NCBI GenBank assembly: GCA_965232485.1
Contig: OZ246975.1
Location: forward strand, 2,027,246 to 2,091,245
Source of the DNA: Rhodothermales bacterium
Lineage (GTDB): Bacteria; Bacteroidota; Rhodothermia; Rhodothermales; VXPQ01
Reading direction: 5' to 3'
DNA length: 64,000 nt
The notes beneath the pieces are model-generated. The model made no database searches. It saw nothing but the letters and a program-made list of their open reading frames with translations, and was not told the origin of the DNA. This document shows positions 1 through 64,000 of the stretch, piece after piece. Both the position numbers and the translations under genes were made by a program. Position 1 is the stretch's first letter. Each line of letters begins with the position of its first letter.

Positions 1-439
1 TTTGTGCGGGCGGCGATTGGAAAAGGAGGGTGATGTTTCACGTGAAACATTTGGGGATAATTTTTTATAAATTACTATTTTTCAGTATTTTATCCCCCAT
101 ACACGAAGAACTTTACCCTACGTCCATATCGACTTTTAGATGGCAACGGCAAAGGGGAACCGGCTCATTGACAGGAGGTAGGGGCACAGATCGAAAGTCT
201 CGTATAGAGAACCCAACAAGGAGCATTGATGTGTCTAATCCTCCTTGGCAATTGCATCCCTTGGATTAAAGACCGAAACCCTCTCTCTTTATTCCAGGGC
301 CAGCCCCTCCGGTATGCTGACCGGATCATTTGAAAAGCGCGAAAAAGATCAACAAGCGATTATTTATTTGTATAAAATTATAATATTTTATAAATTAATT
401 CGTTATGCTTAACGAGTATAAATATGCAGGAGGTACGCT

Positions 440-1663
440 ATGAACACGCATTCGGGCAAGTTTCCCAATCCTTTCCGGCCGGGGGCCGGGCATCAGCCCC
501 CTTACCTTGCGGGACGCGAGACGGAAAAGCAAGCATTTGGCCGGCTCCTCGAACAAGAGGTCATCCTTGAAAACATGGTGCTGACCGGCCTGCGCGGGGT
601 TGGAAAGACGGTGTTGCTTGAAACCCTGAAGCCCCTTGCACTTGATCGCGGATGGCTGTGGGTCGGGGCCGATCTAAGTGAAACCGCCAGCCTGCGGGAA
701 GAGCATATGGCCACTCGGCTATGCACCGATCTGTCGCTTGTAACTTCCTCTGTGGTGGCGTCTGTCAGGCAAGTTCAGCCTTTGGGGTTCGGCGCGAGCA
801 CAAAAACGGTGGAGAACCGGCTTGACTACCGGACCCTGACGGATATCTATCGGCAAACGCCAGGGCTTGCGCTCGACAAAATCAAAACGGTGCTCGAAAC
901 AGCGTGGGCAGCGCTGGCCCACACGGAAATACGCGGAATCGTTTTTGCCTACGACGAAGCCCAAAACCTTGCCGACCATGCCGACAAGGAGCAATTTCCC
1001 CTCTCGCTGCTTCTGGATACATTCCAGTCTATACAAAGGAAAGAACTTCCTCTGATGCTCGTATTGACGGGACTGCCAACGCTCTTTCCGTCGCTCGTGG
1101 AGTCGCGGACTTTTTCCGAACGCATGTTTCGCGTGGTTTTTCTCGACCGTCTTTCGGAAGACGATAGCCGCGAAGCGATTCAGCGGCCTGTCGCCAATAC
1201 GAAAGGAACCGTGCAACTGAGTGATAACTCCGTAGACATGATCGTGAAAATGTCCGGCGGTTATCCATACTTCATCCAGTTTATTTGCAAGGAAGTGTAT
1301 GATGCGTTTATCCAGCGTATAGACAGGGGCGAAGACGCCTCCGTGCCTACCTCAGAGATCATGCAGAAGCTGGATACGGATTTCTTTGCCGGGAGATGGA
1401 GTCGGGTAACGGACCGGCAGCGGGAACTGATGCTCGTCATCGCGCAACTGGATAGTAGCGACAGCGAATTCACTGTACAGGAGGTGGTGAAAAAATCCAA
1501 TGCCGTACTTGACAAGCCATTCAGCAGCAGTCACGTAAATCAGATGCTATCGACGCTGAGCGCCCGTGGCATGGTTTTTAAGAACAGGCATGGTCGATAC
1601 TCCTTCGCGATACCGCTTTTGGCGAGTTATATCCGGCGCCAAATGGATGGAACGGGAGAGTAA
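440..1663 (+). CDS. AAA-type ATPase with C-terminal winged-helix-like tail (ORC/Cdc6- or Arch_ATPase-like; function unknown)
   Basis: 407-aa ORF. AGGAGG (428-433) lies 6 nt upstream of the ATG, behind an AT-rich stretch. Walker A LTGLRGVGKTVLL and Walker B-like IVFAYDEAQN are present. Family assigned from motifs only. Confidence 0.75.
   Translation: MNTHSGKFPNPFRPGAGHQPPYLAGRETEKQAFGRLLEQEVILENMVLTGLRGVGKTVLLETLKPLALDRGWLWVGADLSETASLREEHMATRLCTDLSLVTSSVVASVRQVQPLGFGASTKTVENRLDYRTLTDIYRQTPGLALDKIKTVLETAWAALAHTEIRGIVFAYDEAQNLADHADKEQFPLSLLLDTFQSIQRKELPLMLVLTGLPTLFPSLVESRTFSERMFRVVFLDRLSEDDSREAIQRPVANTKGTVQLSDNSVDMIVKMSGGYPYFIQFICKEVYDAFIQRIDRGEDASVPTSEIMQKLDTDFFAGRWSRVTDRQRELMLVIAQLDSSDSEFTVQEVVKKSNAVLDKPFSSSHVNQMLSTLSARGMVFKNRHGRYSFAIPLLASYIRRQMDGTGE
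594..1644 (+). repeat. 1051-bp direct repeat, copy 1 (inside the intact ATPase gene)
   Basis: Aligns with 5109..6159 at a constant offset of 4515 bp. I found 3 mismatches by eye (756, 1073, 1627). Identity stops sharply at both ends. Confidence 0.9.
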
Positions 1664-1802
1664 AATTCCCGAATGTCGGGTTACGGGCTCACGCGATGGA
1701 GTAAAGACCGAGACCTTGATCCCGTGACGCACTGCCTGGCAAGCAAACTATCTGACAGGATTCAACGTAGCGCCCACCCGTCCGGACTAGGGCGTGTTAA
1801 CA

Positions 1803-2560
1803 CTAAAGCAATGCGTCGACGATGAGCACGAAGACGACGAAGCCGAGGAATACAACGTCGAGTTTTTCGAAGCGCGAGAAGATGCGCCTAAACCCCTTCA
1901 GACGCCGGAACAAACGCTCGATTTCGTTGCGCCGCTTGTACATCTCGCGGTCGTACTCCCAAGGGGCAAGGCGGTTTCTCTTCGGCGGAACGACGGGTAC
2001 GAACCCGAGGTCAAGCGCCAACTGGCGCGTACTGTCGTCTTCGTACGCACGATCCATCACCAACGCAGGACTGTTCGATGGCCTCTCCATGCCGCTCAAG
2101 AGCTTGCGGCCTTCGGGCGCGTCGTGCGCCTGGCCGGGAGAGAGCGAGAACGAGAGGGCCGTTCGAGCATCCGCGGCAACCATATGAATCTTGGCGCTCC
2201 AGCCGCCACGAGACTTGCCGATGGCTTGCGGACCGTTTTTTTTTCCGCGCCCGTACCGTCCGGATGGACCTTGACGCTGGTGCTATCCAGCCCCACCGCC
2301 TCGATCTTGATGCGCACGATTTGCTGCAGTTGCAGGTGCTCGAACACGCGGTCCAGAACGCCGTTTTTCGACCAGCGGTTCATTCGCGTGTAGATAGTGT
2401 GCCAATTGCCAAAGCGTTCGGGCAGTCCGCGCCACTTGCAGCCGTGCTCGGCCACGTAAAGGATCGCGTTAAGCACCTGAATATTCGACAGGCTCACGTT
2501 TCCGCGCTGTTTCGGCAGCAGCGGCGCGATCCGTTCAAACTGGGCCTCCGTGAGTTTCAT
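1803..2560 (-). CDS. IS5-family DDE transposase, two overlapping frames joined by a -1 frameshift
   Basis: The upstream frame starts MKLTEAQFERIAPLLPKQRGN (ATG at 2560). The downstream frame contains KIHMVAADARTALSFSLSPGQAHDAPEGRKLL...YKRRNEIERLFRRLKGFRRIFSRFEKLD. Shifting -1 at the A9 run gives the continuous sequence ...GTGAEKKNGPQAIGKSRGGWSAKIHMV... Confidence 0.85.
2236..2244 (-). other. A9 slippery run (A_AAA_AAA), candidate programmed -1 ribosomal frameshift site of the transposase
   Basis: Nine consecutive T on the plus strand, located where the two transposase frames overlap. The zero frame reads GAA AAA AAA ACG. Confidence 0.6.
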
Positions 2561-3085
2561 GTTCTGATGTTCTGAATTTAGCCTTATATTTCCGCGTCCC
2601 GAAATAACGCAACGAAGGACATCATGTTTCCTGTTAGTGTTAACACGCTCTAAAAGCAATAAAGAAGGCTTTCGGCATGGGCGGGGATGAAGACAGGAGC
2701 ATTCGCCCCCTATAAAGCCCCCTACGCGCCCGTAGCCCGGCTTTGAGGCGAACGGCGAATTTGCCCGGCCAACGCCCGGAAACGCCGTCTGCGGGCGTTC
2801 TGGTGCGCTGGACGCGAACCCCTGAAACCATGAAAAGCGACGATCCCGGCCCGAACTGCATCCAGACGGGAACCGGATTCCGAATCAGAACGCCGAATCC
2901 ATTCCCCTGTCCCAGTGCGGCAAGCAGAAAGGCGGCGTTATGCTCTGGCCATCGAGGAGCAAGAAGGGTTTTTGCTCCGTGCGCTGGTTTTGTTACCCTT
3001 GCCGGACGGAATGCCTCATCGAGGAGTACGACGGGATTCCCGAACCCCACAGGAACGCCGCCCGGAAACGCCTTTGCGCAGGGGC

Positions 3086-3114
3086 TTGACATTGTCCAGG
3101 CGATGCCTTATGCT
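3086..3114 (+). promoter_or_regulatory. sigma70-like promoter candidate (TTGACA-17 nt-TATGCT)
   Basis: TTGACA at 3086-3091, a 17-nt spacer, then TATGCT at 3109-3114, about 70 nt upstream of the low-GC ORF starting at 3184. Confidence 0.35.
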
Positions 3115-3183
3115 ATGGATACGCACCCGCCTGCGGCTGTTGCGGCGGGCTTTTATACATCCAAATACATACTGGTTTTTCTT

Positions 3184-3630
3184 ATGCGTAATAAGTTACT
3201 CCTTCTCGTTTTTGTTTTGCTGTCTGGGTTATTTACCCAAGAAGGTAAATCTAAAGAATACACGTCTACAATCGTAGGCCCATGTGATCATATGTCATAT
3301 GTTGCGCCTAATAGTTGGACTAAATCTCCAAGACAAATATGTTTAGAGGAAATAAACGATGTAAATTCTGGATCTAATGACCCTATTTCTATTGCGGGCC
3401 CTACCAGAGGCCCTACTTTTTGTGCAACCCATATACTTCGGTATGGAGGCCCCGAAAAAACGTATGATTGGCGAGGATGCGTAAGCCGAATGAGAGCATA
3501 TTGCCATAGAGAAAACGGTAAACGAATTAAGTTTAGAACATTTATTTATATTCATTTACCGTATCTTACAACCGCCGATCTTGGCGCCTATTTACGGATA
3601 GAAGAAGCACGTTGTGAGTCTTACTACTAA
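3184..3630 (+). CDS. hypothetical secreted Cys-containing protein (low-GC gene)
   Basis: The internal ATG gives MRNKLLLLVFVLLSGLFTQEG, a signal-peptide-like N-terminus. GC is markedly lower than the surroundings. The longer track ORF (2743..) runs through a high-GC region and is probably not translated. Confidence 0.5.
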   Translation: MRNKLLLLVFVLLSGLFTQEGKSKEYTSTIVGPCDHMSYVAPNSWTKSPRQICLEEINDVNSGSNDPISIAGPTRGPTFCATHILRYGGPEKTYDWRGCVSRMRAYCHRENGKRIKFRTFIYIHLPYLTTADLGAYLRIEEARCESYY

Positions 3631-3731
3631 CATCTATTGATATTAAAAATCCTTATGCCTATGCGTATACGCTACTGCAATTAGCTATTTAGCATTGCTT
3701 GTTTATAGGACTCCCTAACTGCGGTGACATT

Positions 3732-4331
3732 ATGAAAACCCAAATCGCTTTTGTTTTAGGTATCATCTGTATCATCCTGGCATCTTGCGATTCGCAAGAT
3801 GATACAGATGATATTCCTCCTCCTGTAACTAAAGAACAGGCTTGGTTATATGAAGCGGATGCTTGGGAAACAGAATCCTTGATGTGGCACCAGATGCATT
3901 TGTCTTTTGACTCCCTTAATGTAATTATTGAGAATGAAGGCGTTGACTATGAATATTGGGATTCTTTAGAATTAATTGTGTCTAATTTAGACGAGGCTAT
4001 TGTATTTGCAAATAACAATTCTACGGCATTCTATGATAGTTCTCAGTATACCTTAAGACGTTCTATAACTACTCGTAAATTTGCGAAAAATGAATGTTAT
4101 GATAAATGGGTTACTCGTCGAGATAGTGCAAATGTTCATAAAAAATCAATTATATTTTATGCTTCTTATTTTGATAATCGTATTTGGATTCCCCAAGTAG
4201 ATTCTATCATAAATAAAGCAAATGTTGCTCAAGTTGCATGGAATATGTCCGCGGAAAAATGGCATGAATTATGGCTATGGGATAAATCACCTACTTTGTA
4301 TCAAATTACTGATAATTGTTTAGTGAATTAA
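3732..4331 (+). CDS. hypothetical lipoprotein (low-GC gene)
   Basis: MKTQIAFVLGIICIILASCDSQDD is a signal peptide with a lipobox-like ILASC. Low GC. No recognisable domain. Confidence 0.55.
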   Translation: MKTQIAFVLGIICIILASCDSQDDTDDIPPPVTKEQAWLYEADAWETESLMWHQMHLSFDSLNVIIENEGVDYEYWDSLELIVSNLDEAIVFANNNSTAFYDSSQYTLRRSITTRKFAKNECYDKWVTRRDSANVHKKSIIFYASYFDNRIWIPQVDSIINKANVAQVAWNMSAEKWHELWLWDKSPTLYQITDNCLVN

Positions 4332-4412
4332 ACAACCTTGTGCTTAAGAATGTTTCTGATGTATGGCTTATGTTTGGGGTGCGCATCGGGCCGGGCTCGG
4401 CAGAACGGCGCG

Positions 4413-4516
4413 AAACAACCCGAAAACTGCGCAACGCATCCGAAAAACTGCAAAAAACTGCGTTTTGCTGTCGAAAACTGTCGAAAAACGCAGAAAACAA
4501 CCCGAAAACTGCGCAA
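4413..4516 (+). repeat. iteron-like repeat cluster
   Basis: The 22-bp direct repeat AAACAACCCGAAAACTGCGCAA occurs at 4413-4434 and 4495-4516. Between them lie five consecutive 10-bp units of the form (C/T)NGAAAA(A)CTG (4441-4490). Confidence 0.5.
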
Positions 4517-4680
4517 AAAAGCAGGAATCTTCACTTTCGGCATAGTCCGGTGCAATGAAGCGCAAGGGCGCGGTATGCCTTCGCGGGGCGGCGCGAAGCC
4601 GCGGGGACGGGCGCATCGAGGCCGCGCCCGTCCCGCATCATGCGCAAAAGCGTTGCATTTCCACCGGTAAACGCATATAC

Positions 4681-4722
4681 CCCAAAAATCAGCCCAAAAT
4701 CCCCCAAAATCAACCCCAAACG
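4681..4722 (+). repeat. phased CCCAAAAT A-tract repeats (about 10-12 bp period)
   Basis: The sequence is cccaaaaatcag cccaaaatcc cccaaaatcaa ccccaaacg. Helically phased A-tracts sit immediately upstream of the Rep-like ORF. Confidence 0.45.
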
Positions 4723-4778
4723 CGCCGTTTCGGGCATAAAACGCGCCGTCGCGGCGGCACAGGCAACGGCGTTCGGGA

Positions 4779-5144
4779 TTGGACGCATTGTGGGCGTACC
4801 GGCTTGACCTTTCCGGCATAGGGACGCGCCGGGCGCAGAAAACGGCGCGGGCTATCTTGCTTGAACTTGTCGGGATGATCAAATGGAACCCGGACGCGGA
4901 CGACTACGGCCAGGCATGGCCAACCGTCGCAAAGATTGCGGCGCGGATAGACCGTAAACCGCGGGGCGTACAGTACATCATGCGGCGGCTTGAAGCGTCC
5001 GGCTACGTCGTTCGGAGCATCCGCAAGCGTTCCGACGGGGGCAACGCATCGAACCTTTACGCGCTGAATCCGGCGGCGCGGGGTGTGGATAACCCCGCAG
5101 TTTGTGCAGCGGGGTTGGAAAGACGGTGTTGCTTGAAACCCTGA
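4779..5144 (+). CDS. winged-helix DNA-binding protein, plasmid/phage replication-initiator-like; its 3' end runs into the repeat junction
   Basis: 121-aa ORF. The segment WPTVAKIAARIDRKPRGVQYIMRRLEASGYVVRSIRKRSDGGNASNLYALN looks like an HTH/wHTH of small Rep-type proteins. The last ~12 codons lie beyond the junction at 5109. Confidence 0.4.
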   Translation: MDALWAYRLDLSGIGTRRAQKTARAILLELVGMIKWNPDADDYGQAWPTVAKIAARIDRKPRGVQYIMRRLEASGYVVRSIRKRSDGGNASNLYALNPAARGVDNPAVCAAGLERRCCLKP

Positions 5145-6163
5145 AGCCCCTTGCACTTGATCGCGGATGGCTGTGGGTCGGGGCCGATCTAAGTGAAACC
5201 GCCAGCCTGCGGGAAGAGCATATGGCCACTCGGCTATGCACCGATCTGTCGCTTGTAACTTCCTCTGTGGCGGCGTCTGTCAGGCAAGTTCAGCCTTTGG
5301 GGTTCGGCGCGAGCACAAAAACGGTGGAGAACCGGCTTGACTACCGGACCCTGACGGATATCTATCGGCAAACGCCAGGGCTTGCGCTCGACAAAATCAA
5401 AACGGTGCTCGAAACAGCGTGGGCAGCGCTGGCCCACACGGAAATACGCGGAATCGTTTTTGCCTACGACGAAGCCCAAAACCTTGCCGACCATGCCGAC
5501 AAGGAGCAATTTCCCCTCTCGCTGCTTCTGGATACATTCCAGTCTATACAAAGGAAAGAACTTCCTCTGATGCTCGTATTGACGGGATTGCCAACGCTCT
5601 TTCCGTCGCTCGTGGAGTCGCGGACTTTTTCCGAACGCATGTTTCGCGTGGTTTTTCTCGACCGTCTTTCGGAAGACGATAGCCGCGAAGCGATTCAGCG
5701 GCCTGTCGCCAATACGAAAGGAACCGTGCAACTGAGTGATAACTCCGTAGACATGATCGTGAAAATGTCCGGCGGTTATCCATACTTCATCCAGTTTATT
5801 TGCAAGGAAGTGTATGATGCGTTTATCCAGCGTATAGACAGGGGCGAAGACGCCTCCGTGCCTACCTCAGAGATCATGCAGAAGCTGGATACGGATTTCT
5901 TTGCCGGGAGATGGAGTCGGGTAACGGACCGGCAGCGGGAACTGATGCTCGTCATCGCGCAACTGGATAGTAGCGACAGCGAATTCACTGTACAGGAGGT
6001 GGTGAAAAAATCCAATGCCGTACTTGACAAGCCATTCAGCAGCAGTCACGTAAATCAGATGCTATCGACGCTGAGCGCCCGTGGCATGGTTTTTAAGAAC
6101 AGGCATGGTCGATACTCCTTCGCGATACCGCTTTTGGCGAGCTATATCCGGCGCCAAATATAA
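5102..6163 (+). pseudogene. 5'-truncated second copy of the AAA ATPase gene
   Basis: Homology to copy 1 begins inside the Walker A codons (copy 1 residue ~52). It has no equivalent N-terminus, RBS or promoter. The C-terminus differs (..RRQI* versus ..RRQMDGTGE*). Confidence 0.7.
5109..6159 (+). repeat. 1051-bp direct repeat, copy 2
   Basis: See copy 1; offset 4515 bp, near-identical. Confidence 0.9.
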
Positions 6164-6195
6164 TGTGGAATGATACGTTGCGGGCGAGCGAGGTT

Positions 6196-6996
6196 TCACG
6201 GTTCGGTACTACTTTCTTTCGGGGCCCGTTTGCGGGTCCGCCTGGACTCGCCCAGAATCCACCGGGGCTTCAGATCGAGATGGAATCGCGTGTTGGCCGC
6301 CTTGACAATAGCGGAAACGGCCTCTTCGGGGGAATCGGTGATCGTCCATCGCTCGGCGTCTTCCGGACTGATCGTGCCTTCCCGAACCATCGCGCCGGAA
6401 ACGAAGTCGATCATTTCCGACCAGTATTCGGCGCCCATCACGACGACAGGCAAATCCAGAATTTTGCCGGTTTGCACCAGCGTAAGCGTTTCGAATATCT
6501 CGTCCATGGTGCCAAAACCGCCCGGCAACACCACGAAGGCATAAGAGTATTTGACCAACATCACCTTACGGACGAAAAAGTGGTTGAAATCCACCCACTG
6601 GTCCAGATACGGGTTGCGTTCCTGTTCCTCGGGAAGTTCGATGCTGCAACCTATACTGAACCCGCCCGCCTCCTTGGCTCCGCGGTTGGCGGCTTCCATG
6701 ACGCCGGGGCCTCCTCCAGTCATCACCGTGAACCCTGCATTGGCCAGTTCGCTGCCCACTTGTCGAGCCAGCTGGTAGTAAACATGATCTTCGGGGAAGC
6801 GAGCCGAGCCGAAAACCGTCACGCAAGGCCCGACAAAATGCAGTTTGCGAAAGCCCCGGAGGAATTCGAGAAAGATGCGACCGGCCCGGATCAGTTCGGC
6901 CAGCCGCCTGCCCGGCCCGCTCAGGAAAAAGCGTTCTTCAAGCGTGCTTTTTTCGGTGCGCGCAGATCCTGGGGTTGTGTTCTTCGATATTTTCAC
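6196..6996 (-). CDS. LOG / TIGR00730-family Rossmann-fold nucleotide-binding protein (lysine-decarboxylase-like)
   Basis: Motifs: VFGSARF...VMTGGGPGVMEAANRGA...VVLPGGFGTMDEIFE (PGGxGTxxE). GTG start. Confidence 0.85.
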   Translation of the reverse strand: MKISKNTTPGSARTEKSTLEERFFLSGPGRRLAELIRAGRIFLEFLRGFRKLHFVGPCVTVFGSARFPEDHVYYQLARQVGSELANAGFTVMTGGGPGVMEAANRGAKEAGGFSIGCSIELPEEQERNPYLDQWVDFNHFFVRKVMLVKYSYAFVVLPGGFGTMDEIFETLTLVQTGKILDLPVVVMGAEYWSEMIDFVSGAMVREGTISPEDAERWTITDSPEEAVSAIVKAANTRFHLDLKPRWILGESRRTRKRAPKESSTEP

Positions 6997-7255
6997 TTGC
7001 CTGGATTGGATAGTATGAGCAATGCGGTCGAGCCCTCAACTAAAGCCTGTGCAGGATCGTCAAGGACAAAGATACTTGCTCGAACGACGAGGCGCTCCCG
7101 GAATGGGTAATAATCAGAAAAAGTAAATATACCGTATTACCCGTGTTTGCCAATATTGAGCATGCGCGCCGATATTTTTAAACAAGTTATTATTTTTAAG
7201 AATTTATAATAAAATAATGATTGGCGCGGAAACGTTTCCAGAACAAGCGCCCGCG

Positions 7256-7699
7256 TTATCGCCTCCAGAATCTGAATCTGCGCTTGGCCTTCCTCAACTC
7301 GAACGTAACCGGAATTTTCATCCGAATCTTGACGGGATTCCCTTGGCTTAAACCCGGACTGAATCGCGCCTGACGCACTACGCGCAGCGCTTCTTCATCG
7401 CAACCGCCGCCAACACCCTTCTTAACCACCGGATCTTCTACAAGGCCCTTCTCATTGACCATGATCGTCACTATAACTTCTCCCTCGATACCGTTCGCGT
7501 AGGCAGAATCGGGATGCTGTATTAACTTCTGCAAGGACCTTTGTCCTCCAATCAATTCAGGCATTTTCTCCACAATGAAAAGCCGTTCAGGCAGTTCCGG
7601 CTTTTGTTCCTGGCCCAATACTTCCTGTCCCCAGCCCCCAAGTATGATCACCCCGATCAGGGCCGCAAGTCCTCTCCGTCCGGATCGTTTTCTGCGCAT
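7256..7699 (-). CDS. TonB C-terminal-domain protein (energy transducer TonB family)
   Basis: N-terminal membrane anchor, then GIEGEVIVTIMVNEKGLVEDPVVKKGVGGGCDEEALRVVRQARFSPG, which is typical of a TonB C-terminal domain. Confidence 0.8.
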   Translation of the reverse strand: MRRKRSGRRGLAALIGVIILGGWGQEVLGQEQKPELPERLFIVEKMPELIGGQRSLQKLIQHPDSAYANGIEGEVIVTIMVNEKGLVEDPVVKKGVGGGCDEEALRVVRQARFSPGLSQGNPVKIRMKIPVTFELRKAKRRFRFWRR

Positions 7700-7779
7700 T
7701 CTATTTCCGGTAAGGCCAAGTCATTTCGGCAGCGTTCCTGTATAATCCCTCTGGCGCTGCTATATGCGCATTCTCTTTC

Positions 7780-8331
7780 CTACCGTATAGCTACCTTTGC
7801 GCACAACTCCGACCGGTGTGGATTCCGGTCCACCCCAGGCGGACTCGCAAGGGGACACAGTCGCAACACTCCGTGAACCATGGCGCCGCCCTCTGCAGCC
7901 TGATCCCATACCTTTGCCTGCTGTTTCCATAGCACTGCTTCCTGCTCCCATATTTCCGCCTCGCGTTCCTGTGCTTCCACGACCCCCCACCACCTCTCCG
8001 GGGTTTCAATCCGGGCCATATAAGATGCCTCCGCCGCCAATCTCCGCACCGTTTTCGCATGCTGGAACGCCTCTGCCGCCGCAGCCCTCGCCTGCACCGC
8101 CAATGCGTCGTATTCTGCTGCATTCCGGGAATCGTTACGAACCGCCCGCGCCAGGGTGGCGAATGCCGCCGGACGCGTCGCTCTTATCTTTTTCCTCTGG
8201 GCCTCTTCCCGTTGATCATGATCATTGATTGAGCCGCCCGTCGTGCCTTCCCATGTCTGCCCTTGCGCTGCGCAGGGCAGCATAGCAAGCATAATCGCCA
8301 GGATGGCAATGCGTACAGCTGATCGCTTCAT
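7780..8331 (-). CDS. hypothetical secreted protein, Ala/Glu-rich helical
   Basis: Signal peptide MKRSAVRIAILAIMLAMLPCAAQG. No recognisable domain. Confidence 0.45.
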   Translation of the reverse strand: MKRSAVRIAILAIMLAMLPCAAQGQTWEGTTGGSINDHDQREEAQRKKIRATRPAAFATLARAVRNDSRNAAEYDALAVQARAAAAEAFQHAKTVRRLAAEASYMARIETPERWWGVVEAQEREAEIWEQEAVLWKQQAKVWDQAAEGGAMVHGVLRLCPLASPPGVDRNPHRSELCAKVAIR

Positions 8332-8389
8332 GGCCTGGCGTGTTTTGCGAGAAAAAGATTTCGTAAAACAGGGGTACCGCCGGACGCCC

Positions 8390-9760
8390 TCAAGTGTTCT
8401 TGGCAGCGAACCGCCTTATTTCGTCTTCGCTGCGGGGATGGCAGGCACGGTGCACGAGCGCGGCGTTTTCGATCGAGGTCGGGCCTCCCTCGCTGTGGGG
8501 TTCGATGTGATGGAACTCCGCCTCGTTCCAAACGACCTCCTTGCCACAAGCTCCGCACTTCCGCTCATCCCGCCAGTAGACAATCTCACGCTCCAAGGAG
8601 CCTAAAACGCGTCGGCCATCCCGGAGCTTCGGCTGCATGTGCTCCTGCATCTTGGTGCAGAAGAAGAGGTGTCGGTCGCGTATGGCATGCGCCACGTCGC
8701 TACTAGTTCTCGCCTTGTAGCCGTATTGTCGCATGTACTCGAAGTCTCCAGGTTTCATTTCGGCTTGCCCAGCACGCTCGCGAGTCCTGGCTTGGGTGAG
8801 GCGTTCCGTGAAACGGTCGAACGCATCAGCAAACGTTGTCTGCCAAGACTCGGGGACGTATTGAGGATCGAGTAGGGTGCCGACCAACAACACCAAATGG
8901 ATCGCCTGATGACCGACCAGCAAAGGTCGCTTCCCGTCGACCAGCAGCTCGGTCACTGTGCCAATGGCGGCAAGGAATTCCTTGGCGAGCGGCGAGTTGT
9001 TGTCGAACTCCATGTGCTTCACATAGTAGGAATCGACGGCTTTCCGGTTGATGTCGCAGAAACGTCCGTCCTCTCGGTAGGTGGCGAACAACATGACCAT
9101 TTGAGCGGCGAGTTGACGTCCCTTCGGCGTATTGGCCCGAACGTTGGCCCGCAGGAGTTTCCTGAAGAAGTCTTGGCCGGGGTATTTGGCCACGTCCTTC
9201 TTGCCTGCCACCTGACAGACGAAGGCACCGAACGCTCCCGGCCACGCATCCCTCTGCTCTTGAGGCGTCAACGGCTTGCCACCCTGCAACCGAATGAAGA
9301 GGTCGCGCACTTCGTTCTCGTCCTCGGTTTCGATGTGGACCACGGACAGCGGCATCTGGAAGAAGCGCGTGCGTGTACGATCATCCAGTTGATGCATGTC
9401 CCTCCCCGCCCACTCGCAAGGCGAATCGATGAGCGACTTCGGAAAACGCCCCGGGTGCTCTCGTGGATCGAGTAGGGGAAAAGCTCCTTCGGAGAACTCG
9501 TAGAGTGCATGGACCCGCTGCTGACCATCGATGATGTACAGCCGGTCGCCGATTTGGAAGCCACTCACCTCGTTCCCCTTCTTGAAGTGCAGGTAGATCA
9601 GCGGGATGTGGTAGCCTCGGAGAATCGAGTCTATGAAGTACTGCTTCTGTAGGCGCGTCCACACGGGTCCGCGCTGGTATTCGGGGTCCACCTCCAACAG
9701 CTTCTTCTTCTGTAGTGTGAGGAGTTCCTTGACGGTCTGTTGCTTTGGGGTCGATTTCAT
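8390..9760 (-). CDS. DUF262 (ParB/GmrS-like NTPase) fused to a C-terminal zinc-finger HNH nuclease
   Basis: 456 aa. The N-terminus has DPEYQRGPVW (QR at 29-30), IIDGQQR (78-82) and FIRLQGGKPLTPQE. The C-terminus has C402-x2-C405, H417-H418, N432, H437 and C440-H441. Confidence 0.85.
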   Translation of the reverse strand: MKSTPKQQTVKELLTLQKKKLLEVDPEYQRGPVWTRLQKQYFIDSILRGYHIPLIYLHFKKGNEVSGFQIGDRLYIIDGQQRVHALYEFSEGAFPLLDPREHPGRFPKSLIDSPCEWAGRDMHQLDDRTRTRFFQMPLSVVHIETEDENEVRDLFIRLQGGKPLTPQEQRDAWPGAFGAFVCQVAGKKDVAKYPGQDFFRKLLRANVRANTPKGRQLAAQMVMLFATYREDGRFCDINRKAVDSYYVKHMEFDNNSPLAKEFLAAIGTVTELLVDGKRPLLVGHQAIHLVLLVGTLLDPQYVPESWQTTFADAFDRFTERLTQARTRERAGQAEMKPGDFEYMRQYGYKARTSSDVAHAIRDRHLFFCTKMQEHMQPKLRDGRRVLGSLEREIVYWRDERKCGACGKEVVWNEAEFHHIEPHSEGGPTSIENAALVHRACHPRSEDEIRRFAAKNT

Positions 9761-9890
9761 TCGAAAAACTCGCTGGAGAACGGGAACGTCCTTCAGGCCT
9801 CAGCAAGAGGCCGGCCGGCTGGAAACCAAGCTATGTGGTCTGGGTTCCCGGCGCGAGACAGGGGGCATTTGGGGCACGGCAATTGACATT

Positions 9891-12800
9891 TTAGGCCGTG
9901 TACTCTTTCAATCTTTGGTACCGGGGATCATTCTGTATCTCCGGCTTCGCCTGCAAAATGTCCTTTAGACACTGGTTTAGTTCGGGATGCGACCATGGCT
10001 GATCGCTAATGACAGCGTACAGCAAACACAGCGTTGCATTCGGGAATCTTGCACAGAAATCGCCCTCCTGCAGCTGGTGGACAACGTAGTGGGAATACGC
10101 AAGCGGCTGGAGCCAACCGTGGATCAAATCCACCGCATCTGGAAATTTCTCTCCAGCGGCTATGCTCATCAATGCAAGTGACTCCGTGATGTCATCAGAA
10201 ACCAATTCGAGCGATTTTGGCCACATCTCTTGCCAAAAAGGCTGGATACGATTGCTCCAGTAGTCCTCGCGTTGCGCACCTGCGCTTTCAAGCGCTTGCG
10301 AGAGAATTCGTGCCGCTTCCTGCAACCCCTCCTCCTGTGGCAGGGCACTGAACGCCTGCCGAAATCCTGTCGCCTCATCTTTGTCCGTGCATTCCAGCGC
10401 CGCGTAGGTCAGAACTGCAACATACTGCCGCTTGAACTCACCCAAGTCGTCGTAGTGGCTCGCGGTTTCAATGAACTGCGGCCTGAAAGCATCCAGCAGG
10501 GGCCGATAAAGGCGTGGAGACCAGAGGAAGCCTTCCCAGACTATTTGGGCTTCTATGGGATTCTTTGTCCATCGGAAAAGGGGCAACAGATACTGCTCGG
10601 TCCAGGATCGGTCAACCCGAAACAGCGTAATCAATCTTGACGCCAACACTGCTCTACCATGACGGAACTGTTCTACCTGCGTATCACACATTTTCGTGAA
10701 GAGAGGCTCAAGGCCGTCAGGCAGGCGGTCATTGTCGTTCGGCTCGCGCCGGAACCAAAGAGACAACAGCGCTTGGGTAACAAGGCCGACCGGATGGTTG
10801 ATTGCTTCAGTGACAGAGCGCTGGATCCGTTCGCCACCCTGAGTTATTGTTAGGCCAGAACCAGATTCGAAGGGTGAATTCAGAATACGCCGGCACAAAT
10901 CAAGCAGGATTTCATCATGTCCCTCGCCGGATTTGGACGTAGCGTATAGCCACCAGGCAACACCGTGTGCAATCTCCTGCAAAATATTATCAGGCATGGT
11001 CGCTACCAGCGGAGCCGCATAGCGCCACGACCGCTGTACCATATCTTCCTCGCTCCACACCTGTAATGCTTCTCGCCAACGGCTTGCCGGCCAGATGCCT
11101 TGTTGAGCCAAGTCGCAAAGAGCAACAAAGCTCAAGGGGAACTGAGTGCGACATGTATCAGGCCAAGTGTCCTCATCGGACCAATGCTTCTTGGGCGGAG
11201 GAGTCCTTAGCCATTGAACCAAGTCGCGCCGGTTGCGAGGTGCAATATTGATCTCCCTGTTGTCTTCGTAGTCTGGATCTCCGGTTCCACTAATCCAGAG
11301 CGGGAATTCTTCGGGCTCGTGAGGAAGCAATTCCCATGAAGTATTGGTCGAAGACAAGGTATCGAAGCGGCTTTGTGCGGCCTTCCCCAAGTCCAGCCCT
11401 GATGCGTTCAGTTTCGCCAGACGCAACCACACTGAGCGTTTCACAATTTTTTCCCAGTGTGCAGGCTCAAGGTCTTCTGGGTACATGTCGCGCGGAGGAC
11501 CATCCAGAATAGCGGCTTCGAGCATATCCTGAGATGAAGACAGGCAGTGACCTTGTAGCGCCAAGAGGCGCATGACTTCGCGTTGTGTTTCTTCGGACCA
11601 CAGCCACCAACATGCATCACACAGTAACCAGTCAGACCATTGAACCGAATCAATGCATCCATCTTGGCTGGCGGCGAAAAAGGCGAGACGCTTGAACGTG
11701 GGATACGGAAGTTCAAACCATTCCTCTGCAATCCGAGTCGCCCTTGCAAGGTCATCTTCCTGAACAACCTGCCAGGCATCGCGCAGAAGTTCGATCAGTA
11801 TCACCCAGTCGCGGGAGCGCCGATTCTGCCAGTGCGGTTCGATTGAGGGCAGGCCCACAAACGAACCGTCGCTGCGGTCAACTGCCCCGCCTAATTCGCG
11901 CAGGAGATCCAAGGCGTCGCGCAACAATTGCTGTAGATCATCCAATAGCACGGGCAAGGCGGCTCGCCAATGTTCATCGGTCCGATCGCCAATAACCGAT
12001 TGAACATGGTCAGCGGCAAGCACAAGTTCCCAGTCGGGAATGTGTCTCGAGTGCTCGGAAGAATCCGGTTTAACAAGTTCATCAGGCCATCGGAACGGCC
12101 TTCTCAAGGCAATCATGGGCGAAAGAAATTCCCGCAACTTCATACGCAGGGATACAGTCAGGCCGTCGCGCTTCAGGTGATCCACCCACCGGGAAAGACT
12201 GATATCGCCTCGAAAAGATTTCACGCGCCCCCTCAACAATAGACGCCAAAGTAGCCGCATCCTTTCGTCAGGAATAGCCTTTGGAGAATTCGCGCGAATC
12301 TTATCCAGTTCGTCGCTTTTGCCTTCGCGGTTCAGTTTGTCAAGGCGATCAAGCTCGTCCTCGATCAACCCCGCCAATTTCTCATGCAGTCGACTTCCAT
12401 TTTCCACCAGCCAGTAGATCAGCTGAGGGTCGTTAAGGTGTCGCGTCAGCCAGTGGGCGACATAACGCATCACGGCATCCCAACCAGTGTCGCGATTACT
12501 CCCGATGAGCGTCATCCATGGAGTGCGCCCGTAGGATGCAGGTCGATTTATGAAGCTGAACCGGAGATCAGAGTCAATGGGCGGTCGGGACGAGATGCCG
12601 AAGCGACTCAAATCGTCATACCGAAAGCGATTCTCGGAAAATACCGTCAACCACTCGATTGGCGGCGCTGGATTGAGCTCCGCGAAACGCTTGGCTGGAA
12701 GTCCTGATTTATCCGAAAGCGCCCAGAGTACGCGCCCTACGAAGTCATCCTGCTGGGTGCTTGCAGAGGGCCGCGCCAACGCATGTTGAACCACAATCTG

Positions 12801-13712
12801 CTCCTTGCCAAAGACTCCATCGCGGTGGGTTTCCCCCCAGAGTTTCAATGTCTGATGCAGCGCGGCATGGCGGTTCTTTCCTGAACGAACTTCGTAGAGA
12901 ATCGGAAAGACTCCCTTGGACTCCCATGCAATGGATTGGGTCATTTTCTCACCAGGATCGTAACCTCCCAAGGCGTAGGCTTGGGGTGTTGCTTCGCCCA
13001 GCATCCGGTCGGCAGCCAACGCATCCATCATGTAGCGCAACACCGGATCGTTGATGCTATACCCGACAAAACACACCACATAGTTGCGAAACAACTCGCT
13101 GACGAAGCGCGCTGCCCATCGCTCGGTCAGGTAAGCCAAGCCAAAATCGCCGCTGGTAACAACGAGCCTGTGCAGTGCGATCTCGTCTTCGTCCGGTTTC
13201 GAGGGCAACAATCCGTGCAAATAGACGAGCCCATCCCAGCGGCTGGTCTTTGGAATGGGGAGTGTCGGTGCGGTATATGGATGGTACGACTGCTTGCTTC
13301 GTCTGGCAGCGTGCTCAAATATCTGATCGAAATTGGTGGTAACGAGTCGTAGATTCCCATCGCGACCCCGGGCCAGATGGAGGAGCGCGGTGTGGGTATC
13401 GGTAGCCCCGCGGCGTCTGAGTTTGGGTTTCAGGACCTCTGCCAATTCCTTTCGAACGGCGATTCGCTGTCCAGGAAATCGACGTTCCAGCAAGTCTAAG
13501 GCTATGTCGAACTGTTCCCGCTCATAGGCTTTGGCTTCAATCTCGGTAGGATTTGTACCCAATCGCCCATAAATCTTGTCCACCAACCCCTTGAAGCCCG
13601 GCAATCCTGCGGGATAGGAAATGCCCGCTCCACAGAAGAACACTGCGCGGTCCTCTTCGTGCGCCTGCAGAAGAGCATCTGGAATGTCCGGGCCGTTGCT
13701 TATGAATTGCAT
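9891..13712 (-). CDS. 1273-aa protein: N-terminal SIR2-like (SIR2_2) NADase domain plus a ~1000-aa Trp-rich helical C-terminal region; DSR1/DSR2-like architecture
   Basis: Motifs: FFCGAGIS (28-32), VTTNFD (Asn127), YLHG (His166), CFVGYSINDP. The remainder has no motif I recognise. GC looks lower than in the core genes. Confidence 0.85.
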   Translation of the reverse strand: MQFISNGPDIPDALLQAHEEDRAVFFCGAGISYPAGLPGFKGLVDKIYGRLGTNPTEIEAKAYEREQFDIALDLLERRFPGQRIAVRKELAEVLKPKLRRRGATDTHTALLHLARGRDGNLRLVTTNFDQIFEHAARRSKQSYHPYTAPTLPIPKTSRWDGLVYLHGLLPSKPDEDEIALHRLVVTSGDFGLAYLTERWAARFVSELFRNYVVCFVGYSINDPVLRYMMDALAADRMLGEATPQAYALGGYDPGEKMTQSIAWESKGVFPILYEVRSGKNRHAALHQTLKLWGETHRDGVFGKEQIVVQHALARPSASTQQDDFVGRVLWALSDKSGLPAKRFAELNPAPPIEWLTVFSENRFRYDDLSRFGISSRPPIDSDLRFSFINRPASYGRTPWMTLIGSNRDTGWDAVMRYVAHWLTRHLNDPQLIYWLVENGSRLHEKLAGLIEDELDRLDKLNREGKSDELDKIRANSPKAIPDERMRLLWRLLLRGRVKSFRGDISLSRWVDHLKRDGLTVSLRMKLREFLSPMIALRRPFRWPDELVKPDSSEHSRHIPDWELVLAADHVQSVIGDRTDEHWRAALPVLLDDLQQLLRDALDLLRELGGAVDRSDGSFVGLPSIEPHWQNRRSRDWVILIELLRDAWQVVQEDDLARATRIAEEWFELPYPTFKRLAFFAASQDGCIDSVQWSDWLLCDACWWLWSEETQREVMRLLALQGHCLSSSQDMLEAAILDGPPRDMYPEDLEPAHWEKIVKRSVWLRLAKLNASGLDLGKAAQSRFDTLSSTNTSWELLPHEPEEFPLWISGTGDPDYEDNREINIAPRNRRDLVQWLRTPPPKKHWSDEDTWPDTCRTQFPLSFVALCDLAQQGIWPASRWREALQVWSEEDMVQRSWRYAAPLVATMPDNILQEIAHGVAWWLYATSKSGEGHDEILLDLCRRILNSPFESGSGLTITQGGERIQRSVTEAINHPVGLVTQALLSLWFRREPNDNDRLPDGLEPLFTKMCDTQVEQFRHGRAVLASRLITLFRVDRSWTEQYLLPLFRWTKNPIEAQIVWEGFLWSPRLYRPLLDAFRPQFIETASHYDDLGEFKRQYVAVLTYAALECTDKDEATGFRQAFSALPQEEGLQEAARILSQALESAGAQREDYWSNRIQPFWQEMWPKSLELVSDDITESLALMSIAAGEKFPDAVDLIHGWLQPLAYSHYVVHQLQEGDFCARFPNATLCLLYAVISDQPWSHPELNQCLKDILQAKPEIQNDPRYQRLKEYTA

Positions 13713-13805
13713 TGAGTGGGTCTACTTCTTCTCACTGGTCGGGCTATATTAAGAAGCGCAGTGTGTCCGTCCTTGTTTGACGGACTGTCAAGGAAATACT
13801 AAACT

Positions 13806-16361
13806 TCACCCCCGAAACAGCATCTCATTCAGCCGCGCTTGCCACTCCTCCTCGTCAACGACCTCAAAGCGCACTACCTTGCTTCGCATTGCAGGAACGA
13901 ATTGGGCCCAATCTGCCTTGCGGGCATGGTCGCTACAGATATCGAAGACGGACCGCTTGTATTCAGTGTCTTCCGACCCCTTCAGGTGAACGCCTTTGGT
14001 TTCGACTACGAAAACCTGGTGAAAGTCATCATCTGCTTCGGACTCGTCGTCCCGCAACGTCACGATGAAATCGGCGTATATCCGACGTGGCCTCCATCCC
14101 TGCACATAGTAATCCTTGCGAGCACGGTTGCGATACCAAAAGAAGAGCCGGGCTTGTTGATCCAGATAGGTCGCCACCTTGTTCTCGAACTGGTTGAGAT
14201 CATCCTCTGTGGTGACATCGAAAAGGTTCCGCTGGTAGGGGCTGCCGTCCTCCCGGTTCGCCTGCTTCGCTTGTGGAACCTCAATTTTTTCGGGAAGGCT
14301 ATTGAAATCGAGATCCTCTGTGACAACCAGAAAGCGCATCTTGCCTGACTCCAGGAGACGGCGAAAGACTTCCCGCGACAAGCGGTCGCGCTCCATCTCA
14401 ATCTGTCGGCGCAGCTCCTCGAGGATAAAAACATGATTGGCCGCCACGCGCTCGAATGGATAACGCTCAAGCAGTACCCTGAAAGTACGGCGAGCCAAAT
14501 CGCACCCTCGCCACGGATTGGGCACCAGATCCAGCAGGTGGCTGGCAGCAAAAAAGTAATCCACGGGGTCGGTATCGCTGCTTGCCCCAGACCCATTCGT
14601 TGTTTCAACCCCGGAAACATCAAACCCCGGAATGCTTGCGTCATCCGTCAGGTTTGCTCGCAACGCCACATCTCCTTGATTGCCCTCGCCCATATTCAGA
14701 TCGCCCAATGGACTAATGTCGATGTCGCCCCAGGGCACCCTTGAGAGGATGTCCGCCTCGTAATGAACCAGACGCCAACCATCCACACCTCGAATCATAA
14801 AGACAGGGAGGACCAGATCGCGCGCTGCTTTCCGGTAATTATCCCGCTGCCGAGTCATCTGTTTCTCCGCTGGCCCGGTCAGACTTTCATTGGAAACTAC
14901 TCTTCCTTCCAGTCCCTGCAAGCCCTCCAGCCCGAATCCTTTCCTAACTTCTCTCAACAACTCGTTTGCACGACGACTGAAACAGAAGACATAGCTCTCG
15001 TCAAGCCAAGCCACCCTGGTTTTCTGTGCATACGGCTGTCGCAAAATACGCCCGACCAACTGCGTGATCCCCGTTCTTGACATTGGGTTGGTGAGGATCG
15101 TCAGAATGTAGGCGAACGAACAATCCCAACCTTCCTGTAGCGCCTGTTTGGTGATGATGAAACGGATCGAACAGTCACGGGACATCAGACCGCCTATGTC
15201 GTCCACCTCCTTGAGATCGTCTTGTACGCTGGTCTTGACCGCAATGTGCTCCGCGCCGATTCCCGGGTGCTGGAGCAGGTACTCGCGCACGTCGTCGGTG
15301 TGAACGTATCCGGGCTTGCGCTGCTCTTTGCCGGTTCTTTCGACCTGGATTACGCAAATGGGCCGGATGTAGCTCCCGGTCTCCGCTTCGTGCCGCTGCG
15401 CTTCCACCTCCAGGTGCTCGCGGTGTTCGATCGACGCAAGCAACGTATTCCGCCAGTCGTTGCTTGCCTTGTTAAGAATGTGCAGGTCCAGCTTGATCAT
15501 CTCTTCGGCGTTAAGCTCCTGGCCCCGGATCTCGACGAGCACATTGGCGCCCTTGGTTGGCGTGGCCGAAAGCTCCACAATCATGCACGGGTTGAAACCT
15601 TCGAGCGTCGCTTTTGCGTTGGCGCTGTACGCCTTGTGTCCCTCGTCAAGGATGATCAGGGGCCGTAGCAGACGCACTGTGTTGCCAAGCGAGGTCTTGA
15701 TGTAGCGGCCCCAGAAGCCTGTCGTTTGCTCGAAGGTATCGAGATTGGGATATTCCTCCAGCATTTTGGCGTGCGCCGGGGAATCGTCGTCCGGAGGAAA
15801 AAACCGGTCGAAGCCCCCGCTGTCGCGAAACATCCGCAGTGTATCCTTCGTCTGCCGGTTAGCCGACGGAAGCATGAGCAAAAGGATACAAAGGTTCTCA
15901 GCGACATCGCGCGGGCCAAAGGCCATGGTTTTCTCAAGGATGAGCGTACGCTGCCCTGACGCCAGATCGATCTGTTGGCGATAAGGGTGGTCGCGATCCT
16001 TGAGCGCCTTGAGCGTCTGATTGTATATCTGCGTTGTAGGCACGATCCACAGAACGAGCCCGCGCTGATTCTGCCGGAAATGTACGTTGACAAGGTCAAT
16101 CACCTTGGTTGCAAGCAATGTCTTGCCGCCGCCAGTCGGAACCTTGAGGCAGAAAGTAGGCAAATAGTCGCCGAGTCCGTTGCGACGAGGAATACATATC
16201 CTCCCGGGTACTGTCTTGCTCCATGCCCGTTGAACCCAGTCGAAACCCCAATCGGGGTTCTGGCTTCGGGCATCCCCGTCCGCTTTCCTCCACTTTGCGA
16301 GATTCTCAAGGAAATCGTGTACTGTTTCCAGCGTTCGCTTTTGGTATTCCTTCAGGATCAT
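13806..16361 (-). CDS. res: Type III restriction endonuclease, Res subunit (SF2 helicase plus C-terminal PD-(D/E)xK)
   Basis: 851 aa. Walker A VPTGGGKTLLA, DEGH box LIILDEGHKAY, and a C-terminal YADFIV...VFVVETKG nuclease-like motif. The start overlaps the mod stop (ATGA). Confidence 0.9.
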   Translation of the reverse strand: MILKEYQKRTLETVHDFLENLAKWRKADGDARSQNPDWGFDWVQRAWSKTVPGRICIPRRNGLGDYLPTFCLKVPTGGGKTLLATKVIDLVNVHFRQNQRGLVLWIVPTTQIYNQTLKALKDRDHPYRQQIDLASGQRTLILEKTMAFGPRDVAENLCILLLMLPSANRQTKDTLRMFRDSGGFDRFFPPDDDSPAHAKMLEEYPNLDTFEQTTGFWGRYIKTSLGNTVRLLRPLIILDEGHKAYSANAKATLEGFNPCMIVELSATPTKGANVLVEIRGQELNAEEMIKLDLHILNKASNDWRNTLLASIEHREHLEVEAQRHEAETGSYIRPICVIQVERTGKEQRKPGYVHTDDVREYLLQHPGIGAEHIAVKTSVQDDLKEVDDIGGLMSRDCSIRFIITKQALQEGWDCSFAYILTILTNPMSRTGITQLVGRILRQPYAQKTRVAWLDESYVFCFSRRANELLREVRKGFGLEGLQGLEGRVVSNESLTGPAEKQMTRQRDNYRKAARDLVLPVFMIRGVDGWRLVHYEADILSRVPWGDIDISPLGDLNMGEGNQGDVALRANLTDDASIPGFDVSGVETTNGSGASSDTDPVDYFFAASHLLDLVPNPWRGCDLARRTFRVLLERYPFERVAANHVFILEELRRQIEMERDRLSREVFRRLLESGKMRFLVVTEDLDFNSLPEKIEVPQAKQANREDGSPYQRNLFDVTTEDDLNQFENKVATYLDQQARLFFWYRNRARKDYYVQGWRPRRIYADFIVTLRDDESEADDDFHQVFVVETKGVHLKGSEDTEYKRSVFDICSDHARKADWAQFVPAMRSKVVRFEVVDEEEWQARLNEMLFRG

Positions 16362-18262
16362 GGTTCCAGCCTCTCGATCGCCTCGTATATCTGAAAGGGC
16401 AACTGCTGGAAATCGATCCGGTATTCGTGAAGAAACTCTGGATCCAGGTACTTGGCGGGTGCAAAGACGAGCCGCTTACGCTTGCTGCTGGGCAGAGTGC
16501 GGGCGACAGGAAGGGTCAGCGCGAGATTCTTGAGCTTTTCGACATTCGGCTCATAGAGAAGAAAAACATCATGCGACGCGGTGCGACCGACAAACCCGGT
16601 GTCACTGTTAGTCTCGGCCGGGTCGAACTCCTGTCCGGTCGCTGTGAAGAAGATGTACGAGGCGAGCTTCTCCCACGACGGGAGGTGGGAGCCGTCGAGG
16701 AGCGACTCCTGGCGCATGGGGCGCCCAAGCTCGAAGTAGCTGAAGGTGCCACCGAGGCCCTCAGTATGTTCGACAACTGCCGTCTCACCAGCGACGACGA
16801 GTTTTCCTTTCTCGAATTGCCTCGATATTTGGTCGTAATCGTCCCTGTACTGCTCCTCAATGGCCTTCACGGACCCTGTCAGTTTGTCGCTTAGCTTCGC
16901 CCATGTGATCTCCTCCCGCATCAACTCTGTCTTCTGGGTACCCGTGAAGGCGTATCCGTTGATGACGCGCCGGACGCGCTCGGCAGTGATCGTGTCCGCA
17001 TAGTCCTCGCACTCGACCAAAATGAAACGCCGGTTGCCACCGTCCTCCCGGTTCTGGGCGAGGACAGCGTGGGCCGTAGTGCCGGAACCAGCGAAAGAAT
17101 CGAGAACGATGGAGTCGGGGTCCGTGGCGATCTGGAGGATGCGGCGAACGAGGCGAGACGGCTTGACGGTGTTGAATACGTCTTCGGATCGCTCGAATTG
17201 GAGCGCGGAGACCAGTTCTTTCTTTGCTTCCTGCGTGTTGCCAACATCGGTGTGAAGCCAAAGTGTCTGCGGGACGACTCCCTTCCTCACATCGGTCAGG
17301 AATCGCTTGAGGCGAGGCATGCTGTTGCCACCCTTTCCCCACCAAACCCGCCCGTCCTTATCCAGTTCAGCGAACTTCTTGGGAGATACGCGAAAGTAGT
17401 TGCCGACCGACGGCTTGAACTTCTTTCCAGCGGGGCTGGTAACCTCGTAGGTGCCTTGACCGTAGAAATTTCGTGCCGTCAAGTCGCTGGAGGACCACGG
17501 CCCCCGTGGATCATCATCAGGATTCTTGTAACGTCCAGTCGCCCGCTCACTACGCGCTATCAAGTTTGGGCGCCATGCTTCAATGCGCCGCGCGTACGCC
17601 ATCACGTAGTCGTGATCTTCCGAGAAGTATTTCGCGGTGTTCTTCGGGGAAAAGACTTTCTGCCATATGGCGGTGGCCAAGAAGTTTTCCTCGCCGAACA
17701 CCTCGTCCATCAGAGAGCGCAGGTGATGCACTTCGTTGTCGTCGATGGACACGAAGATCGCCCCGTCCTCCCGGAGCAGTTCGCGCAGCAGCTTCAGGCG
17801 CGGCGTCATCATGCAGCACCACTTGTCGTGGCGGGTCAAGTCGTCTCGGTCTACCACCTTGCCCAACCAGTTCTTCATCAGCGGCGAAGTCACGTTGTCG
17901 TTGTACGCCCAGCCCTCGTTCCCCGTGTTGTAAGGCGGGTCGATGTACACGCACTTCACCTTGCCGTGATAGGTCGGCAACAGCGACTTGAGCGCGGCCA
18001 GGTTGTCGCCGTGGATGATCAGGTTATCGCGCAGGCTTGCCTTCTCGCTCAGCCCCTTCTCACGCACTGGCAGCAGCTCGTGGAAGGGCACAGCCAAGTG
18101 ATGGTTCTCGACAAAGACCTTGCCCTTGAAATGGAGTCGCGGCAAAGGATCCCTCCTCTGAAATCTATTATTTAACGTGCATCCACTGCTTTGCCCACTA
18201 GCGCTACGGAACGCCTGCCTTAAACTAAGCCCCGTATTGTCGCCGCACAACCCGTTTTCCAT
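16358..18262 (-). CDS. mod: Type III R-M DNA methyltransferase, Mod subunit (beta-class N6A/N4C MTase)
   Basis: 634 aa. VYIDPPYNTG (motif IV) precedes DSFAGSGTTAHAV (motif I). The first ~40 codons are uncertain. Confidence 0.9.
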   Translation of the reverse strand: MENGLCGDNTGLSLRQAFRSASGQSSGCTLNNRFQRRDPLPRLHFKGKVFVENHHLAVPFHELLPVREKGLSEKASLRDNLIIHGDNLAALKSLLPTYHGKVKCVYIDPPYNTGNEGWAYNDNVTSPLMKNWLGKVVDRDDLTRHDKWCCMMTPRLKLLRELLREDGAIFVSIDDNEVHHLRSLMDEVFGEENFLATAIWQKVFSPKNTAKYFSEDHDYVMAYARRIEAWRPNLIARSERATGRYKNPDDDPRGPWSSSDLTARNFYGQGTYEVTSPAGKKFKPSVGNYFRVSPKKFAELDKDGRVWWGKGGNSMPRLKRFLTDVRKGVVPQTLWLHTDVGNTQEAKKELVSALQFERSEDVFNTVKPSRLVRRILQIATDPDSIVLDSFAGSGTTAHAVLAQNREDGGNRRFILVECEDYADTITAERVRRVINGYAFTGTQKTELMREEITWAKLSDKLTGSVKAIEEQYRDDYDQISRQFEKGKLVVAGETAVVEHTEGLGGTFSYFELGRPMRQESLLDGSHLPSWEKLASYIFFTATGQEFDPAETNSDTGFVGRTASHDVFLLYEPNVEKLKNLALTLPVARTLPSSKRKRLVFAPAKYLDPEFLHEYRIDFQQLPFQIYEAIERLEP

Positions 18263-18390
18263 AATTCAGGCGCCTTTCGGAAGAGTAAAACCGCTTACGC
18301 AGGTCAGAGAACACTTTCCTGACTACCGCCCTCTTGGCCCGCGCGCTCCCGCGGGCGCCAGCGCCGTCCATGCCGCTTCCAGAATAGTCC

Positions 18391-21300
18391 TTGCGATCAA
18401 ATCATCCCGCCAGTCAGGAAGCAATCGGCCCAAATGCCTCATCCTGCGAACATCCCGACCCGTTTCGTCGTTTTTCGATGCGCCCGGCGCGAAACCGCGC
18501 GCCAGCGCAACAGCCGTTTCACGTCTTTCCCGCCCAAAACCCGTTCGATCCCGTGGCGCTTGCTTCGATCCGCAGGCAACTGGCCTCCACGGACGTCTTT
18601 CGCAAGGCGTCCGCATGGTGTGAACGAATAGACCCCGAAGCCCCCTCTACGCTTCAAATAAAAGGGTTGGCCGGATCCGTCTCGTCCTTCCTGCTGGCCC
18701 GACTCCACGAAACGGCCAACGCGGCGAATATCCTCTGCGTCTACATTGCGCCGAACGAGGAAATAGCCGCCTGGGCCTTCGGAGACATTGCCCAGCTGGT
18801 CGAGGAAGACGAGGGCGCCCTGCAACTGCCGGCCACGGGACACAAACCCTACGACGCCGAACAACTGGACGATCTGGCCCCGATCATCGCCCGGACCGAT
18901 GTGCTGCAACAAATCGCCGACGGATTCCACGGCCTGGTCGTAACGAGCGTCGAGGCGCTTGTGGAAATGACTCCCCCCGCGGAAACGATCCGAAACCGCA
19001 CGATCTCCATCGCTACGGGAATGGTCTTTCCGCCGGAGAAACTGGCGCAGCGCCTGGTGAAATTGGGTTTCGAGCACGCCGAGTTCGTGGAGCGACCCGG
19101 AGAAATAGCGCTTCGGGGCGGCATCCTCGACATCTATCCATTCACCGGCTCGTGGCCCATCCGGGCAGAATTCTTCGGCGACGACATCGAATCCCTGCGC
19201 GAATTCGACCCCCGGTCGCAACGATCCATCAGCCGCCTGACCACCGCCCGCCTCGTTCCGAATACGGGGAACGATCTGTCCGACGCCAGCGCCCGCGCAT
19301 CCATCTTCGAACAATTTCCCGAACGCGCGCTGCTTGTCACGACGGACGAAGAAGGGCTGACAGAACACGCCGCCAAGCGATTCGAAGCCACCGAAAAAGC
19401 CTGGCGCCATGCGCTGCGCGAAATCCCCGAAGCGCCCGTCCCCGCCACGCGGTATCTCTCTGGCGAAGCCTTCGAGCAAGCTTTGCTCCTTCGTAATCGG
19501 ATACTGCTTGGCTCGTTCGGCGGCGGCGGCGAACGCCTCCTTCGGTTCGACGCCGCCCCGCAACCGGACTTCAATGGGAATATCGGCCTGCTTCGCACGC
19601 GCATTCTGACCAACGCCGAACGCGGCGTGCGCACCTTTATCCTTTGCGATAGTCGAGGGCAAGAGGTTCGCCTGTCCGAACTCCTCGGCGACGAAACAGC
19701 CCAGGAAAATGTTCGCATCTCCATCGAATCGCTGCACGAAGGATTCGAAATTCCCTCGCTTGGCCTGGCCGTCTACACGGATCATCAGATATTCAATCGT
19801 TACCACCGTCCCTCCGTGCGCGGGCAAAAGAAACGGTACGGCGGACTGGGCCTGCAAGCGCTGAAAAATCTCTCGCCCGGCGATTTCGTGGTCCATGTGG
19901 ATTACGGAATCGGCCGCTTCGCCGGACTGCATCGCATCACGGTGCGCGAAAAACAGCAGGAATCCGTCAAAGTGCTTTTTCGGGACGAGGACATCCTGTA
20001 TGTCAATGTCAATGCGCTCCACAAACTCCACAAATATTCCGGCAAGGACGGGCGGCCGCCCACGCTCACCAAGCTGGGTTCCGGGCAATGGGAGCGCACG
20101 AAATCCCGCGCCAAAGGCAAGGTCAAGGATATTGCGCGAGACCTGATCGCGCTCTACGCAAAGCGAAAACAATCCGCCGGGGTCGCTTTTTCCCCGGACA
20201 CGATCTGGCAGCGGGAAATGGAAGCCTCGTTCCGCTACGAGGACACGCCAGACCAGACCGCCGCCACAGACGCCGTCAAAGCCGATATGGAAACGGCGGC
20301 GCCCATGGATCGGCTGATCTGCGGAGACGTCGGATTCGGCAAAACGGAAGTCGCTGTCCGGGCAGCCTTCAAGGCGGCGCAGGACGGTAAACAGGTGGCG
20401 ATCCTGGCCCCCACCACCATCCTTGCCGCGCAACATTTCAAAACCTTCTCGAAAAGGCTGGAAAAATATCCGGTCTATGTGGAGATGTTGTCGCGTTTCC
20501 GCTCCGCCGCCGAGCAAAAACAGATCGTCCGGCGCCTCGCGGACGGCGATGTGGACATTGTGGTGGGGACGCATCGCCTGACTTCGCAGGATATCCGGTT
20601 CAAAGACCTGGGCCTGCTCATTATCGACGAAGAGCAACGCTTCGGGGTAGCCGTCAAGGAACGCCTGCGAAAACTGCGCGCCGAGGTGGATACGCTTACC
20701 CTTACCGCAACGCCCATCCCCCGAACGCTTCAATTCTCTCTGCTGGGCGCCCGGGATTTATCGCTCGTCACCACGCCGCCCCCGAACCGGCAACCGGTCA
20801 ACACGGAGATCCATACTTTCGACAAGGACCTGATCCGGGACGCCATCCTGTACGAAGTCAGTCGAGGCGGACAGGTCTTCTTTCTGCACAACAACATCTG
20901 CACTATCGACGAAATGGCCGACAGCCTGCGCCTCATCGTCCCGAACGTTCGCATGCGAACGGCGCACGGGCAAATGAAATCGAGCGCGCTGGAACAGGTC
21001 ATGGCGGATTTTATCGGCGGACGGTTCGACGTACTCGTGAGCACCAGCATCATTGAGAACGGCCTCGACATACCCAACGCCAATACGATCATTATCGATC
21101 GGGCGGACCGGTTCGGTCTCGCCGAACTGCACCAGCTTCGCGGGCGCGTCGGGCGTTCGGACCGAAAAGCCTTCTGCTACCTGCTTGTTTCGTCCATCCA
21201 CGGACTCACGCGCGAAGCGCGGCAACGACTGCAAGCCGTCGAGGAATTTTCGGACCTCGGGGGCGGATTCAATCTGGCCATGCGCGATCTGGATATCCGG

Positions 21301-21924
21301 GGCGCAGGCAATCTCCTCGGAGGCGAGCAAAGCGGCTTTATCGACGAGGTTGGTTTTGAAACCTGGCGCAAGATTCTGGAAGAGGCCGTGCTGGAACTCC
21401 GCGAAGAGGAATTTGCAGACGCGCTGGACCGCGAAGCGGCGCCGGTCGCCGCCGAAACCACGGTGGATATCGAAGAAGACGCCTTCATCCCGGAGGACTA
21501 CGTTGCAAACAATGTAGAGCGGTTGAATATCTATCGCCGCATAAGCGAAGCCGAAGACATCCCAGCGCTGGAGACCCTGCGCGACGAAATGCAAGACCGT
21601 TTCGGGGACCTGCCCGCCGAAGCGGATCATCTGTTCATCGCCGCCGAAATGAAATTCCTTGGCCAGTCGCTGCGCCTGTCCAGGGTGCTTTTCAAAAACG
21701 AACGACTCTTTCTGTATATGCCGTCCGCAGAAAACGATCCGTATTTCCACGAACGAATCTTTTACCGCTTTCTGGAACAGCTGAGCAACCTGGGCCAGCG
21801 ATACGTACTGAAAGAAACGAAGCGACGGACCGTGCGGGCGATCGTGCAGGAAGTGCCCAGGCTTTCCGACGCGCACAAGACTCTGCGGCGCCTGCAACCC
21901 GAATCCGCAAGCGTAGCGGCGTAA
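18391..21924 (+). CDS. mfd: transcription-repair coupling factor
   Basis: Motifs: CGDVGFGKTEVA, LLIIDEEQRFG, LTATPIPRTL and a TRCF C-terminal domain. An alternative ATG start at 18478 is plausible. Confidence 0.9.
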   Translation: MRSNHPASQEAIGPNASSCEHPDPFRRFSMRPARNRAPAQQPFHVFPAQNPFDPVALASIRRQLASTDVFRKASAWCERIDPEAPSTLQIKGLAGSVSSFLLARLHETANAANILCVYIAPNEEIAAWAFGDIAQLVEEDEGALQLPATGHKPYDAEQLDDLAPIIARTDVLQQIADGFHGLVVTSVEALVEMTPPAETIRNRTISIATGMVFPPEKLAQRLVKLGFEHAEFVERPGEIALRGGILDIYPFTGSWPIRAEFFGDDIESLREFDPRSQRSISRLTTARLVPNTGNDLSDASARASIFEQFPERALLVTTDEEGLTEHAAKRFEATEKAWRHALREIPEAPVPATRYLSGEAFEQALLLRNRILLGSFGGGGERLLRFDAAPQPDFNGNIGLLRTRILTNAERGVRTFILCDSRGQEVRLSELLGDETAQENVRISIESLHEGFEIPSLGLAVYTDHQIFNRYHRPSVRGQKKRYGGLGLQALKNLSPGDFVVHVDYGIGRFAGLHRITVREKQQESVKVLFRDEDILYVNVNALHKLHKYSGKDGRPPTLTKLGSGQWERTKSRAKGKVKDIARDLIALYAKRKQSAGVAFSPDTIWQREMEASFRYEDTPDQTAATDAVKADMETAAPMDRLICGDVGFGKTEVAVRAAFKAAQDGKQVAILAPTTILAAQHFKTFSKRLEKYPVYVEMLSRFRSAAEQKQIVRRLADGDVDIVVGTHRLTSQDIRFKDLGLLIIDEEQRFGVAVKERLRKLRAEVDTLTLTATPIPRTLQFSLLGARDLSLVTTPPPNRQPVNTEIHTFDKDLIRDAILYEVSRGGQVFFLHNNICTIDEMADSLRLIVPNVRMRTAHGQMKSSALEQVMADFIGGRFDVLVSTSIIENGLDIPNANTIIIDRADRFGLAELHQLRGRVGRSDRKAFCYLLVSSIHGLTREARQRLQAVEEFSDLGGGFNLAMRDLDIRGAGNLLGGEQSGFIDEVGFETWRKILEEAVLELREEEFADALDREAAPVAAETTVDIEEDAFIPEDYVANNVERLNIYRRISEAEDIPALETLRDEMQDRFGDLPAEADHLFIAAEMKFLGQSLRLSRVLFKNERLFLYMPSAENDPYFHERIFYRFLEQLSNLGQRYVLKETKRRTVRAIVQEVPRLSDAHKTLRRLQPESASVAA

Positions 21925-21944
21925 CAGGCGGGGGTCCGGCGCAA

Positions 21945-22604
21945 TCAGGAACGAGGCGCACAGACGAGAATCGCCTTGTCCCGGAACCACGGGCGCGGAT
22001 CCATATTTGCAAGATCGATCCGCTCGACGTCCGCCTCGCCTGCAACAGACGCTATTTCGTCCGACAGATCGCCTCCTTTCAGGCAAATGGCGGCGGGACG
22101 CCAGGTATCCGCATCCAGCAGACGAGCGCAAGGGCGGGCGACGCGGCGATGCCATGCCCATACATCCCGAAGCGGCGCCGCGGCCCGCGACGCCGAATAG
22201 ACATAGCCCGAATCGCATTGGGCCTGTTCGGCGGCGGAAAAAGCCCCGGCGTCGCCGCGCCAGACCGTCGCATTCGCAAGTCCGAGGCGCCGAATCATGG
22301 CGCGCAGAGCCTGTGCCTTCTTCTCGACCTTGTCTATGGCGATCACCCGGATATCCGGGCAGGCGATCGCCAACGGAATCGCTGGAAGGCCGCCGCCGGT
22401 CCCCCAATCAATCACAACCGCTCCGGGCGGAAAACGACGACATGTCAGAAACAGACAGTGCAGGCAATGCATCCGAACCGCTTCCGCATCGGCTTCCCGC
22501 GAAATGAGATTGACGCGGCGGTTGAATTCGAGCAGCATGGCCTGATACGCATTCAGGAGCTGCTTCTGCTCGGCCGTCCATGATCGAAAAGGGTCCACGA
22601 ACAT
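21945..22604 (-). CDS. rsmG: 16S rRNA (guanine527-N7)-methyltransferase
   Basis: VIDWGTGGGLPAIPLAI SAM-binding motif. It sits next to mnmG as in the canonical gidA-gidB pair. Confidence 0.9.
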   Translation of the reverse strand: MFVDPFRSWTAEQKQLLNAYQAMLLEFNRRVNLISREADAEAVRMHCLHCLFLTCRRFPPGAVVIDWGTGGGLPAIPLAIACPDIRVIAIDKVEKKAQALRAMIRRLGLANATVWRGDAGAFSAAEQAQCDSGYVYSASRAAAPLRDVWAWHRRVARPCARLLDADTWRPAAICLKGGDLSDEIASVAGEADVERIDLANMDPRPWFRDKAILVCAPRS

Positions 22605-22613
22605 GCAGAAGTT

Positions 22614-24524
22614 TCAGTTGGCCGCGGGAGAGGCGGACCGTTTCCTGGCCGGGCGCTTCCGCAGCATCACGAGAAGCACCGACACGTCGGCGGGGCTGAC
22701 GCCGCTTATGCGCGACGCCTGCCCCAGATTGTCCGGACGGATTTTCGATAACTTCTCCCGCGCCTCCATGGCGATATGCTCCACGGACGCATAATCGAAA
22801 TCCTCCGGAAGGCGAAGCGATTCCATTTCTTCCATCTTCCGCACCATGTCGCGTTCGCGATCAAGGTATCCCTCATACCGAAGATCAATCTCGATATCCC
22901 GGACCACGGACACGGGCCCCGGCGCCGGCGAAACCAGTTCGTCCCGACGACCCGTACGATCCAGCAGGTCGTCCAGCGAGACTTGCGGCCGTTTTGCAAG
23001 CTGCGCAAGGCGTTCAGGCCGGCGAATCGGGTCCGTACCCGCCCCCTCCAGATACGTATTCACAGCCTCCGGCGACACGGTCGCCGATTCAATGGCCGCG
23101 CGCGTGGCCGCAATGGCCTGCTTTCGGGCCCGCATCCGTTCGTAGCGAGCGTCCGTCGCCAGGCCCAACCGATGGCCCAGCGCCGTCAAGCGGCGGTCCG
23201 CATTGTCCTGCCGCAAAAGCAGCCGGTGCTCGGCCCGCGAAGTAAACATGCGATACGGTTCGTCCGTGCCCTTGGCCACCAGATCGTCGATGAGCACGCC
23301 AATGTAGGCCTCCGACCTTTTCAGGACGACCGGGTCTTCGCGACGCAACTGCCGCACGGCATTGATCCCGGCCATGAGCCCTTGCGCCGCGGCTTCCTCG
23401 TAGCCCGTCGTGCCATTGATCTGCCCGGCGAAAAACAATCCCCGAATGCGCTTCGTTTCGAGGCTGTACCGTATTTGCCAGGGAGGAAAATAATCGTATT
23501 CGATGGCGTAGCCGGGACGCAGCATGTGCGCTTTTTCGAGACCAGCCACCTTGCGCAGCGCCGCAAACTGCACCTCTTCGGGAAGGCTGGTGGAGAATCC
23601 ATTCACATAAATTTCATATGTGTTTCGTCCTTCCGGCTCCAGGAAAAGCTGGTGGCGGTCTTTTCCGGCGAATCGGTTGATTTTATCCTCAATCGACGGG
23701 CAATACCGGGGGCCGGCGCCCCCGATCCGCCCGGCGAACATGGGGCTCCGGTCGAATCCCTCCCGCAGCGCATCGTGCGCCTCGGGAGACGTGTAGGCAA
23801 TCCAGCAGCATACCTGATCTTCCGGAAGCCGATCCGTAAGAAAGGAAAACGGCGCGGCCGCCGGGTCGCCCGGCTGTTCTTCCAGTCGGTCGTAATCAAT
23901 CGTGCGCCCGTCAATGCGCGGCGGCGTGCCTGTTTTCAATCGCCCGCTCTCGAAACCAAGTTGCTCAAGCGATGCGGTCAAGCCTGTGGAGGCGCGCTCG
24001 CCCATGCGACCGCCCCCATACTGGCGTTCGCCGATATGAATGACGCCGTTCATGAAGGTGCCGCTGGTCAAAATGACCGTTGGAGCGCGAAACGTCTGGC
24101 CGATTTGCGTACGTACGCCCGTTACTTGACCTTTTTTCGTACATACCTCGACAGCCATATCGGACCGCAGGAACAAGCCCGGAATGCACTCCAGTTCTTC
24201 CCGCGCCGCGGTCGCATAAGCGGCCCGGTCGCACTGCGCGCGCGGCCCCTGCACGGCAGGCCCTCTCCGCTGATTCAACATCCGAAACTGTATGCCTGCG
24301 CGATCGGTCACCTTACCCATGACGCCGCCAAGCGCATCGATTTCGCGGACGATATGCCCCTTGCCGATACCGCCAATGGCCGGGTTGCACGACATCTGCC
24401 CAATGGTTTGCAGATTCATGGTCACGAGCAACGCGCGCGCGCCCATGCGCGCGGCTGCCGCAGCGGCCTCGGTCCCGGCATGCCCGCCGCCCACCACAAT
24501 GACGTCGTATTCGAAAGGATGCAT
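22614..24524 (-). CDS. mnmG: tRNA uridine 5-carboxymethylaminomethyl modification enzyme
   Basis: MHPFEYDVIVVGGGHAGTEAA FAD motif, with full-length GidA-like sequence. Start taken at the internal ATG (24524) rather than the track start at 24581. Confidence 0.95.
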   Translation of the reverse strand: MHPFEYDVIVVGGGHAGTEAAAAAARMGARALLVTMNLQTIGQMSCNPAIGGIGKGHIVREIDALGGVMGKVTDRAGIQFRMLNQRRGPAVQGPRAQCDRAAYATAAREELECIPGLFLRSDMAVEVCTKKGQVTGVRTQIGQTFRAPTVILTSGTFMNGVIHIGERQYGGGRMGERASTGLTASLEQLGFESGRLKTGTPPRIDGRTIDYDRLEEQPGDPAAAPFSFLTDRLPEDQVCCWIAYTSPEAHDALREGFDRSPMFAGRIGGAGPRYCPSIEDKINRFAGKDRHQLFLEPEGRNTYEIYVNGFSTSLPEEVQFAALRKVAGLEKAHMLRPGYAIEYDYFPPWQIRYSLETKRIRGLFFAGQINGTTGYEEAAAQGLMAGINAVRQLRREDPVVLKRSEAYIGVLIDDLVAKGTDEPYRMFTSRAEHRLLLRQDNADRRLTALGHRLGLATDARYERMRARKQAIAATRAAIESATVSPEAVNTYLEGAGTDPIRRPERLAQLAKRPQVSLDDLLDRTGRRDELVSPAPGPVSVVRDIEIDLRYEGYLDRERDMVRKMEEMESLRLPEDFDYASVEHIAMEAREKLSKIRPDNLGQASRISGVSPADVSVLLVMLRKRPARKRSASPAAN

Positions 24525-24618
24525 GGTTTGCGTTTGCGATATGGCTCCGTCCGTACGCCTGCGGAAACTATGGACGCGCACATACAGGAAAACGCCGCAA
24601 GAACGACAATGGCTCCCG

Positions 24619-25998
24619 TTATTTTCCTATACAGAATCGAGAGAAAATCTGATCCAGCACATCTTCGTTCGTGATCTCGCCGGTAATCGCGCCAATTTCA
24701 TGCAGAGCCACGCGCAAATCCAGCGCCAGCAGTTCGGCGGCGCTCCCGGCCCCAAGACCCTGTCGAGCAGCGCGCACGGCGTCAAGCGCCTTGCGCAAAT
24801 GGTTGCGATGCCGCTCGTTCGTCACCACGAGCGACCCCTCGGAAAGGCTTAGATCGCCGCCCGCCGTTTCCAGCAAACGAGCGATCAGCGGCTGCATCTC
24901 CGCTTCGTCCCGGAAAGCCCGCTTGGCCGACAGGGGGAAAACGCCGCCGTCCGACGGCGCCTTCTCCCGTTTCAGCAAATCCGTCTTGTTCGCCGCCAGA
25001 AGCACCGGGGGCGCGCCCCGATCCGCCAGGGCCTCGATAAAGGCTTGCTCGCCCGCGTCCATGCCTACCGTAACGTCGTACACATACACCAGTATATCGC
25101 TCCGATCTATGGCTCGCTCGGCGCGGGATACGCCCTCGGCCTCTATGGCGTCCGCCGTGTCCCGCAGGCCCGCGGTATCCGTAAACCGGAACAGCAAGCC
25201 GCCTATTTCCGCCTCGCCTTCCACTTCGTCCCGCGTCGTGCCAGGCGCCGGACTCACAATGGCGCGGTCGCTTCCCAGCAAGGCGTTCAGCAAGGTGGAT
25301 TTTCCCGCATTGGGCCGCCCGGCGATAACCACCCGCACCCCATCGCGCACGCGGCGCCCGAGCCGCCAGGACCGAAGCAATGCGTCCAGCAGGCGCTCGC
25401 TCCGTTCCAGCAAGTCCCCGAGCCGTTCGCGGTCGGCGAACGCCACGTCCTCTTCCGAAAAATCCAGTTCGAGTTCGAGGTACGCACAGAGTTCGAGCAG
25501 GCCCGCCCGGATATCCGCCAGCGCCTCAGAATAGCGGCCCTGAAGGTGTGAAACGGACACGCGATGCGCCAGAGAGGACGAGGCGTGAATCAGATCGGCC
25601 ACAGCTTCGGCTTGCGCCAGATCCATCTTCCCGTTCAGAAACGCCCGCTGGGTGAATTCGCCGGGAGCGGCCAGACGCGCACCCGCCTCGAGCAAGCAAT
25701 TCAGAATGAGCCGGGTCGCAAAATCGCCGCCGTGGCACGAGCACTCCACCACATCCTCTCCAGTCGCTGAACGAGGAGCCCGGAATACCGTAGCGACCAC
25801 CTGATCAAGGCGCGTTCCGCCGCGGCGGGCCACATAACCCACATGCGCCGTATGCGAGGCGGCTTCCCGAAGATTCGCTCCCTCAAAACAAGCGGCTGCG
25901 ATGGCCACCGCCTCGGGACCGGAAATGCGCACGACGCCCAGCGCGGCGCGCCCCCGGGCCGTTGCAATGGCGGCAATGGTGTCGCTGGAAGTTGGCAT
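24619..25998 (-). CDS. mnmE: tRNA modification GTPase
   Basis: GRPNAGKSTLLNAL G1 motif, DTAGLR, NKTD, and the C-terminal FCIGK. Confidence 0.95.
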   Translation of the reverse strand: MPTSSDTIAAIATARGRAALGVVRISGPEAVAIAAACFEGANLREAASHTAHVGYVARRGGTRLDQVVATVFRAPRSATGEDVVECSCHGGDFATRLILNCLLEAGARLAAPGEFTQRAFLNGKMDLAQAEAVADLIHASSSLAHRVSVSHLQGRYSEALADIRAGLLELCAYLELELDFSEEDVAFADRERLGDLLERSERLLDALLRSWRLGRRVRDGVRVVIAGRPNAGKSTLLNALLGSDRAIVSPAPGTTRDEVEGEAEIGGLLFRFTDTAGLRDTADAIEAEGVSRAERAIDRSDILVYVYDVTVGMDAGEQAFIEALADRGAPPVLLAANKTDLLKREKAPSDGGVFPLSAKRAFRDEAEMQPLIARLLETAGGDLSLSEGSLVVTNERHRNHLRKALDAVRAARQGLGAGSAAELLALDLRVALHEIGAITGEITNEDVLDQIFSRFCIGK

Positions 25999-26049
25999 GG
26001 CGCAGGAGAAACGATGCGCTGGACGAACCGCCCTGCAAGCAAGGCGTGC

Positions 26050-27930
26050 TTACTTGCGCCGCTCGGTCGTGCGGGGACCGCCGGGTCGCCGCGCCGATTT
26101 GGCCTTGCCTGTCCGGGCATGAAGCGGGCGCGGCTTTTTGCCGCGGGCAGATTGTTTTTTGCGCTGGCTTTTCGCCGCAGGCTGCCCGTTTTCTTCCTCT
26201 TTCGCCGCTGCAATATTCCGATTGATGATCTTCTGCTGCACGGCGGTTACCACATTATACACAAGGTAGTACAAGCTCAGCCCGGACGCGAAGCGATTGA
26301 AAATGGCGAAGATCATCACCGGCATCAGATAGGTGAGCATCTTCATTTGGGGGTTGGAGGTGGGCGCGGACTGAATACGCATCTGAACCACCATGGAAAG
26401 GCCCATGAGCAGCGTGAAGCCCGCCACGAAATCGCCGTAGAACGGAATGGTGAACGGCAGATTCAGGATGACGTCCGGCGCGGAAAGATCACTGGCCCAC
26501 AAAAATCCCTGTTGCCGGATTTCGATGGACTGCGGAAGGAAAAGCCACAGCGCAATAATAATGGGGTATTGCAGCAACATGGGGAGACAGCTTCCCACCG
26601 GATTGACGCCCGTCTCCTTGTACATCTTCATCATTTCCTGCTGCTGCTTTTGGGGATTGTCCCCGTACTTCTCCTTGATGGACTCCATCTTCGGTTGCAG
26701 TTCGCGCATCCGGGCCATGCTCTTGTAGGAGCTTTTCGTCAGCGGGTACAGGACCAGCTTGATGAGAATGGCGAAGACAATGATGACGTAGCCGTATCCG
26801 GGAATGAACTTCGCCAGAAACGTGAACGCAGGAATAAAAACCAGTCTGGCGAGGGGCCGCGTAATCCACTCGAAAAAATCCCAACCGTAATCCACCATGT
26901 CGTACAGGCCCAGATCGTAGTCGGCGATGCGGTAAAACTCCATCGGTCCGACGTACAGCCTGAATTCGTCCGGCCCGTCCTCCGGACGCGGCATAAACAG
27001 ACGCATATCGTAGCGCTGCCGAAAGTCCGCGCTACCCGGTTCGCCCGTTTGCTCTCCGGCAAGCTCGGCGCCCCGCGTACTTGAGGAGGGGATCATAACC
27101 GTAGTGAAATACCTCGTTTTGACGGCGGTCCAATCCACAAGCCCGCTCAGGGGCGCCTCCTGAAAATCTTCTTTCCGAAGCGCAATATATTCCACTTCGC
27201 CTCCGCTGTGCGCATAGACTCCCGACGCCTTGACCTCCTCGTTCGGGTCGTTTTCGGTGAACGGAATGCCGCCTTCCCATATCAATTCGTACCCCTCTCG
27301 CGTGGAAAAGGCCGCTGCATTTTCCTGCGCTACCCGCAAGCCGATTTCGTATTCGCCCGGATAGAACGTATACGTCTGGCGCAACACGCCCCCCTGAATG
27401 CCCGTTTCGAAATGCAACTGGGCGGAATCGCCGGACACGCGCAGGGTATCCCCCTCGTACGACGTATCGAAATACAAATCGCGCGAATTGAGCACATGGG
27501 AGCGAGGCGTCGTAAAAGCGATGGACAAAGCGCCCGAACCAGTGGTATCCACCATCTGTACGGGCGTTTCCTGATCGAATTTCTGGTATTCTTTCAGGAT
27601 AAAAGAGATCAGCGTGGCCCCCCTCGTAGAGAAAACCGCGCTATACATATCGGTTTCGACCGTAATGAAACGGGCTTCGCCCGCCAACGCCGCCTCCAGC
27701 GTCGTATCCTGCCGGGCCGCCTCCGCAACGGACAGCTCCTCGTCCGATTGCGGGTCGTCGAACGCCAGCGCGTCGCTTCCCGCGGCAGCTTGTTCGGCGG
27801 ATAGTGAATCTTCGACAAGCGCCGCCGGATTGTCGTCGGGCGCAACCGGCTGCGGCGGCGCCAACAACCAGAGCCAGAGAAACATGATAATCGCTACCAG
27901 AACGGTCGCGATGACGACATTGCGGTCCAA
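26050..27930 (-). CDS. yidC: membrane protein insertase YidC
   Basis: YidC/Oxa1 core (…PLTKSSYKSMARMRELQPKM…CLPMLLQYPIIIALW…). The likely start is the TTG at 27930, giving MDRNVVIATVL with AGGGGA upstream. The track ORF extends to 27996. Confidence 0.9.
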   Translation of the reverse strand: MDRNVVIATVLVAIIMFLWLWLLAPPQPVAPDDNPAALVEDSLSAEQAAAGSDALAFDDPQSDEELSVAEAARQDTTLEAALAGEARFITVETDMYSAVFSTRGATLISFILKEYQKFDQETPVQMVDTTGSGALSIAFTTPRSHVLNSRDLYFDTSYEGDTLRVSGDSAQLHFETGIQGGVLRQTYTFYPGEYEIGLRVAQENAAAFSTREGYELIWEGGIPFTENDPNEEVKASGVYAHSGGEVEYIALRKEDFQEAPLSGLVDWTAVKTRYFTTVMIPSSSTRGAELAGEQTGEPGSADFRQRYDMRLFMPRPEDGPDEFRLYVGPMEFYRIADYDLGLYDMVDYGWDFFEWITRPLARLVFIPAFTFLAKFIPGYGYVIIVFAILIKLVLYPLTKSSYKSMARMRELQPKMESIKEKYGDNPQKQQQEMMKMYKETGVNPVGSCLPMLLQYPIIIALWLFLPQSIEIRQQGFLWASDLSAPDVILNLPFTIPFYGDFVAGFTLLMGLSMVVQMRIQSAPTSNPQMKMLTYLMPVMIFAIFNRFASGLSLYYLVYNVVTAVQQKIINRNIAAAKEEENGQPAAKSQRKKQSARGKKPRPLHARTGKAKSARRPGGPRTTERRK

Positions 27931-28029
27931 ATCAGGTTCCCCTTGCTCGTATGAAAGAATGGACGGGTGTTGTTTGCGCTTGCCGCAAAGGCGCAAAAAC
28001 GCCGAAACGCCGCCGCGCTAAACGGAAAG

Positions 28030-28488
28030 TCATGCGGGACGTTCCGAACGCATGGAAGATTCGTCGAGACGGCGGCAAAGTTCTTGCAGGGCTTTCGGCA
28101 AATCGGCATGCACCCGACAACCCGGTCGAATGTCGTCCGACCGTCCGCTGCGATGCAGAATCATCATGGTCAATGCGCTGGACGTACCGGAAAAACGGTC
28201 CAGTACGCCCTGCTGATGAAGGCGCCAGGCTTCGCGCAGCAACCGCTTGATGCGATTCCGCGTTGAGGCTTTTGGATGACGGCCGGGCGCAAATCCGATT
28301 TGAACGGGCGCATCGGCTTCGAGATGCGTCCGGGGTACTACCCGGTACACGATCTGAACGCACCCCCTCCTCACCGCAGCCACATCTTCGCGGCGACGGT
28401 CGAACAAGGGACGAATAAGACGCTTTCGCTTGAGACGAAACGAGCAGGGCAATTTTTGAAACGGGCGCGGGCGGCCATCCTTCGACAC
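28030..28488 (-). CDS. rnpA: ribonuclease P protein component
   Basis: Basic 152-aa protein immediately downstream of rpmH. The segment RLKRKRLIRPLF...TRNRIKRLLREAW is typical of RnpA. Confidence 0.8.
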   Translation of the reverse strand: MSKDGRPRPFQKLPCSFRLKRKRLIRPLFDRRREDVAAVRRGCVQIVYRVVPRTHLEADAPVQIGFAPGRHPKASTRNRIKRLLREAWRLHQQGVLDRFSGTSSALTMMILHRSGRSDDIRPGCRVHADLPKALQELCRRLDESSMRSERPA

Positions 28489-28502
28489 GATGCAGCCTCA
28501 GA

Positions 28503-28658
28503 CTATTTGCCTGAACGCGTGTCGCTTACAGTAAGGACGCGACGGCCTTTCTCGCGGCGGCGCTTGAGCACCTTGCGGCCGTTTTTCGAACGCATGCGAG
28601 CGCGGAAACCGTGCTTGTTGGCCCGTTTGCGGCGACTTGGCTGATACGTACGCTTCAT
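28503..28658 (-). CDS. rpmH: 50S ribosomal protein L34
   Basis: [39 protein letters not shown]. Start at the internal ATG, 28658. Confidence 0.9.
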
Positions 28659-28762
28659 GATAACAGGGCGCCTGAAGACGCTTCTTGACTTTTTGTAACG
28701 GGTACAGAATTCCTTTGTACGCACATGCCCGCGGGTATGTTTTCCCGCAATGCAAAGGTTAA

Positions 28763-28860
28763 GGATTCCTCATTATGCGGGGCCTGCCGCATTGCTTCGT
28801 CATTCCTTGCCGGCGAACGCCTCGCAGTCTTTGAGCATCGTGGACTTAATCAGAGTATCC
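28763..28860 (+). repeat. ~100-bp conserved intergenic element, copy 1 (orientation A)
   Basis: Its reverse complement shares the blocks GGATACTCTGNTTAAGTC, GCCGGCAAGGAATGACGAAGCAATGC and CCCCGNATAATGAG with 41451-41547 and 62374-62472. Confidence 0.8.
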
Positions 28861-28865
28861 TTAAA

Positions 28866-28918
28866 GAATGCTCTGATCAAATCCGCAAAAATTCAGAAAG
28901 GGCATGCGGATTAAGGAC
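28866..28918 (+). repeat. partial inverted copy of the same element
   Basis: gaatgctctgatcaaatccgcaaaaattcagaaaggg aligns with ggatactctggttaagtccgcaaagattcagaggctgaaagg of copy 3. With the end of copy 1 it forms an imperfect inverted repeat centred near 28863. Confidence 0.55.
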
Positions 28919-28965
28919 CTGTGCGGAACCCTCTCCGCCGGACGGAGTAGGGGTACAGCTGTATA

Positions 28966-29037
28966 GCGGGAGTAGCTCAGGGGTAGAGCATCAGCTTCCC
29001 AAGCTGAGGGTCGCGGGTTCGAATCCCGTTTCCCGCT
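28966..29037 (+). tRNA. tRNA-Gly (anticodon CCC)
   Basis: Manual cloverleaf: acceptor GCGGGAG/TTCCCGC, anticodon stem TCAGC/GCTGA, loop TTCCCAA, T-loop TTCGAAT. 72 nt. Confidence 0.85.
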
Positions 29038-29100
29038 CGGCAAGACGAGCAGACGAAATGGTTCGGCGAACGCAGCGATACGCGCTCCGCATACCCCGAT

Positions 29101-29175
29101 GGGCGGTTAGCTCAGCTGGTTTAGAGCGCCTGCCTTACAAGCAGGAGGTCACTGGTTCGAATCCGGTACCGCCCA
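29101..29175 (+). tRNA. tRNA-Val (anticodon TAC)
   Basis: Acceptor GGGCGGT/ACCGCCC, anticodon stem CCTGC/GCAGG, loop CTTACAA, T-loop TTCGAAT. 75 nt. Confidence 0.85.
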
Positions 29176-29296
29176 CAAAACAGGAGTATGTCCACCGCAT
29201 TCCATCGTTCCCGCGTTGACTTCCTGCGCCAAAAACAGTAGAATGCCGCTATAAGATACTCTGATCGAAACCACTACGCTCACGGAGGTAGAGTCA

Positions 29297-29632
29297 ATGC
29301 AGGTAATTACCGAAAACAAAAACGGGAGCCTTGTTATCGTAACCCAAGGCCGCGTCGATGGCAGCAACGCTCCTGAATTTCAGGAAGCCCTGAAGGAAGC
29401 GCTCAAGGGAGGCGAACGCACAGTCGTGCTTGATTTCGAGAACCTTGCGTACATCAGCAGCGCGGGTCTGCGGGTCATCCTGATGTTCGCCAAACAGATG
29501 CGAAGGGAAAATATCTCCTTTGCGGCATGCTCGCTCATCGCCGCAGTGAAGGATATCTTTGCAATCAGCGGCTTCGACAAGATTATTCCGATCCACGCAT
29601 CGCAAGAGGAAGCGCTGGCGGCGCTCGGCTAA
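29297..29632 (+). CDS. STAS-domain anti-sigma-factor antagonist (SpoIIAA/RsbV-like)
   Basis: 111 aa. The segment LDFENLAYISSAGLRVIL carries the conserved phosphorylatable Ser context. Confidence 0.85.
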   Translation: MQVITENKNGSLVIVTQGRVDGSNAPEFQEALKEALKGGERTVVLDFENLAYISSAGLRVILMFAKQMRRENISFAACSLIAAVKDIFAISGFDKIIPIHASQEEALAALG

Positions 29633-29707
29633 GGAACGACACAGGATTAAGGAACGACACAGGATTTCGCGGCCCGTCAAGGCAGGAAATGACAAAAACA
29701 TCTGGCC

Positions 29708-30871
29708 ATGGGTAAGACTCCGTACAAGATCCTCGTAGTGGACGACGAACCGGACTTGCAACCGCTCATGTTGCAGCGCATGCGGCGGAGCATTCGCTCC
29801 GGCAAATATACGTTCGTCTTCGCAGGCAACGGATTGGAGGCGCTGGAGCGACTGCGCGCAGAGCAGGACATAGATATGGTGGTGTCGGATATCAATATGC
29901 CCCAGATGGACGGTCTGACGCTGCTCGAACAGATTGCACAGATGGATCCGAATATTCGCTCCGTAATTATTTCCGCGTACGGAGACATGAAGAATATTCG
30001 CACAGCGATGAACCGGGGCGCTTTCGACTTCATTACCAAACCGGTCGATTTCGAAGACCTCCGGATCACCATCGACCGGACCCTCGAACACATGGCGCGG
30101 TGGCGCGAAGCGCTCGCTTCGCGGGACAAACTGGTTACGCTGCAAAACGAACTGGATATCGCCCGGAAGATGCAGCGGGCCATTCTCCCCACGGAATTTC
30201 CCCAAAAGCCCGCCTACCGCGTTTTCGGCGACATGGAGCCCGCCCGTAACGTGGGAGGAGATTTTTTCGATGTGATTCCCCTGAGTCAGGGCCGGATCGG
30301 CCTCGCGATAGCCGACGTATCGGACAAAGGCGTTCCGGCGGCCCTGTTTATGATGTCCACGCGCACCTTGCTGAAAGGCGCAGCCATTGGCCGCCCCCGG
30401 CCTGCGGACACGCTGAGCGAAGTAAACAATATGTTGTGCGAGAAGAACGACACCATGATGTTCGTGACGCTCCTGTACGGGATATACGACCCGAACACCA
30501 GAGATTTCACGTATGCGAATGCGGGGCACAACAGCCCGTTCCTCGTTCATCCCGACAAAAGCTGCGAGATGCTTCCGCTTACCGACGGCATCGCCATCGG
30601 GGTCATGCCCGATCTGGAGTACCAGCAAAAAACCGTCACGCTTGCCCCGGGCGACATTCTTAATTTTTATACGGACGGCGTCACGGAAGCTATGAACGAA
30701 AACCTGGAAGTGTTTGGCGAAGAACGTCTCTTGGATATTCTCAGGAACATGTTGTCCAAAAACCCCGAGGAAATCACGCGAGAAATCTTTGAGGGAGTCA
30801 GGGCCTTTGCCGGCGAAGCCCCCCAATCGGATGACATTACCTCCCTGACTCTCTGCCTGCCTGGAACCTGA
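29708..30871 (+). CDS. response regulator receiver fused to a PP2C/SpoIIE phosphatase (RsbU-like)
   Basis: Receiver: KILVVDDEPDL...VVSDINMPQMDG. PP2C: GGDFFDV...IADVSDKGVPAALFM...TDGVTEA. Confidence 0.9.
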   Translation: MGKTPYKILVVDDEPDLQPLMLQRMRRSIRSGKYTFVFAGNGLEALERLRAEQDIDMVVSDINMPQMDGLTLLEQIAQMDPNIRSVIISAYGDMKNIRTAMNRGAFDFITKPVDFEDLRITIDRTLEHMARWREALASRDKLVTLQNELDIARKMQRAILPTEFPQKPAYRVFGDMEPARNVGGDFFDVIPLSQGRIGLAIADVSDKGVPAALFMMSTRTLLKGAAIGRPRPADTLSEVNNMLCEKNDTMMFVTLLYGIYDPNTRDFTYANAGHNSPFLVHPDKSCEMLPLTDGIAIGVMPDLEYQQKTVTLAPGDILNFYTDGVTEAMNENLEVFGEERLLDILRNMLSKNPEEITREIFEGVRAFAGEAPQSDDITSLTLCLPGT

Positions 30872-30884
30872 CATCCGAATTCCC

Positions 30885-31295
30885 ATGCTTTCGCTCAGTA
30901 TTAAAACCGAAGCCTCGGAACTGGAACGCATTTTCGCTGTCGTGGACGAGCTTGGGGGTCAGCATAACTGGCCTGCCGACTTCATCTTCCGGATCAATCT
31001 GGTCATTGAAGAGGTGGCGATGAACTGCATAAAATATTGTCGCCTTGAGGGGGTCTCCACTTTCGAAATCAAGGTAGTCCCGGAGAACGACATCCTTAGA
31101 ATTGAGATCGTAGACGCCGGACGGCCCTTCGATCCCCTGACGGACGCCCCGGAGGCAGATACGGATTCGGATATAGAAAATCGGCCCGTAGGCGGCCTCG
31201 GCATACATCTGGTGCGCACTATGACCGACGAAATGCGTTACCGGCGGGAAGAAGACCGGAATCACCTGACGCTGATCATGCACAAACCCTCATGA
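30885..31295 (+). CDS. anti-sigma regulatory Ser/Thr kinase (RsbW/SpoIIAB-like HATPase)
   Basis: 136 aa. The NLVIEEVAMNCIKY N-box-like motif and GGLGIHLVRTMTDEM G-box are present. Confidence 0.8.
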   Translation: MLSLSIKTEASELERIFAVVDELGGQHNWPADFIFRINLVIEEVAMNCIKYCRLEGVSTFEIKVVPENDILRIEIVDAGRPFDPLTDAPEADTDSDIENRPVGGLGIHLVRTMTDEMRYRREEDRNHLTLIMHKPS

Positions 31296-32680
31296 AACGA
31301 CTGACCGGCCTGGCGACTCTCGTGCTTCTGACGCCGGTTCTCGCGGGAATCGGCCCTTTTGTCGCGTCTATCGCTGTTCCGAAGGGGTGGACGGGGACGC
31401 GCGTGGATGCGAACGCGTACGAAAAAAGCGACGGCGAGCCAGAAAAGCGGATTCAGAAAAACCGCGCGGAAAACTTTGCGCTATCCGAGAACGCTTCGCC
31501 AAACGTCCGGGCGGCGGACACCACCTCGGCAACCCGGGAAGTCGGCGTTTCCGACGAGCAGGTCCTTTTCGGACAATCCGCGGCTTTCACGGGACCGGCC
31601 CAGGAACTTGGACAGGACATGCGGCGGGGCATCCAGGCTGCTTTTCATGAAATCAATCGGCGGGGCGGCGTGCACGGACGACAATTGAATCTGGTATCCC
31701 TTGACGACGCCTACGAGCCCGAGGCGGCGATCCGAAATACCCTGCAATTGATTGAGGAGGAAGAAGTGTTTGCGCTGATCGGCGCGGTCGGTACGCCTAC
31801 GTCCCGTTCCGCCGTTCCGGTGGCCGCGGAAGCGAATATTCCCTATATCGCGCCGTTCACGGGCGCCGCCTTCCTTCGCGACACCACTTGGCAGAACATT
31901 ATCAACCTGCGGGCCTCGTACGACCAGGAAACGGAAGCGATGGTCGCCCGGCTGACGGAAGACCTCGGCATCGAGCGGATATCGATACTCTATCAGGACG
32001 ATTCCTTTGGACGCGCGGGCTATCTGGGGGCGCGAAAGGCGCTCGAAAAACGCGGCATGGCGCCAGCCTCCATCGGATTGTATACGCGCAACACCCTCGC
32101 TGTCAAAACGGGCCTCCTTGATCTGCGCCGGGGCGATCCCGAAGCGGTAATTCTCGTGGGAGCGTACCAACCGGTGGCCACCCTGATTTCATGGGCGCGG
32201 CATATCGGCATGAATCCCGTTTTCATAACCATTTCTTTCGTGGGCAGTAACGCGCTGGCCCGGGAACTCGGACAAGAAGGCCGCGGCGTCTTCGTAACCC
32301 AGGTCGTACCTTTTCCGCTGGACCAAACGCTTCCGGTCGTTGCCGCCTACCAGCGCGCGCTCGCGGCTTATGCTCCCCAGGCCACGCCGGGGTTCGTCTC
32401 CTTTGAAGGGTACCTGGCCGGACGCCTGGCCGCCGCCGGACTGGAGCGATGCGGTCCGGAGGCGACGCGAAGTTGTTTTATGGACTCCTTGCAGCAGACG
32501 GACGACGTACGCATCGACATTAACGGATTCACGCTTCGCTACGGAAAAAACGACAACCAGGGGTCCGACACGGTGTTTCTTACCATGATCGGCCAGGACG
32601 GCCGGTATTATCCCGTCAATACGCTCATGGATACAGACCGTTTGTGGAAACAGCTGCCCGTTATGTGGCCCATGAATTAG
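31292..32680 (+). CDS. periplasmic substrate-binding protein (LivK/Peripla_BP_6-like)
   Basis: Signal peptide. The LivK-like core FGQSAAFTGPAQELGQDMRRGIQAAFHEINRRGGVHGRQL is typical of branched-chain amino acid-type binding proteins. The start overlaps the preceding stop. Confidence 0.8.
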   Translation: MKRLTGLATLVLLTPVLAGIGPFVASIAVPKGWTGTRVDANAYEKSDGEPEKRIQKNRAENFALSENASPNVRAADTTSATREVGVSDEQVLFGQSAAFTGPAQELGQDMRRGIQAAFHEINRRGGVHGRQLNLVSLDDAYEPEAAIRNTLQLIEEEEVFALIGAVGTPTSRSAVPVAAEANIPYIAPFTGAAFLRDTTWQNIINLRASYDQETEAMVARLTEDLGIERISILYQDDSFGRAGYLGARKALEKRGMAPASIGLYTRNTLAVKTGLLDLRRGDPEAVILVGAYQPVATLISWARHIGMNPVFITISFVGSNALARELGQEGRGVFVTQVVPFPLDQTLPVVAAYQRALAAYAPQATPGFVSFEGYLAGRLAAAGLERCGPEATRSCFMDSLQQTDDVRIDINGFTLRYGKNDNQGSDTVFLTMIGQDGRYYPVNTLMDTDRLWKQLPVMWPMN

Positions 32681-32705
32681 CCAATCCGCTCGAAGGCGCA
32701 TTTCC

Positions 32706-34871
32706 GTGGACGAATCCCCGAATACCCCGAAACGCCGGCGTGTCCGGATATCCACCCAACTGTACGCAGGCATTGGGGCGGCGGTCCTGCTTACCGTGGC
32801 GGCAAGCCTGGTCGGGTGGTTTTCCTTCAACCGCGTCGGCGAAGCCCAAAGCGACGTAAACGAAGGCGCCATTCCCGAAATGGCGGCGGCGTTCGAGATC
32901 GCCCAGTACAGCGGAACCCTGGTGGTGGCGTCTCCGCGCCTGGTCGCCGCCGAGACGCCCGAACTATTCGAAGAGGTTTATGTGGACATTAACGATGCGC
33001 GGGCGTCCTTCGATGAGCAACTGGCTATTCTGGAAAGCACCGAGAGAACCGACGAACGCGTTCAGCGCATTCGCGCCCATTCCGATACGCTGATCGCCAA
33101 TATCGAGGTCATCAAAAACCAGGGAACCAGAATGTTCGAGATGGTTGCCGCCCGGGACAATTTGCGAGAACGCATCATAGACCTGCGCAATCGCCTGGAA
33201 CGCATGGTGGTCTCGGCCCTTGACGACCAGTTGTTCTACACGATCACCGGGTACCGCGAACTGGGCGAAGCCCCGGCGGATAGCGCAGAGCATTTCACCG
33301 AAGAGGAATTCGAACGGTATCGCCACCTGTCCGAACTGCAAGCGGACGCCAACATCGCAACGGAGCTGCTGGTCAATGCATTCACCCATTCCCACGCCGC
33401 AACGATCGAGCCGCTGCGAGAACGTTTCGAGGCCGCCGCCAGCCGCATTGAACGGAATCTGGCCGTGCTGGAGGATTCCACGCTTCATGCCCAGCTCGCC
33501 TCGACGTTCAACGAACTGCATGCGCTGGGAATGGAGGAAGAAAGCGGCTTCGTTTTGCTACAGGAGACGCTTCGCCTTGCCGAAAATCAGCAAGACTTGC
33601 TCGTCTACAACAGCAACGAGGCAACCCTTCTCGTCACGGAAGTGGATAATCTCGTGGTTTCGGCGCGCAGCCGCGCGCAAAACGCTACCGACGCTTCCGC
33701 CAACGCCATCTTCACGGGCCGCACGCTGCTGCTATCGATCAGTATTTTCAGCATTGTCGGCGCCATTCTCATCGCCTGGCTATTTGTCGGACGCACCTTG
33801 CTTTCCCGCATTCAGCGGCTGTCGGACTGGATGCACCGCATGTCCGAGGGCGACCTGGAACTGCAAGTCGAGATATCCGGCAACGACGAAGTGACCGACA
33901 TGGCCGGAGCGCTGGAAGTATTTCGACAACATGCCCTTGAGGTGCAGCGGCTCAACCTCGTGGAGTTGCTGGCGGAAGACCTGAAGGAAAAGAACAGCGA
34001 ACTGGAACGCGTACTGGACAAACTGCGACTGGCCCAGGACCAGATCGTGATGCAGGAAAAACTGGCGGCCCTTGGCGAATTGACGGCGGGCGTCGCCCAC
34101 GAAATCAGGAATCCGCTGAACTTCGTCAAGAATTTTTCCGAAGCGTCCGAGGAACTGCTTGAGGAACTGCACGAGGTGCTGAACGAAGGCGACAACCAGC
34201 TCAGCGATGAGCAGCAAAGCCTCCTTCAAGAGATCCTGGACGACCTGAACAGTAATTTTGATCGCATCCGGCATCACGGCGAACGGGCGGACCGCATCGT
34301 GCACGATATGCTGATGCTGGGACGGGGCGAAGCGCAACACCAGGATACCGACATCAACAACCTGCTCGACGAACATGCCCGGCTTGCCTACCATAGCGTA
34401 CGGGCCAACGATTCCGACTTTCAGCTCGACATAAAACAGGATTTGGACCCGAATGCAGGTATTCTCAAGGTCATCTCCCAGGATTTGGGCCGCGTTTTCC
34501 TGAACATGGTGAACAACAGTTGCCACGCGGTTGACGAAAAACGCCGGAGCAAAGCCGCCAAGGGAGAAGGGATCGAAACCTACATGCCGACCTTGTGGCT
34601 CGTCACCCGACGCAAGGAAGACGCGGTCGAAATACGCATCAAGGACAACGGAAACGGGATTCCGGACGAGGTTTTGGGTAAAATATTCGATCCGTTCTTT
34701 ACCACGAAGGCTACAGACAAGGGCACCGGGCTGGGCCTCGCCATGTCCAGCGACATCATCCGCGAGCACGGCGGCGCCATTCGCGTAAACACCGAACCAG
34801 GCGCGTTCACGGAAATGATTATCGATCTGCCCCTGGAACCGGCGAAAGAAACAGTGGAAGCGGCGGAATAA
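32706..34871 (+). CDS. sensor histidine kinase with periplasmic sensor region and HAMP domain
   Basis: Two TM segments flank a ~290-aa sensor region. HAMP: MSEGDLELQVEISGNDEVTDMAGALEVF. H-box HEIRNPLNF; G-boxes DNGNGIP and GTGLGLAMS. Confidence 0.9.
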   Translation: MDESPNTPKRRRVRISTQLYAGIGAAVLLTVAASLVGWFSFNRVGEAQSDVNEGAIPEMAAAFEIAQYSGTLVVASPRLVAAETPELFEEVYVDINDARASFDEQLAILESTERTDERVQRIRAHSDTLIANIEVIKNQGTRMFEMVAARDNLRERIIDLRNRLERMVVSALDDQLFYTITGYRELGEAPADSAEHFTEEEFERYRHLSELQADANIATELLVNAFTHSHAATIEPLRERFEAAASRIERNLAVLEDSTLHAQLASTFNELHALGMEEESGFVLLQETLRLAENQQDLLVYNSNEATLLVTEVDNLVVSARSRAQNATDASANAIFTGRTLLLSISIFSIVGAILIAWLFVGRTLLSRIQRLSDWMHRMSEGDLELQVEISGNDEVTDMAGALEVFRQHALEVQRLNLVELLAEDLKEKNSELERVLDKLRLAQDQIVMQEKLAALGELTAGVAHEIRNPLNFVKNFSEASEELLEELHEVLNEGDNQLSDEQQSLLQEILDDLNSNFDRIRHHGERADRIVHDMLMLGRGEAQHQDTDINNLLDEHARLAYHSVRANDSDFQLDIKQDLDPNAGILKVISQDLGRVFLNMVNNSCHAVDEKRRSKAAKGEGIETYMPTLWLVTRRKEDAVEIRIKDNGNGIPDEVLGKIFDPFFTTKATDKGTGLGLAMSSDIIREHGGAIRVNTEPGAFTEMIIDLPLEPAKETVEAAE

Positions 34872-34898
34872 CAGCCGCGTTGGAAAAACGGGCAGGGC

Positions 34899-36605
34899 TT
34901 ACCGCTTCCTGTCGCGACGCGGAGCGCGGTTTCGCTTTTTGTTAGCGCCTTGCTGCTTCTCCTGTTTTTCCTCCTTCCGTACCTCCTGTGCTCCGTGCTC
35001 GGCGATATCGCTCGCAAGCATGGCCAAAATTTCGGGCTCTTCCCGGGCCAATTCCTGAACAAGCGGAACAAACTGTCGAGCGCGCTCCCGCTCCATATTC
35101 GTTCGTTTGCGGAAGCGATTCTCCAGCGCAGCCGTAATATCTTCCGGCTGTTTCGCCTTCGACCGCGCCGCCTGCGCCCTGCTCCCGGCGATATCGCTCA
35201 CGAGCATGGCCAGCATTTCGGGCTCTTCCCGGGCCAACTCCTGAACAAGCGGAACAAACTGTCGAGCGCGCTCCCGATCCGCATCCGTGCGCTTGCGAAA
35301 GCGGTTCTCCAGCGAGACCGTAAGGCGCTCCGCAACACGCGCGCTAACATCCTCTGGCGTAGGAAGAGGACGTTTTTCCACAGGCACGCCATAGCGCATG
35401 GCCGAGCGAATAAGGTCTGTTTCGTCCTCCACGGTGGCCAGCGCCACGGCGACGCCCATTTTCCCGGCGCGGGCGGTCCGTCCAGACCGGTGAATCAGGT
35501 ATTCCGGATCTTGCGGCACATCGTACATGAACACATGGCTTAGGTCCGATATGTCGATCCCGCGGGCCGCGACGTCCGTGGCGACCAGAAAGCGCGTCTC
35601 CCCGGAATGGGTTCGGGCAAGCGCCGCCTCCCGGGCCTTCTGCGACAAATCCCCGGAGATGGCGTCGGCGCTATAGCCATAATTCTGTAGAAATGTCGTC
35701 AAATACTCGACATCCTTTTTCCTGTTGACGAATATGATCGCCGATTCGGGGTTTTCGATCTCGAAGAGGCGCGCCAGCACGCGATCCTTTTCCATGGGAT
35801 CGGTTACATAATACCGGTACTCCATCGTCTCAATGCTTTCCTTGCCCGCGCTTAACGAAATAAACCGGGGTTCCGTAAGAAAATCGCGGCTGAGCGACCG
35901 GACTCTGGGGGGAATCGTGGCGCTGAACATCAATGTGCACCGCTCGGCTGGCAAATACCGTCTCAATGCCTGCATGTCCGGATAAAAACCCATGGAGAGC
36001 ATCTCGTCCGCTTCATCGAAAATGACATAGTCGAGATTCCGAAAATCGGCGTTGCCCCGGCTGAGATGATCAAGAATCCGACCGGGCGTACCGATCACGA
36101 CCTGGGCGCCATCCTGCAACCCCCGAACCTGCGGTCGATAATCGACGCCGCCGTACACCAGCACGGAATCCAGCGCGCGGGTCCCGGCGGTAGCCTGTTT
36201 CATGTGCGCGAACACCTCGTTGATCTGCTTGGCCAGCTCGCGGGTAGGCGCCATAACGAGGGCTTGCGTAACGCGCCGCGACGAGTCCAGGCGTTCGAAA
36301 AGCGGCAACAGAAACGCCCCGGTCTTGCCGGACCCGGTGCGAGACTGCACGATCAGGTCGGCGCCTTCGAGAATATGGGGAATAACTTGCTCCTGAACGG
36401 GCATGAGCGAATCCCATCCGGCGGCGCCCAACGCTGCGCGCATGGTTTCGGACAAGTCGTCCAGCCTGACGCCCGGAAGGTCTTCGACAGCGCCCTCCTG
36501 AATATCCTGAATCTGTTGCTCGTTATGCTGCTCGCGCTGCGCGCGACGGGTCAAGTCAATGACCTTGGCATAGGAAAAAGATGATTTGCCTTCTTGCTCA
36601 TTCAT
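34899..36605 (-). CDS. DEAD-box ATP-dependent RNA helicase with a duplicated C-terminal module
   Basis: Motifs: SRTGSGKTGAF, PTRELA, VIFDEADEM, FSAT, HRSGRTARAG. The C-terminus carries two near-identical ENRFRKRT..ERERARQFVPLVQELAREEPE.LAML modules. Confidence 0.9.
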   Translation of the reverse strand: MNEQEGKSSFSYAKVIDLTRRAQREQHNEQQIQDIQEGAVEDLPGVRLDDLSETMRAALGAAGWDSLMPVQEQVIPHILEGADLIVQSRTGSGKTGAFLLPLFERLDSSRRVTQALVMAPTRELAKQINEVFAHMKQATAGTRALDSVLVYGGVDYRPQVRGLQDGAQVVIGTPGRILDHLSRGNADFRNLDYVIFDEADEMLSMGFYPDMQALRRYLPAERCTLMFSATIPPRVRSLSRDFLTEPRFISLSAGKESIETMEYRYYVTDPMEKDRVLARLFEIENPESAIIFVNRKKDVEYLTTFLQNYGYSADAISGDLSQKAREAALARTHSGETRFLVATDVAARGIDISDLSHVFMYDVPQDPEYLIHRSGRTARAGKMGVAVALATVEDETDLIRSAMRYGVPVEKRPLPTPEDVSARVAERLTVSLENRFRKRTDADRERARQFVPLVQELAREEPEMLAMLVSDIAGSRAQAARSKAKQPEDITAALENRFRKRTNMERERARQFVPLVQELAREEPEILAMLASDIAEHGAQEVRKEEKQEKQQGANKKRNRAPRRDRKR

Positions 36606-36653
36606 AAAATCTCTTGTCTGGGGCGCGGGCCGAACGCAACAGGCCCGGCAGAG

Positions 36654-37403
36654 TCACATAGCAAGGCCTCCGTCCACCTGCAGCACATGTCCCGTGACGT
36701 ATCCTGCGGCGGGAGAAACCAGAAAATGCACGGCGTTCGCTACATCCTGCGGCGTGGCCGTGCGTTTCAGCGCCACCGTATCAAGCAATGCGTTGCGGGC
36801 GGCGTCGCTCAACCCGGCCGTCATATCCGTTTCCACATAGCCCGGGGCCACCACATTTACGGTGACCCCGCGACCGCCGAGCTCTCTGGCAAGGCTCTTC
36901 GAAAAACCTATAATGCCCGCCTTGGAAGCCGCATAGTTCGTTTGCCCCGGGTTGCCCACGACGCCGATCACCGACGACATATTCACGATTCTGCCGCCGC
37001 GCTGCTTCATCATGGGCCGGTACGCCATTTTGCAAAAATTGAACACGCTTTTCAGATTCGCGTCCATCACGGCGTCCCAGTCCTGCTCGCTCATCCGGAG
37101 CATCAGCCCGTCTCGCGTAATGCCGGCGTTATTGACCAGGATATCTACGGCCCCCCATGCTTCCAGTACGCCGCCCACCGCTTCTTCGGCAGACGAAATG
37201 TTCGCGACGTCTCCCTGAAAAACAAGACATTCCGAACCGGACTCCTCAACATGCCGACAAAGCGCCTGCGCCTCGTCCGTGGAGGATCGGTACGTAAAGG
37301 CCACGCGCGCGCCCGCCGCAGCCAGCGTTTCGACGACAGCCCGGCCAATGCCCCGGGAAGCGCCCGTAACAAGCGCCGTCTTTCCGTTCAGATCGAAAGC
37401 CAT
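36654..37403 (-). CDS. fabG: 3-oxoacyl-[ACP] reductase
   Basis: TGASRGIGRA and the YAASKAG SDR catalytic motif. Located downstream of fabD. Confidence 0.9.
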   Translation of the reverse strand: MAFDLNGKTALVTGASRGIGRAVVETLAAAGARVAFTYRSSTDEAQALCRHVEESGSECLVFQGDVANISSAEEAVGGVLEAWGAVDILVNNAGITRDGLMLRMSEQDWDAVMDANLKSVFNFCKMAYRPMMKQRGGRIVNMSSVIGVVGNPGQTNYAASKAGIIGFSKSLARELGGRGVTVNVVAPGYVETDMTAGLSDAARNALLDTVALKRTATPQDVANAVHFLVSPAAGYVTGHVLQVDGGLAM

Positions 37404-37463
37404 GATTCCGAAAAAGTCGATTGAATGAGATCAAGCAAGCCAACCGCGCCTGCAGGGTGATTG

Positions 37464-38423
37464 TCAGGCTCCGCGGGCAAGCATCGACGCCAGTTCATCC
37501 GCTTTGCCGGCGGCAAAAATCTGGACGTTGCGCCCCAGCGTTCGCCGCGTCAGGCCGCAAAGCACCTTGCCCGCGCCGACTTCAATATACCCGTCGGCGC
37601 CGTCCGCATGCATGTTCCGGAGCGACCGGGACCAATACACAGGCGACGTAAGCTGCGCCACGAGCGCCTTGCGTATCTCGTCGGGATCGCGCGCAGCGGA
37701 AGCCGTCACGTTAAGGTACACAGGAAAACGGGGAGGATGAATCGCACATCCCGAAAGCGCCCGTTCGAGACCGTCGCGGGCCTGCTCCATAAGCGGCGAG
37801 TGAAACGCACCATTTACAGGCAATGGAACCGCGCGACGGGCGCCCCGGGCGCGCGCCTCCTGCATGGCTCGTTCGACGGCCGATGCATCTCCAGATATGA
37901 CCACCTGTCCGGGAGCATTGAAATTCGCTGCCGCCACAACGTCGGAAGGCTCCGAAACATCCTCGCAGGCATGCGCCACATCGTCGTCTTCCATGCCAAG
38001 CACGGCGGCCATGGCGCCGGGGCGTTCGTCGTCCGCGGCGGCCATCAGTTCGCCGCGCCGCCGCACAAGCTGCAATCCGTCCTCAAAAGAAAAAGCGCCC
38101 GCCGCAACGAGGGCGCTGTATTCGCCGAGGCTGTGTCCCGCCGCCATGGCCGCGGACAACCCGGCGCGGCGCAAGACAGCCATGGCCGCCATGCTGTGCA
38201 AGTACAGGGCGGGCTGTGTCGCGTCGGTCCGTTTCAGCATATCGCCGCTTTCGTCCGACCTGCCAAACATGGCCTCCGATAGCGAAAAGCCCAGCAGCCG
38301 ATCCCCCTGGTCAATGATTTCGCGCGCTTCGGCAAAGCGTTCGTACAGGTCCTCGGCCATACCCGCGTATTGGCTCCCCTGGCCCGGAAAAAGAAAAGCC
38401 GCTTTATGGTTCGCTACGGGCAT
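37464..38423 (-). CDS. fabD: malonyl-CoA:ACP transacylase
   Basis: FLFPGQGSQYAGM and GHSLGEYSAL. Start taken at ATG 38423, directly after the fabH stop; the track ORF extends to 38513. Confidence 0.9.
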   Translation of the reverse strand: MPVANHKAAFLFPGQGSQYAGMAEDLYERFAEAREIIDQGDRLLGFSLSEAMFGRSDESGDMLKRTDATQPALYLHSMAAMAVLRRAGLSAAMAAGHSLGEYSALVAAGAFSFEDGLQLVRRRGELMAAADDERPGAMAAVLGMEDDDVAHACEDVSEPSDVVAAANFNAPGQVVISGDASAVERAMQEARARGARRAVPLPVNGAFHSPLMEQARDGLERALSGCAIHPPRFPVYLNVTASAARDPDEIRKALVAQLTSPVYWSRSLRNMHADGADGYIEVGAGKVLCGLTRRTLGRNVQIFAAGKADELASMLARGA

Positions 38424-38425
38424 GC

Positions 38426-39487
38426 CTACAGCGCCTCGACCACATACGCTTCCGTCTCCTTCGTCGCCGCCTTGCCGCCATCGTAGGCCCAGCGAAGATA
38501 ACAGGACCCCCACGTAAACCCGCCCCCGAACGCCACCAGCACCAGGACGTCTCCCCGGCGCAGATCACGCTCCCGATCTGCAAAACACAAGGGAATGGTG
38601 GCGGCGGTCGTATTGCCGTACCGGTCGATATTGACCATCACCTTGTCGCTGTCGAGGCCCATTTGACGCGCTGTCGTGTCAATAATGCGCTGGTTGGCCT
38701 GGTGCGGCACGAGGTAACGAATATCGTCTACCCCCAACTGGTGGCGGTTCATAATCTCCGTCGCGGCGCGGGCCATGCCATCCACAGCGTATTTGAACAC
38801 CGCACGCCCTTGCTGCTGCAAAAAATGCATTCCCTTCGCCACCGTTTCGTAGTTGGGAGGGCGCAGGCTTCCTCCGCCCGGCATGGAAAGCAACCCGGAG
38901 TGTTTCCCATCGACGCGCTGATAAAAATCGATAATGCCGCAATCCCCGGAGTCGGGCTCCAAAAGCACGGCGGCGGCCCCGTCCCCGAAAAGAACGCATG
39001 TGCTCCGGTCCTCGAAATTCGTAATGCCCGACATCTTGTCCGCTCCAATGACCAGCACCCTCCCGTGCCGCCCGCTTTCGATCATTTGCGCCCCGGTCGA
39101 AAGCGCAAAAAGAAACCCGCTGCACGCAGCGGAAAGATCAAACCCCCAGGCATTCGATGCGCCAATTTCATGCTGCACCAGACAAGCCGTCGCGGGAAAA
39201 AACATATCCGGCGTAATGGTGGCGACAATAATCGCATCGATTTCTTCCGGGTCCAGTCCCCGCTTCTCAATCAAATCTTGCGCCGCTTTCGACGCCATGT
39301 AGGCGGTAGCCTTGTCGGGGTCTCGAAGAATGCGGCGCTCCCGAATGCCGGTGCGCGTCCGTATCCATTCGTCGTCGGTGTCCACCATTTGCTCAAGATC
39401 CGCGTTCGTCAGCCGATCTTCGGGAAGAAAATGTCCAACCGCCGTAATAGCCGCATAGCTCATGACGCTGTTCGTCGCTGGTTGCAT
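38426..39487 (-). CDS. fabH: 3-oxoacyl-[ACP] synthase III
   Basis: [10 protein letters not shown] active-site Cys, [18 protein letters not shown]. An alternative start is at 39463 (MSYAAIT..). Confidence 0.9.
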
Positions 39488-39539
39488 GATCGGGAATGCG
39501 CCGTCGGCAAACCTCCTGCGTAGGCGATGGTTCGGAGCG

Positions 39540-40547
39540 TCATTTGCCGAAAGCCTTATTCATTGCCTCAAGCGCCCCATGCCGCGCCACATCGGCGGCC
39601 ACAAGAATCATGCGCTCGATGGCGCGAGACGAGGACCCGCCGTGGCCAATCATCACATTGCCATTCACCCCAAGCAATAGCGCGCCGCCGTACTCTTCGT
39701 AGCTGAACCGAAGGCGAACGGCGGAAAGCGCCTCCTGCACCACCTGCTTGTCCGCATCGGAAAACGCCCGCCGCGTCATTTCTTCCAATACCATCCGGGG
39801 TATCGCGGAAGCCACGCTCTCCCCAAACTTCAGAAGAATGTTGCCCACGAACCCGTCGCAAACCACGACGTCGGCCGCATGGTGCATAAGGTCCCGCCCC
39901 TCGATATTTCCGCAAAAACGAATGTCCGGAGAAGCCTGAAGGAGTTTGTAGGCCGCTTTTACCTGCTCGTTTCCCTTTCGGGCTTCTTCTCCGAGGTTCA
40001 CCAGCGCCACCTTCGGCTCGGGAAGCTGCATCACCGTGGAGGCGTAAATCGAACCCATCTTCGCAAACTGAAGCAAATGCTCCGGGCGACAATCCACATT
40101 GGTGCCCACATCGAGAAGGATGCAATGGCCCTTGGTGGTGGGAAAAAACGCGACGATCGAGGGACGCGCAACGCCCTGCAAAGCGCCCAGTACGAAAAGC
40201 GAGGCCGCCATGACGGCGCCCGTATTGCCCGCGCTGACGAATGCGTGCGCCTTGCCTTCCCGCATGGCGCCAAGTCCAATATGAATGGAAGAACCCGGCT
40301 TCGTTTTTACGGCGGCCGCCGGCGCCTCGTCCATGCCGATCGCATCGGGCGCATGCACGATGCGCAATGGCAATCGCTCGACAATGTCCTTTTTAGGGGC
40401 AATCTCGGCTTGCAGGGCGTCTTGCCGCCCTACAAGAAACACTTCAAGGTCGCCATCCGAAGCGTCCAGGGCATGGATGGCGCCCTCAACGACAACGGCG
40501 GGAGCCTTGTCGCCCCCCATAGCATCAACCGCTACCCGAATGGCCAT
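39540..40547 (-). CDS. plsX: phosphate acyltransferase
   Basis: [16 protein letters not shown]...[11 protein letters not shown] is the typical PlsX signature. Confidence 0.9.
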
Positions 40548-40595
40548 GTTGAAAGATATGAAGAAACGGCCGGCGAACCGGACGCAATGTATGAC

Positions 40596-40787
40596 CTAAA
40601 CGGCTTCCTTCGGCTCGATCACCTGACGGCCCCGGTAATAACCGCAACTGGGGCAGGCGTGATGCAAAAGCTTTGACGTACCGCAGTTGGGGCACTCGGT
40701 TATCTGGGGTTCCTCCAAACTGCCGTAATACCGAGCGCGGCGCTGCCGCGTACGAGCCTTGGAATGTTTTCTTTTGGGATTCGCCAT
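40596..40787 (-). CDS. rpmF: 50S ribosomal protein L32
   Basis: MANPKRKHSKARTRQRRA...CPNCG...HHACPSCG. Confidence 0.9.
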   Translation of the reverse strand: MANPKRKHSKARTRQRRARYYGSLEEPQITECPNCGTSKLLHHACPSCGYYRGRQVIEPKEAV

Positions 40788-40841
40788 AATTTTCTGTGTT
40801 CGCCGATAAGCGCATCGCTGGCGTACGCGCCTGCCTGGCCA

Positions 40842-41339
40842 TCAGTTCTTCTCTGACTTTAATGCGCCAAGCGCTTCCCAGCGTGGGTCTATGCTGTTTT
40901 CCGGCGTTCCTTGCGGGATACCGAATGTCTTCGGAATGTCTATGTCTTCTGCCCCGGGGGCAACGCGACGCGCCGGCACCGCAAGCAAAACAGTATCTCG
41001 CGTAACATCGGTAAGGTCCAGGACCCGATCGTTCGGGTCCAGTGTCCTGACCTCGTTGCAACGGTTTTTGCTTCCGCTTGCGAACCCGGCGCAAGAGAAC
41101 AGTACGCAGTACGCACCCTCGATCTGCTGATCGAAAGAACGCAGCGTACGGTCGCATTCCAGCGCGGCCTGCGCCCGAACCGTCAGCGAAACAAGAATCT
41201 GCCCCTCGGCCACATTCAGGCGCGCGGAGACATCTACATCCCGAAACACCGAAGGATCCAATCCCAGCGCCTCGGCCTCCGGCCTGAACGTTCGTTCATG
41301 CACGCCCGGCTTTAGCGCTTCGATACCAATCGCAAACAT
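40842..41339 (-). CDS. YceD/DUF177 family protein
   Basis: 165 aa, in the conserved position upstream of rpmF-plsX. Confidence 0.7.
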   Translation of the reverse strand: MFAIGIEALKPGVHERTFRPEAEALGLDPSVFRDVDVSARLNVAEGQILVSLTVRAQAALECDRTLRSFDQQIEGAYCVLFSCAGFASGSKNRCNEVRTLDPNDRVLDLTDVTRDTVLLAVPARRVAPGAEDIDIPKTFGIPQGTPENSIDPRWEALGALKSEKN

Positions 41340-41450
41340 GACAGCACGTCAAATCTGTTCCATCCAACGAAGATATGCACGATCGCGTTCCGAGGCAAAA
41401 ACGACACAGCGTATTTGGGCCAATGCCGTCCGCCGCGCCTGCGAAATTAA

Positions 41451-41547
41451 GGACGCCGTGATTAAGTCTGCAAAGATTCAGAGGCTGAAAGGCGCGCGCC
41501 GGCAAGGAATGACGAAGCAGTGCGGCAGGCCCCGCATAATGAGGAAT
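41451..41547 (-). repeat. ~100-bp conserved intergenic element, copy 2 (orientation B on the plus strand)
   Basis: ggacgccgtgattaagtctgcaaagattcagaggctgaaaggcgcgcgccggcaaggaatgacgaagcagtgcggcaggccccgcataatgaggaat, in the yceD-dnaA divergent intergenic region. Confidence 0.8.
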
Positions 41548-41699
41548 GACACAGCCGGCGCGCGGTCTTAATACGTTTCGGTTTGTCTTTTTCTCCCGGA
41601 ATCGTTACCATCCTGCCATGCGCCCGCGGGAATTGAACGAAGGCGCTGTCGAGTACCGCAGAAAGATTCCTCCAGGGATCGCGCCAGAAACGACTTGCC

Positions 41700-41925
41700 T
41701 GTGAACAAATTGTGGGCAACCGGAGTCGCCCTGTCGAAAATAGACTGCTCGTGCCGACAACTCCGAAGCAGCATGTGTGAAAAAATCTCGCATTCTTTGT
41801 TCAAATCCTTTATTTACAGAAAGGTAAGAGCAAAAAAGCAATGTGTATAACCTGTGAGCGCATCAACGGTAACGCAAGCAGGGGATGGACATACGCGCGG
41901 AGGAAAAAATTTCCGTTGTGAATAA
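41700..41925 (+). promoter_or_regulatory. cluster of same-orientation DnaA-box-like 9-mers plus an AT-rich stretch (candidate dnaA operator / oriC part)
   Basis: TGTGAACAA 41700-41708, TGTGGGCAA 41711-41719, TGTGTGAAA 41774-41782, TGTGTATAA 41842-41850, TGTGAATAA 41917-41925, compared with the consensus TGTGGATAA. An AT-rich run lies at about 41780-41850. Confidence 0.45.
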
Positions 41926-43186
41926 TAGGTGCATATCGGACAGCCTTCCGGCCCGGCGGCGGCCTGTTCGAGAAAATAAACAGCGAGAACGATCCATGAA
42001 ACCGCCTTCTGGAAACGTATCCATGCCGCCTCCGGGCCCCCCGGAGCAACCGCCGCCCCCGACCGGAGCAGCGTCTCCGTCTGGCCCGGCGACGCCGAAT
42101 GCTGCGTTCGCGCGGGAAAGCGCTTTCGAACCCGCGAGCACGGTCTTTATTGCGTCCGGGCTTCCGCTAAACGCCTCGTACACCTTCGATCGATTCATTG
42201 AAGGCGATTGCAACCAGTTCGCGCGCAGCGCCGCGCTGGCCATCGCCCAGCAGCCCCGCCATACGGCCTTCAACCCGTTGCTGATCTATGGCGGCGTCGG
42301 CCTGGGCAAAACGCACCTTGTGCAGGCCATCGGCAACCATGTCCGGCAGCACAGCAACTACAATGTCCTGTATACGTCGAGCGATCACTTTACGTCGGAC
42401 TATATGCAATCGCTCCGGACAAACCGGAATAACGAGTTCGTCGCCTTCTACAGCGACATAGACCTCCTGATCATCGACGACATCCAGTTCTTCAGCGACC
42501 AGCCGAAAACGCAGGAAGGCCTCTTCCACACCTTCAACCTGCTGCATCAGGCCGGAAAACAGATCGTTTTCTCGACAGACCGGGCGCCGCAGGAAATTTC
42601 TGGCGTGGCGGACCGGTTGCTTTCGCGGTTTCAGGGAGGACTCGTGGCCGACCTGCAACAACCCGAGCTGGAAACCCGTATCGCTATTCTTAACCGCAAG
42701 GCCAACGATCAGGGCATCGACATCCCGTATGAATTCATCGAATTCGTGGCGCGGCGCATCACGAAGAATGTGCGGGAACTGGAAAGCGCCCTCATACGAC
42801 TACTGGCGCACGCCACGCTGCACCGGCGCGAAATAGATATGCCGCTCATCCGGGAGGCGCTCGGCGAGCTGCCCGACGACACGCATGCAAAACCGACCGT
42901 GGAAGATATTCGCCGCACCGCCTGTGCATACTTCGGCGTCGCCGAAGACCTGGTGCTGGGCCGGGAACGCAAGCGGGAAATCGTGCAGGCGCGCCATGTG
43001 GGAATGTACTTCAGCAAAAAAATGACCGGGCATTCCCTCGCCACGATAGGCCGGTATTTCGGCGGCAAGGACCATTCGACCGTGATTCATGCCTGCCGGT
43101 GCGTCGAGAACCTGATGGAAACAGACCCGAACTTCCGGGAAACGCTCAAACGAATCCACAGGGAAATCGAGGCCGGTTACCGATAA
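41885..43186 (+). CDS. dnaA: chromosomal replication initiator DnaA (domains III-IV clear; no recognisable domain I)
   Basis: YGGVGLGKTHL, LLIIDDIQF, a box VII-like region and a C-terminal DNA-binding HTH (KDHSTVIHA). The N-terminal ~95 aa are a short basic segment plus a Pro-rich linker. An in-frame TAA lies 15 nt upstream of 41885. An alternative start is at 41996. Confidence 0.85.
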   Translation: MDIRAEEKISVVNNRCISDSLPARRRPVRENKQRERSMKPPSGNVSMPPPGPPEQPPPPTGAASPSGPATPNAAFARESAFEPASTVFIASGLPLNASYTFDRFIEGDCNQFARSAALAIAQQPRHTAFNPLLIYGGVGLGKTHLVQAIGNHVRQHSNYNVLYTSSDHFTSDYMQSLRTNRNNEFVAFYSDIDLLIIDDIQFFSDQPKTQEGLFHTFNLLHQAGKQIVFSTDRAPQEISGVADRLLSRFQGGLVADLQQPELETRIAILNRKANDQGIDIPYEFIEFVARRITKNVRELESALIRLLAHATLHRREIDMPLIREALGELPDDTHAKPTVEDIRRTACAYFGVAEDLVLGRERKREIVQARHVGMYFSKKMTGHSLATIGRYFGGKDHSTVIHACRCVENLMETDPNFRETLKRIHREIEAGYR

Positions 43187-43317
43187 GGATACGCTGAGGA
43201 TACTCTTTCCCCGCGGTATTGTTATCTTGGGAAACATGGGCTTTTTTGTTTCCCTAAGTTGTAGCGTCATCCGGCGCCGCACATGTGCCACCTGAGCGTA
43301 TCGATCATAATAACGCC

Positions 43318-44436
43318 ATGAAATTCACCGCTTCCAGCGCCGCTCTCCTCAAGGCGCTGACCACCGCCGGGGGAGCCGTCCCCACAAAAAGCACCCTTCC
43401 CATTCTGGAGTGCATCCTTTTCGAACAGGTTGACGAGACGCGCCTTCGTCTGAGCGCAACGGACCTGGAAGTCTCCATCGTACAGGAGGTTGACGTGCAA
43501 TTCGAAGACGAACAGGCCCGTCGCATCGCCGTGCCGGCGCGGCGCCTTCTGGACACGTTGCGCGCCTTGCCCGAAGTGCCGATCTCTTTCGAGGCAAACG
43601 ATGAATTTCACATTGAGCTCAAAACCGAGGCAGGCGAATACAAAATGTCCGGACACGACGGAGGAGACTACCCGTCCCTCCCCGACCTCGACCCGGAACA
43701 TCGCATAGATACGTCCGGCGATCTGATCCGCCGCGCGATCGACAAGACCAGTTTCGCGGTCAGCAAGGACGCGCTGCGACCCGCCATGATGGGCGTGTAC
43801 TTTCAGATTGGCCCGGCGCCGGGACGCGCCGTGGCGACGGACGGACACCGCCTTGTCCGCATGCAAATGGACGCCTTGCTCTCGGAAGAAGAAGTGAATT
43901 TCATCATTCCGGAAAAAGCGCTCTCGCTGGCCAACAAGATTCTCTCTGGAGAAAACTGCGCCATCCTGGTGGATGCAGGCTATGCGGCCTTCGTCGCAGG
44001 CGATACGCGCATCCTGGTGCGGCTTATCGCCGAGGCATACCCCAACTATGAAGCCGTTATCCCCCAGGACAACGACAAGCGGATTCTCGTGGAGCGGAAC
44101 GCGCTGCTCGCCGCCGTAAAACGCGTCAGCCTGTATTCGTCCAACCTGACGCCTCAAATCCGCCTGATGCTCCATCCGGATCACATCGATATCTCTGCGC
44201 AGGATATCGAGCGGTCAAGCGAAGCACACGAGACCGTCCCCTGTGAATACGACGGCGAGCCGATGTCCATCGGATTCAACGCCACCTATCTGAACGAAGT
44301 CCTCGGACACATCGACGACCATGAGATCGTTATCGCATTCAGTTCTCCGAATCGCGCCGGCGTGGTTACGCCGCATAATCAGCGAGACGGGGAACAGGCG
44401 CTGATGCTCATCATGCCGGTCATGCTGAACCATTGA
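43318..44436 (+). CDS. dnaN: DNA polymerase III beta sliding clamp
   Basis: MKFTASSAALLKAL...; 372 aa, immediately after dnaA. Start at the internal ATG, 43318. Confidence 0.9.
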   Translation: MKFTASSAALLKALTTAGGAVPTKSTLPILECILFEQVDETRLRLSATDLEVSIVQEVDVQFEDEQARRIAVPARRLLDTLRALPEVPISFEANDEFHIELKTEAGEYKMSGHDGGDYPSLPDLDPEHRIDTSGDLIRRAIDKTSFAVSKDALRPAMMGVYFQIGPAPGRAVATDGHRLVRMQMDALLSEEEVNFIIPEKALSLANKILSGENCAILVDAGYAAFVAGDTRILVRLIAEAYPNYEAVIPQDNDKRILVERNALLAAVKRVSLYSSNLTPQIRLMLHPDHIDISAQDIERSSEAHETVPCEYDGEPMSIGFNATYLNEVLGHIDDHEIVIAFSSPNRAGVVTPHNQRDGEQALMLIMPVMLNH

Positions 44437-44446
44437 CAGGCGCGCG

Positions 44447-45076
44447 CTACTCCAGATTCGTCAGCAATTCCTCGTCTTTGCGCAGCCGATTGACGGCCTT
44501 GTAAACGAAGGAACGAATGGTTGGAAGCGAGCGCTCCGTGCGCCGCGCAATTTCCGCGTACGACAATCCGCCCAGAAAACGCAGCCGCACGCACGAGCGC
44601 AGATGCGGCGGAAGCCGGTCGATGGCGCGAACCAGCGTCTGTTCCTGCGCGCCGTATTCGCGGTAGTTATTCGGCAATTCGGACACGGAAACCCCGGACT
44701 TGGCGTGGTCGAGAGAAACCTGCGGCTGCCTTGCGCGAAGGTAGTTACGGAACGTGTTTTTGCACACCACGCTGACCCAGCTTGCATAGCGAGAGGGTTC
44801 CCTGACCTGGGATTGCCGCATTTCCGTTTTGCGAAACGCTATATCAATGAGCACATCCAGATCGATAACGCTCCAGGACGACTCCTGAACGAATTTCACG
44901 AGAAAATATCTTCGGATGTAGCAGTACGTCCACAATTGAACTACCCGGCGCTCCTCGAGGTCGCGCGTGGCGCGCCAGCGTATGTAGGCTGCGTTTACAG
45001 CGGGTGCGTCGTCAAGACGAAAAGGCAGGGCTGCTGCCAGTTCGTCCAGCGAGTCAAAGGATGAGTACGACATCAA
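44447..45076 (-). CDS. sigma-70 family (ECF-type) RNA polymerase sigma factor
   Basis: Region 2 (…YIRRYFLVKF…) and region 4 HTH (LSYAEIARRTERSLPTIRSFVYKAVNRLR). Confidence 0.8.
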   Translation of the reverse strand: MMSYSSFDSLDELAAALPFRLDDAPAVNAAYIRWRATRDLEERRVVQLWTYCYIRRYFLVKFVQESSWSVIDLDVLIDIAFRKTEMRQSQVREPSRYASWVSVVCKNTFRNYLRARQPQVSLDHAKSGVSVSELPNNYREYGAQEQTLVRAIDRLPPHLRSCVRLRFLGGLSYAEIARRTERSLPTIRSFVYKAVNRLRKDEELLTNLE

Positions 45077-45210
45077 TTACCTTTTGGATAGCGTGAAACA
45101 GGACAAAGGGTGGAAAACCGAACAGATGACCCATTCAAAGCGAATACTGGCCAGCCTCGGGCGCTACAGGCCGCGACACAAAAAGATCGCGGGCGCCTGC
45201 AACGAAAAAC

Positions 45211-45239
45211 TTGACGTACAATTCCAAAGGCCGTATATT
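45211..45239 (+). promoter_or_regulatory. sigma70-like promoter candidate upstream of rplM (TTGACG-17 nt-TATATT)
   Basis: TTGACG at 45211-45216, a 17-nt spacer, TATATT at 45234-45239. This implies a ~160-nt leader before the rplM ATG. Confidence 0.45.
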
Positions 45240-45403
45240 ACTTGGCTACGATGATTCGTAACGAACGACTTCGTCGTCAGGGGCGTCTGGACACTCCAGT
45301 GGAATGATTCGACGCCGTGAAACCGCCTTGATCGATACCTGCGCGGGAGCATCAGGCATGTAATGATGTGCTGCGTTATCAGGTAAGTTAAATAAATTTA
45401 GTC

Positions 45404-45865
45404 ATGGATGCGAACACTTTCAAAACTTATTCTGCAAGGCCGAACGACATTGATCGCGCCTGGTACGTCATCGACGCCCGGGACCAGATCGTAGGCCGGC
45501 TTGCGTCGCGCATCGCCGCTGTGCTGCGCGGAAAGCATAACCCGCGATTCACGCCCCATCTCGACACCGGCGACTTCGTGATTGTCGTCAATGCGGACAA
45601 GGTCCGCCTGACCGGCAACAAGGAAACGGCGAAGGAGTACTTCCGTCACACCGGGTATCCGGGCGGCGAACGATTCGCGACGCCCGCGGAAATGCGCGCC
45701 TCCAAACCGGAGTTCATCGTGCGCAACGCGGTTCGGGGAATGATGCCGAAAGGCCCCCTTGGGCGCCAGATGCTTAAAAAACTTAAGGTGTACGCCGGTT
45801 CGGAGCACCCGCACGCCGCACAGCAACCCAAAGAGCTCGCCTTGCAGCCCGGCTACCAAACGTGA
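45404..45865 (+). CDS. rplM: 50S ribosomal protein L13
   Basis: [28 protein letters not shown]... Confidence 0.95.
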
Positions 45866-45866
45866 A

Positions 45867-45892
45867 ATGTCCTTTTTCAGGACATATTTATT
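45867..45892 (+). terminator. hairpin plus T-rich tail immediately after the rplM stop
   Basis: ATGTCCT-ttttc-AGGACAT (7-bp perfect stem) followed by ATTTATT. Confidence 0.4.
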
Positions 45893-46030
45893 CGAGGAAA
45901 ATCTTCTTGAACCCCTGGACGCCTAAAAAATTTAACCTCCCTTGCGGGCCGCCTTATTTTTATTTGGAAGGACGCTCCGAAGGGTGCACTCCGTATCCCC
46001 TGTAACCAGCGAAAACGACGAACCTATTTC

Positions 46031-46426
46031 ATGGCAGGACCCGTTCAGCATATCGCCGTCGGCCGACGGAAAACATCCACCGCGCGCGTTTACCTGCGCG
46101 CCGGAAACGGCCAAGTGACGATCAACCGTCGTTCCCACGAAGAGTATTTTCCGCTCGACTGGCGACGCAAGGTCATCTTCCAGCCCTTTGAAGCGACCGG
46201 CACCACCGGACAATTCGACGTATTGGTCAACGCAAAAGGCGGAGGCTTGACCGGACAGGTCGAGGCGATTCGCCTCGGCATTGCTCGCGCGCTGGTCGAT
46301 TTTGACGAAGAGTTCAAAAAACCTCTTCGCGACGCAGGCTTGCTCACGCGGGACGACCGCATGGTGGAACGCAAGAAGTACGGTCGTCCGAAGGCGCGCA
46401 AGCGGTTCCAGTTCAGCAAGCGGTAA
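46031..46426 (+). CDS. rpsI: 30S ribosomal protein S9
   Basis: The C-terminus ...RKKYGRPKARKRFQFSKR is diagnostic. Confidence 0.95.
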   Translation: MAGPVQHIAVGRRKTSTARVYLRAGNGQVTINRRSHEEYFPLDWRRKVIFQPFEATGTTGQFDVLVNAKGGGLTGQVEAIRLGIARALVDFDEEFKKPLRDAGLLTRDDRMVERKKYGRPKARKRFQFSKR

Positions 46427-46558
46427 CGCAGGCGACGAACAAACCGTAATTTTTTAATCACGCATACCGCCTGACATGCAACAGGGTGGCCGGGAAGCCG
46501 GTCATGTTTCATGCGAGACGGCGGTAGAGGAACAAACCCGGCGTATTACGCCCTTTTC

Positions 46559-47338
46559 ATGAGCGAAACGACACCCGCAACACCCGCCCCTGCGCCCGAA
46601 GCAGCGCCTGCTGGAGACCAGGTCGGCGTTGAACAACTTCTCAAGGCAGGCACCCACTTCGGGCATCTCACGTCCCGCTGGAATCCGAAGATGAAGAAAT
46701 ACATCTTCATGCAGCGGAACAACATCCACATTATCGACCTGATGCAAACGCAGGCCCTGCTGAACGCCGCGGCGGAAGCGGCGGCCCGGTTTGCGCGTCT
46801 GGGCAAATCGATTCTCTTCGTGGCCACGAAAAAGCAGGCGAGGGAAGCCGTCCGTTCCTATGCGGAATCGTGCGATTCCCCCTATGTGGTCGAACGCTGG
46901 CTGGGCGGTACGCTGACGAATTTCCAGACCATTCGCGGGAGTATCCGGCGCATGGACGAACTGGCCCGGTTCGAAGAAGACGAATCGTTTCAGACGCTCA
47001 AGAAAAAGGAACGGCTGATGCACAGCCGCGAACGCGAAAAACTCGTGAAGGTGTTGAGCGGCATCGCCGCCATGCCGCGCTTGCCCGGCGCCACGTTCAT
47101 CGTGGACATCAACCGGGAGCACATTGCCGTCAAGGAAGCGCGCAAACTCGGCATACCGATCATCGCCATGATCGATACGAACTGCGACCCGGAACTGGTG
47201 GATTATCCGATCCCGGCCAACGACGACGCACTCAAGTCGATCCGGCTTGTTACTTCCGTCATCGCCGATGCGGTGAACGAAGGCAAGCGCGCAAAAGAAA
47301 CCAAAGACGCCCATCAGGACCAAAAGCGGAAATCCTGA
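46559..47338 (+). CDS. rpsB: 30S ribosomal protein S2
   Basis: [24 protein letters not shown]. Start at the internal ATG, 46559. Confidence 0.95.
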
Positions 47339-47402
47339 CGAATCGACGATCCTGCGCGGATCGTTGCCTCCAGAGAATTCTGTCTGCAATACAAAAAAGA
47401 CC

Positions 47403-48233
47403 ATGAAGATAACGGCAGCCGACGTCAAAAAACTCCGTGAGATTACGGGCGTCGGCATGATGGACTGCAAAAAAGCGCTCCAGGAAGCGAACGGCGACCT
47501 GGAGGCCGCGGTAGATATTCTGCGCAAAAAAGGCCAGAAGGTCGCGGAGAAACGCGCCTCCCGGGAAGCCAACGAGGGACTCGTGGCGGCGGCGCTTTCC
47601 GACGACGGAAAGCAAGGCGCGCTCCTGGAATTGAACTGCGAAACCGACTTTGTCGCGCGGAACGAGGAATTCAGACAACTGGCCGACGCACTGGTCCGGG
47701 TAGCGCTGGACCAGGCGCTCGCCAGCAAGGAAACGTTGTTGGGCGTCGAGTTTGCGGCGGGACAGACCGTGGAGCAAGCGCTGATAGAGGCCACGGGTAA
47801 AATCGGCGAAAAAATCGCGGTGCGGCGGGCGGCCTTCCTCGAAAGCGAGGATGGTCGCATCGTTTCCTATATTCATCCGGGGTCCCGCCTTGGCGTCCTG
47901 GTGGAGATGTACGGAAACGGACAGGTGGAAAACGCCGGAACCGACGTCGCCATGCAGGTGGCCGCCATGAATCCGATCGCCGCCACAAAAGACGATGTTC
48001 CCGAAAGCGTGAAGGAAAAAGAGCTGGAGATTGCCCGGGAATCCGCCCGAAACGAAGGCAAGCCGGATCACATTATCGACCGAATCGCCCACGGCAAGCT
48101 GGAGCGGTACTTCAAGGATCATGTGCTGGTGGAACAGCCGTTCGTCAAAGATTCCTCAATGAGCGTAAAGGCCATGCTGCAAAACGCGGAAGCCGGAGTA
48201 CGTCAGTTCGTCCGGTTTGCTCTGGGAGAATAA
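47403..48233 (+). CDS. tsf: elongation factor Ts
   Basis: [44 protein letters not shown]. Start at the internal ATG, 47403. Confidence 0.95.
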
Positions 48234-48258
48234 TCTCCTGACCCTGGTCCCTGAAACC

Positions 48259-49068
48259 ATGGCAAGCGACACGCATCGGATCGCATACAAGCGCATCCTG
48301 CTAAAACTTAGCGGGGAAGCGTTGCTGGGCGCCCGGACATACGGCATTGACCCTGAAGTCCTTGCCGGATATGCGCGCGAAATCGAAGCCGTCATGGAGC
48401 GCGGAGTCGAGATGGCTATCGTAATCGGCGGCGGCAATATTTTTCGCGGCGTTCGCACCACCCATGCCGGCATGACCCGCGCGCACGCCGATTACATGGG
48501 CATGCTGGCCACGATGATCAATGCTATGGCGTTGCAAGACGCCCTGGAGCAGACGGGCCTTCAGACCCGGTTGCAATCCAGCATAAAAATGGAGGAAATC
48601 TCCGAACCGTTCATCCGGCGGCGGGCAATCCGGCATCTGGAAAAGGGCCGCGTGGTCATTTTTGGGGCCGGGACGGGCAATCCGTACTTTACCACCGACA
48701 CGGCGGCAGCGTTGCGGGCCCTGGAAATCGAAGCGGACGTGCTTCTGAAGGGGACCCGGGTCGAGGGCATTTTTTCGGCGGATCCCGAGACCGATCCGAA
48801 TGCAAAAATGTACGACGAAATCGCGGGCGACGAGGTGATTCGACGGGATCTGCGCATCATGGACATTACCGCCTTTACCCTCTGCCGGGAATCGGAATTG
48901 CCCATTCTGGTGTTCAATATGAACAAACCAGGCAATCTGGACCATATTGTTTCAGGCGAGCGTATCGGCACCGTCGTGCACTGGAGCGAAAAACCCGGGG
49001 AGGCCCCTGAGAACACGCGGCGGCGTCCAGAAACGAAAGCACGCTCCTTCACACAAGTCGAGCCATGA
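48259..49068 (+). CDS. pyrH: UMP kinase
   Basis: [13 protein letters not shown]...[10 protein letters not shown]. It carries a ~30-aa basic C-terminal extension, and its stop overlaps the frr start (ATGA). Confidence 0.9.
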
Positions 49069-49634
49069 TCAACGAGCGCCTCAAGGACCTCTTGAAAGAG
49101 GTCGAAGAACACATGGAGAAAAGCCTCGAATGGTTGCAAGGCGAGCTGCACGCCATCCGGGCGGGACGCGCCTCGCCAGCCATGATCGACAAAATCCGGG
49201 TGGACTATTACGGCGCGCAAACGCCGCTCAACCAGATTGCAACGATCGGCGCGCCGCAGCCCGACCTGCTCACCGTGCAACCATGGGATCGCGGCGCGCT
49301 CGAAGCCATCGAAAAAAGCATTATGGCGTCGAACATGGGGTTTAATCCGTCGAACGATGGCGCTATGATTCGCATCCCGGTCCCGCCGCTGTCGGAAGAA
49401 CGGCGTCGAGACCTTGTCAAAGCGGCGAAAAGCCGAGGAGAAGAAGCCAAGATCGGGATTCGCAACATTCGCCGCGACGCCAAGGACAAAATGCGCAAAA
49501 TGGGCGAGGCGGAGCATATTCCGGAAGACATGCAGTTCGAAGGAGGCGAGCAACTTCAGGAACTCACGAACCGTTTTACAAGCGCCGTGGATTCGCTGAC
49601 CGCCCGCAAAGAGGAAGAGATCATGGCGGTATGA
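49065..49634 (+). CDS. frr: ribosome recycling factor
   Basis: [27 protein letters not shown]...IRNIRRDA. Confidence 0.95.
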
Positions 49635-49700
49635 TCCGGTCTCGCATCCCGAAACGAACGCCGGGGTCCTGCAATTAAGGACGCGCGTTTACCATATCCT

Positions 49701-49791
<91 letters not shown>

Positions 49792-49831
49792 CTGTTTCCC
49801 CGGCTGAACCGTCCCGCTAACCCTTGCCCCC

Positions 49832-50716
49832 ATGATAAACAGCATGACCGGTTTCGGTCTTGGCGAAGCGGAGGTAAACGGCACGGTATCGACGGTCGAA
49901 CTTCGGTCGACCAACAATCGGTTCTGCGAGGTGTCGGTGCGCCTGCCGCGCAGTCTGAGCGAATACGAATCGGAAGTGCAGGCCCGCATCCGGAAGCGCT
50001 TTGCGCGGGGTCGGATCACGGCGCACATTCAGGTCGAGACCGATGCCGAAGAATCCGGCGGCGCCCTCTGGATAAACCCCGAAAGCGTACGGAAGTGCAT
50101 GGAAATGCTCCAGGCCGCGCGCGAAGCCGCCGGACTAACCGAACCGGTGCAACTCGAACATCTGCTAACGTATTCCGATATTTTTCAGACGAAAGCCGAA
50201 TCGCCGGAGGCAACGACCCAGGAATGGAATGCCTCGGAGCAGGCGCTCGACAAGGCGATAGCCAACCTGCAAGCCTTGCGCCGCCTTGAAGGAGACGCCA
50301 TCCTGAACGATATGGAGCAGCGGCTACAAGCGATCGGACGGCTACTGGAACAGGTCGAATCCCTGGCTCCCGCGCGCGTCGAAAACGCACGCGAGCGATT
50401 GCGGGAACGGCTTGCCGAAATGCTTGAGGATCACCGCATCGACCCCCATCGCCTGGAACTGGAAATCGCCATCCTGGCCGAACGGCTGGACATTACGGAA
50501 GAATGCGTACGCCTGCAATCGCACCTGAATCTGTTCCGGCAGAGCCTTGCAAGCGAGCATGCGGAAGGGCGCAAGCTTAACTTTATCGCGCAGGAAATAC
50601 ACCGCGAAGTAAACACGCTTGGCGCCAAATCCGGAGATACGGCGATCGCCAGCCTTGCCGTCGCCATGAAGGACGAACTCGAAAAAATTCGCGAGCAAGT
50701 ACAAAACGTGGAATGA
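49832..50716 (+). CDS. yicC: YicC family protein
   Basis: MINSMTGFG... N-terminus and the C-terminal EIHREVNTLGAKS motif. Confidence 0.85.
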   Translation: MINSMTGFGLGEAEVNGTVSTVELRSTNNRFCEVSVRLPRSLSEYESEVQARIRKRFARGRITAHIQVETDAEESGGALWINPESVRKCMEMLQAAREAAGLTEPVQLEHLLTYSDIFQTKAESPEATTQEWNASEQALDKAIANLQALRRLEGDAILNDMEQRLQAIGRLLEQVESLAPARVENARERLRERLAEMLEDHRIDPHRLELEIAILAERLDITEECVRLQSHLNLFRQSLASEHAEGRKLNFIAQEIHREVNTLGAKSGDTAIASLAVAMKDELEKIREQVQNVE

Positions 50717-51294
50717 ACAACCCCGACCAAGTCCCGCGCCTCGTGGTGCTCACAGCGCCAAGCGGTTCCGGAAAAACGACCATCGCCAACCAGATCATGG
50801 CCAAAATACCGGGTTTCCGTTTCTCGGTATCGGCCACCACGCGGCCCCGGCGCCCTGACGAAGAGGACGGCAAGCATTATCGCTTCATCTCGCATCAGGA
50901 GTTTCAGGCCCTCATCCACTCCGGCGAGATGCTGGAACACGAAGAAGTATACCCCGGACGCCTGTATGGAACCCTGCGATCCGAACTGGACGGCGCCAGC
51001 GCAGAACATCCGGTTTTGCTCGATATCGACATTGAAGGCGCATTCAGAATTAAAAAAATCTATGGGAAGAATGCGCTTATCGTCTTTATTCGCCCGCCGT
51101 CCATGCGGGAACTTGAGCGACGCCTTAAGGAACGCGCCACGGAAAACGAAGAGACCATTCGAATCCGACTCGACCGGGCGCGCAAGGAGATAGAAGCCGC
51201 CGTACGGCAGGCGGACAAGGTGATCGAAAATGACGATATCGAACGCGCCGTCAAGGAAACCTTGCGCGTAGTACGACGGTTTATCAAAGATTGA
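50713..51294 (+). CDS. gmk: guanylate kinase
   Basis: VVLTAPSGSGKTT P-loop and SATTRPRRPDE. Confidence 0.9.
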   Translation: MNNPDQVPRLVVLTAPSGSGKTTIANQIMAKIPGFRFSVSATTRPRRPDEEDGKHYRFISHQEFQALIHSGEMLEHEEVYPGRLYGTLRSELDGASAEHPVLLDIDIEGAFRIKKIYGKNALIVFIRPPSMRELERRLKERATENEETIRIRLDRARKEIEAAVRQADKVIENDDIERAVKETLRVVRRFIKD

Positions 51295-51332
51295 CGTACG
51301 GAATTTCTGAACATGCAGACAGGGCCTGACCA

Positions 51333-51650
51333 ATGGCAATGAAAACCATAGATATTGAAAATCTCACGGCGCAGAGCGACAATGCGTATGAAACCGTCGT
51401 GGTGCTCTCGAAGCGCGCTCGGCAAGTAGCCGCCCGACAAAAGGCGGATCTGGACGAAAAACTGGCGTACTACGAAGGGTTTACGTCCGATGTGGAAAAT
51501 ATCCGGATTCAGGAAGAACAGGCTCGCATATCGCTGGAATACGAAAAGCGGCCCAAACCCGCTGAGGTCGCGATCTCAGAACTTGAGCAAAGCGAGATTT
51601 ACTTCCGTTATCCTGAAACAGAAGACCTGTCAGAAGCATTTCCGGATTGA
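51333..51650 (+). CDS. rpoZ: DNA-directed RNA polymerase omega subunit
   Basis: NAYETVVVLSKRARQV motif, in the position after gmk. Confidence 0.8.
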   Translation: MAMKTIDIENLTAQSDNAYETVVVLSKRARQVAARQKADLDEKLAYYEGFTSDVENIRIQEEQARISLEYEKRPKPAEVAISELEQSEIYFRYPETEDLSEAFPD

Positions 51651-51697
51651 GCGAGCGCCTGCGCGGCGCCAATCACTCCGGGCCTTTCGGTAAACGC

Positions 51698-52963
51698 ATG
51701 ACGCCCAGCCAGCCATACGCCGAAATGCGCGGGCGGCATATTCTGCTCGGCGTAACCGGGGGCATTGCGGCGTACAAATCCGTCGAACTGGTGCGGCTCC
51801 TCAAGAAAGCAGGCGCCGACGTACAAGTCCTGATGACGCCGGACGCCGCGCGCTTCGTCACGCCGTTGACGCTGGGGACCGTTTCGGGGCGTCCTGTCCT
51901 TACAGACCTGTTTTCCGAGGCGGAAGACGGAGCCTGGACTCGACACATTACGCTTGGGCATTGGGCGGACCTTCTGGTCGTTGCCCCGGCGACGGCGCAA
52001 ACGCTGGCCAAAATGGCGGGGGGGTTCTGTGACAATATGCTCACCGCCACAGTGCTTGCCGCCCGGCGTCCGATTCTCGTATGCCCGGCCATGGACGAGG
52101 ATATGCTGGTTCATCCGGCCACGCAGCGCAACCTGGACGCGCTTCGGTCCTATGGCTATTTCGTGGCGCCGACAGCCTACGGCCCGCTTGCAAGCGGATT
52201 GACGGGACAGGGCCGCTTGCCGGAACCGGAAGAAATCGTGCAGCACATCCGGGAGGCGCTTGCAACAAACCCGGACGCTCGCCCGGCGCATTCCCACGCG
52301 GAAAACGGCCTTCTGCAAAACAAGCATGTGCTCGTAACGGCGGGACCTACCCGGGAACATGTAGACCCGGTCCGCTTCCTCAGCAATCCCTCGTCGGGCA
52401 AAATGGGCTTTGCGCTCGCGGAAGCGGCCGCCCGGCGAGGCGCCAACGTCACGCTGGTTTGCGGTCCGTCGCGCCTCGACACGCCCGCTCATGTGCAGCG
52501 AATCGACGTGGAAAGCGCCGAAGAAATGCACGATGCGGTCATGGCGCATGGCACGGCCGATATTGTGATTATGGCGGCAGCGGTCGCAGATTACGCGCCG
52601 AAAGAACGCGCCGCGCAAAAAATAAAAAAGAGAAACGGCGAAATGGCGTTGCACTTGCGACGCACGGCGGATATTCTCTATGCATTGCAACAACAACGGG
52701 CCGAGGGGCAACTCCTCGTGGGATTTGCCCTGGAAACCAACGATGGCCTGGAAAACGCGCGCAAAAAGCTCCGCGACAAGAACATCGACTGGATCGTACT
52801 CAACATGATTGCCGAGGGATCGGGGTTCGAGGCGGAAACGAATCGAATCACATTGCTGAACCGAAATGGCCACGAGGAAGCGCTGCCCATGCTGAGCAAG
52901 CGGGAAACCGCCGAAATCATTCTGAATCGCATTACGTCCACGCAGGACCGGACGGCGGCGTAA
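51698..52963 (+). CDS. coaBC: bifunctional phosphopantothenoylcysteine decarboxylase / phosphopantothenate-cysteine ligase
   Basis: [13 protein letters not shown] flavoprotein motif and the C-terminal CoaB half ([26 protein letters not shown]). The track ORF starts at TTG 51647; ATG 51698 was chosen. Confidence 0.9.
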
Positions 52964-53029
52964 CGAGGCGGCGAGACCTGCTCCAGAACCGACCCCGACT
53001 CTACGACGGCGTATGACTTCTTCCCGACA

Positions 53030-53899
53030 ATGTCCCTGCTTCGCGAACTGAAAACCATTCTTGAGCACGAACAGCGGCTAAGCGGGCCGCTCGCGCCACT
53101 CCCCCATGCCGTCGGGCAAGCAGCGCAGGACGCGCCGCCGAGCGAGCATGTCCCTCTGGAAACGACCCGGCAATCTGCTGCTCCGGCCCCCGTCCACAGA
53201 GGCGCGCCGCCCGAAAACACGAACGACGGTTTGTTCGGAGATGGGAGCGGGGCGAGACAGCGCGGCGGAGACAACCCGTCGCCCTATGCACGCATTCATG
53301 GGCTGATTCCGACGCAATCCCCGCTGCGCGAGATGAATACGCTGGACGAAGTCGAAGCCTTCGTGCGCGACACGGAGCTGATCGCCCTCGACAAAACCCG
53401 CGCCAATCCGGTGTTCGGCACAGGAAGCCCTGAGGCAGACCTGATGGTGATTGGGGAAGCTCCCGGAGCAGACGAAGACGCTCAGGGAGAGCCTTTCGTG
53501 GGAAGGGCAGGCCAATTGCTGAACAAGATTCTGAAGGCTATCGATTTCGAACGCAAAGAGGTCTACATCGCAAACATTCTGAAAAGCCGCCCGCCGAACA
53601 ACCGGAACCCGCTTGCCGAGGAAGTCCAGGCGCATGCCCCGATTCTCTATAAACAAATGGCGCTTATTCGACCTAAATTGCTCCTTTGCCTCGGCAAGGT
53701 CGCAGCATCCACGTTGCTGGACCGGCAGGATTCGCTGAAAGCCATGCGGCAAATTTTTCATGATTTTCATGGCCTTCCTCTGCTTGTGACCTATCATCCG
53801 GCGGCGCTGCTGCGCAATCCCGGATGGAAACGAGCCGCCTGGGAAGATGTGCAGATGCTTCGCAAACGCTACGACCAGTTGACGGGAAGCGCAGCCTGA
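53030..53899 (+). CDS. family-4 uracil-DNA glycosylase with a ~110-aa low-complexity N-terminal extension
   Basis: LMVIGEAPGADEDAQGEPFVGRAGQLL (GEAPG motif) and ...ANILKSRPPNNRNP... Confidence 0.85.
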   Translation: MSLLRELKTILEHEQRLSGPLAPLPHAVGQAAQDAPPSEHVPLETTRQSAAPAPVHRGAPPENTNDGLFGDGSGARQRGGDNPSPYARIHGLIPTQSPLREMNTLDEVEAFVRDTELIALDKTRANPVFGTGSPEADLMVIGEAPGADEDAQGEPFVGRAGQLLNKILKAIDFERKEVYIANILKSRPPNNRNPLAEEVQAHAPILYKQMALIRPKLLLCLGKVAASTLLDRQDSLKAMRQIFHDFHGLPLLVTYHPAALLRNPGWKRAAWEDVQMLRKRYDQLTGSAA

Positions 53900-53915
53900 C
53901 CGTCGTTTCTGCGCC

Positions 53916-55388
53916 TTGCACGCACCCGATATGCCTGAACAGGAACTATATCCTCCGCCCATGCCGGACGCCCCCCCGCAGGAAATGCCGGACCGACATG
54001 CCGGCGGGCGCGTGCCGCCGCAAGCTGTCGACGTCGAGCAGGCCGTACTGGGAGCGATTCTTCTGGAGCAAGACGCGCTGTCGAAAAGCCTTGAGATTCT
54101 TTCCGAAAACAGTTTTTACGACGGGCGACATCGGAAAATATTCGCCGCGTTCTCGGAACTCTTCCGGAAAGGCGTTCCCGTCGATTTAATCACCTTGACG
54201 GACGAACTGCGGCGGCGCAAGGAACTCGACAAGGTGGGCGGCGCAAATTATCTGAACGAAATCTCGGCGCATATGGGCGCCGCCGCGAATGTCGAATACC
54301 ATGCCCGCATCATCGCCGAGAAGCACCTGCTTCGGAAACTGATCGAAACGACGACGCAACTCACCCGGGACGCATACGAGCCTGGGGCGGACACGTTCGA
54401 ATTGCTCGACAAGGCCGAAACAGACATTTTCAAAATTTCGAATGAGGAGATACGGCGGCCCGCGGAGAAGGTCTCGGACGTAATAAAAACCGCGATAGAA
54501 CACCTTGAGGCCATTGATGGGCGAGAAGGGGGGATAACTGGCGTGCCCAGCGGCTTTTCGAGCCTGGACCAATTAACCAGCGGCTGGCAACGATCCGACC
54601 TGATCATCATCGCTGCCCGTCCGTCCATGGGCAAAACCGCGTTTGCCTTGGCCTGCGCCCGCAATGCGGCCTTGCACAAGAATTATCCGGCGGGCGTGGC
54701 CATTTTCTCGCTTGAGATGGGCGCGGAGCAGCTGGCCCTGCGCTTGTTGACGTCGGAAGCGCGGGTCAATTCCCAGAACGCTCGCACGGGGCAAATGAAG
54801 TACGAAGATTGGTCGAAAATATCTCATGCCGCCGGAATACTGGCCCAAGCCCCCATTTTCATCGACGATACGCCGGGGCTGTCTGCTCTGGAGCTCCGCG
54901 CCAAGTGCCGCCGCCTGAAATCCGAACACGACATAGGGCTGGTGATCGTAGACTACCTGCAACTGATGCATGTGGGCGATACGAAGCAACGCTACGCGAA
55001 CCGGGAGCAGGAAATTTCGCAGATCAGCCGGTCCATGAAGGCGATGGCCAAGGAGATGGACGTGCCCGTTATCGCGCTGTCCCAGCTGAGCCGGGCCGTG
55101 GAAGCCCGGAGCGACAAGCGGCCTCAACTTTCGGATTTGCGCGAAAGCGGAGCCATCGAACAGGACGCGGATGTGGTGTGTTTTATTTATCGTCCCGAGG
55201 AATACGACATTACGACGGACAGAAATGAGAACTCCACGGAGGGCATGGCCGAAATCATTGTCGGGAAACAGCGCAACGGACCAACCGGTTCGAGGGACCT
55301 GGCCTTCGTCAAGAAATATGCGCGCTTCGCAAACCTGGCGACGCATTATCAGGACCCCCCGGAAGGAAATGGGGCCAATGTCTTCTAA
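53916..55388 (+). CDS. dnaB: replicative DNA helicase
   Basis: PPQAVDVEQAVLGAIL, Walker A ARPSMGKTAFAL, IVDYLQLM, LSQLSRAVE. Confidence 0.95.
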   Translation: MHAPDMPEQELYPPPMPDAPPQEMPDRHAGGRVPPQAVDVEQAVLGAILLEQDALSKSLEILSENSFYDGRHRKIFAAFSELFRKGVPVDLITLTDELRRRKELDKVGGANYLNEISAHMGAAANVEYHARIIAEKHLLRKLIETTTQLTRDAYEPGADTFELLDKAETDIFKISNEEIRRPAEKVSDVIKTAIEHLEAIDGREGGITGVPSGFSSLDQLTSGWQRSDLIIIAARPSMGKTAFALACARNAALHKNYPAGVAIFSLEMGAEQLALRLLTSEARVNSQNARTGQMKYEDWSKISHAAGILAQAPIFIDDTPGLSALELRAKCRRLKSEHDIGLVIVDYLQLMHVGDTKQRYANREQEISQISRSMKAMAKEMDVPVIALSQLSRAVEARSDKRPQLSDLRESGAIEQDADVVCFIYRPEEYDITTDRNENSTEGMAEIIVGKQRNGPTGSRDLAFVKKYARFANLATHYQDPPEGNGANVF

Positions 55389-55487
55389 CGCCGCCTGCGC
55401 ACAAGGACGGGAAGCCGGCGCCTGAGGAATACGCTTGTTTCATGTGGGCGAAGAGGCGCTGCGAAACGGTTTCGATCAGCGCATCCC

Positions 55488-56531
55488 TCAGAAGCCCAGC
55501 CCCCGTGCATGGAGGCGAATGCGGGCAAGGAACATGTCTGACGTAAGATACAGCGTCGACCCATCGTCGCCGAAGGCGCAGTTGGCGATCCGCTCTCCTG
55601 TGGAAATGACGCCAAGGTGTTCCCCTTCGGGCGTCAACGCCAGTACGCCGCCCGGTCCCGTAGCAAACAAATTCCCCTCCGTATCGACCGCCATGCCGTC
55701 AAAGGCGCCCACCGCCCCGTCGGCGACCAGGGCGCTGCCGTCGAAAAAGACGCGGCTGTTGGCGAGCGTTCCGTCGTCCTGCACATCGTAGGCGCGAATA
55801 ACCGGATCGTCCCCCCCGGAATTTGCGACATACAGGGTTTTTTCATCTGGCGAAAACGCGATCCCGTTCGGAAAAGGCAGTTCGTCCGTAAGCAAGGACG
55901 CCGCGCCGCTCGCATCGACGCGGTATACGCCATTAAAAGGAATCTCCTTGTCCGGGCTGTCGTTGAGACCCGCCAGTCCGTAGGGCGGATCGGTGAAATA
56001 CAAATCCCCGCTGGAATGAAAAACGAGATCGTTGGGGCTATTGAGGCGCTTGTCTTCGTAAGCGTCGACAATGGTCTCGCGCGTGAAATTCGCGGCGTCG
56101 AGGCGGGCGACTTGCCGGTTGCCATGATCGCACATCACCAGTTGGCCTGCCGCGTCCAGCGCGAGGCCGTTCGTGCCCAACTCGGCTCCCGGCGGATCGC
56201 TTCCCGCATAGCCCGCAGGCCGAAGCCAGGGCGACAGGCCGCTTTTTTCGTCCCACCGGTAGATGGTGTTCGCCGGAATGTCGGAGAAAAGAAGATAGCC
56301 CCCTTCGTCGGGAACCCAGACCGGGCCTTCCGACCACTCGAACCCCTCGGCCAGTTTTTCAATGACGGCGTCCTCGGGGACCAGCGCGTCCATCCGATCG
56401 TCCAGGCGGATCACCGTCCCGACAGATTCGGGGGCGGGACGGACGTAGATTTCCTCCTCTTCATGGGAAACGCAGCCCGCCATGGCGGCAAGCGCAAAAA
56501 AAAGGACAGGAATGCGAAGCGAGGCGAACAT
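55488..56531 (-). CDS. SMP-30/gluconolactonase/LRE-family beta-propeller lipoprotein
   Basis: Signal/lipobox MFASLRIPVLFFALAAMAGC, then EGPVW...NDLVFHSSGDLYFTDP...PNGIAFSPDEKTLYVA repeats. The track ORF extends over tRNA-Cys, so it was trimmed to ATG 56531. Confidence 0.85.
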   Translation of the reverse strand: MFASLRIPVLFFALAAMAGCVSHEEEEIYVRPAPESVGTVIRLDDRMDALVPEDAVIEKLAEGFEWSEGPVWVPDEGGYLLFSDIPANTIYRWDEKSGLSPWLRPAGYAGSDPPGAELGTNGLALDAAGQLVMCDHGNRQVARLDAANFTRETIVDAYEDKRLNSPNDLVFHSSGDLYFTDPPYGLAGLNDSPDKEIPFNGVYRVDASGAASLLTDELPFPNGIAFSPDEKTLYVANSGGDDPVIRAYDVQDDGTLANSRVFFDGSALVADGAVGAFDGMAVDTEGNLFATGPGGVLALTPEGEHLGVISTGERIANCAFGDDGSTLYLTSDMFLARIRLHARGLGF

Positions 56532-56585
56532 GGCTTTCTCTGGAAAACAAGCGGACGACAGGCGCGGGATTGCCTGTGCTCTGTG

Positions 56586-56656
56586 AGGTGACGGGCGGAC
56601 TCGAACCGCCGTACAAGGTTTTGCAGACCTTTGCCTAACCACTCGGCCACGTCACC
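56586..56656 (-). tRNA. tRNA-Cys (anticodon GCA)
   Basis: The reverse complement folds with acceptor GGTGACG/CGTCACC, anticodon stem AAGGT/ACCTT, loop CTGCAAA and T-loop TTCGAGT. 71 nt. Confidence 0.8.
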
Positions 56657-56752
56657 CGATGTCACCCGATGGTCATACCCTACGATTCCGGCAGGGTTCT
56701 TGATCCCGGCGAAAGAGCCGCCCCGCCCGCTCGCCGTTACGGGCGCCCGCAG

Positions 56753-56826
56753 CGCGCCCGGCAGGACTCGAACCTGCAACCTGCGGATTAGAAGTCCGCC
56801 GCTCTGTCCGGTTGAGCTACGGGCGC
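56753..56826 (-). tRNA. tRNA-Arg (anticodon TCT)
   Basis: Acceptor GCGCCCG/CGGGCGC, anticodon stem GCGGA/TCCGC, loop CTTCTAA. 74 nt. Confidence 0.8.
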
Positions 56827-56904
56827 AAGGAACGAGTGCGGGGCATGGCGACAAACTGCCGCCGGCGTCTTTCCCGTCCACGCCATGGCCGGAATCGGCA
56901 TGTG

Positions 56905-56978
56905 TCGAGGCGGCCGGATTTGAACCGACGACCCTCTGCTCCCAAAGCAGATGCGCTACCGGACTGCGCCACGCCTCG
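56905..56978 (-). tRNA. tRNA-Pro (anticodon TGG)
   Basis: Acceptor CGAGGCG/CGCCTCG, anticodon stem TCTGC/GCAGA, loop TTTGGGA. 74 nt. Confidence 0.8.
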
Positions 56979-57064
56979 ATGTTGCGAACAAGGGCGCATC
57001 CTGCGACGCGTCTTTGCAGCGGGCGGAGCGAACGCGCCATCCGCGCCGCAGAAGTTCGCCGCGG

Positions 57065-57241
57065 TCAGTTCGCCTTTTTCGCCGCGGTCAGGGCGTCCTG
57101 AACCGCCTCAGCGGACACCATGCGGGCCCGAAAACTGTAATGACCGTTCGTCTTCTTTTCGGCGGCGACGATTTTGGCCATCTGTTTGGCGGGGCCGCGC
57201 GTCTTGCGCACCTTGTCGCCGAATGTCTGTGCTTTCGCCAT
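57065..57241 (-). CDS. DUF4295-family small protein
   Basis: 58-aa ORF, below the track cutoff and translated by hand: MAKAQTFGDKVRKTRGPAKQMAKIVAAEKKTNGHYSFRARMVSAEAVQDALTAAKKAN. It sits in the conserved position after rpmB-rpmG seen in Bacteroidota-like genomes. Confidence 0.7.
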   Translation of the reverse strand: MAKAQTFGDKVRKTRGPAKQMAKIVAAEKKTNGHYSFRARMVSAEAVQDALTAAKKAN

Positions 57242-57291
57242 GGCGATCTAACGACGTTTTTACGGAACCGCGCGCCAGGGCCCGCCGCTCC

Positions 57292-57462
57292 TTATTTGAT
57301 TTCTCTGTGCAATGTGTGCTTGCGCAACTTCGGATTGTACTTCTTGAGCTCCAGACGCTGATCCGTATTGCGCCGATTCTTCGTCGTGGAGTACCGCGAC
57401 GCGCCGGGAGCTTCCGTGCACTGAAGCGTCACCTGAATCCGAACTCCTTTCGCTTTGGCCAT
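57292..57462 (-). CDS. rpmG: 50S ribosomal protein L33
   Basis: 56-aa ORF translated by hand: [56 protein letters not shown]. Confidence 0.9.
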
Positions 57463-57529
57463 GATTTTACTCTGGATTACGGGTTCCGGCGCGCGCCTTG
57501 CCCGGGCGCCATGGACATGCCGCGAGCCA

Positions 57530-57766
57530 TCAGATGCGTACGCCTTGCCGGCGCGCTTCTCGAAGCACGGCCTGAACGCCTTTTTTATTAATCGTTTTCA
57601 GCGTCTTCGCGGACACCTTCAGGGTAACGTAGCGATCTTCTTCCGGAATGTAAAACCGCTTCTTCTGAAGATTAAGAAGAAAACGACGCTTCACCTTGTT
57701 GTGAGCGTGGGAAACGTGGTTGCCCGTCCGGGGACCGCGTCCCGTGACGTCGTCTTTTCGCGCCAT
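57530..57766 (-). CDS. rpmB: 50S ribosomal protein L28
   Basis: [34 protein letters not shown]... Confidence 0.9.
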
Positions 57767-57973
57767 GTCTCAAGCCCCAAAGGGCGCTGTACCGGGTGTG
57801 TCGATGTTTCCTGCGCGTTTCCGCACGATACGGACTCGCAAGCAATGGCCTATAGCGTAGTCGCACAAGATACGGCGCAGGAAACCGCTTCGCAAGAATT
57901 TTTCCGCGAAAAACCGGACGCTCATTTCTCGTTTAGCTAAAAGGATACGTGATCGGACGGAAATTGTTTCCTT

Positions 57974-58786
57974 TCAAGCGTCCGGAGCAGGCGCATCGAA
58001 AAACGAAAGCAGCGTGTCGCCCCGAAGTCCTGTGCGCAGCGTTTCAAGAGGAATCACTTCGTCCGGGGGGATATTGCCAAGATTCGCGTTGGCGCCGAAT
58101 TTCCGAATGAACCAGACCTGTTGCGCCTTACGGGGAGCCTCGAAAACCAGTTGCCGGGCGTCGATGCGGCGAACGATTTCGTCCATAACAGACGACCGTA
58201 CCTGGCCGGAAGCATCGAAAACGCCCGCCGCCCCGCTCTCCCGCGCTTCGCAAATAACCTTCCAGCTGCCCGCGCCCAGTTCATCCCGTATCATCCGAAC
58301 CCATGTGTCCGGCGCAAGGGAGACGGACTGATCTTTCGAGCCGACCTCGCTCAATACGCGGAAATCTTCCGCAAAGGAACGAATATGGGCGAGCTTTTCT
58401 TCGTGCGGGAGCGAAATGGTCCCGTCGGAAATCTCGACATATTCAACGCGCAGGGAACGAAGCAAGGCGCGGTACTCGGCGAGCCGCCCGCGCAAGCAAA
58501 ACGCTTCGAAGAGGGTGCCGCCAAAACAAACCGGCACCTGGGCCGCCCGGTACGCCGCCAATTTCTCCTCGAGGCGCGGCGTGACCACAGCCGTGCCCCA
58601 TCCCAGCTTGACGCCGTCCACATAGTCGGCGCTTGTTTGCAGCAGGTCTTCCGCCTGCCGAACAGAGAGCCCCTTGTCCAGAACAAGGGTCAGACCTGAA
58701 TCGCGCGGGCGGGCGGGACGGGCGGGCAAGTCGTCAAATCCAAAGCGGTCGTGCGGCATGGCGGGCGAAAAAAGTTGCGCAGGCAA
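57974..58786 (-). CDS. comA: (2R)-phospho-3-sulfolactate synthase (ComA family)
   Basis: GLTLVLDKGLS...ADYVDGVKLGWGTAVV...VCFGGTLFE is a ComA-like TIM-barrel signature, recognised by eye. Confidence 0.7.
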   Translation of the reverse strand: MPAQLFSPAMPHDRFGFDDLPARPARPRDSGLTLVLDKGLSVRQAEDLLQTSADYVDGVKLGWGTAVVTPRLEEKLAAYRAAQVPVCFGGTLFEAFCLRGRLAEYRALLRSLRVEYVEISDGTISLPHEEKLAHIRSFAEDFRVLSEVGSKDQSVSLAPDTWVRMIRDELGAGSWKVICEARESGAAGVFDASGQVRSSVMDEIVRRIDARQLVFEAPRKAQQVWFIRKFGANANLGNIPPDEVIPLETLRTGLRGDTLLSFFDAPAPDA

Positions 58787-58877
58787 GAATTATGAATCGG
58801 CGGCGCGGCCAGCGCCCCGGCAGCCCAAACTACGACGGGCAAACGTATTACGGGATACGTTGATCAAAACTGCTTCG

Positions 58878-60143
58878 CTATGCCTCTGGATTCACTGCTT
58901 TCGCCGGTTCGATCGCGGCGGCGCGCGCCGCGGGGTACAGCCCCGCCGCCGCGCAAAGCCCGATGGCGGCGGCGCTTACCGTCAGCAGGTCCGTACTCTC
59001 AATGAAGACCGGATATGCATCAATCAGGAACGACTCTGCGCCGGCCAGCGGAACCAGGCCGAACTGCTGCTGCAACAGGGCCAGTCCCAATCCGATCGCC
59101 AGGCCGGCCGCTGTGCCGGTCACGCCTACGAGGACGCCTTCAAGTAAAAAGATGCGGCGGATGTCCCGGCGCGAAACGCCCATCGCCCGCAATGCGCCTA
59201 TATCGCGGCGTTTTTCGATAACAATCATGGTTAGCGAACCGACGATATTACACGAGGCCACCAGGATGATCAGGCCCAGCACGAAAGTCGCCGCCCATTT
59301 TTCGAGCCGCATGACATCGTAGAGCGATTTGCGCAAATCGTACCAGGTGATCGCTTCAAGCGATGCGGGGAGACGCGCCGTCAGCATGTGCTTCACGACG
59401 TCGGCCCGCTCTATATCGGTAAGCCGGAGCTCGACGCCGGTTACGGAGTCTCCCGTGCGAAACAGGCGCTGGGCCTCCTTCGTTTCGATGAAAACATGGC
59501 TTTCGTCATAAATATCCTCCATTTCGAAGAGGCCGCGCACGTCGAACAGGGTTGGGGGCGAAGCGGCAAACCCTGAAAAACCAGTCGCCATGTCCTCGAT
59601 ATCCGACGCCGAAAGAAGCAGAACCCGACCCGCCGGCGTATTCGAGGACGGCAGAAAAGCCAGTCGGGAGGCCAGCGAAACGCCCGCCGCAAGGCCAGGC
59701 CGCCCGTTCCGTCGGGCCAGATCGAAAGCGCCGTCGCTCGTCCGACCCGGTACGCGACTCACGCCAGCGTAGACCTGCGGCTCCACGCCCCGGACCACAA
59801 CTACTTTGTTCACCTCGGCGCCTTGTTCCGGCAACAGAAGGGCTTTCCCCTCGACATAGGCCGAGGCAGATTCGACGCCCGGCAACGCAAGCGCCACCGC
59901 CGCCAGCGAATCGGGGTTAGCGACCCCGGCCCTTCCCTCGCCAACGATACGGACATGCGGATCAAGCGAAACCAGCAAATCGCGTACGATATAATAGAAT
60001 CCGTTCATCACGGAAAGCACTACCACAAGCGACGCGACCCCGAGCGCGACGCCCGCAACGGAGATGCCGGTAATGAACGAAATAAGGGAGACCTGCCGGC
60101 GACCTGCAAGGTAGCGCCGGGCGATCAGCAAGCGAAAGTCCAC
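58878..60143 (-). CDS. FtsX-family ABC transporter permease (LolC/LolE-like lipoprotein-release type)
   Basis: MDFRLLIARRYLAGRRQVSLISFITGISVAGVALGVASLVVVLSVMNGF is the typical LolC/E N-terminus. A C-terminal FtsX 3-TM bundle is present. Confidence 0.85.
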   Translation of the reverse strand: MDFRLLIARRYLAGRRQVSLISFITGISVAGVALGVASLVVVLSVMNGFYYIVRDLLVSLDPHVRIVGEGRAGVANPDSLAAVALALPGVESASAYVEGKALLLPEQGAEVNKVVVVRGVEPQVYAGVSRVPGRTSDGAFDLARRNGRPGLAAGVSLASRLAFLPSSNTPAGRVLLLSASDIEDMATGFSGFAASPPTLFDVRGLFEMEDIYDESHVFIETKEAQRLFRTGDSVTGVELRLTDIERADVVKHMLTARLPASLEAITWYDLRKSLYDVMRLEKWAATFVLGLIILVASCNIVGSLTMIVIEKRRDIGALRAMGVSRRDIRRIFLLEGVLVGVTGTAAGLAIGLGLALLQQQFGLVPLAGAESFLIDAYPVFIESTDLLTVSAAAIGLCAAAGLYPAARAAAIEPAKAVNPEA

Positions 60144-60155
60144 CCGGTTAGCCGG

Positions 60156-61034
60156 TTACAATAGAGAATGCGGATCGGCGAAGGCGCCTTCCGGCACATC
60201 CGCGGGCATATCCACGCGATCCGTAAACAAGACAAACCCGTCGCCGGGTTTCTGCTCCGAAACGACGAGCGCGCCCGAAGGCGTCTCGAAGGTCTTGTGG
60301 CTGGACCAGGCGATCGGTTGAGGCAGATGGTCCGGGGCGTGATGCTGCAAGCGGTACGCCCATTGCCGGATTCGTCCGGTTTCCTTGTCCGCATAGACCC
60401 AATACTGGTCTCCCGGCGTCAGGCCTACGTCTCCAAACGAAAGATGCAGAACGTCTACGTCGGCGGAGGAAGAATCTGGCAGGTAGTTTCTGTGCACGCC
60501 CTCGTCGAACAACTTCGCCGGCATGAGCAGCCAATACGTATCGTTGATGAAGCTGCGGTAGGCATTTTCGAGCAGGGCGGCTTCTTCCCCGGCGTCCACC
60601 CGTTCGCCGAAAAGCCAGACGCTTCCCTCGGCGGGAGCATGCGTATTGAACAGCGCCACATACAGCGTATCGCCGCCGCGCGGCATTTCCAGTCGATAAT
60701 CGCCTGTCATGCGGTCCCACAAATGCCGCCCGCGCACGGTGCGCTCCGGCGGCGCGGCGGACGAATCGTCGGGCGACGCAGAAGACCCGATGGCGAAATC
60801 GAATCGCAGGTAGCGCAGATCCGCCCAGGCCTCAGGTCCGCCGTACGCCTCGAAAACCTTCATGGCCACGCTGTCGGCGCGGGTTTCCATGGGAGGCAGG
60901 GCATGGGACGAACCCTCCATGGATGGTTCGCCGCAACCGGCCAGGACGCCGACCAGCGCGATAGCGAAAAAGAGATTGCTTGTTGCAAAACGGGACGGGA
61001 AGCAACGGGCGCGCGATTTCATGATCGATGTCAT
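60156..61034 (-). CDS. hypothetical lipoprotein
   Basis: Signal/lipobox LFFAIALVGVLAGC. No recognisable catalytic motif. Located 12 nt downstream of the LolE-like gene. Confidence 0.6.
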   Translation of the reverse strand: MTSIMKSRARCFPSRFATSNLFFAIALVGVLAGCGEPSMEGSSHALPPMETRADSVAMKVFEAYGGPEAWADLRYLRFDFAIGSSASPDDSSAAPPERTVRGRHLWDRMTGDYRLEMPRGGDTLYVALFNTHAPAEGSVWLFGERVDAGEEAALLENAYRSFINDTYWLLMPAKLFDEGVHRNYLPDSSSADVDVLHLSFGDVGLTPGDQYWVYADKETGRIRQWAYRLQHHAPDHLPQPIAWSSHKTFETPSGALVVSEQKPGDGFVLFTDRVDMPADVPEGAFADPHSLL

Positions 61035-61268
61035 GGTCGAATCACATGGATGCGAAAAACGGTTTGCACGGCGAAAATCTCAACGGCAGAAAGAGGCGCG
61101 TCACAGCCGCCATGCTCCGGATGCGCCGTGTTTTCCGCCGGTTTCAACGATGCAAGCATGATGGGCCGTACGCAGGAACGCGACGCGCTGAGCGAAGCGG
61201 CTTTGATCAGCGTATCCTAAAATAAGGACTCGCCGAACAATGCGCGGGAAGAAAACATATAGGGCGGG

Positions 61269-62363
61269 CTACACATTGAACCGGAACAGAATCACGTCGC
61301 CGTCCGCCACCACATAGTCCTTTCCTTCGGCGCGCATGACGCCGGCTTCCCGGGCCGCCGCTTCCGAACCGCACCGGATGAATTCCTCATACCGGATCGT
61401 TTCCGCCCGAATGAATCCCCGCTCGAAGTCCGAATGAATAACGCCCGCCGCCGCGGGCGCGCGCGCGCCCTGCTCAACCGTCCAGGCCCGCGTTTCCTTC
61501 GGCCCGGTCGTAAAAAACGTAATGAGATTCAGCAGGGCGTACCCGGCCGCCGTAAAGCGGTCCATCCCCGGAGCCTCAAGACCCAGCTCCCGGAGCCAAT
61601 CAACCCGTTCCTCGGCGGGCAGCGCAGCCAACTGCGCCTCAATGTCGGCGCAAACGACCACGCAGGAAAAACCCTCCAGCGCGGCAATCCGGCGCACGAC
61701 TTCGGCGCGCGGTCCCCCGTCGGGCAGGTCGGCCTCCGCCACATTGGCTACGTAAAGCACCGGTTTCGCCGACAAAAGAAACAGGGACGCGAGGCGGGCT
61801 TCTTCGCCGGGCTGCGCGGGAAAGGCGCGCGCCGGCTTGCCTTCCCCCACATGGGCGCACACCTGTTCGACGAAGGCAAGTTCTTCCCGCAGCGCACGAT
61901 CTCCGCCTTTGGCCTGCTTCGCCATTTTCTCGATGCGGCGATCAAGAGATTCCAGGTCCTTCAGCAACAATTCCGTGTCTACGGTTTCTATGTCGCGGGC
62001 CGGATCTACCGAGCCGGAGACATGCGTCACGTCGGGGTCCTCAAAGCAGCGCGTCACATGCACTATCGCGTCCACTTCCCGAATGTGCGACAAAAACCTG
62101 TTGCCGAGCCCCTCGCCTTTCGAAGCGCCTTCGACCAATCCGGCGATATCCACATATTCGACTGTCGCGGGCGTTGCCTTCGCGGAGCCGGACAACGCCG
62201 CCAGACGATAAAGCCGTTCGTCGGGAACGGGAGCCATGCCCACGTTCGGCTCGATCGTGCAGAAAGGATAATTTTCCGAACGCGCCCCGGCGCCGCTCAG
62301 CACATTGAAGAGCGACGATTTGCCCACATTGGGGAGGCCCGCGATGCCGCAGCGTAAAGCCAT
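61269..62363 (-). CDS. ychF: redox-regulated ribosome-binding ATPase YchF
   Basis: GIAGLPNVGKSSLFN P-loop and the C-terminal ...DGDVILFRFNV. Confidence 0.95.
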   Translation of the reverse strand: MALRCGIAGLPNVGKSSLFNVLSGAGARSENYPFCTIEPNVGMAPVPDERLYRLAALSGSAKATPATVEYVDIAGLVEGASKGEGLGNRFLSHIREVDAIVHVTRCFEDPDVTHVSGSVDPARDIETVDTELLLKDLESLDRRIEKMAKQAKGGDRALREELAFVEQVCAHVGEGKPARAFPAQPGEEARLASLFLLSAKPVLYVANVAEADLPDGGPRAEVVRRIAALEGFSCVVVCADIEAQLAALPAEERVDWLRELGLEAPGMDRFTAAGYALLNLITFFTTGPKETRAWTVEQGARAPAAAGVIHSDFERGFIRAETIRYEEFIRCGSEAAAREAGVMRAEGKDYVVADGDVILFRFNV

Positions 62364-62373
62364 GCGTTTTTAG

Positions 62374-62472
62374 GGATACTCTGGTTAAGTCCGCAAAGAT
62401 TCAGAGGCTGAAAGGGGCGCGCCGGCAAGGAATGACGAAGCAATGCAGGCGGCGGACCCCGTATAATGAGCC
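62374..62472 (-). repeat. ~100-bp conserved intergenic element, copy 3 (orientation B on the plus strand)
   Basis: ggatactctggttaagtccgcaaagattcagaggctgaaaggggcgcgccggcaaggaatgacgaagcaatgcaggcggcggaccccgtataatgag. It starts 11 nt upstream of the ychF ATG and ends just after the nusB stop. Confidence 0.8.
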
Positions 62473-62476
62473 TCCT

Positions 62477-62992
62477 TTAGCGTTGGGGCGACGGCTTCCT
62501 GGCCGGCGAATCCGCGATGCCGCGCTTCCGCAAGGCCTCCATGCCTATTAATCCGCGGCCCGACTTGCTCAAGAGACGTCGCCGATGCAAATCGAACAGC
62601 GCCGCATCAAGAATGCCGTTGATGAATTTTCCGCTTTCCGCCGTGCTGTATCGCTTGACGATTTCGATGGCCTCGTTGATGGACACCTTTGGCGGGATAT
62701 CGTCGAAGGCCAGCATTTCGGCGAGCGCAATGCGCAGCGCAATGCGATCGATCAGCGCAATGCGCGACAAATCCCAGTTCTTTGAATGGGATCCGATGAT
62801 CCCGTCAAGACGAGCGATATGTTGCTGGACCCACCAGAAAAGGCGTTTGGCGAACGCCAGCGTCGCCTCGTCGCCGCAAAGTTTGGGCGCAATAATCGTC
62901 TCGACGATGTGGACGGCGTCTTCCTCGCCCGCCATTTCGCTTGCGTAGAGCGCCTGCATCACACGCGTCCTGGCCTCTCTGCGGTTGTTCAT
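62477..62992 (-). CDS. nusB: transcription antitermination factor NusB
   Basis: REARTRVMQALYA...DRIALIDRIALRIALAEM...INEAIEIVKRY. Confidence 0.9.
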   Translation of the reverse strand: MNNRREARTRVMQALYASEMAGEEDAVHIVETIIAPKLCGDEATLAFAKRLFWWVQQHIARLDGIIGSHSKNWDLSRIALIDRIALRIALAEMLAFDDIPPKVSINEAIEIVKRYSTAESGKFINGILDAALFDLHRRRLLSKSGRGLIGMEALRKRGIADSPARKPSPQR

Positions 62993-63125
62993 ATGTCAAA
63001 GACGGTCTCTCGGGTGGAGCAACGAAGAAACGTCGCTGAAAAAGTAGCATATTCATAACGTGGCTTCAGGTTCTTGTTCGCCGCGACATTCTTGCCTTTT
63101 TATTGAGGGATTTTTCGGGCAAGCC

Positions 63126-64000
63126 CTATCGCCAATGTACGCGCTGGAGCGTTTTCCCGTCCGTACGAAACCATATGCCGCCGGATTCCGAGGTCAACGC
63201 TACGTCGAAACCGGCAGATTCCAGGCGATCCAGTATTTCCTGGTTCGGGAGTCCATAGCGATTCCGCTCCGCCACGCTCACGATCGCGTATGGTTTCCGG
63301 GCGTCTTCTTGCGGTCCCGCCGCGCTGTTGAGAAAAGCCGGGATGGAACTGGTTTTGGAGCCATGATGCCCGACTTTCAGGACATGGCTTTGCAGCAACT
63401 CCTGGTATCGTTGCGTAATGCGCAGTTCAGCTTCAAGCGGAGCGTCTCCCGTAAATAAAAAGGACAACGCGCCGTAGCGTACAAGCAACACCACAGAATG
63501 TGCGTTGGGTCCCTCTTCGGGAACCTCCTTGAACGGGTACAACACATAGGCCCGCACCTCTGGCGACAGCGCCAGCGAATCCCCTGCGCGGACCGCGCGA
63601 TGCGGAATTTGCAGGCTATCCAGCACGGCGTTGGTTTCTTCGAAAAGCCTTGATGAATGCTGGTAGCCCGAGCGGAACACGCGTCGCACGGGCACGGAAC
63701 GCAATACGGAAGGAACGCCCCCGATATGGTCGCTGTCGGGATGGGTAATGACGATGGCCGCCAGTTTGTCGACGCCATGGTACGCCAATTGAGGCGTCAC
63801 GAATCGGCTACCCGCATCGCTTCCGGTAAAAGGAGACCGGGGGCCTGCATCAATGAGCACGCCCTCTCCGTTGGGAAGACGAAGCAGCGCGGCGTCTCCC
63901 TGCCCAACATCCAGATAAATGACTTCAAGGCTTGGACGATAACGTCCGCGCGCGATCCCCTGAACCACATCCCCGACGAGAAAAATCAGCGCGAGGACTA
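63126..64000 (-). CDS. ComEC/Rec2-related protein, C-terminal MBL-fold domain (5' part lies beyond the window end)
   Basis: VIYLDVGQGDAALL...ITHPDSDHIGG...LKVGHHGSKTS metallo-beta-lactamase motifs. The reading frame is open to the window edge. Confidence 0.75.
   Translation of the reverse strand, partial: VLALIFLVGDVVQGIARGRYRPSLEVIYLDVGQGDAALLRLPNGEGVLIDAGPRSPFTGSDAGSRFVTPQLAYHGVDKLAAIVITHPDSDHIGGVPSVLRSVPVRRVFRSGYQHSSRLFEETNAVLDSLQIPHRAVRAGDSLALSPEVRAYVLYPFKEVPEEGPNAHSVVLLVRYGALSFLFTGDAPLEAELRITQRYQELLQSHVLKVGHHGSKTSSIPAFLNSAAGPQEDARKPYAIVSVAERNRYGLPNQEILDRLESAGFDVALTSESGGIWFRTDGKTLQRVHWR

Follow-up and report, generated by a model that had tools for sequence, protein, structure and literature searches.

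Within the window, by which we mean the whole 64,000-nucleotide stretch of DNA that was analysed, a small defence island lies beside mfd at 8.4-18.3 kb and comprises a type III Mod-Res pair, a dsr1 gene and a GmrSD/HNH gene, in that order (Table 1). The dsr1 reading frame starts with ATG and is intact over 1273 codons. More than 3836 homologues of the encoded protein were found at E ≤ 1e-5, many of which bear the NCBI name Dsr1 and show 62-64% identity at 100% coverage. The number of homologues, together with the invariant active-site residues in relatives, establishes that this reading frame is a real gene. Its GC3 is 0.59 compared with about 0.70 in most flanking genes, suggesting that dsr1 is of foreign origin. 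A sigma-70 promoter and terminator scan around dsr1 returned sites no more often than in shuffled sequence and found no promoter; expression of the gene is assumed here. The long minus-strand reading frames at 18439-20733 and 20758-22407 were dismissed; the gene that occupies this stretch is mfd, on the plus strand.

Table 1. Features of the dsr1 locus, in window coordinates.
Feature	Position	Strand	Basis
dsr1 coding sequence, 1273 aa + stop	9891..13712	-	ORF list and translation; NCBIfam NF041818; PADLOC PDLC02183
N-terminal SIR2 (SIR2_2-type) NADase effector domain, residues ~1-279	12876..13712	-	Pfam, PADLOC, AF2 and Foldseek
GAGIS glycine-rich NAD-binding loop, residues 28-32	13617..13631	-	G30, I31 and S32 invariant, G28 ≥90% conserved in 46 relatives
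Asn127 codon (TTNFD motif, 125-129)	13332..13334	-	Invariant in 46 relatives; aligns with KomC N107
His166 codon (YLHG motif, 164-167), putative catalytic His	13215..13217	-	Invariant in 46 relatives; aligns with KomC H146
Dsr1 sensor region, residues 280-1273, Trp-rich alpha-solenoid	9894..12875	-	AF2 model, homologue clusters
Type III restriction enzyme Res subunit (context, outside Dsr1)	13806..16361	-	93 bp upstream; Pfam ResIII; PADLOC REase_III E 1.4e-163
Type III DNA methyltransferase Mod subunit (context)	16358..18262	-	Pfam N6_N4_Mtase; PADLOC MTase_III E 8e-178
GmrSD_N (DUF262) + HNH nuclease, probable type IV-like restriction protein (context)	8390..9760	-	130 bp downstream; Pfam; PADLOC NsnA E 4.5e-24

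The identity of the protein was given by curated models that span its whole length. The NCBIfam equivalog NF041818.1 ('anti-phage defense-associated sirtuin Dsr1') matched with 1929 bits against a cutoff of 1400, aligning residues 1-1272 to positions 1-1262 of a 1263-position profile, and the PADLOC Dsr1 model PDLC02183 matched residues 1-1272 to model positions 1-1270 of 1275 with 2012 bits. Another PADLOC Dsr1 model was likewise matched at full length (669 bits), and the match to a third, PDLC04166, was confined to the SIR2 domain. BLASTP alignments to the Dsr1 proteins of E. coli O55:H7 CB9615 (WP_001159679.1; 60% identity, 762/1276) and E. coli PAR (WP_094058323.1; 61% identity, 773/1277) were collinear, covering residues 1-1272 with 10-13 gaps (10 for WP_001159679.1) and no domain-scale insertions or deletions. 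The experimentally tested EcDsr1 accession, WP_029488749.1, was not among the accessions of the five E. coli dsr1 loci examined, which carry five others. The architecture is that of Dsr1, namely a single chain of the ~1250-1280 aa class in which SIR2_2 is followed by a helical sensor of ~1000 aa, with no other Pfam domain. Nothing found in these sequence comparisons contradicts full-length Dsr1 membership; the family is already known, and this copy is without unusual features.

Because the curated Dsr1 models match the whole length, the ~1000-residue tail is the known Dsr1 sensor rather than a new module. An earlier sequence-only reading had likened the protein to the single-protein defence sirtuins, its active site apparently intact and its sensor helical, all of which was upheld, but its suggestion that the tail might be an unassigned, novel module was not; by its own terms, a whole-length alignment to a characterised DSR1 or DSR2 family would make this a known system, and the full-length Dsr1 match places it in one.

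The active-site motifs named in that reading, GAGIS, TTNFD with N127 and YLHG with H166, are all present in the N-terminal domain. Pfam assigned SIR2_2 to residues 123-271 (E 5.5e-22), and the PADLOC ThsA/SIR2 models aligned to residues 14-247. Across residues 1-300, N127, H166 and G30-I31-S32 were unchanged in 46/46 aligned relatives of 72-86% identity. The closest solved SIR2 domain by sequence is that of KomC (E 8e-4), in which the counterpart of H166 is H146, the position substituted in the H146N structure deposited as 9xvc. When residues 1-300 were modelled with AlphaFold2 and searched with Foldseek, SIR2 domains from KomC, ThsA and DSR2 were matched (E 4e-8 to 1e-5, TM ~0.5). The model of this domain is poor near H166, with pLDDT <50 over residues 141-199, and the active-site call is therefore a sequence-based one. 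Judged by the residues present, the SIR2 NADase-type active site is intact.

The C-terminal 994 residues contain 4.4% Trp, 12.8% Leu and 8.6% Arg, as against 0.9% Trp in the other reading frames of the window (7176 residues), and their AlphaFold2 model is almost wholly alpha-helical with a mean pLDDT of 77, which agrees with the earlier description of a helical C-terminus rich in Trp, Leu and Arg. That this region holds no nameable motif was a fair statement at the level of Pfam, which found no domain in the ~1000 residues C-terminal to SIR2_2. A sequence-profile search of the sensor against solved PDB chains gave no match, and a PDB Foldseek search of its model gave generic HEAT/karyopherin solenoids only. 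The Dsr1 sensor family thus has neither a profile match nor a specific fold match among solved structures. The comparison with DSR2 by AlphaFold and Foldseek that had been proposed earlier was positive for the SIR2 domain but not for the sensor, no DSR2 chain appearing among its best 50 matches.

Relatives of the sensor fell into 2857 clusters at 50% identity (E ≤ 1e-3), and the best 150 representatives were proteins of ~1250 aa or shorter fragments. A search for sensor homologues joined to other effectors, which the preprint on EcDsr1 (10.64898/2026.01.04.697583) describes, found SIR2_2 in all eight of the best 150 that were scanned with Pfam, these eight having been picked for an unusually short or long N-terminal region. 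The shorter homologues among the eight look like truncated gene calls. Weak plasmid tblastn matches are also annotated as 'SIR2 family protein'.

The neighbourhood of dsr1 changes from one genome to another. The order mfd-Mod-Res-Dsr1 occurs also in the relatives L003 and L012, whose Dsr1 proteins are 79% and 82% identical to the one described here, and relatives with this island order probably belong to Rhodothermales. Linkage of dsr1 to Mod-Res was found among the closest relatives only. On a contig with an 84%-identical Dsr1, the gene is surrounded by Mu and IS transposases and R-M genes are absent; Dsr1 loci at 73%, 61% and 58% identity are likewise without R-M genes, as are the E. coli loci, where a prophage integrase is the neighbour. 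In Zooshikella the neighbours are a Tn3 transposase, KfrA and an integrase, and dsr1 was also found on plasmids and in one Stx2c phage record. Neighbours thus differ across E. coli, Arenicellales, Curvibacter, Zooshikella and metagenomic relatives, indicating that Dsr1 is a stand-alone gene. The best explanation is that dsr1 is horizontally acquired cargo, independent of the adjacent type III R-M and GmrSD/HNH genes. A conserved partner was also considered and rejected: a 183-aa reading frame overlapping the end of Dsr1 in relative L013 is dissimilar to the 183-aa reading frame at 7780-8331 of the window (E 0.94). The window frame begins with what resembles a signal peptide, and its only conserved counterpart is in the close relative L012.

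Published work on other Dsr1 proteins supplies the functional background. DSR1 depletes NAD+ upon infection (10.1101/2021.12.14.472415), the DSR1 used in the NAD+ assays of Garb et al. having been expressed in B. subtilis and possibly representing another Dsr1 subtype. NARP1 and NARP3 oppose DSR1 by rebuilding NAD+. For EcDsr1, the major capsid protein of phage ZL19 was the sole activator among 73 phage genes screened, toxicity was lost upon disruption of the NADase domain, and the sensor is homologous to that of Avs7, a bilobed TPR-type solenoid; in the published tree the Dsr1 and Avs7 sensors form one homologous family with capsid protein as the common trigger (PMC12803255 / 10.64898/2026.01.04.697583). 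Cloned EcDsr1 defends alone, against a range of a few phages only.

Taken together, it is highly likely that the 1273-aa protein is an ortholog of Dsr1 acting by the proposed mechanism of capsid-triggered NAD+ depletion. In this model, Dsr1 would be made constitutively and held inactive until infection, when its ~1000-residue Trp-rich solenoid sensor (residues ~280-1273) is bound by a structural protein that the phage has just synthesised, the major capsid protein being the likeliest candidate. Binding would alter the conformation or oligomeric state of the protein and thereby switch on the N-terminal SIR2 domain through its GAGIS loop, N127 and H166; we infer activation via oligomerisation. 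The SIR2 domain would then hydrolyse NAD+ to ADP-ribose and nicotinamide, and the loss of NAD+ would halt phage replication through abortive infection or transient arrest. NAD+ depletion, the capsid trigger and dependence on the NADase domain are carried over by analogy from published work on other family members, and use of the same trigger by this ortholog is likewise an extrapolation from them. With only 60% identity to the E. coli Dsr1 from which the mechanism derives, this protein could have a sensor of different specificity.

The last point underlies an alternative in which the protein is a Dsr1 ortholog whose sensor, having diverged in this probable Rhodothermales lineage, is triggered by some part of the phage that is not an HK97-fold major capsid protein. 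Identity to the Dsr1 sensors of enterobacteria and Ralstonia is only about 56-59%, the trigger is known for just one protein, from E. coli, with phages of one family, and rapid evolution is usual in the sensor regions of defence proteins. However, the published tree unites the Dsr1 and Avs7 sensors under a common capsid trigger and the E. coli Dsr1 alignment remains collinear throughout, so that we regard a different trigger as unlikely. Functional coupling of Dsr1 to the upstream Mod-Res genes, with co-transcription as a three-gene unit, would accord with the shared strand of Mod, Res and dsr1, the spacer of just 93 bp between Res and dsr1, and the recurrence of the gene order in L003 and L012. 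Yet this recurrence is compatible with shared ancestry, the flanking mfd/rsmG stretch being 91% identical at the DNA level, and both the R-M-free loci at 84% identity and below and the protection conferred by cloned EcDsr1 by itself make such coupling very improbable. A joint reading, in which this divergent, probably Rhodothermales Dsr1 has a trigger that is not a Drexlerviridae-type major capsid protein and the Mod-Res-Dsr1-GmrSD/HNH block conserved beside mfd forms a co-regulated cassette for multi-layer defence, appears quite doubtful.

An affinity to DSR2 was the other possibility that the sequence-only reading had left open beside Dsr1; it would imply sensing of the phage tail tube protein. 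The shared layout of an N-terminal SIR2 domain and a long helical C-terminus speaks for it, as does the similarity of the SIR2-domain model to DSR2 structures (E ~1e-6, TM ~0.5-0.57), but the PADLOC Dsr2 models gave no hit at E ≤ 0.01, DSR2 chains were unmatched by phmmer and by profile and absent from the 50 best Foldseek matches of the sensor model, and the Dsr1 models already account for the full length; of the two affinities, that to Dsr1 stands and that to DSR2 is effectively refuted. There is similarly little probability that the gene is an inactive relic or encodes a housekeeping sirtuin, that is, a protein deacetylase outside defence. Although the scan recognised no promoter around it, the gene keeps its full reading frame and every family-invariant residue, its SIR2_2 subtype and nearest structures are those of defence NADases and not of deacetylases, and it sits between two restriction systems. 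Collectively, these considerations favour a Dsr1 ortholog with the capsid-triggered mechanism, and the main value of the analysis lies in the correct annotation, the appropriate gene label being dsr1.

Among known systems, ThsA of type I Thoeris and KomC (8zsf, 9xvc) provide the closest solved SIR2 domains by fold, with a catalytic His that aligns with H166. In contrast to Dsr1, they lack a fused sensor of ~1000 aa and are switched on by partner proteins or by small-molecule signals. The PADLOC ThsA models matched residues 15-247 only, and weakly (E 2e-7), and Pfam and PADLOC detected no SLOG or TIR domain in Dsr1 or its neighbours and no ThsB or KomAB partner. DSR2 of Bacillus subtilis (8wkn, 8wy8, 8xff) resembles Dsr1 in that a single protein joins a SIR2 NADase to a long alpha-solenoid sensor; the SIR2 folds are similar, and both are phage-triggered NAD+ depletion systems, for Dsr1 as known from other family members. 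Their sensors, however, are unrelated in sequence and without specific fold similarity, and DSR2 detects the tail tube protein.

The sensor of Dsr1 has been linked to Avs7, a STAND NTPase which, according to the preprint of Lee et al. (2026), has a homologous sensor and the same major capsid protein trigger. The two differ in their remaining parts: the STAND NTPase domain is absent from Dsr1, no NTPase family (NACHT/NB-ARC-type) being matched in the window protein by Pfam, NCBIfam or PADLOC, and SeAvs7, the Avs7 protein on which that preprint worked, acts as a nuclease whereas the effector of Dsr1 is a SIR2 NADase. A divergent ortholog from a different phylum could aid structural and comparative study of capsid recognition by the Dsr1 and Avs7 sensors. 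The closest counterpart is E. coli Dsr1, which corresponds to the window protein in length (1274-1275 versus 1273 aa), domain order and catalytic residues, is end-to-end collinear with it at 60-61% identity, and is likewise a stand-alone mobile gene. The two are separated by about 40% sequence divergence, by a proteobacterial host as opposed to a lineage nearest a Rhodothermales MAG, and by a prophage integrase context as opposed to one of type III R-M and GmrSD/HNH genes.

The window protein is Dsr1, not Dsr2. Against the NCBIfam equivalog NF041818.1 ("anti-phage defense-associated sirtuin Dsr1"), it scored 1929 bits (curated cutoff, 1400), with residues 1-1272 aligned to positions 1-1262 of the 1263 in the profile; because the cutoff is exceeded, the standard NCBI annotation pipeline would label this gene dsr1. 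The PADLOC Dsr1 model PDLC02183 matched residues 1-1272 over positions 1-1270 of 1275 (2012 bits), a second, PDLC04167, matched end to end (669 bits) and a third, PDLC04166, matched the SIR2 part alone; no PADLOC Dsr2 model matched at E<=0.01. The sequence-only reading had left undecided whether the tail belonged to DSR1/DSR2 or formed a new sensor module, and had named full-length alignment to either family beforehand as the mark of a known system. Since the whole length aligns to DSR1, that mark is present and a new sensor module is not borne out. All defining features of Dsr1 open to computation were found in the window protein, and those of DSR2, ThsA and STAND/Avs proteins were not. Because these Dsr1 features are present and we found no indel, exchanged domain or altered active site marking out this copy, the window dsr1 is already known, and an identical sequence is present in public databases.

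A nucleotide search identified a dsr1-related gene in 91 complete E. coli genomes, with dsr1 annotated in 15 of the 15 listed records. The proteins of E. coli O55:H7 CB9615 (WP_001159679.1; 60% identity, 762/1276, 10 gaps) and strain PAR (WP_094058323.1; 61% identity, 773/1277, 13 gaps) were collinear with the window protein from residue 1 to 1272. More than 3836 homologues were detected in a large protein collection at E<=1e-5; query coverage was 99-100% in all of the best 120, several of which carry the NCBI name Dsr1 at 62-64% identity (Methylocaldum, Noviherbaspirillum, Thauera, Burkholderia, Ralstonia). At E<=1e-3, a search with the sensor only (residues 280-1273) returned relatives in 2857 clusters (50% identity); the top 150 were mostly proteins of ~1250 aa with a match beginning near residue 275, together with shorter fragments. 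SIR2_2 was present in all eight sensor relatives of atypical length that were scanned.

We confirmed in every particular the open reading frame, coordinates and three SIR2 motifs given by the sequence-only reading. SIR2_2 (residues 123-271, E 5.5e-22) was the sole Pfam domain, and the remaining ~1000 residues had no Pfam match; the claim that this tail holds no nameable motif therefore stands at the Pfam level and fails with whole-protein models, which replace domain models and so allow the tail to be assigned. Its description as W/L/R-rich and helical agreed with both the AlphaFold2 model and residue composition: Trp made up 4.4% of the C-terminal 994 residues, ~5 times the 0.9% of other ORFs in the window (7176 residues), and this part was rich in Leu (12.8%) and Arg (8.6%) too. 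N127, H166 and G30-I31-S32 were invariant across alignments of 46 relatives, in which most SIR2 domain positions were at least 90% conserved. The solved proteins closest by sequence matched within the SIR2 domain only; in the best of them, KomC (8zsf, E 8e-4), N107 aligns with N127, and H146, which is altered in the deposited catalytic mutant 9xvc, aligns with H166. Family membership, intact catalytic residues and domain layout are thus direct observations on the window Dsr1.

Features of the window around dsr1 and motifs of its product
Feature	Position	Strand	Remark
AAA_16-type ATPase, intact copy	440-1663		407 aa
AAA_16-type ATPase, 5'-truncated copy	5102-6163		protein 99% identical to intact copy
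183-aa ORF	7780-8331	-	signal-peptide-like N-terminus MKRSAVRIAILAIMLAMLPCAAQGQ; no family match
GmrSD_N (DUF262) + C-terminal HNH protein	8390-9760	-	456 aa; 130 bp downstream of dsr1
dsr1	9891..13712	-	ATG start, 1273 codons + stop
Type III restriction subunit Res	13806-16361	-	directly upstream of dsr1, ends 93 bp before
Type III methyltransferase Mod	16358-18262	-	upstream of Res, same strand as dsr1
mfd	18391-21924	+	core genome resumes past Mod; then rsmG, mnmG, mnmE, yidC
GAGIS motif	Dsr1 residues 28-32
TTNFD motif	Dsr1 residues 125-129		includes N127
YLHG motif	Dsr1 residues 164-167		includes H166

The gene lies in a defence island beside mfd, whose product, the transcription-repair coupling factor, carries UvrB_inter, CarD_TRCF_RID, DEAD, Helicase_C and TRCF domains. 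Two minus-strand ORFs overlapping mfd, 18439-20733 (764 aa) and 20758-22407 (549 aa), had no family match and are shadow ORFs of this GC-rich gene. GC3 was lower in dsr1 (0.59) than in most flanking genes (~0.70), which fits horizontal acquisition. The GmrSD/HNH gene, with NsnA as its best PADLOC match (E 4.5e-24), probably stands apart as a type IV-like restriction or defence gene within the same island. The 93-bp Res-dsr1 spacer contains a perfect 7-bp inverted repeat (13765-13785, minus strand, GTCCGTC-AAACAAG-GACGGAC) 20 nt past the Res stop codon and without a following T-run; possible roles are weak termination, RNA processing and operator function. No sigma-70-like promoter was found on the same strand.

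In the closest genome of the species collection, a Rhodothermales MAG (L003) with a 79%-identical Dsr1, the mfd/rsmG region shares 91% DNA identity with the window and the Mod-Res-Dsr1 block is 83-87% identical in the same order, with the GmrSD/HNH segment absent from the equivalent position. A metagenomic contig (L012) with an 82%-identical Dsr1 has the exact window order of mfd, Mod, Res, Dsr1, GmrSD/HNH and 183-aa ORF, so that at least the latter two genes are common to both. The 183-aa ORF is 78% identical to its L012 counterpart and unrelated to a 183-aa ORF lying over the Dsr1 stop codon at another locus (L013). Window Mod has ~65 extra residues (around 435-500) relative to its 74%-identical L003 homologue (5711-7336); the two may differ here in their target-recognition region. 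Between the Res proteins, identity is 82% over the whole length.

We also observed a 1.05-kb direct repeat (594-1645 and 5109-6160; 3 mismatches, 4515 bp apart) that duplicates most of the AAA_16-type ATPase gene and encloses 3.5 kb in which GC is lower (0.42 at 3-4 kb) and four ORFs matched no family library. This arrangement could have arisen recently by insertion or duplication, or could be an artefact of assembly; L003 has a single homologue, between mfd and Mod. A 315-aa ORF (6163-7110, plus strand), without a match in Pfam, NCBIfam or PADLOC, starts on the last base of the truncated copy's stop codon. In L003 the homologue, with 85% identity in DNA, comes immediately downstream of Dsr1, and hence the segment with GmrSD/HNH, the 183-aa ORF and TonB_C (~6960-9874) is missing there.

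Elsewhere, an 84%-identical Dsr1 sits amid Mu and IS transposases without restriction-modification genes, a 73%-identical one likewise lacks them, and more distant loci adjoin a DDE transposase or Tn3/KfrA/integrase genes. In 4 of 4 E. coli chromosomes examined (L001, L008-L010), dsr1 directly follows the tyrosine integrase gene of a prophage that sits downstream of yjjG, close to the tRNA-Leu cluster. Full-length copies were also found on 12 plasmids and in one Stx2c-converting phage record (LC727881.1), where dsr1 lies near the start with no annotated feature beneath the match. Just upstream of Dsr1 in an Arenicellales MAG (OZ246969.1; L005, 3637-7396), a short additional SIR2_2 protein (325 aa) is encoded; the start of a 935-aa ORF lacking Pfam matches overlaps its end, and a DDE transposase gene comes next. 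The first two may form a further SIR2 defence system of two genes.

The mechanism proposed here comes from the literature rather than from our computation. DSR1 is a single-gene defence system that lowers NAD+ in infected cells, there transiently and without culture collapse (10.1101/2021.12.14.472415); the DSR1 behind these B. subtilis measurements may be a different subtype than the window protein. DSR1 is counteracted by NARP1 and NARP3, phage pathways that rebuild NAD+; the NARP3 study worked with an E. coli dsr1 clone. The Gao and Koonin groups, in a 2026 preprint (PMC12803255; updated version of April 2026), describe the Dsr1 sensor as homologous to that of the STAND protein Avs7. In the AlphaFold3 models there, a TPR-like solenoid has two lobes and a sharp bend; when 73 ZL19 phage genes were screened as a barcoded library, the major capsid protein was the only activator of EcDsr1 toxicity, which was abolished by NADase domain disruption (PMC12803255). 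By extension from a 60%-identical relative, the capsid protein would bind the window Dsr1 sensor and switch on the SIR2 domain, whose hydrolysis of NAD+ would cause phage replication to fail; the experimentally tested accession, WP_029488749.1, may differ from the two proteins aligned here, and five E. coli loci yielded five other accessions. That oligomerisation acts as the switch is suggested solely by analogy with Avs7, DSR2, ThsA and KomC. It is unlikely that the window lineage uses a different trigger or that dsr1 is co-regulated with the restriction genes next to it; the gene order common to L003 and L012 reflects shared island ancestry and is not evidence of coupling.

The AlphaFold2 model of the sensor (residues 280-1273), built from a 46-sequence alignment, was nearly all alpha-helical (mean pLDDT 77, pTM 0.50), and Foldseek retrieved nothing more specific than HEAT/karyopherin-type solenoids (best E 4e-4, TM <=0.27). 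Neither profile nor Foldseek searches detected an experimentally solved relative of the Dsr1 sensor, a result that concerns the whole family rather than the window locus. Assignment to Dsr1 over Dsr2 also follows because the family sequence profile found no solved chain covering the sensor, even at E<=1, and no DSR2 chain was among the top 50 Foldseek matches of the sensor model. The only moderate AlphaFold2 model of residues 1-300 (pLDDT 63; <50 at residues 141-199, H166 included) resembles the SIR2 fold of KomC, ThsA and DSR2 by Foldseek (E 4e-8 to 1e-5, TM ~0.5-0.57), a predicted likeness that places it among the defence SIR2 NADases.

Follow-up and report, generated by a model that had tools for sequence, protein, structure and literature searches.

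Conserved intergenic elements in a Rhodothermales genome are very probably relics of one MITE family

Three conserved elements of about 100 bp in a 64,000-nt stretch of Rhodothermales DNA (the window), together with at least four further fragments in the same stretch, are very probably decayed copies of a single Rhodothermales MITE family. The element found in the window corresponds to the left 40% of an element of 253-257 nt, whose anatomy and distribution are those of a MITE. What appears to be a shared leader of translation operons is, on this reading, transposon debris, which annotators should mask and not model as a regulator. Three relics in one window are an ordinary finding. A feature of possible wider import is the strand-specific covarying fold of the family, with loops conserved above the level of the terminal repeats.

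The three copies and their conserved blocks had been noticed in an earlier note on this DNA and proved to be real: the 26-nt block GCCGGCAAGGAATGACGAAGCAATGC, located by a search of the window at 28789-28814 (-), 41498-41523 (+) and 62421-62446 (+) with zero or one mismatch, is present three times, compared to no occurrence in 100 dinucleotide-preserving shuffles. Two of the three blocks described there as shared are indeed present in all copies, namely GCCGGCAAGGAATGACGAAGCAATGC and CCCCGNATAATGAG, the latter as an exact match in three of three, but the third block, GGATACTCTGNTTAAGTC, was detected at up to three mismatches in copies 1 and 3 only, its counterpart in copy 2 being the degenerate GGACGCCGTGATTAAGTC. 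The units enclosed by flanking direct repeats comprise positions 28763-28860, 41451-41567 and 62374-62476, which leaves the first of the earlier intervals unchanged and replaces the ends 41547 and 62472 of the other two. Relative to copies 2 and 3, copy 1 is located on the minus strand.

Copy 1 (28763-28860, -) is a MITE relic which extends from the left terminal repeat through the apical hairpin. It matches profile positions 1-96 (at 28860-28765; nhmmer E = 5e-27), followed by the terminal CC. Its target-site duplication (TSD) is TTAA at 28759-28762, supported by the sequence and a flank test, and TTAA at 28861-28864, the latter being common to a left-end fragment that lies head-to-head with copy 1. 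To the left are located rpmH (28503-28658, -), rnpA and yidC, and to the right tRNA-Gly(ccc) (28966-29038, +) and tRNA-Val(tac) (29101-29176, +). Copy 2 (41451-41567, +), likewise a MITE relic, covers profile positions 1-112 (nhmmer 3-112 at 41453-41563; E = 1.9e-31) and shows a degenerate left terminal repeat and, as judged from sequence and fold, 11 bp of helix P2. It is bracketed by TTAA at 41447-41450 and at 41568-41571, both supported by sequence and flank test, and lies between yceD (start 41339, -), rpmF and plsX (-) on the left and dnaA (ORF from 41885, +) and dnaN (+) on the right. The third relic, copy 3 (62374-62476, +), matches profile positions 1-92 (at 62374-62470; nhmmer E = 2e-23) and continues with CCTCC(T). 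The relic takes up the whole spacer from the nusB stop (62477) to the ychF start (62363). Both genes are encoded on the minus strand, antisense to the relic. The duplication of copy 3 reads TTAG at 62370-62373, 6 nt from the ychF ATG, and TTAG at 62477-62480 on the nusB side, where the minus-strand sequence CTAA includes the nusB stop codon TAA.

Read in the direction CTCATTAT... to ...AGAGTATCC, the copies face tRNA-Gly (28966, +), yceD (41339, -) and ychF (62363, -). The common orientation towards these three genes, as reported earlier, is thus literally true; read the other way, copies 1 and 2 face rpmH and dnaA just as well.

The full unit extends from GGATACTCTGATTAAGTCC... to ...GGAyTTGATCAGAGTATCC and carries terminal inverted repeats of about 21 bp. 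Homology in relatives reaches far past the limits of the window copies. A 19-mer from the conserved central block was found in at least 106 8-kb blocks of public genomes; among the matches listed, 105 blocks are titled Rhodothermales and one (locus L057) “uncultured bacterium”, and they come from about 10 metagenome-assembled genomes. Both ends are present with up to three mismatches in 84 of 105 oriented copies, mostly at a spacing of 253-257 nt. Alignment A2 was built from 76 copies of 245-262 nt in which both terminal repeats are present, and its profile gave 191 nhmmer hits over the loci and the window, 88 of them full length. In A2, the terminal repeats pair over columns 1-21 and 264-285 and show compensatory changes between subfamilies. 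Judged by its sequence, the element seems to be without coding capacity, as 253-257 nt are too short for a transposase, and one ORF-like frame that was inspected by eye is broken by indels. Its length also stays below the limit of about 400 bp for bacterial MITEs.

Direct repeats of 4 bp flank the intact copies, being identical in 29 of 76 and differing by one base in another 31. Where the left flank is non-palindromic, the repeat is direct in 16 copies and inverted in one. Controls gave no such signal, with 0/76 for shifted positions and 0/76 for 5-bp repeats. The flank logo (n=76) reads T46 T41 A48 A63 on one side and T58 T48 A48 A56 on the other, so that the target consensus is TTAA with a preceding C; CTAA, TTAG and CTAG are also present. 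The GC content of the flanks is 50% compared to 59% for the loci overall. Full copies are intergenic, with a median distance of 58-81 nt to the neighbouring ORFs, and the strands of these ORFs relative to the element occur in all combinations (++ 24, -- 19, -+ 16, +- 13). The earlier note had stated that random scatter with respect to genes and orientation, combined with target-site duplications, would speak for a plain MITE, and exactly this pattern was found. Mobility is deduced from this anatomy, because no clean empty site was recovered at orthologous positions.

In all three window copies, the 4-mer of the left flank recurs 2-6 nt beyond the end of homology. Since the copies are still bracketed by a matching 4-mer, we read them as probable insertions that later lost about 60% of the interior while 2-4 nt of the right terminus were kept. 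After insertion, internal sequence would have been lost, and the left end, the 5′ arm of P2, the apical hairpin and both TSDs would have remained. The junction GAGGAAT/CC/TTAA of copy 1 corresponds to a deletion of GAC...CAGAGTAT and may have arisen by slippage or microhomology deletion involving the internal GAGGAAT and the terminal GAGTAT/CC. No single clean microhomology deletion matches the junctions of copies 2 and 3. A similar form, in which the left part is followed by ATCC and then by the duplication, is present in L056. Copy 3 would have been inserted at a minus-strand CTAA holding the nusB stop codon TAA; in the reconstructed sequence before insertion, the distance from the nusB stop to the ychF ATG is 6 nt.

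Deletion forms are also found in relatives and comprise copies without the interior of P3 (172-210 nt), copies without P2 and minis of about 85 nt; the shortest are repeat-to-repeat remnants of 37-39 nt. A retro-type 5′-truncation was considered for the short forms and rejected, because left-only and right-only fragments both exist and the breakpoints fit internal deletions. In another locus (L100 2-1055, OX638293), partial MITE pieces covering profile positions 17-201, 201-254, 102-254 and 113-253 are arranged in tandem, which suggests local rearrangement or nested insertions.

The nhmmer profile detected at least four more fragments of the family in the window, at 61095-61217, 55446-55486, 29255-29282 and 28866-28897. 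The last of these belongs to a solo left end (GAATGCTCTGATCAAATCCGCAAAAATTCAGA...; 28866-28912, +), a second, almost fully deleted copy, in which profile positions 3-31 were matched at 28868-28897 (E = 0.0097) and which was also caught by a terminal-repeat scan with 4 mismatches. It is the partial inverted copy that had been proposed earlier to adjoin copy 1, and it does lie head-to-head with it; element ends abut likewise in L016, L041, L070 and L081. A right-end fragment of about 30 nt (29254-29285, -; reverse complement TGAGCGTAGTGGTTTCGATCAGAGTATC; profile positions 226-253, E = 0.0089; inverted repeat I12) is located just upstream of an ORF starting at 29297, which is putatively STAS-like as read from its translation. 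Another right-end fragment of about 40 nt (55446-55486, +; profile positions 209-254, nhmmer E = 0.014) occupies the spacer between the ORFs 53916-55388 (+) and 55488-56642 (-). The largest fragment, the right half of a copy (61095-61217, +; profile positions 132-254, E = 2.7e-25), comprises helix P3 and the right terminal repeat and lies downstream of the ychF stop codon. A tandem repeat of 18 nt, perfect and present in 2.1 copies (TAAGGAACGACACAGGAT), was observed at 29630-29666, where the putative STAS-like ORF (29297-29632) ends and before a putative response-regulator-like ORF (29708-30871), both assignments being taken from translations.

Comparison with relatives gives a view of site occupancy. 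The window region 52761-60563 is collinear with OZ220746 (L102) at 77-79% identity, and one spacer is occupied in both, by a 187-nt copy in OZ220746 and by the 41-nt fragment (55446-55486) in the window; different element ends face the shared flank. Upstream of dnaA, a MITE is present in L046, L059 and L028, in opposite orientation to the window copy; their distance from the conserved DnaA region is about 900-1000 nt, compared to 621 nt for the window copy. Because the window copy differs in both position and orientation, we infer that this large AT-rich spacer received insertions repeatedly and that the copies in it are not a conserved regulatory element. As a marker of intergenic turnover the family is useful; its targets include stop codons and the dnaA-upstream spacer. 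Counting L046, L059 and L028, the spacer at window positions 41340-41884 bears a MITE in at least four genomes in differing orientations, and it may contain the replication origin. The clusters rpmH-rnpA-yidC and dnaA-dnaN are neighbours in many bacteria; in the window, they (26050-28658 and 41885-44436, respectively) are about 13 kb apart and divergently transcribed.

The fold of the intact copies has three helices: P1 arises from pairing of the two terminal repeats, P2 is long and capped by an apical hairpin, and P3 is the third. In A2, 97.7% of the cells are paired, versus 32-41% in slid controls, and changes on both sides occur at 21 of 56 pairs (203 cells), values reached in 0 of 500 shuffles, with covariation counts inflated by the fact that the A2 copies share ancestry and are not independent samples. 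The two strands differ in stability, alifold giving -64.8 kcal/mol for the top strand (GGATACTCTG→) versus -29.0 kcal/mol for the bottom strand; the top strand is the more stable one in 63 of 76 copies (p = 3e-10). Wobbles were counted in helices defined geometrically and not by a folding program, those in five or more copies being termed frequent. Frequent G:U is present at 16 sites versus five for frequent A:C, only two of which lie in solid helices, and rare wobbles are symmetric (27 sites versus 25). As the frequent wobbles are one-sided and the rare ones symmetric, the constraint is taken to act on the lineages that propagate and not on each resident copy. Conservation reaches 99.4% in the unpaired loop AATGAGGAATGAC, a segment outside the search pattern, and 97.6% in the junction CCCGAAG, compared to 88-92% for the terminal repeats and 79% for the interior of P3. 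With its covariation, its one-strand G:U and its loop conservation, the interior is under more constraint than a transposase substrate needs.

The window relics have lost this fold. Taken as single strands, copies 1-3 gain no stability over shuffles, with z values of +0.27, -2.11 and -0.87 on the top strand and of -1.08, -1.03 and -1.27 on the bottom strand. Covariation, which the earlier note had named as a touchstone, is strong in the intact copies against shuffled and slid controls, but the copies from which the note started no longer carry the structure. With insertions oriented at random, it is unlikely that every copy acts as an RNA at the level of the host. Otherwise, propagation might pass through a single-stranded or RNA stage, the fold might be a docking module for protein, or RNA might be produced from master copies.

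The most substantial of the rival explanations adds a function to the MITE and is compatible with it, namely that the element, as a mobile unit, carries a folded RNA with a function or a single-stranded DNA signal. The family would then spread or persist because the GGATACTCTG→ strand has to adopt a three-helix structure with fixed loop sequences, possibly as a transposition intermediate, as a platform for transposase or host factors, or as a small RNA. The pairing with its two-sided changes, the asymmetry between the strands, the excess of frequent G:U and the conservation of loop and junction above that of the P3 interior all argue for it. Nevertheless we regard it as rather unlikely, since insertion in both orientations to genes means that read-through could not transcribe most copies on the structured strand, Rfam gave no match, shared ancestry inflates the covariation and the fold is lost in the window copies. 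The narrower claim that one strand must fold, with a three-helix junction and invariant loops (GGAATGAC twice, CCCGAAGGG) kept in at least 10 Rhodothermales species, is likewise doubtful. If true, it would imply a single-stranded or RNA stage of transposition despite terminal repeats and TSD, or a MITE-borne small-RNA or protein-docking module, and a fold that reflects mechanism would bear on the recognition or regulation of terminal-repeat elements. In a search for known RNAs, Rfam 15 at gathering score gave only tRNAs in the window, and the full-length copies of four loci (E up to 1) and the region of the finding (E up to 5) gave only chance-level matches to miRNA and snoRNA families. One further RNA match was observed next to a MITE: at L017 510-585 (+; OX638293), a good group II intron domain V, GAGCUGGAUGCGGGAAAUCAGCACGUCCGGUUC (RF00029), reached 39.7 bits, just under the gathering score of 40. 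It is located 19 nt outside the MITE right end and is preceded by GAAGGAATGACA, which resembles the loop motif of the MITE; being unique to that locus, it was treated as a coincidence.

Functions for the window copies themselves fare less well. The earlier note had considered a structured RNA leader, and copies near rpmH, rpmF and ychF as well as the conserved fold of the family could suggest a cis-acting, riboswitch-like or ribosomal-protein leader of translation operons. We give this reading hardly any credence: the fold lies on the strand opposite to that read into tRNA-Gly, yceD and ychF, the window copies are devoid of more than half of the structure and are no more stable than shuffles (z from +0.27 to -2.1), full-length copies have neighbours in all four strand combinations, and the Rfam searches gave no match to the element. 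In practice, target duplications and the family-wide distribution refute it. A shared regulator site, also raised earlier, would require that the relics were co-opted as promoters or regulator sites of rpmH/tRNA-Gly, yceD-rpmF-plsX/dnaA and ychF, for which the same end faces a gene start 10-112 nt away in all three relics and a CATAAT/TATAAT hexamer is found inside them. The units are instead truncated transposon-like pieces with TSDs, their orientation is random family-wide and the dnaA-upstream copies of relatives are inverted. Furthermore, copy 3 sits inside a former 6-nt spacer, so that ychF was probably co-transcribed with nusB before, and a promoter scan, whose model is without Bacteroidota-type promoters, gave no sigma-70-like promoter in 28600-29000. 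Co-option of this kind is therefore quite improbable. Of the MITE or REP family proposed earlier, the first half stands, on the strength of terminal repeats, 4-bp TSD and dispersal. A REP/REPIN, which a RAYT (a Y1 transposase like that of IS200/IS605) would move and which consists of palindromic units of 20-40 nt with an associated RAYT gene, or a palindrome derived from IS200/IS605 would account for an intergenic multi-copy hairpin-former constrained as a single strand on one strand, but the size of about 255 nt, the 21-bp terminal inverted repeats and the 4-bp duplication render this practically negligible, as to our knowledge REP and IS200/IS605 derivatives have neither terminal inverted repeats nor a target duplication. 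Three cases underlie the apparent association with translation genes, which the preference of the element for TTAA in AT-rich spacers beside gene ends explains. As decayed MITE copies, the window elements would be passive relics in the spacers rpmH/tRNA-Gly, yceD/dnaA and nusB/ychF, which offered TTAA-type sites.

The MITE would be moved by a DDE transposase supplied in trans and making 4-bp staggered cuts. Our best guess for its parent, from sequence features, is the IS5 group, because of the GG ends, the duplication of 4 bp at a TTAA/YTAR-like target and a repeat match of 12/19. The target of IS5 is YTAR. The termini of the element are GG...CC, and the end of E. coli IS5A, GGAAGGTGCGAACAAGTCC, agrees with GGATACTCTGATTAAGTCC at 12 of 19 positions, GA..AAGTCC included, where about 5 of 19 are expected; IS5A was the sole reference element compared, and the match could be due to chance. 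Unlike IS5, the MITE is without coding sequence, and no IS5-group transposase with MITE ends was found in the loci or the window.

An autonomous element with these terminal repeats was found neither in the window nor in about 0.8 Mb of sampled Rhodothermales DNA. Over all loci, pairs of terminal repeats 0.6-3.5 kb apart turned out to belong to adjacent MITEs or, in L084, to be solo ends enclosing ordinary genes. In the search for a partner, comparing all loci with one another by megablast yielded orthologous synteny only, matches to the left end alone were only mini deletion forms, and tblastn with E. coli InsH1 against the loci gave no credible match, only spurious ones. An IS110-type RNA-guided element was also considered and rejected, as target conservation does not extend past cTTAA and the terminal repeats are clear.

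In L084 (461-2365, OZ220686), two solo MITE right ends of about 37 nt each are inverted with their termini outward and bracket 1.9 kb with two ordinary-looking, non-transposase ORFs of 271 aa and 368 aa, the former resembling, by eye, a HAD-type hydrolase. The layout resembles a composite transposon without clear target duplication. The sole insertion sequence in the window (1788-2652, about 865 nt) has 19-nt terminal inverted repeats, TAGGGCGTGTTAACACTAA and TTAGTGTTAACACGCTCTA, which are unrelated to those of the MITE, and in its ORF (2096-2659, -) DUF4096, a putative IS4/5-family transposase domain, was detected (E = 1.4e-24). This insertion sequence and several small ORFs lie in a segment of about 3.4 kb between two near-identical AAA_16 ATPase genes (440-1663 and 5102-6163), which share 300 identical nucleotides (594-893 and 5109-5408); the arrangement looks like a duplication or a gene-disrupting insertion.

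Among known elements, bcr1 of the Bacillus cereus group is about 155 bp long, has 5-bp direct repeats, is transcribed and forms a cruciform with two independent stem-loops kept by compensatory changes (PMC3184786). Both families are non-coding, multi-copy and intergenic with short flanking direct repeats and show compensatory changes, the two stem-loops of the Rhodothermales MITE being placed on a terminal-repeat stem. The fold-keeping changes described here thus extend a known theme (bcr1, PMC3184786). In contrast to bcr1, the Rhodothermales MITE has about 255 nt, a 4-bp TTAA duplication and a host of another phylum, and the two have no common sequence. Whereas bcr1 is transcribed, the MITE is known here from DNA sequence alone, and the one-strand G:U bias and the ultra-conserved loop are features measured in the latter. 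Correia/nemis elements of Neisseria and ERIC of enterobacteria are similar in being short with terminal inverted repeats, landing beside genes, being co-transcribed and forming long hairpins, but they duplicate TA and have 100-160 bp, and they are documented to undergo RNase III/E processing and to exert promoter effects (general knowledge and PMC3184786).

While this kind of element is already known, the family itself appears to be undescribed so far. No relevant paper emerged when the literature was searched for MITEs of Rhodothermus or Rhodothermales, the plasmid collection contained no match to the whole element or the terminal repeat, and in viral contigs the 19-mer was not matched, while the terminal repeat was matched once, by chance, within a coding sequence. 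The family, not found in Rfam 15 or in these literature and sequence searches, occurs in an uncultured Rhodothermales lineage. Beside the MITE fragments, the window harbors another repeat at 34962-35323, where two adjacent 176-nt direct repeats with 83% identity and 186 nt from start to start lie inside a 568-aa ORF (34899-36605, -) and probably represent an internal protein repeat.
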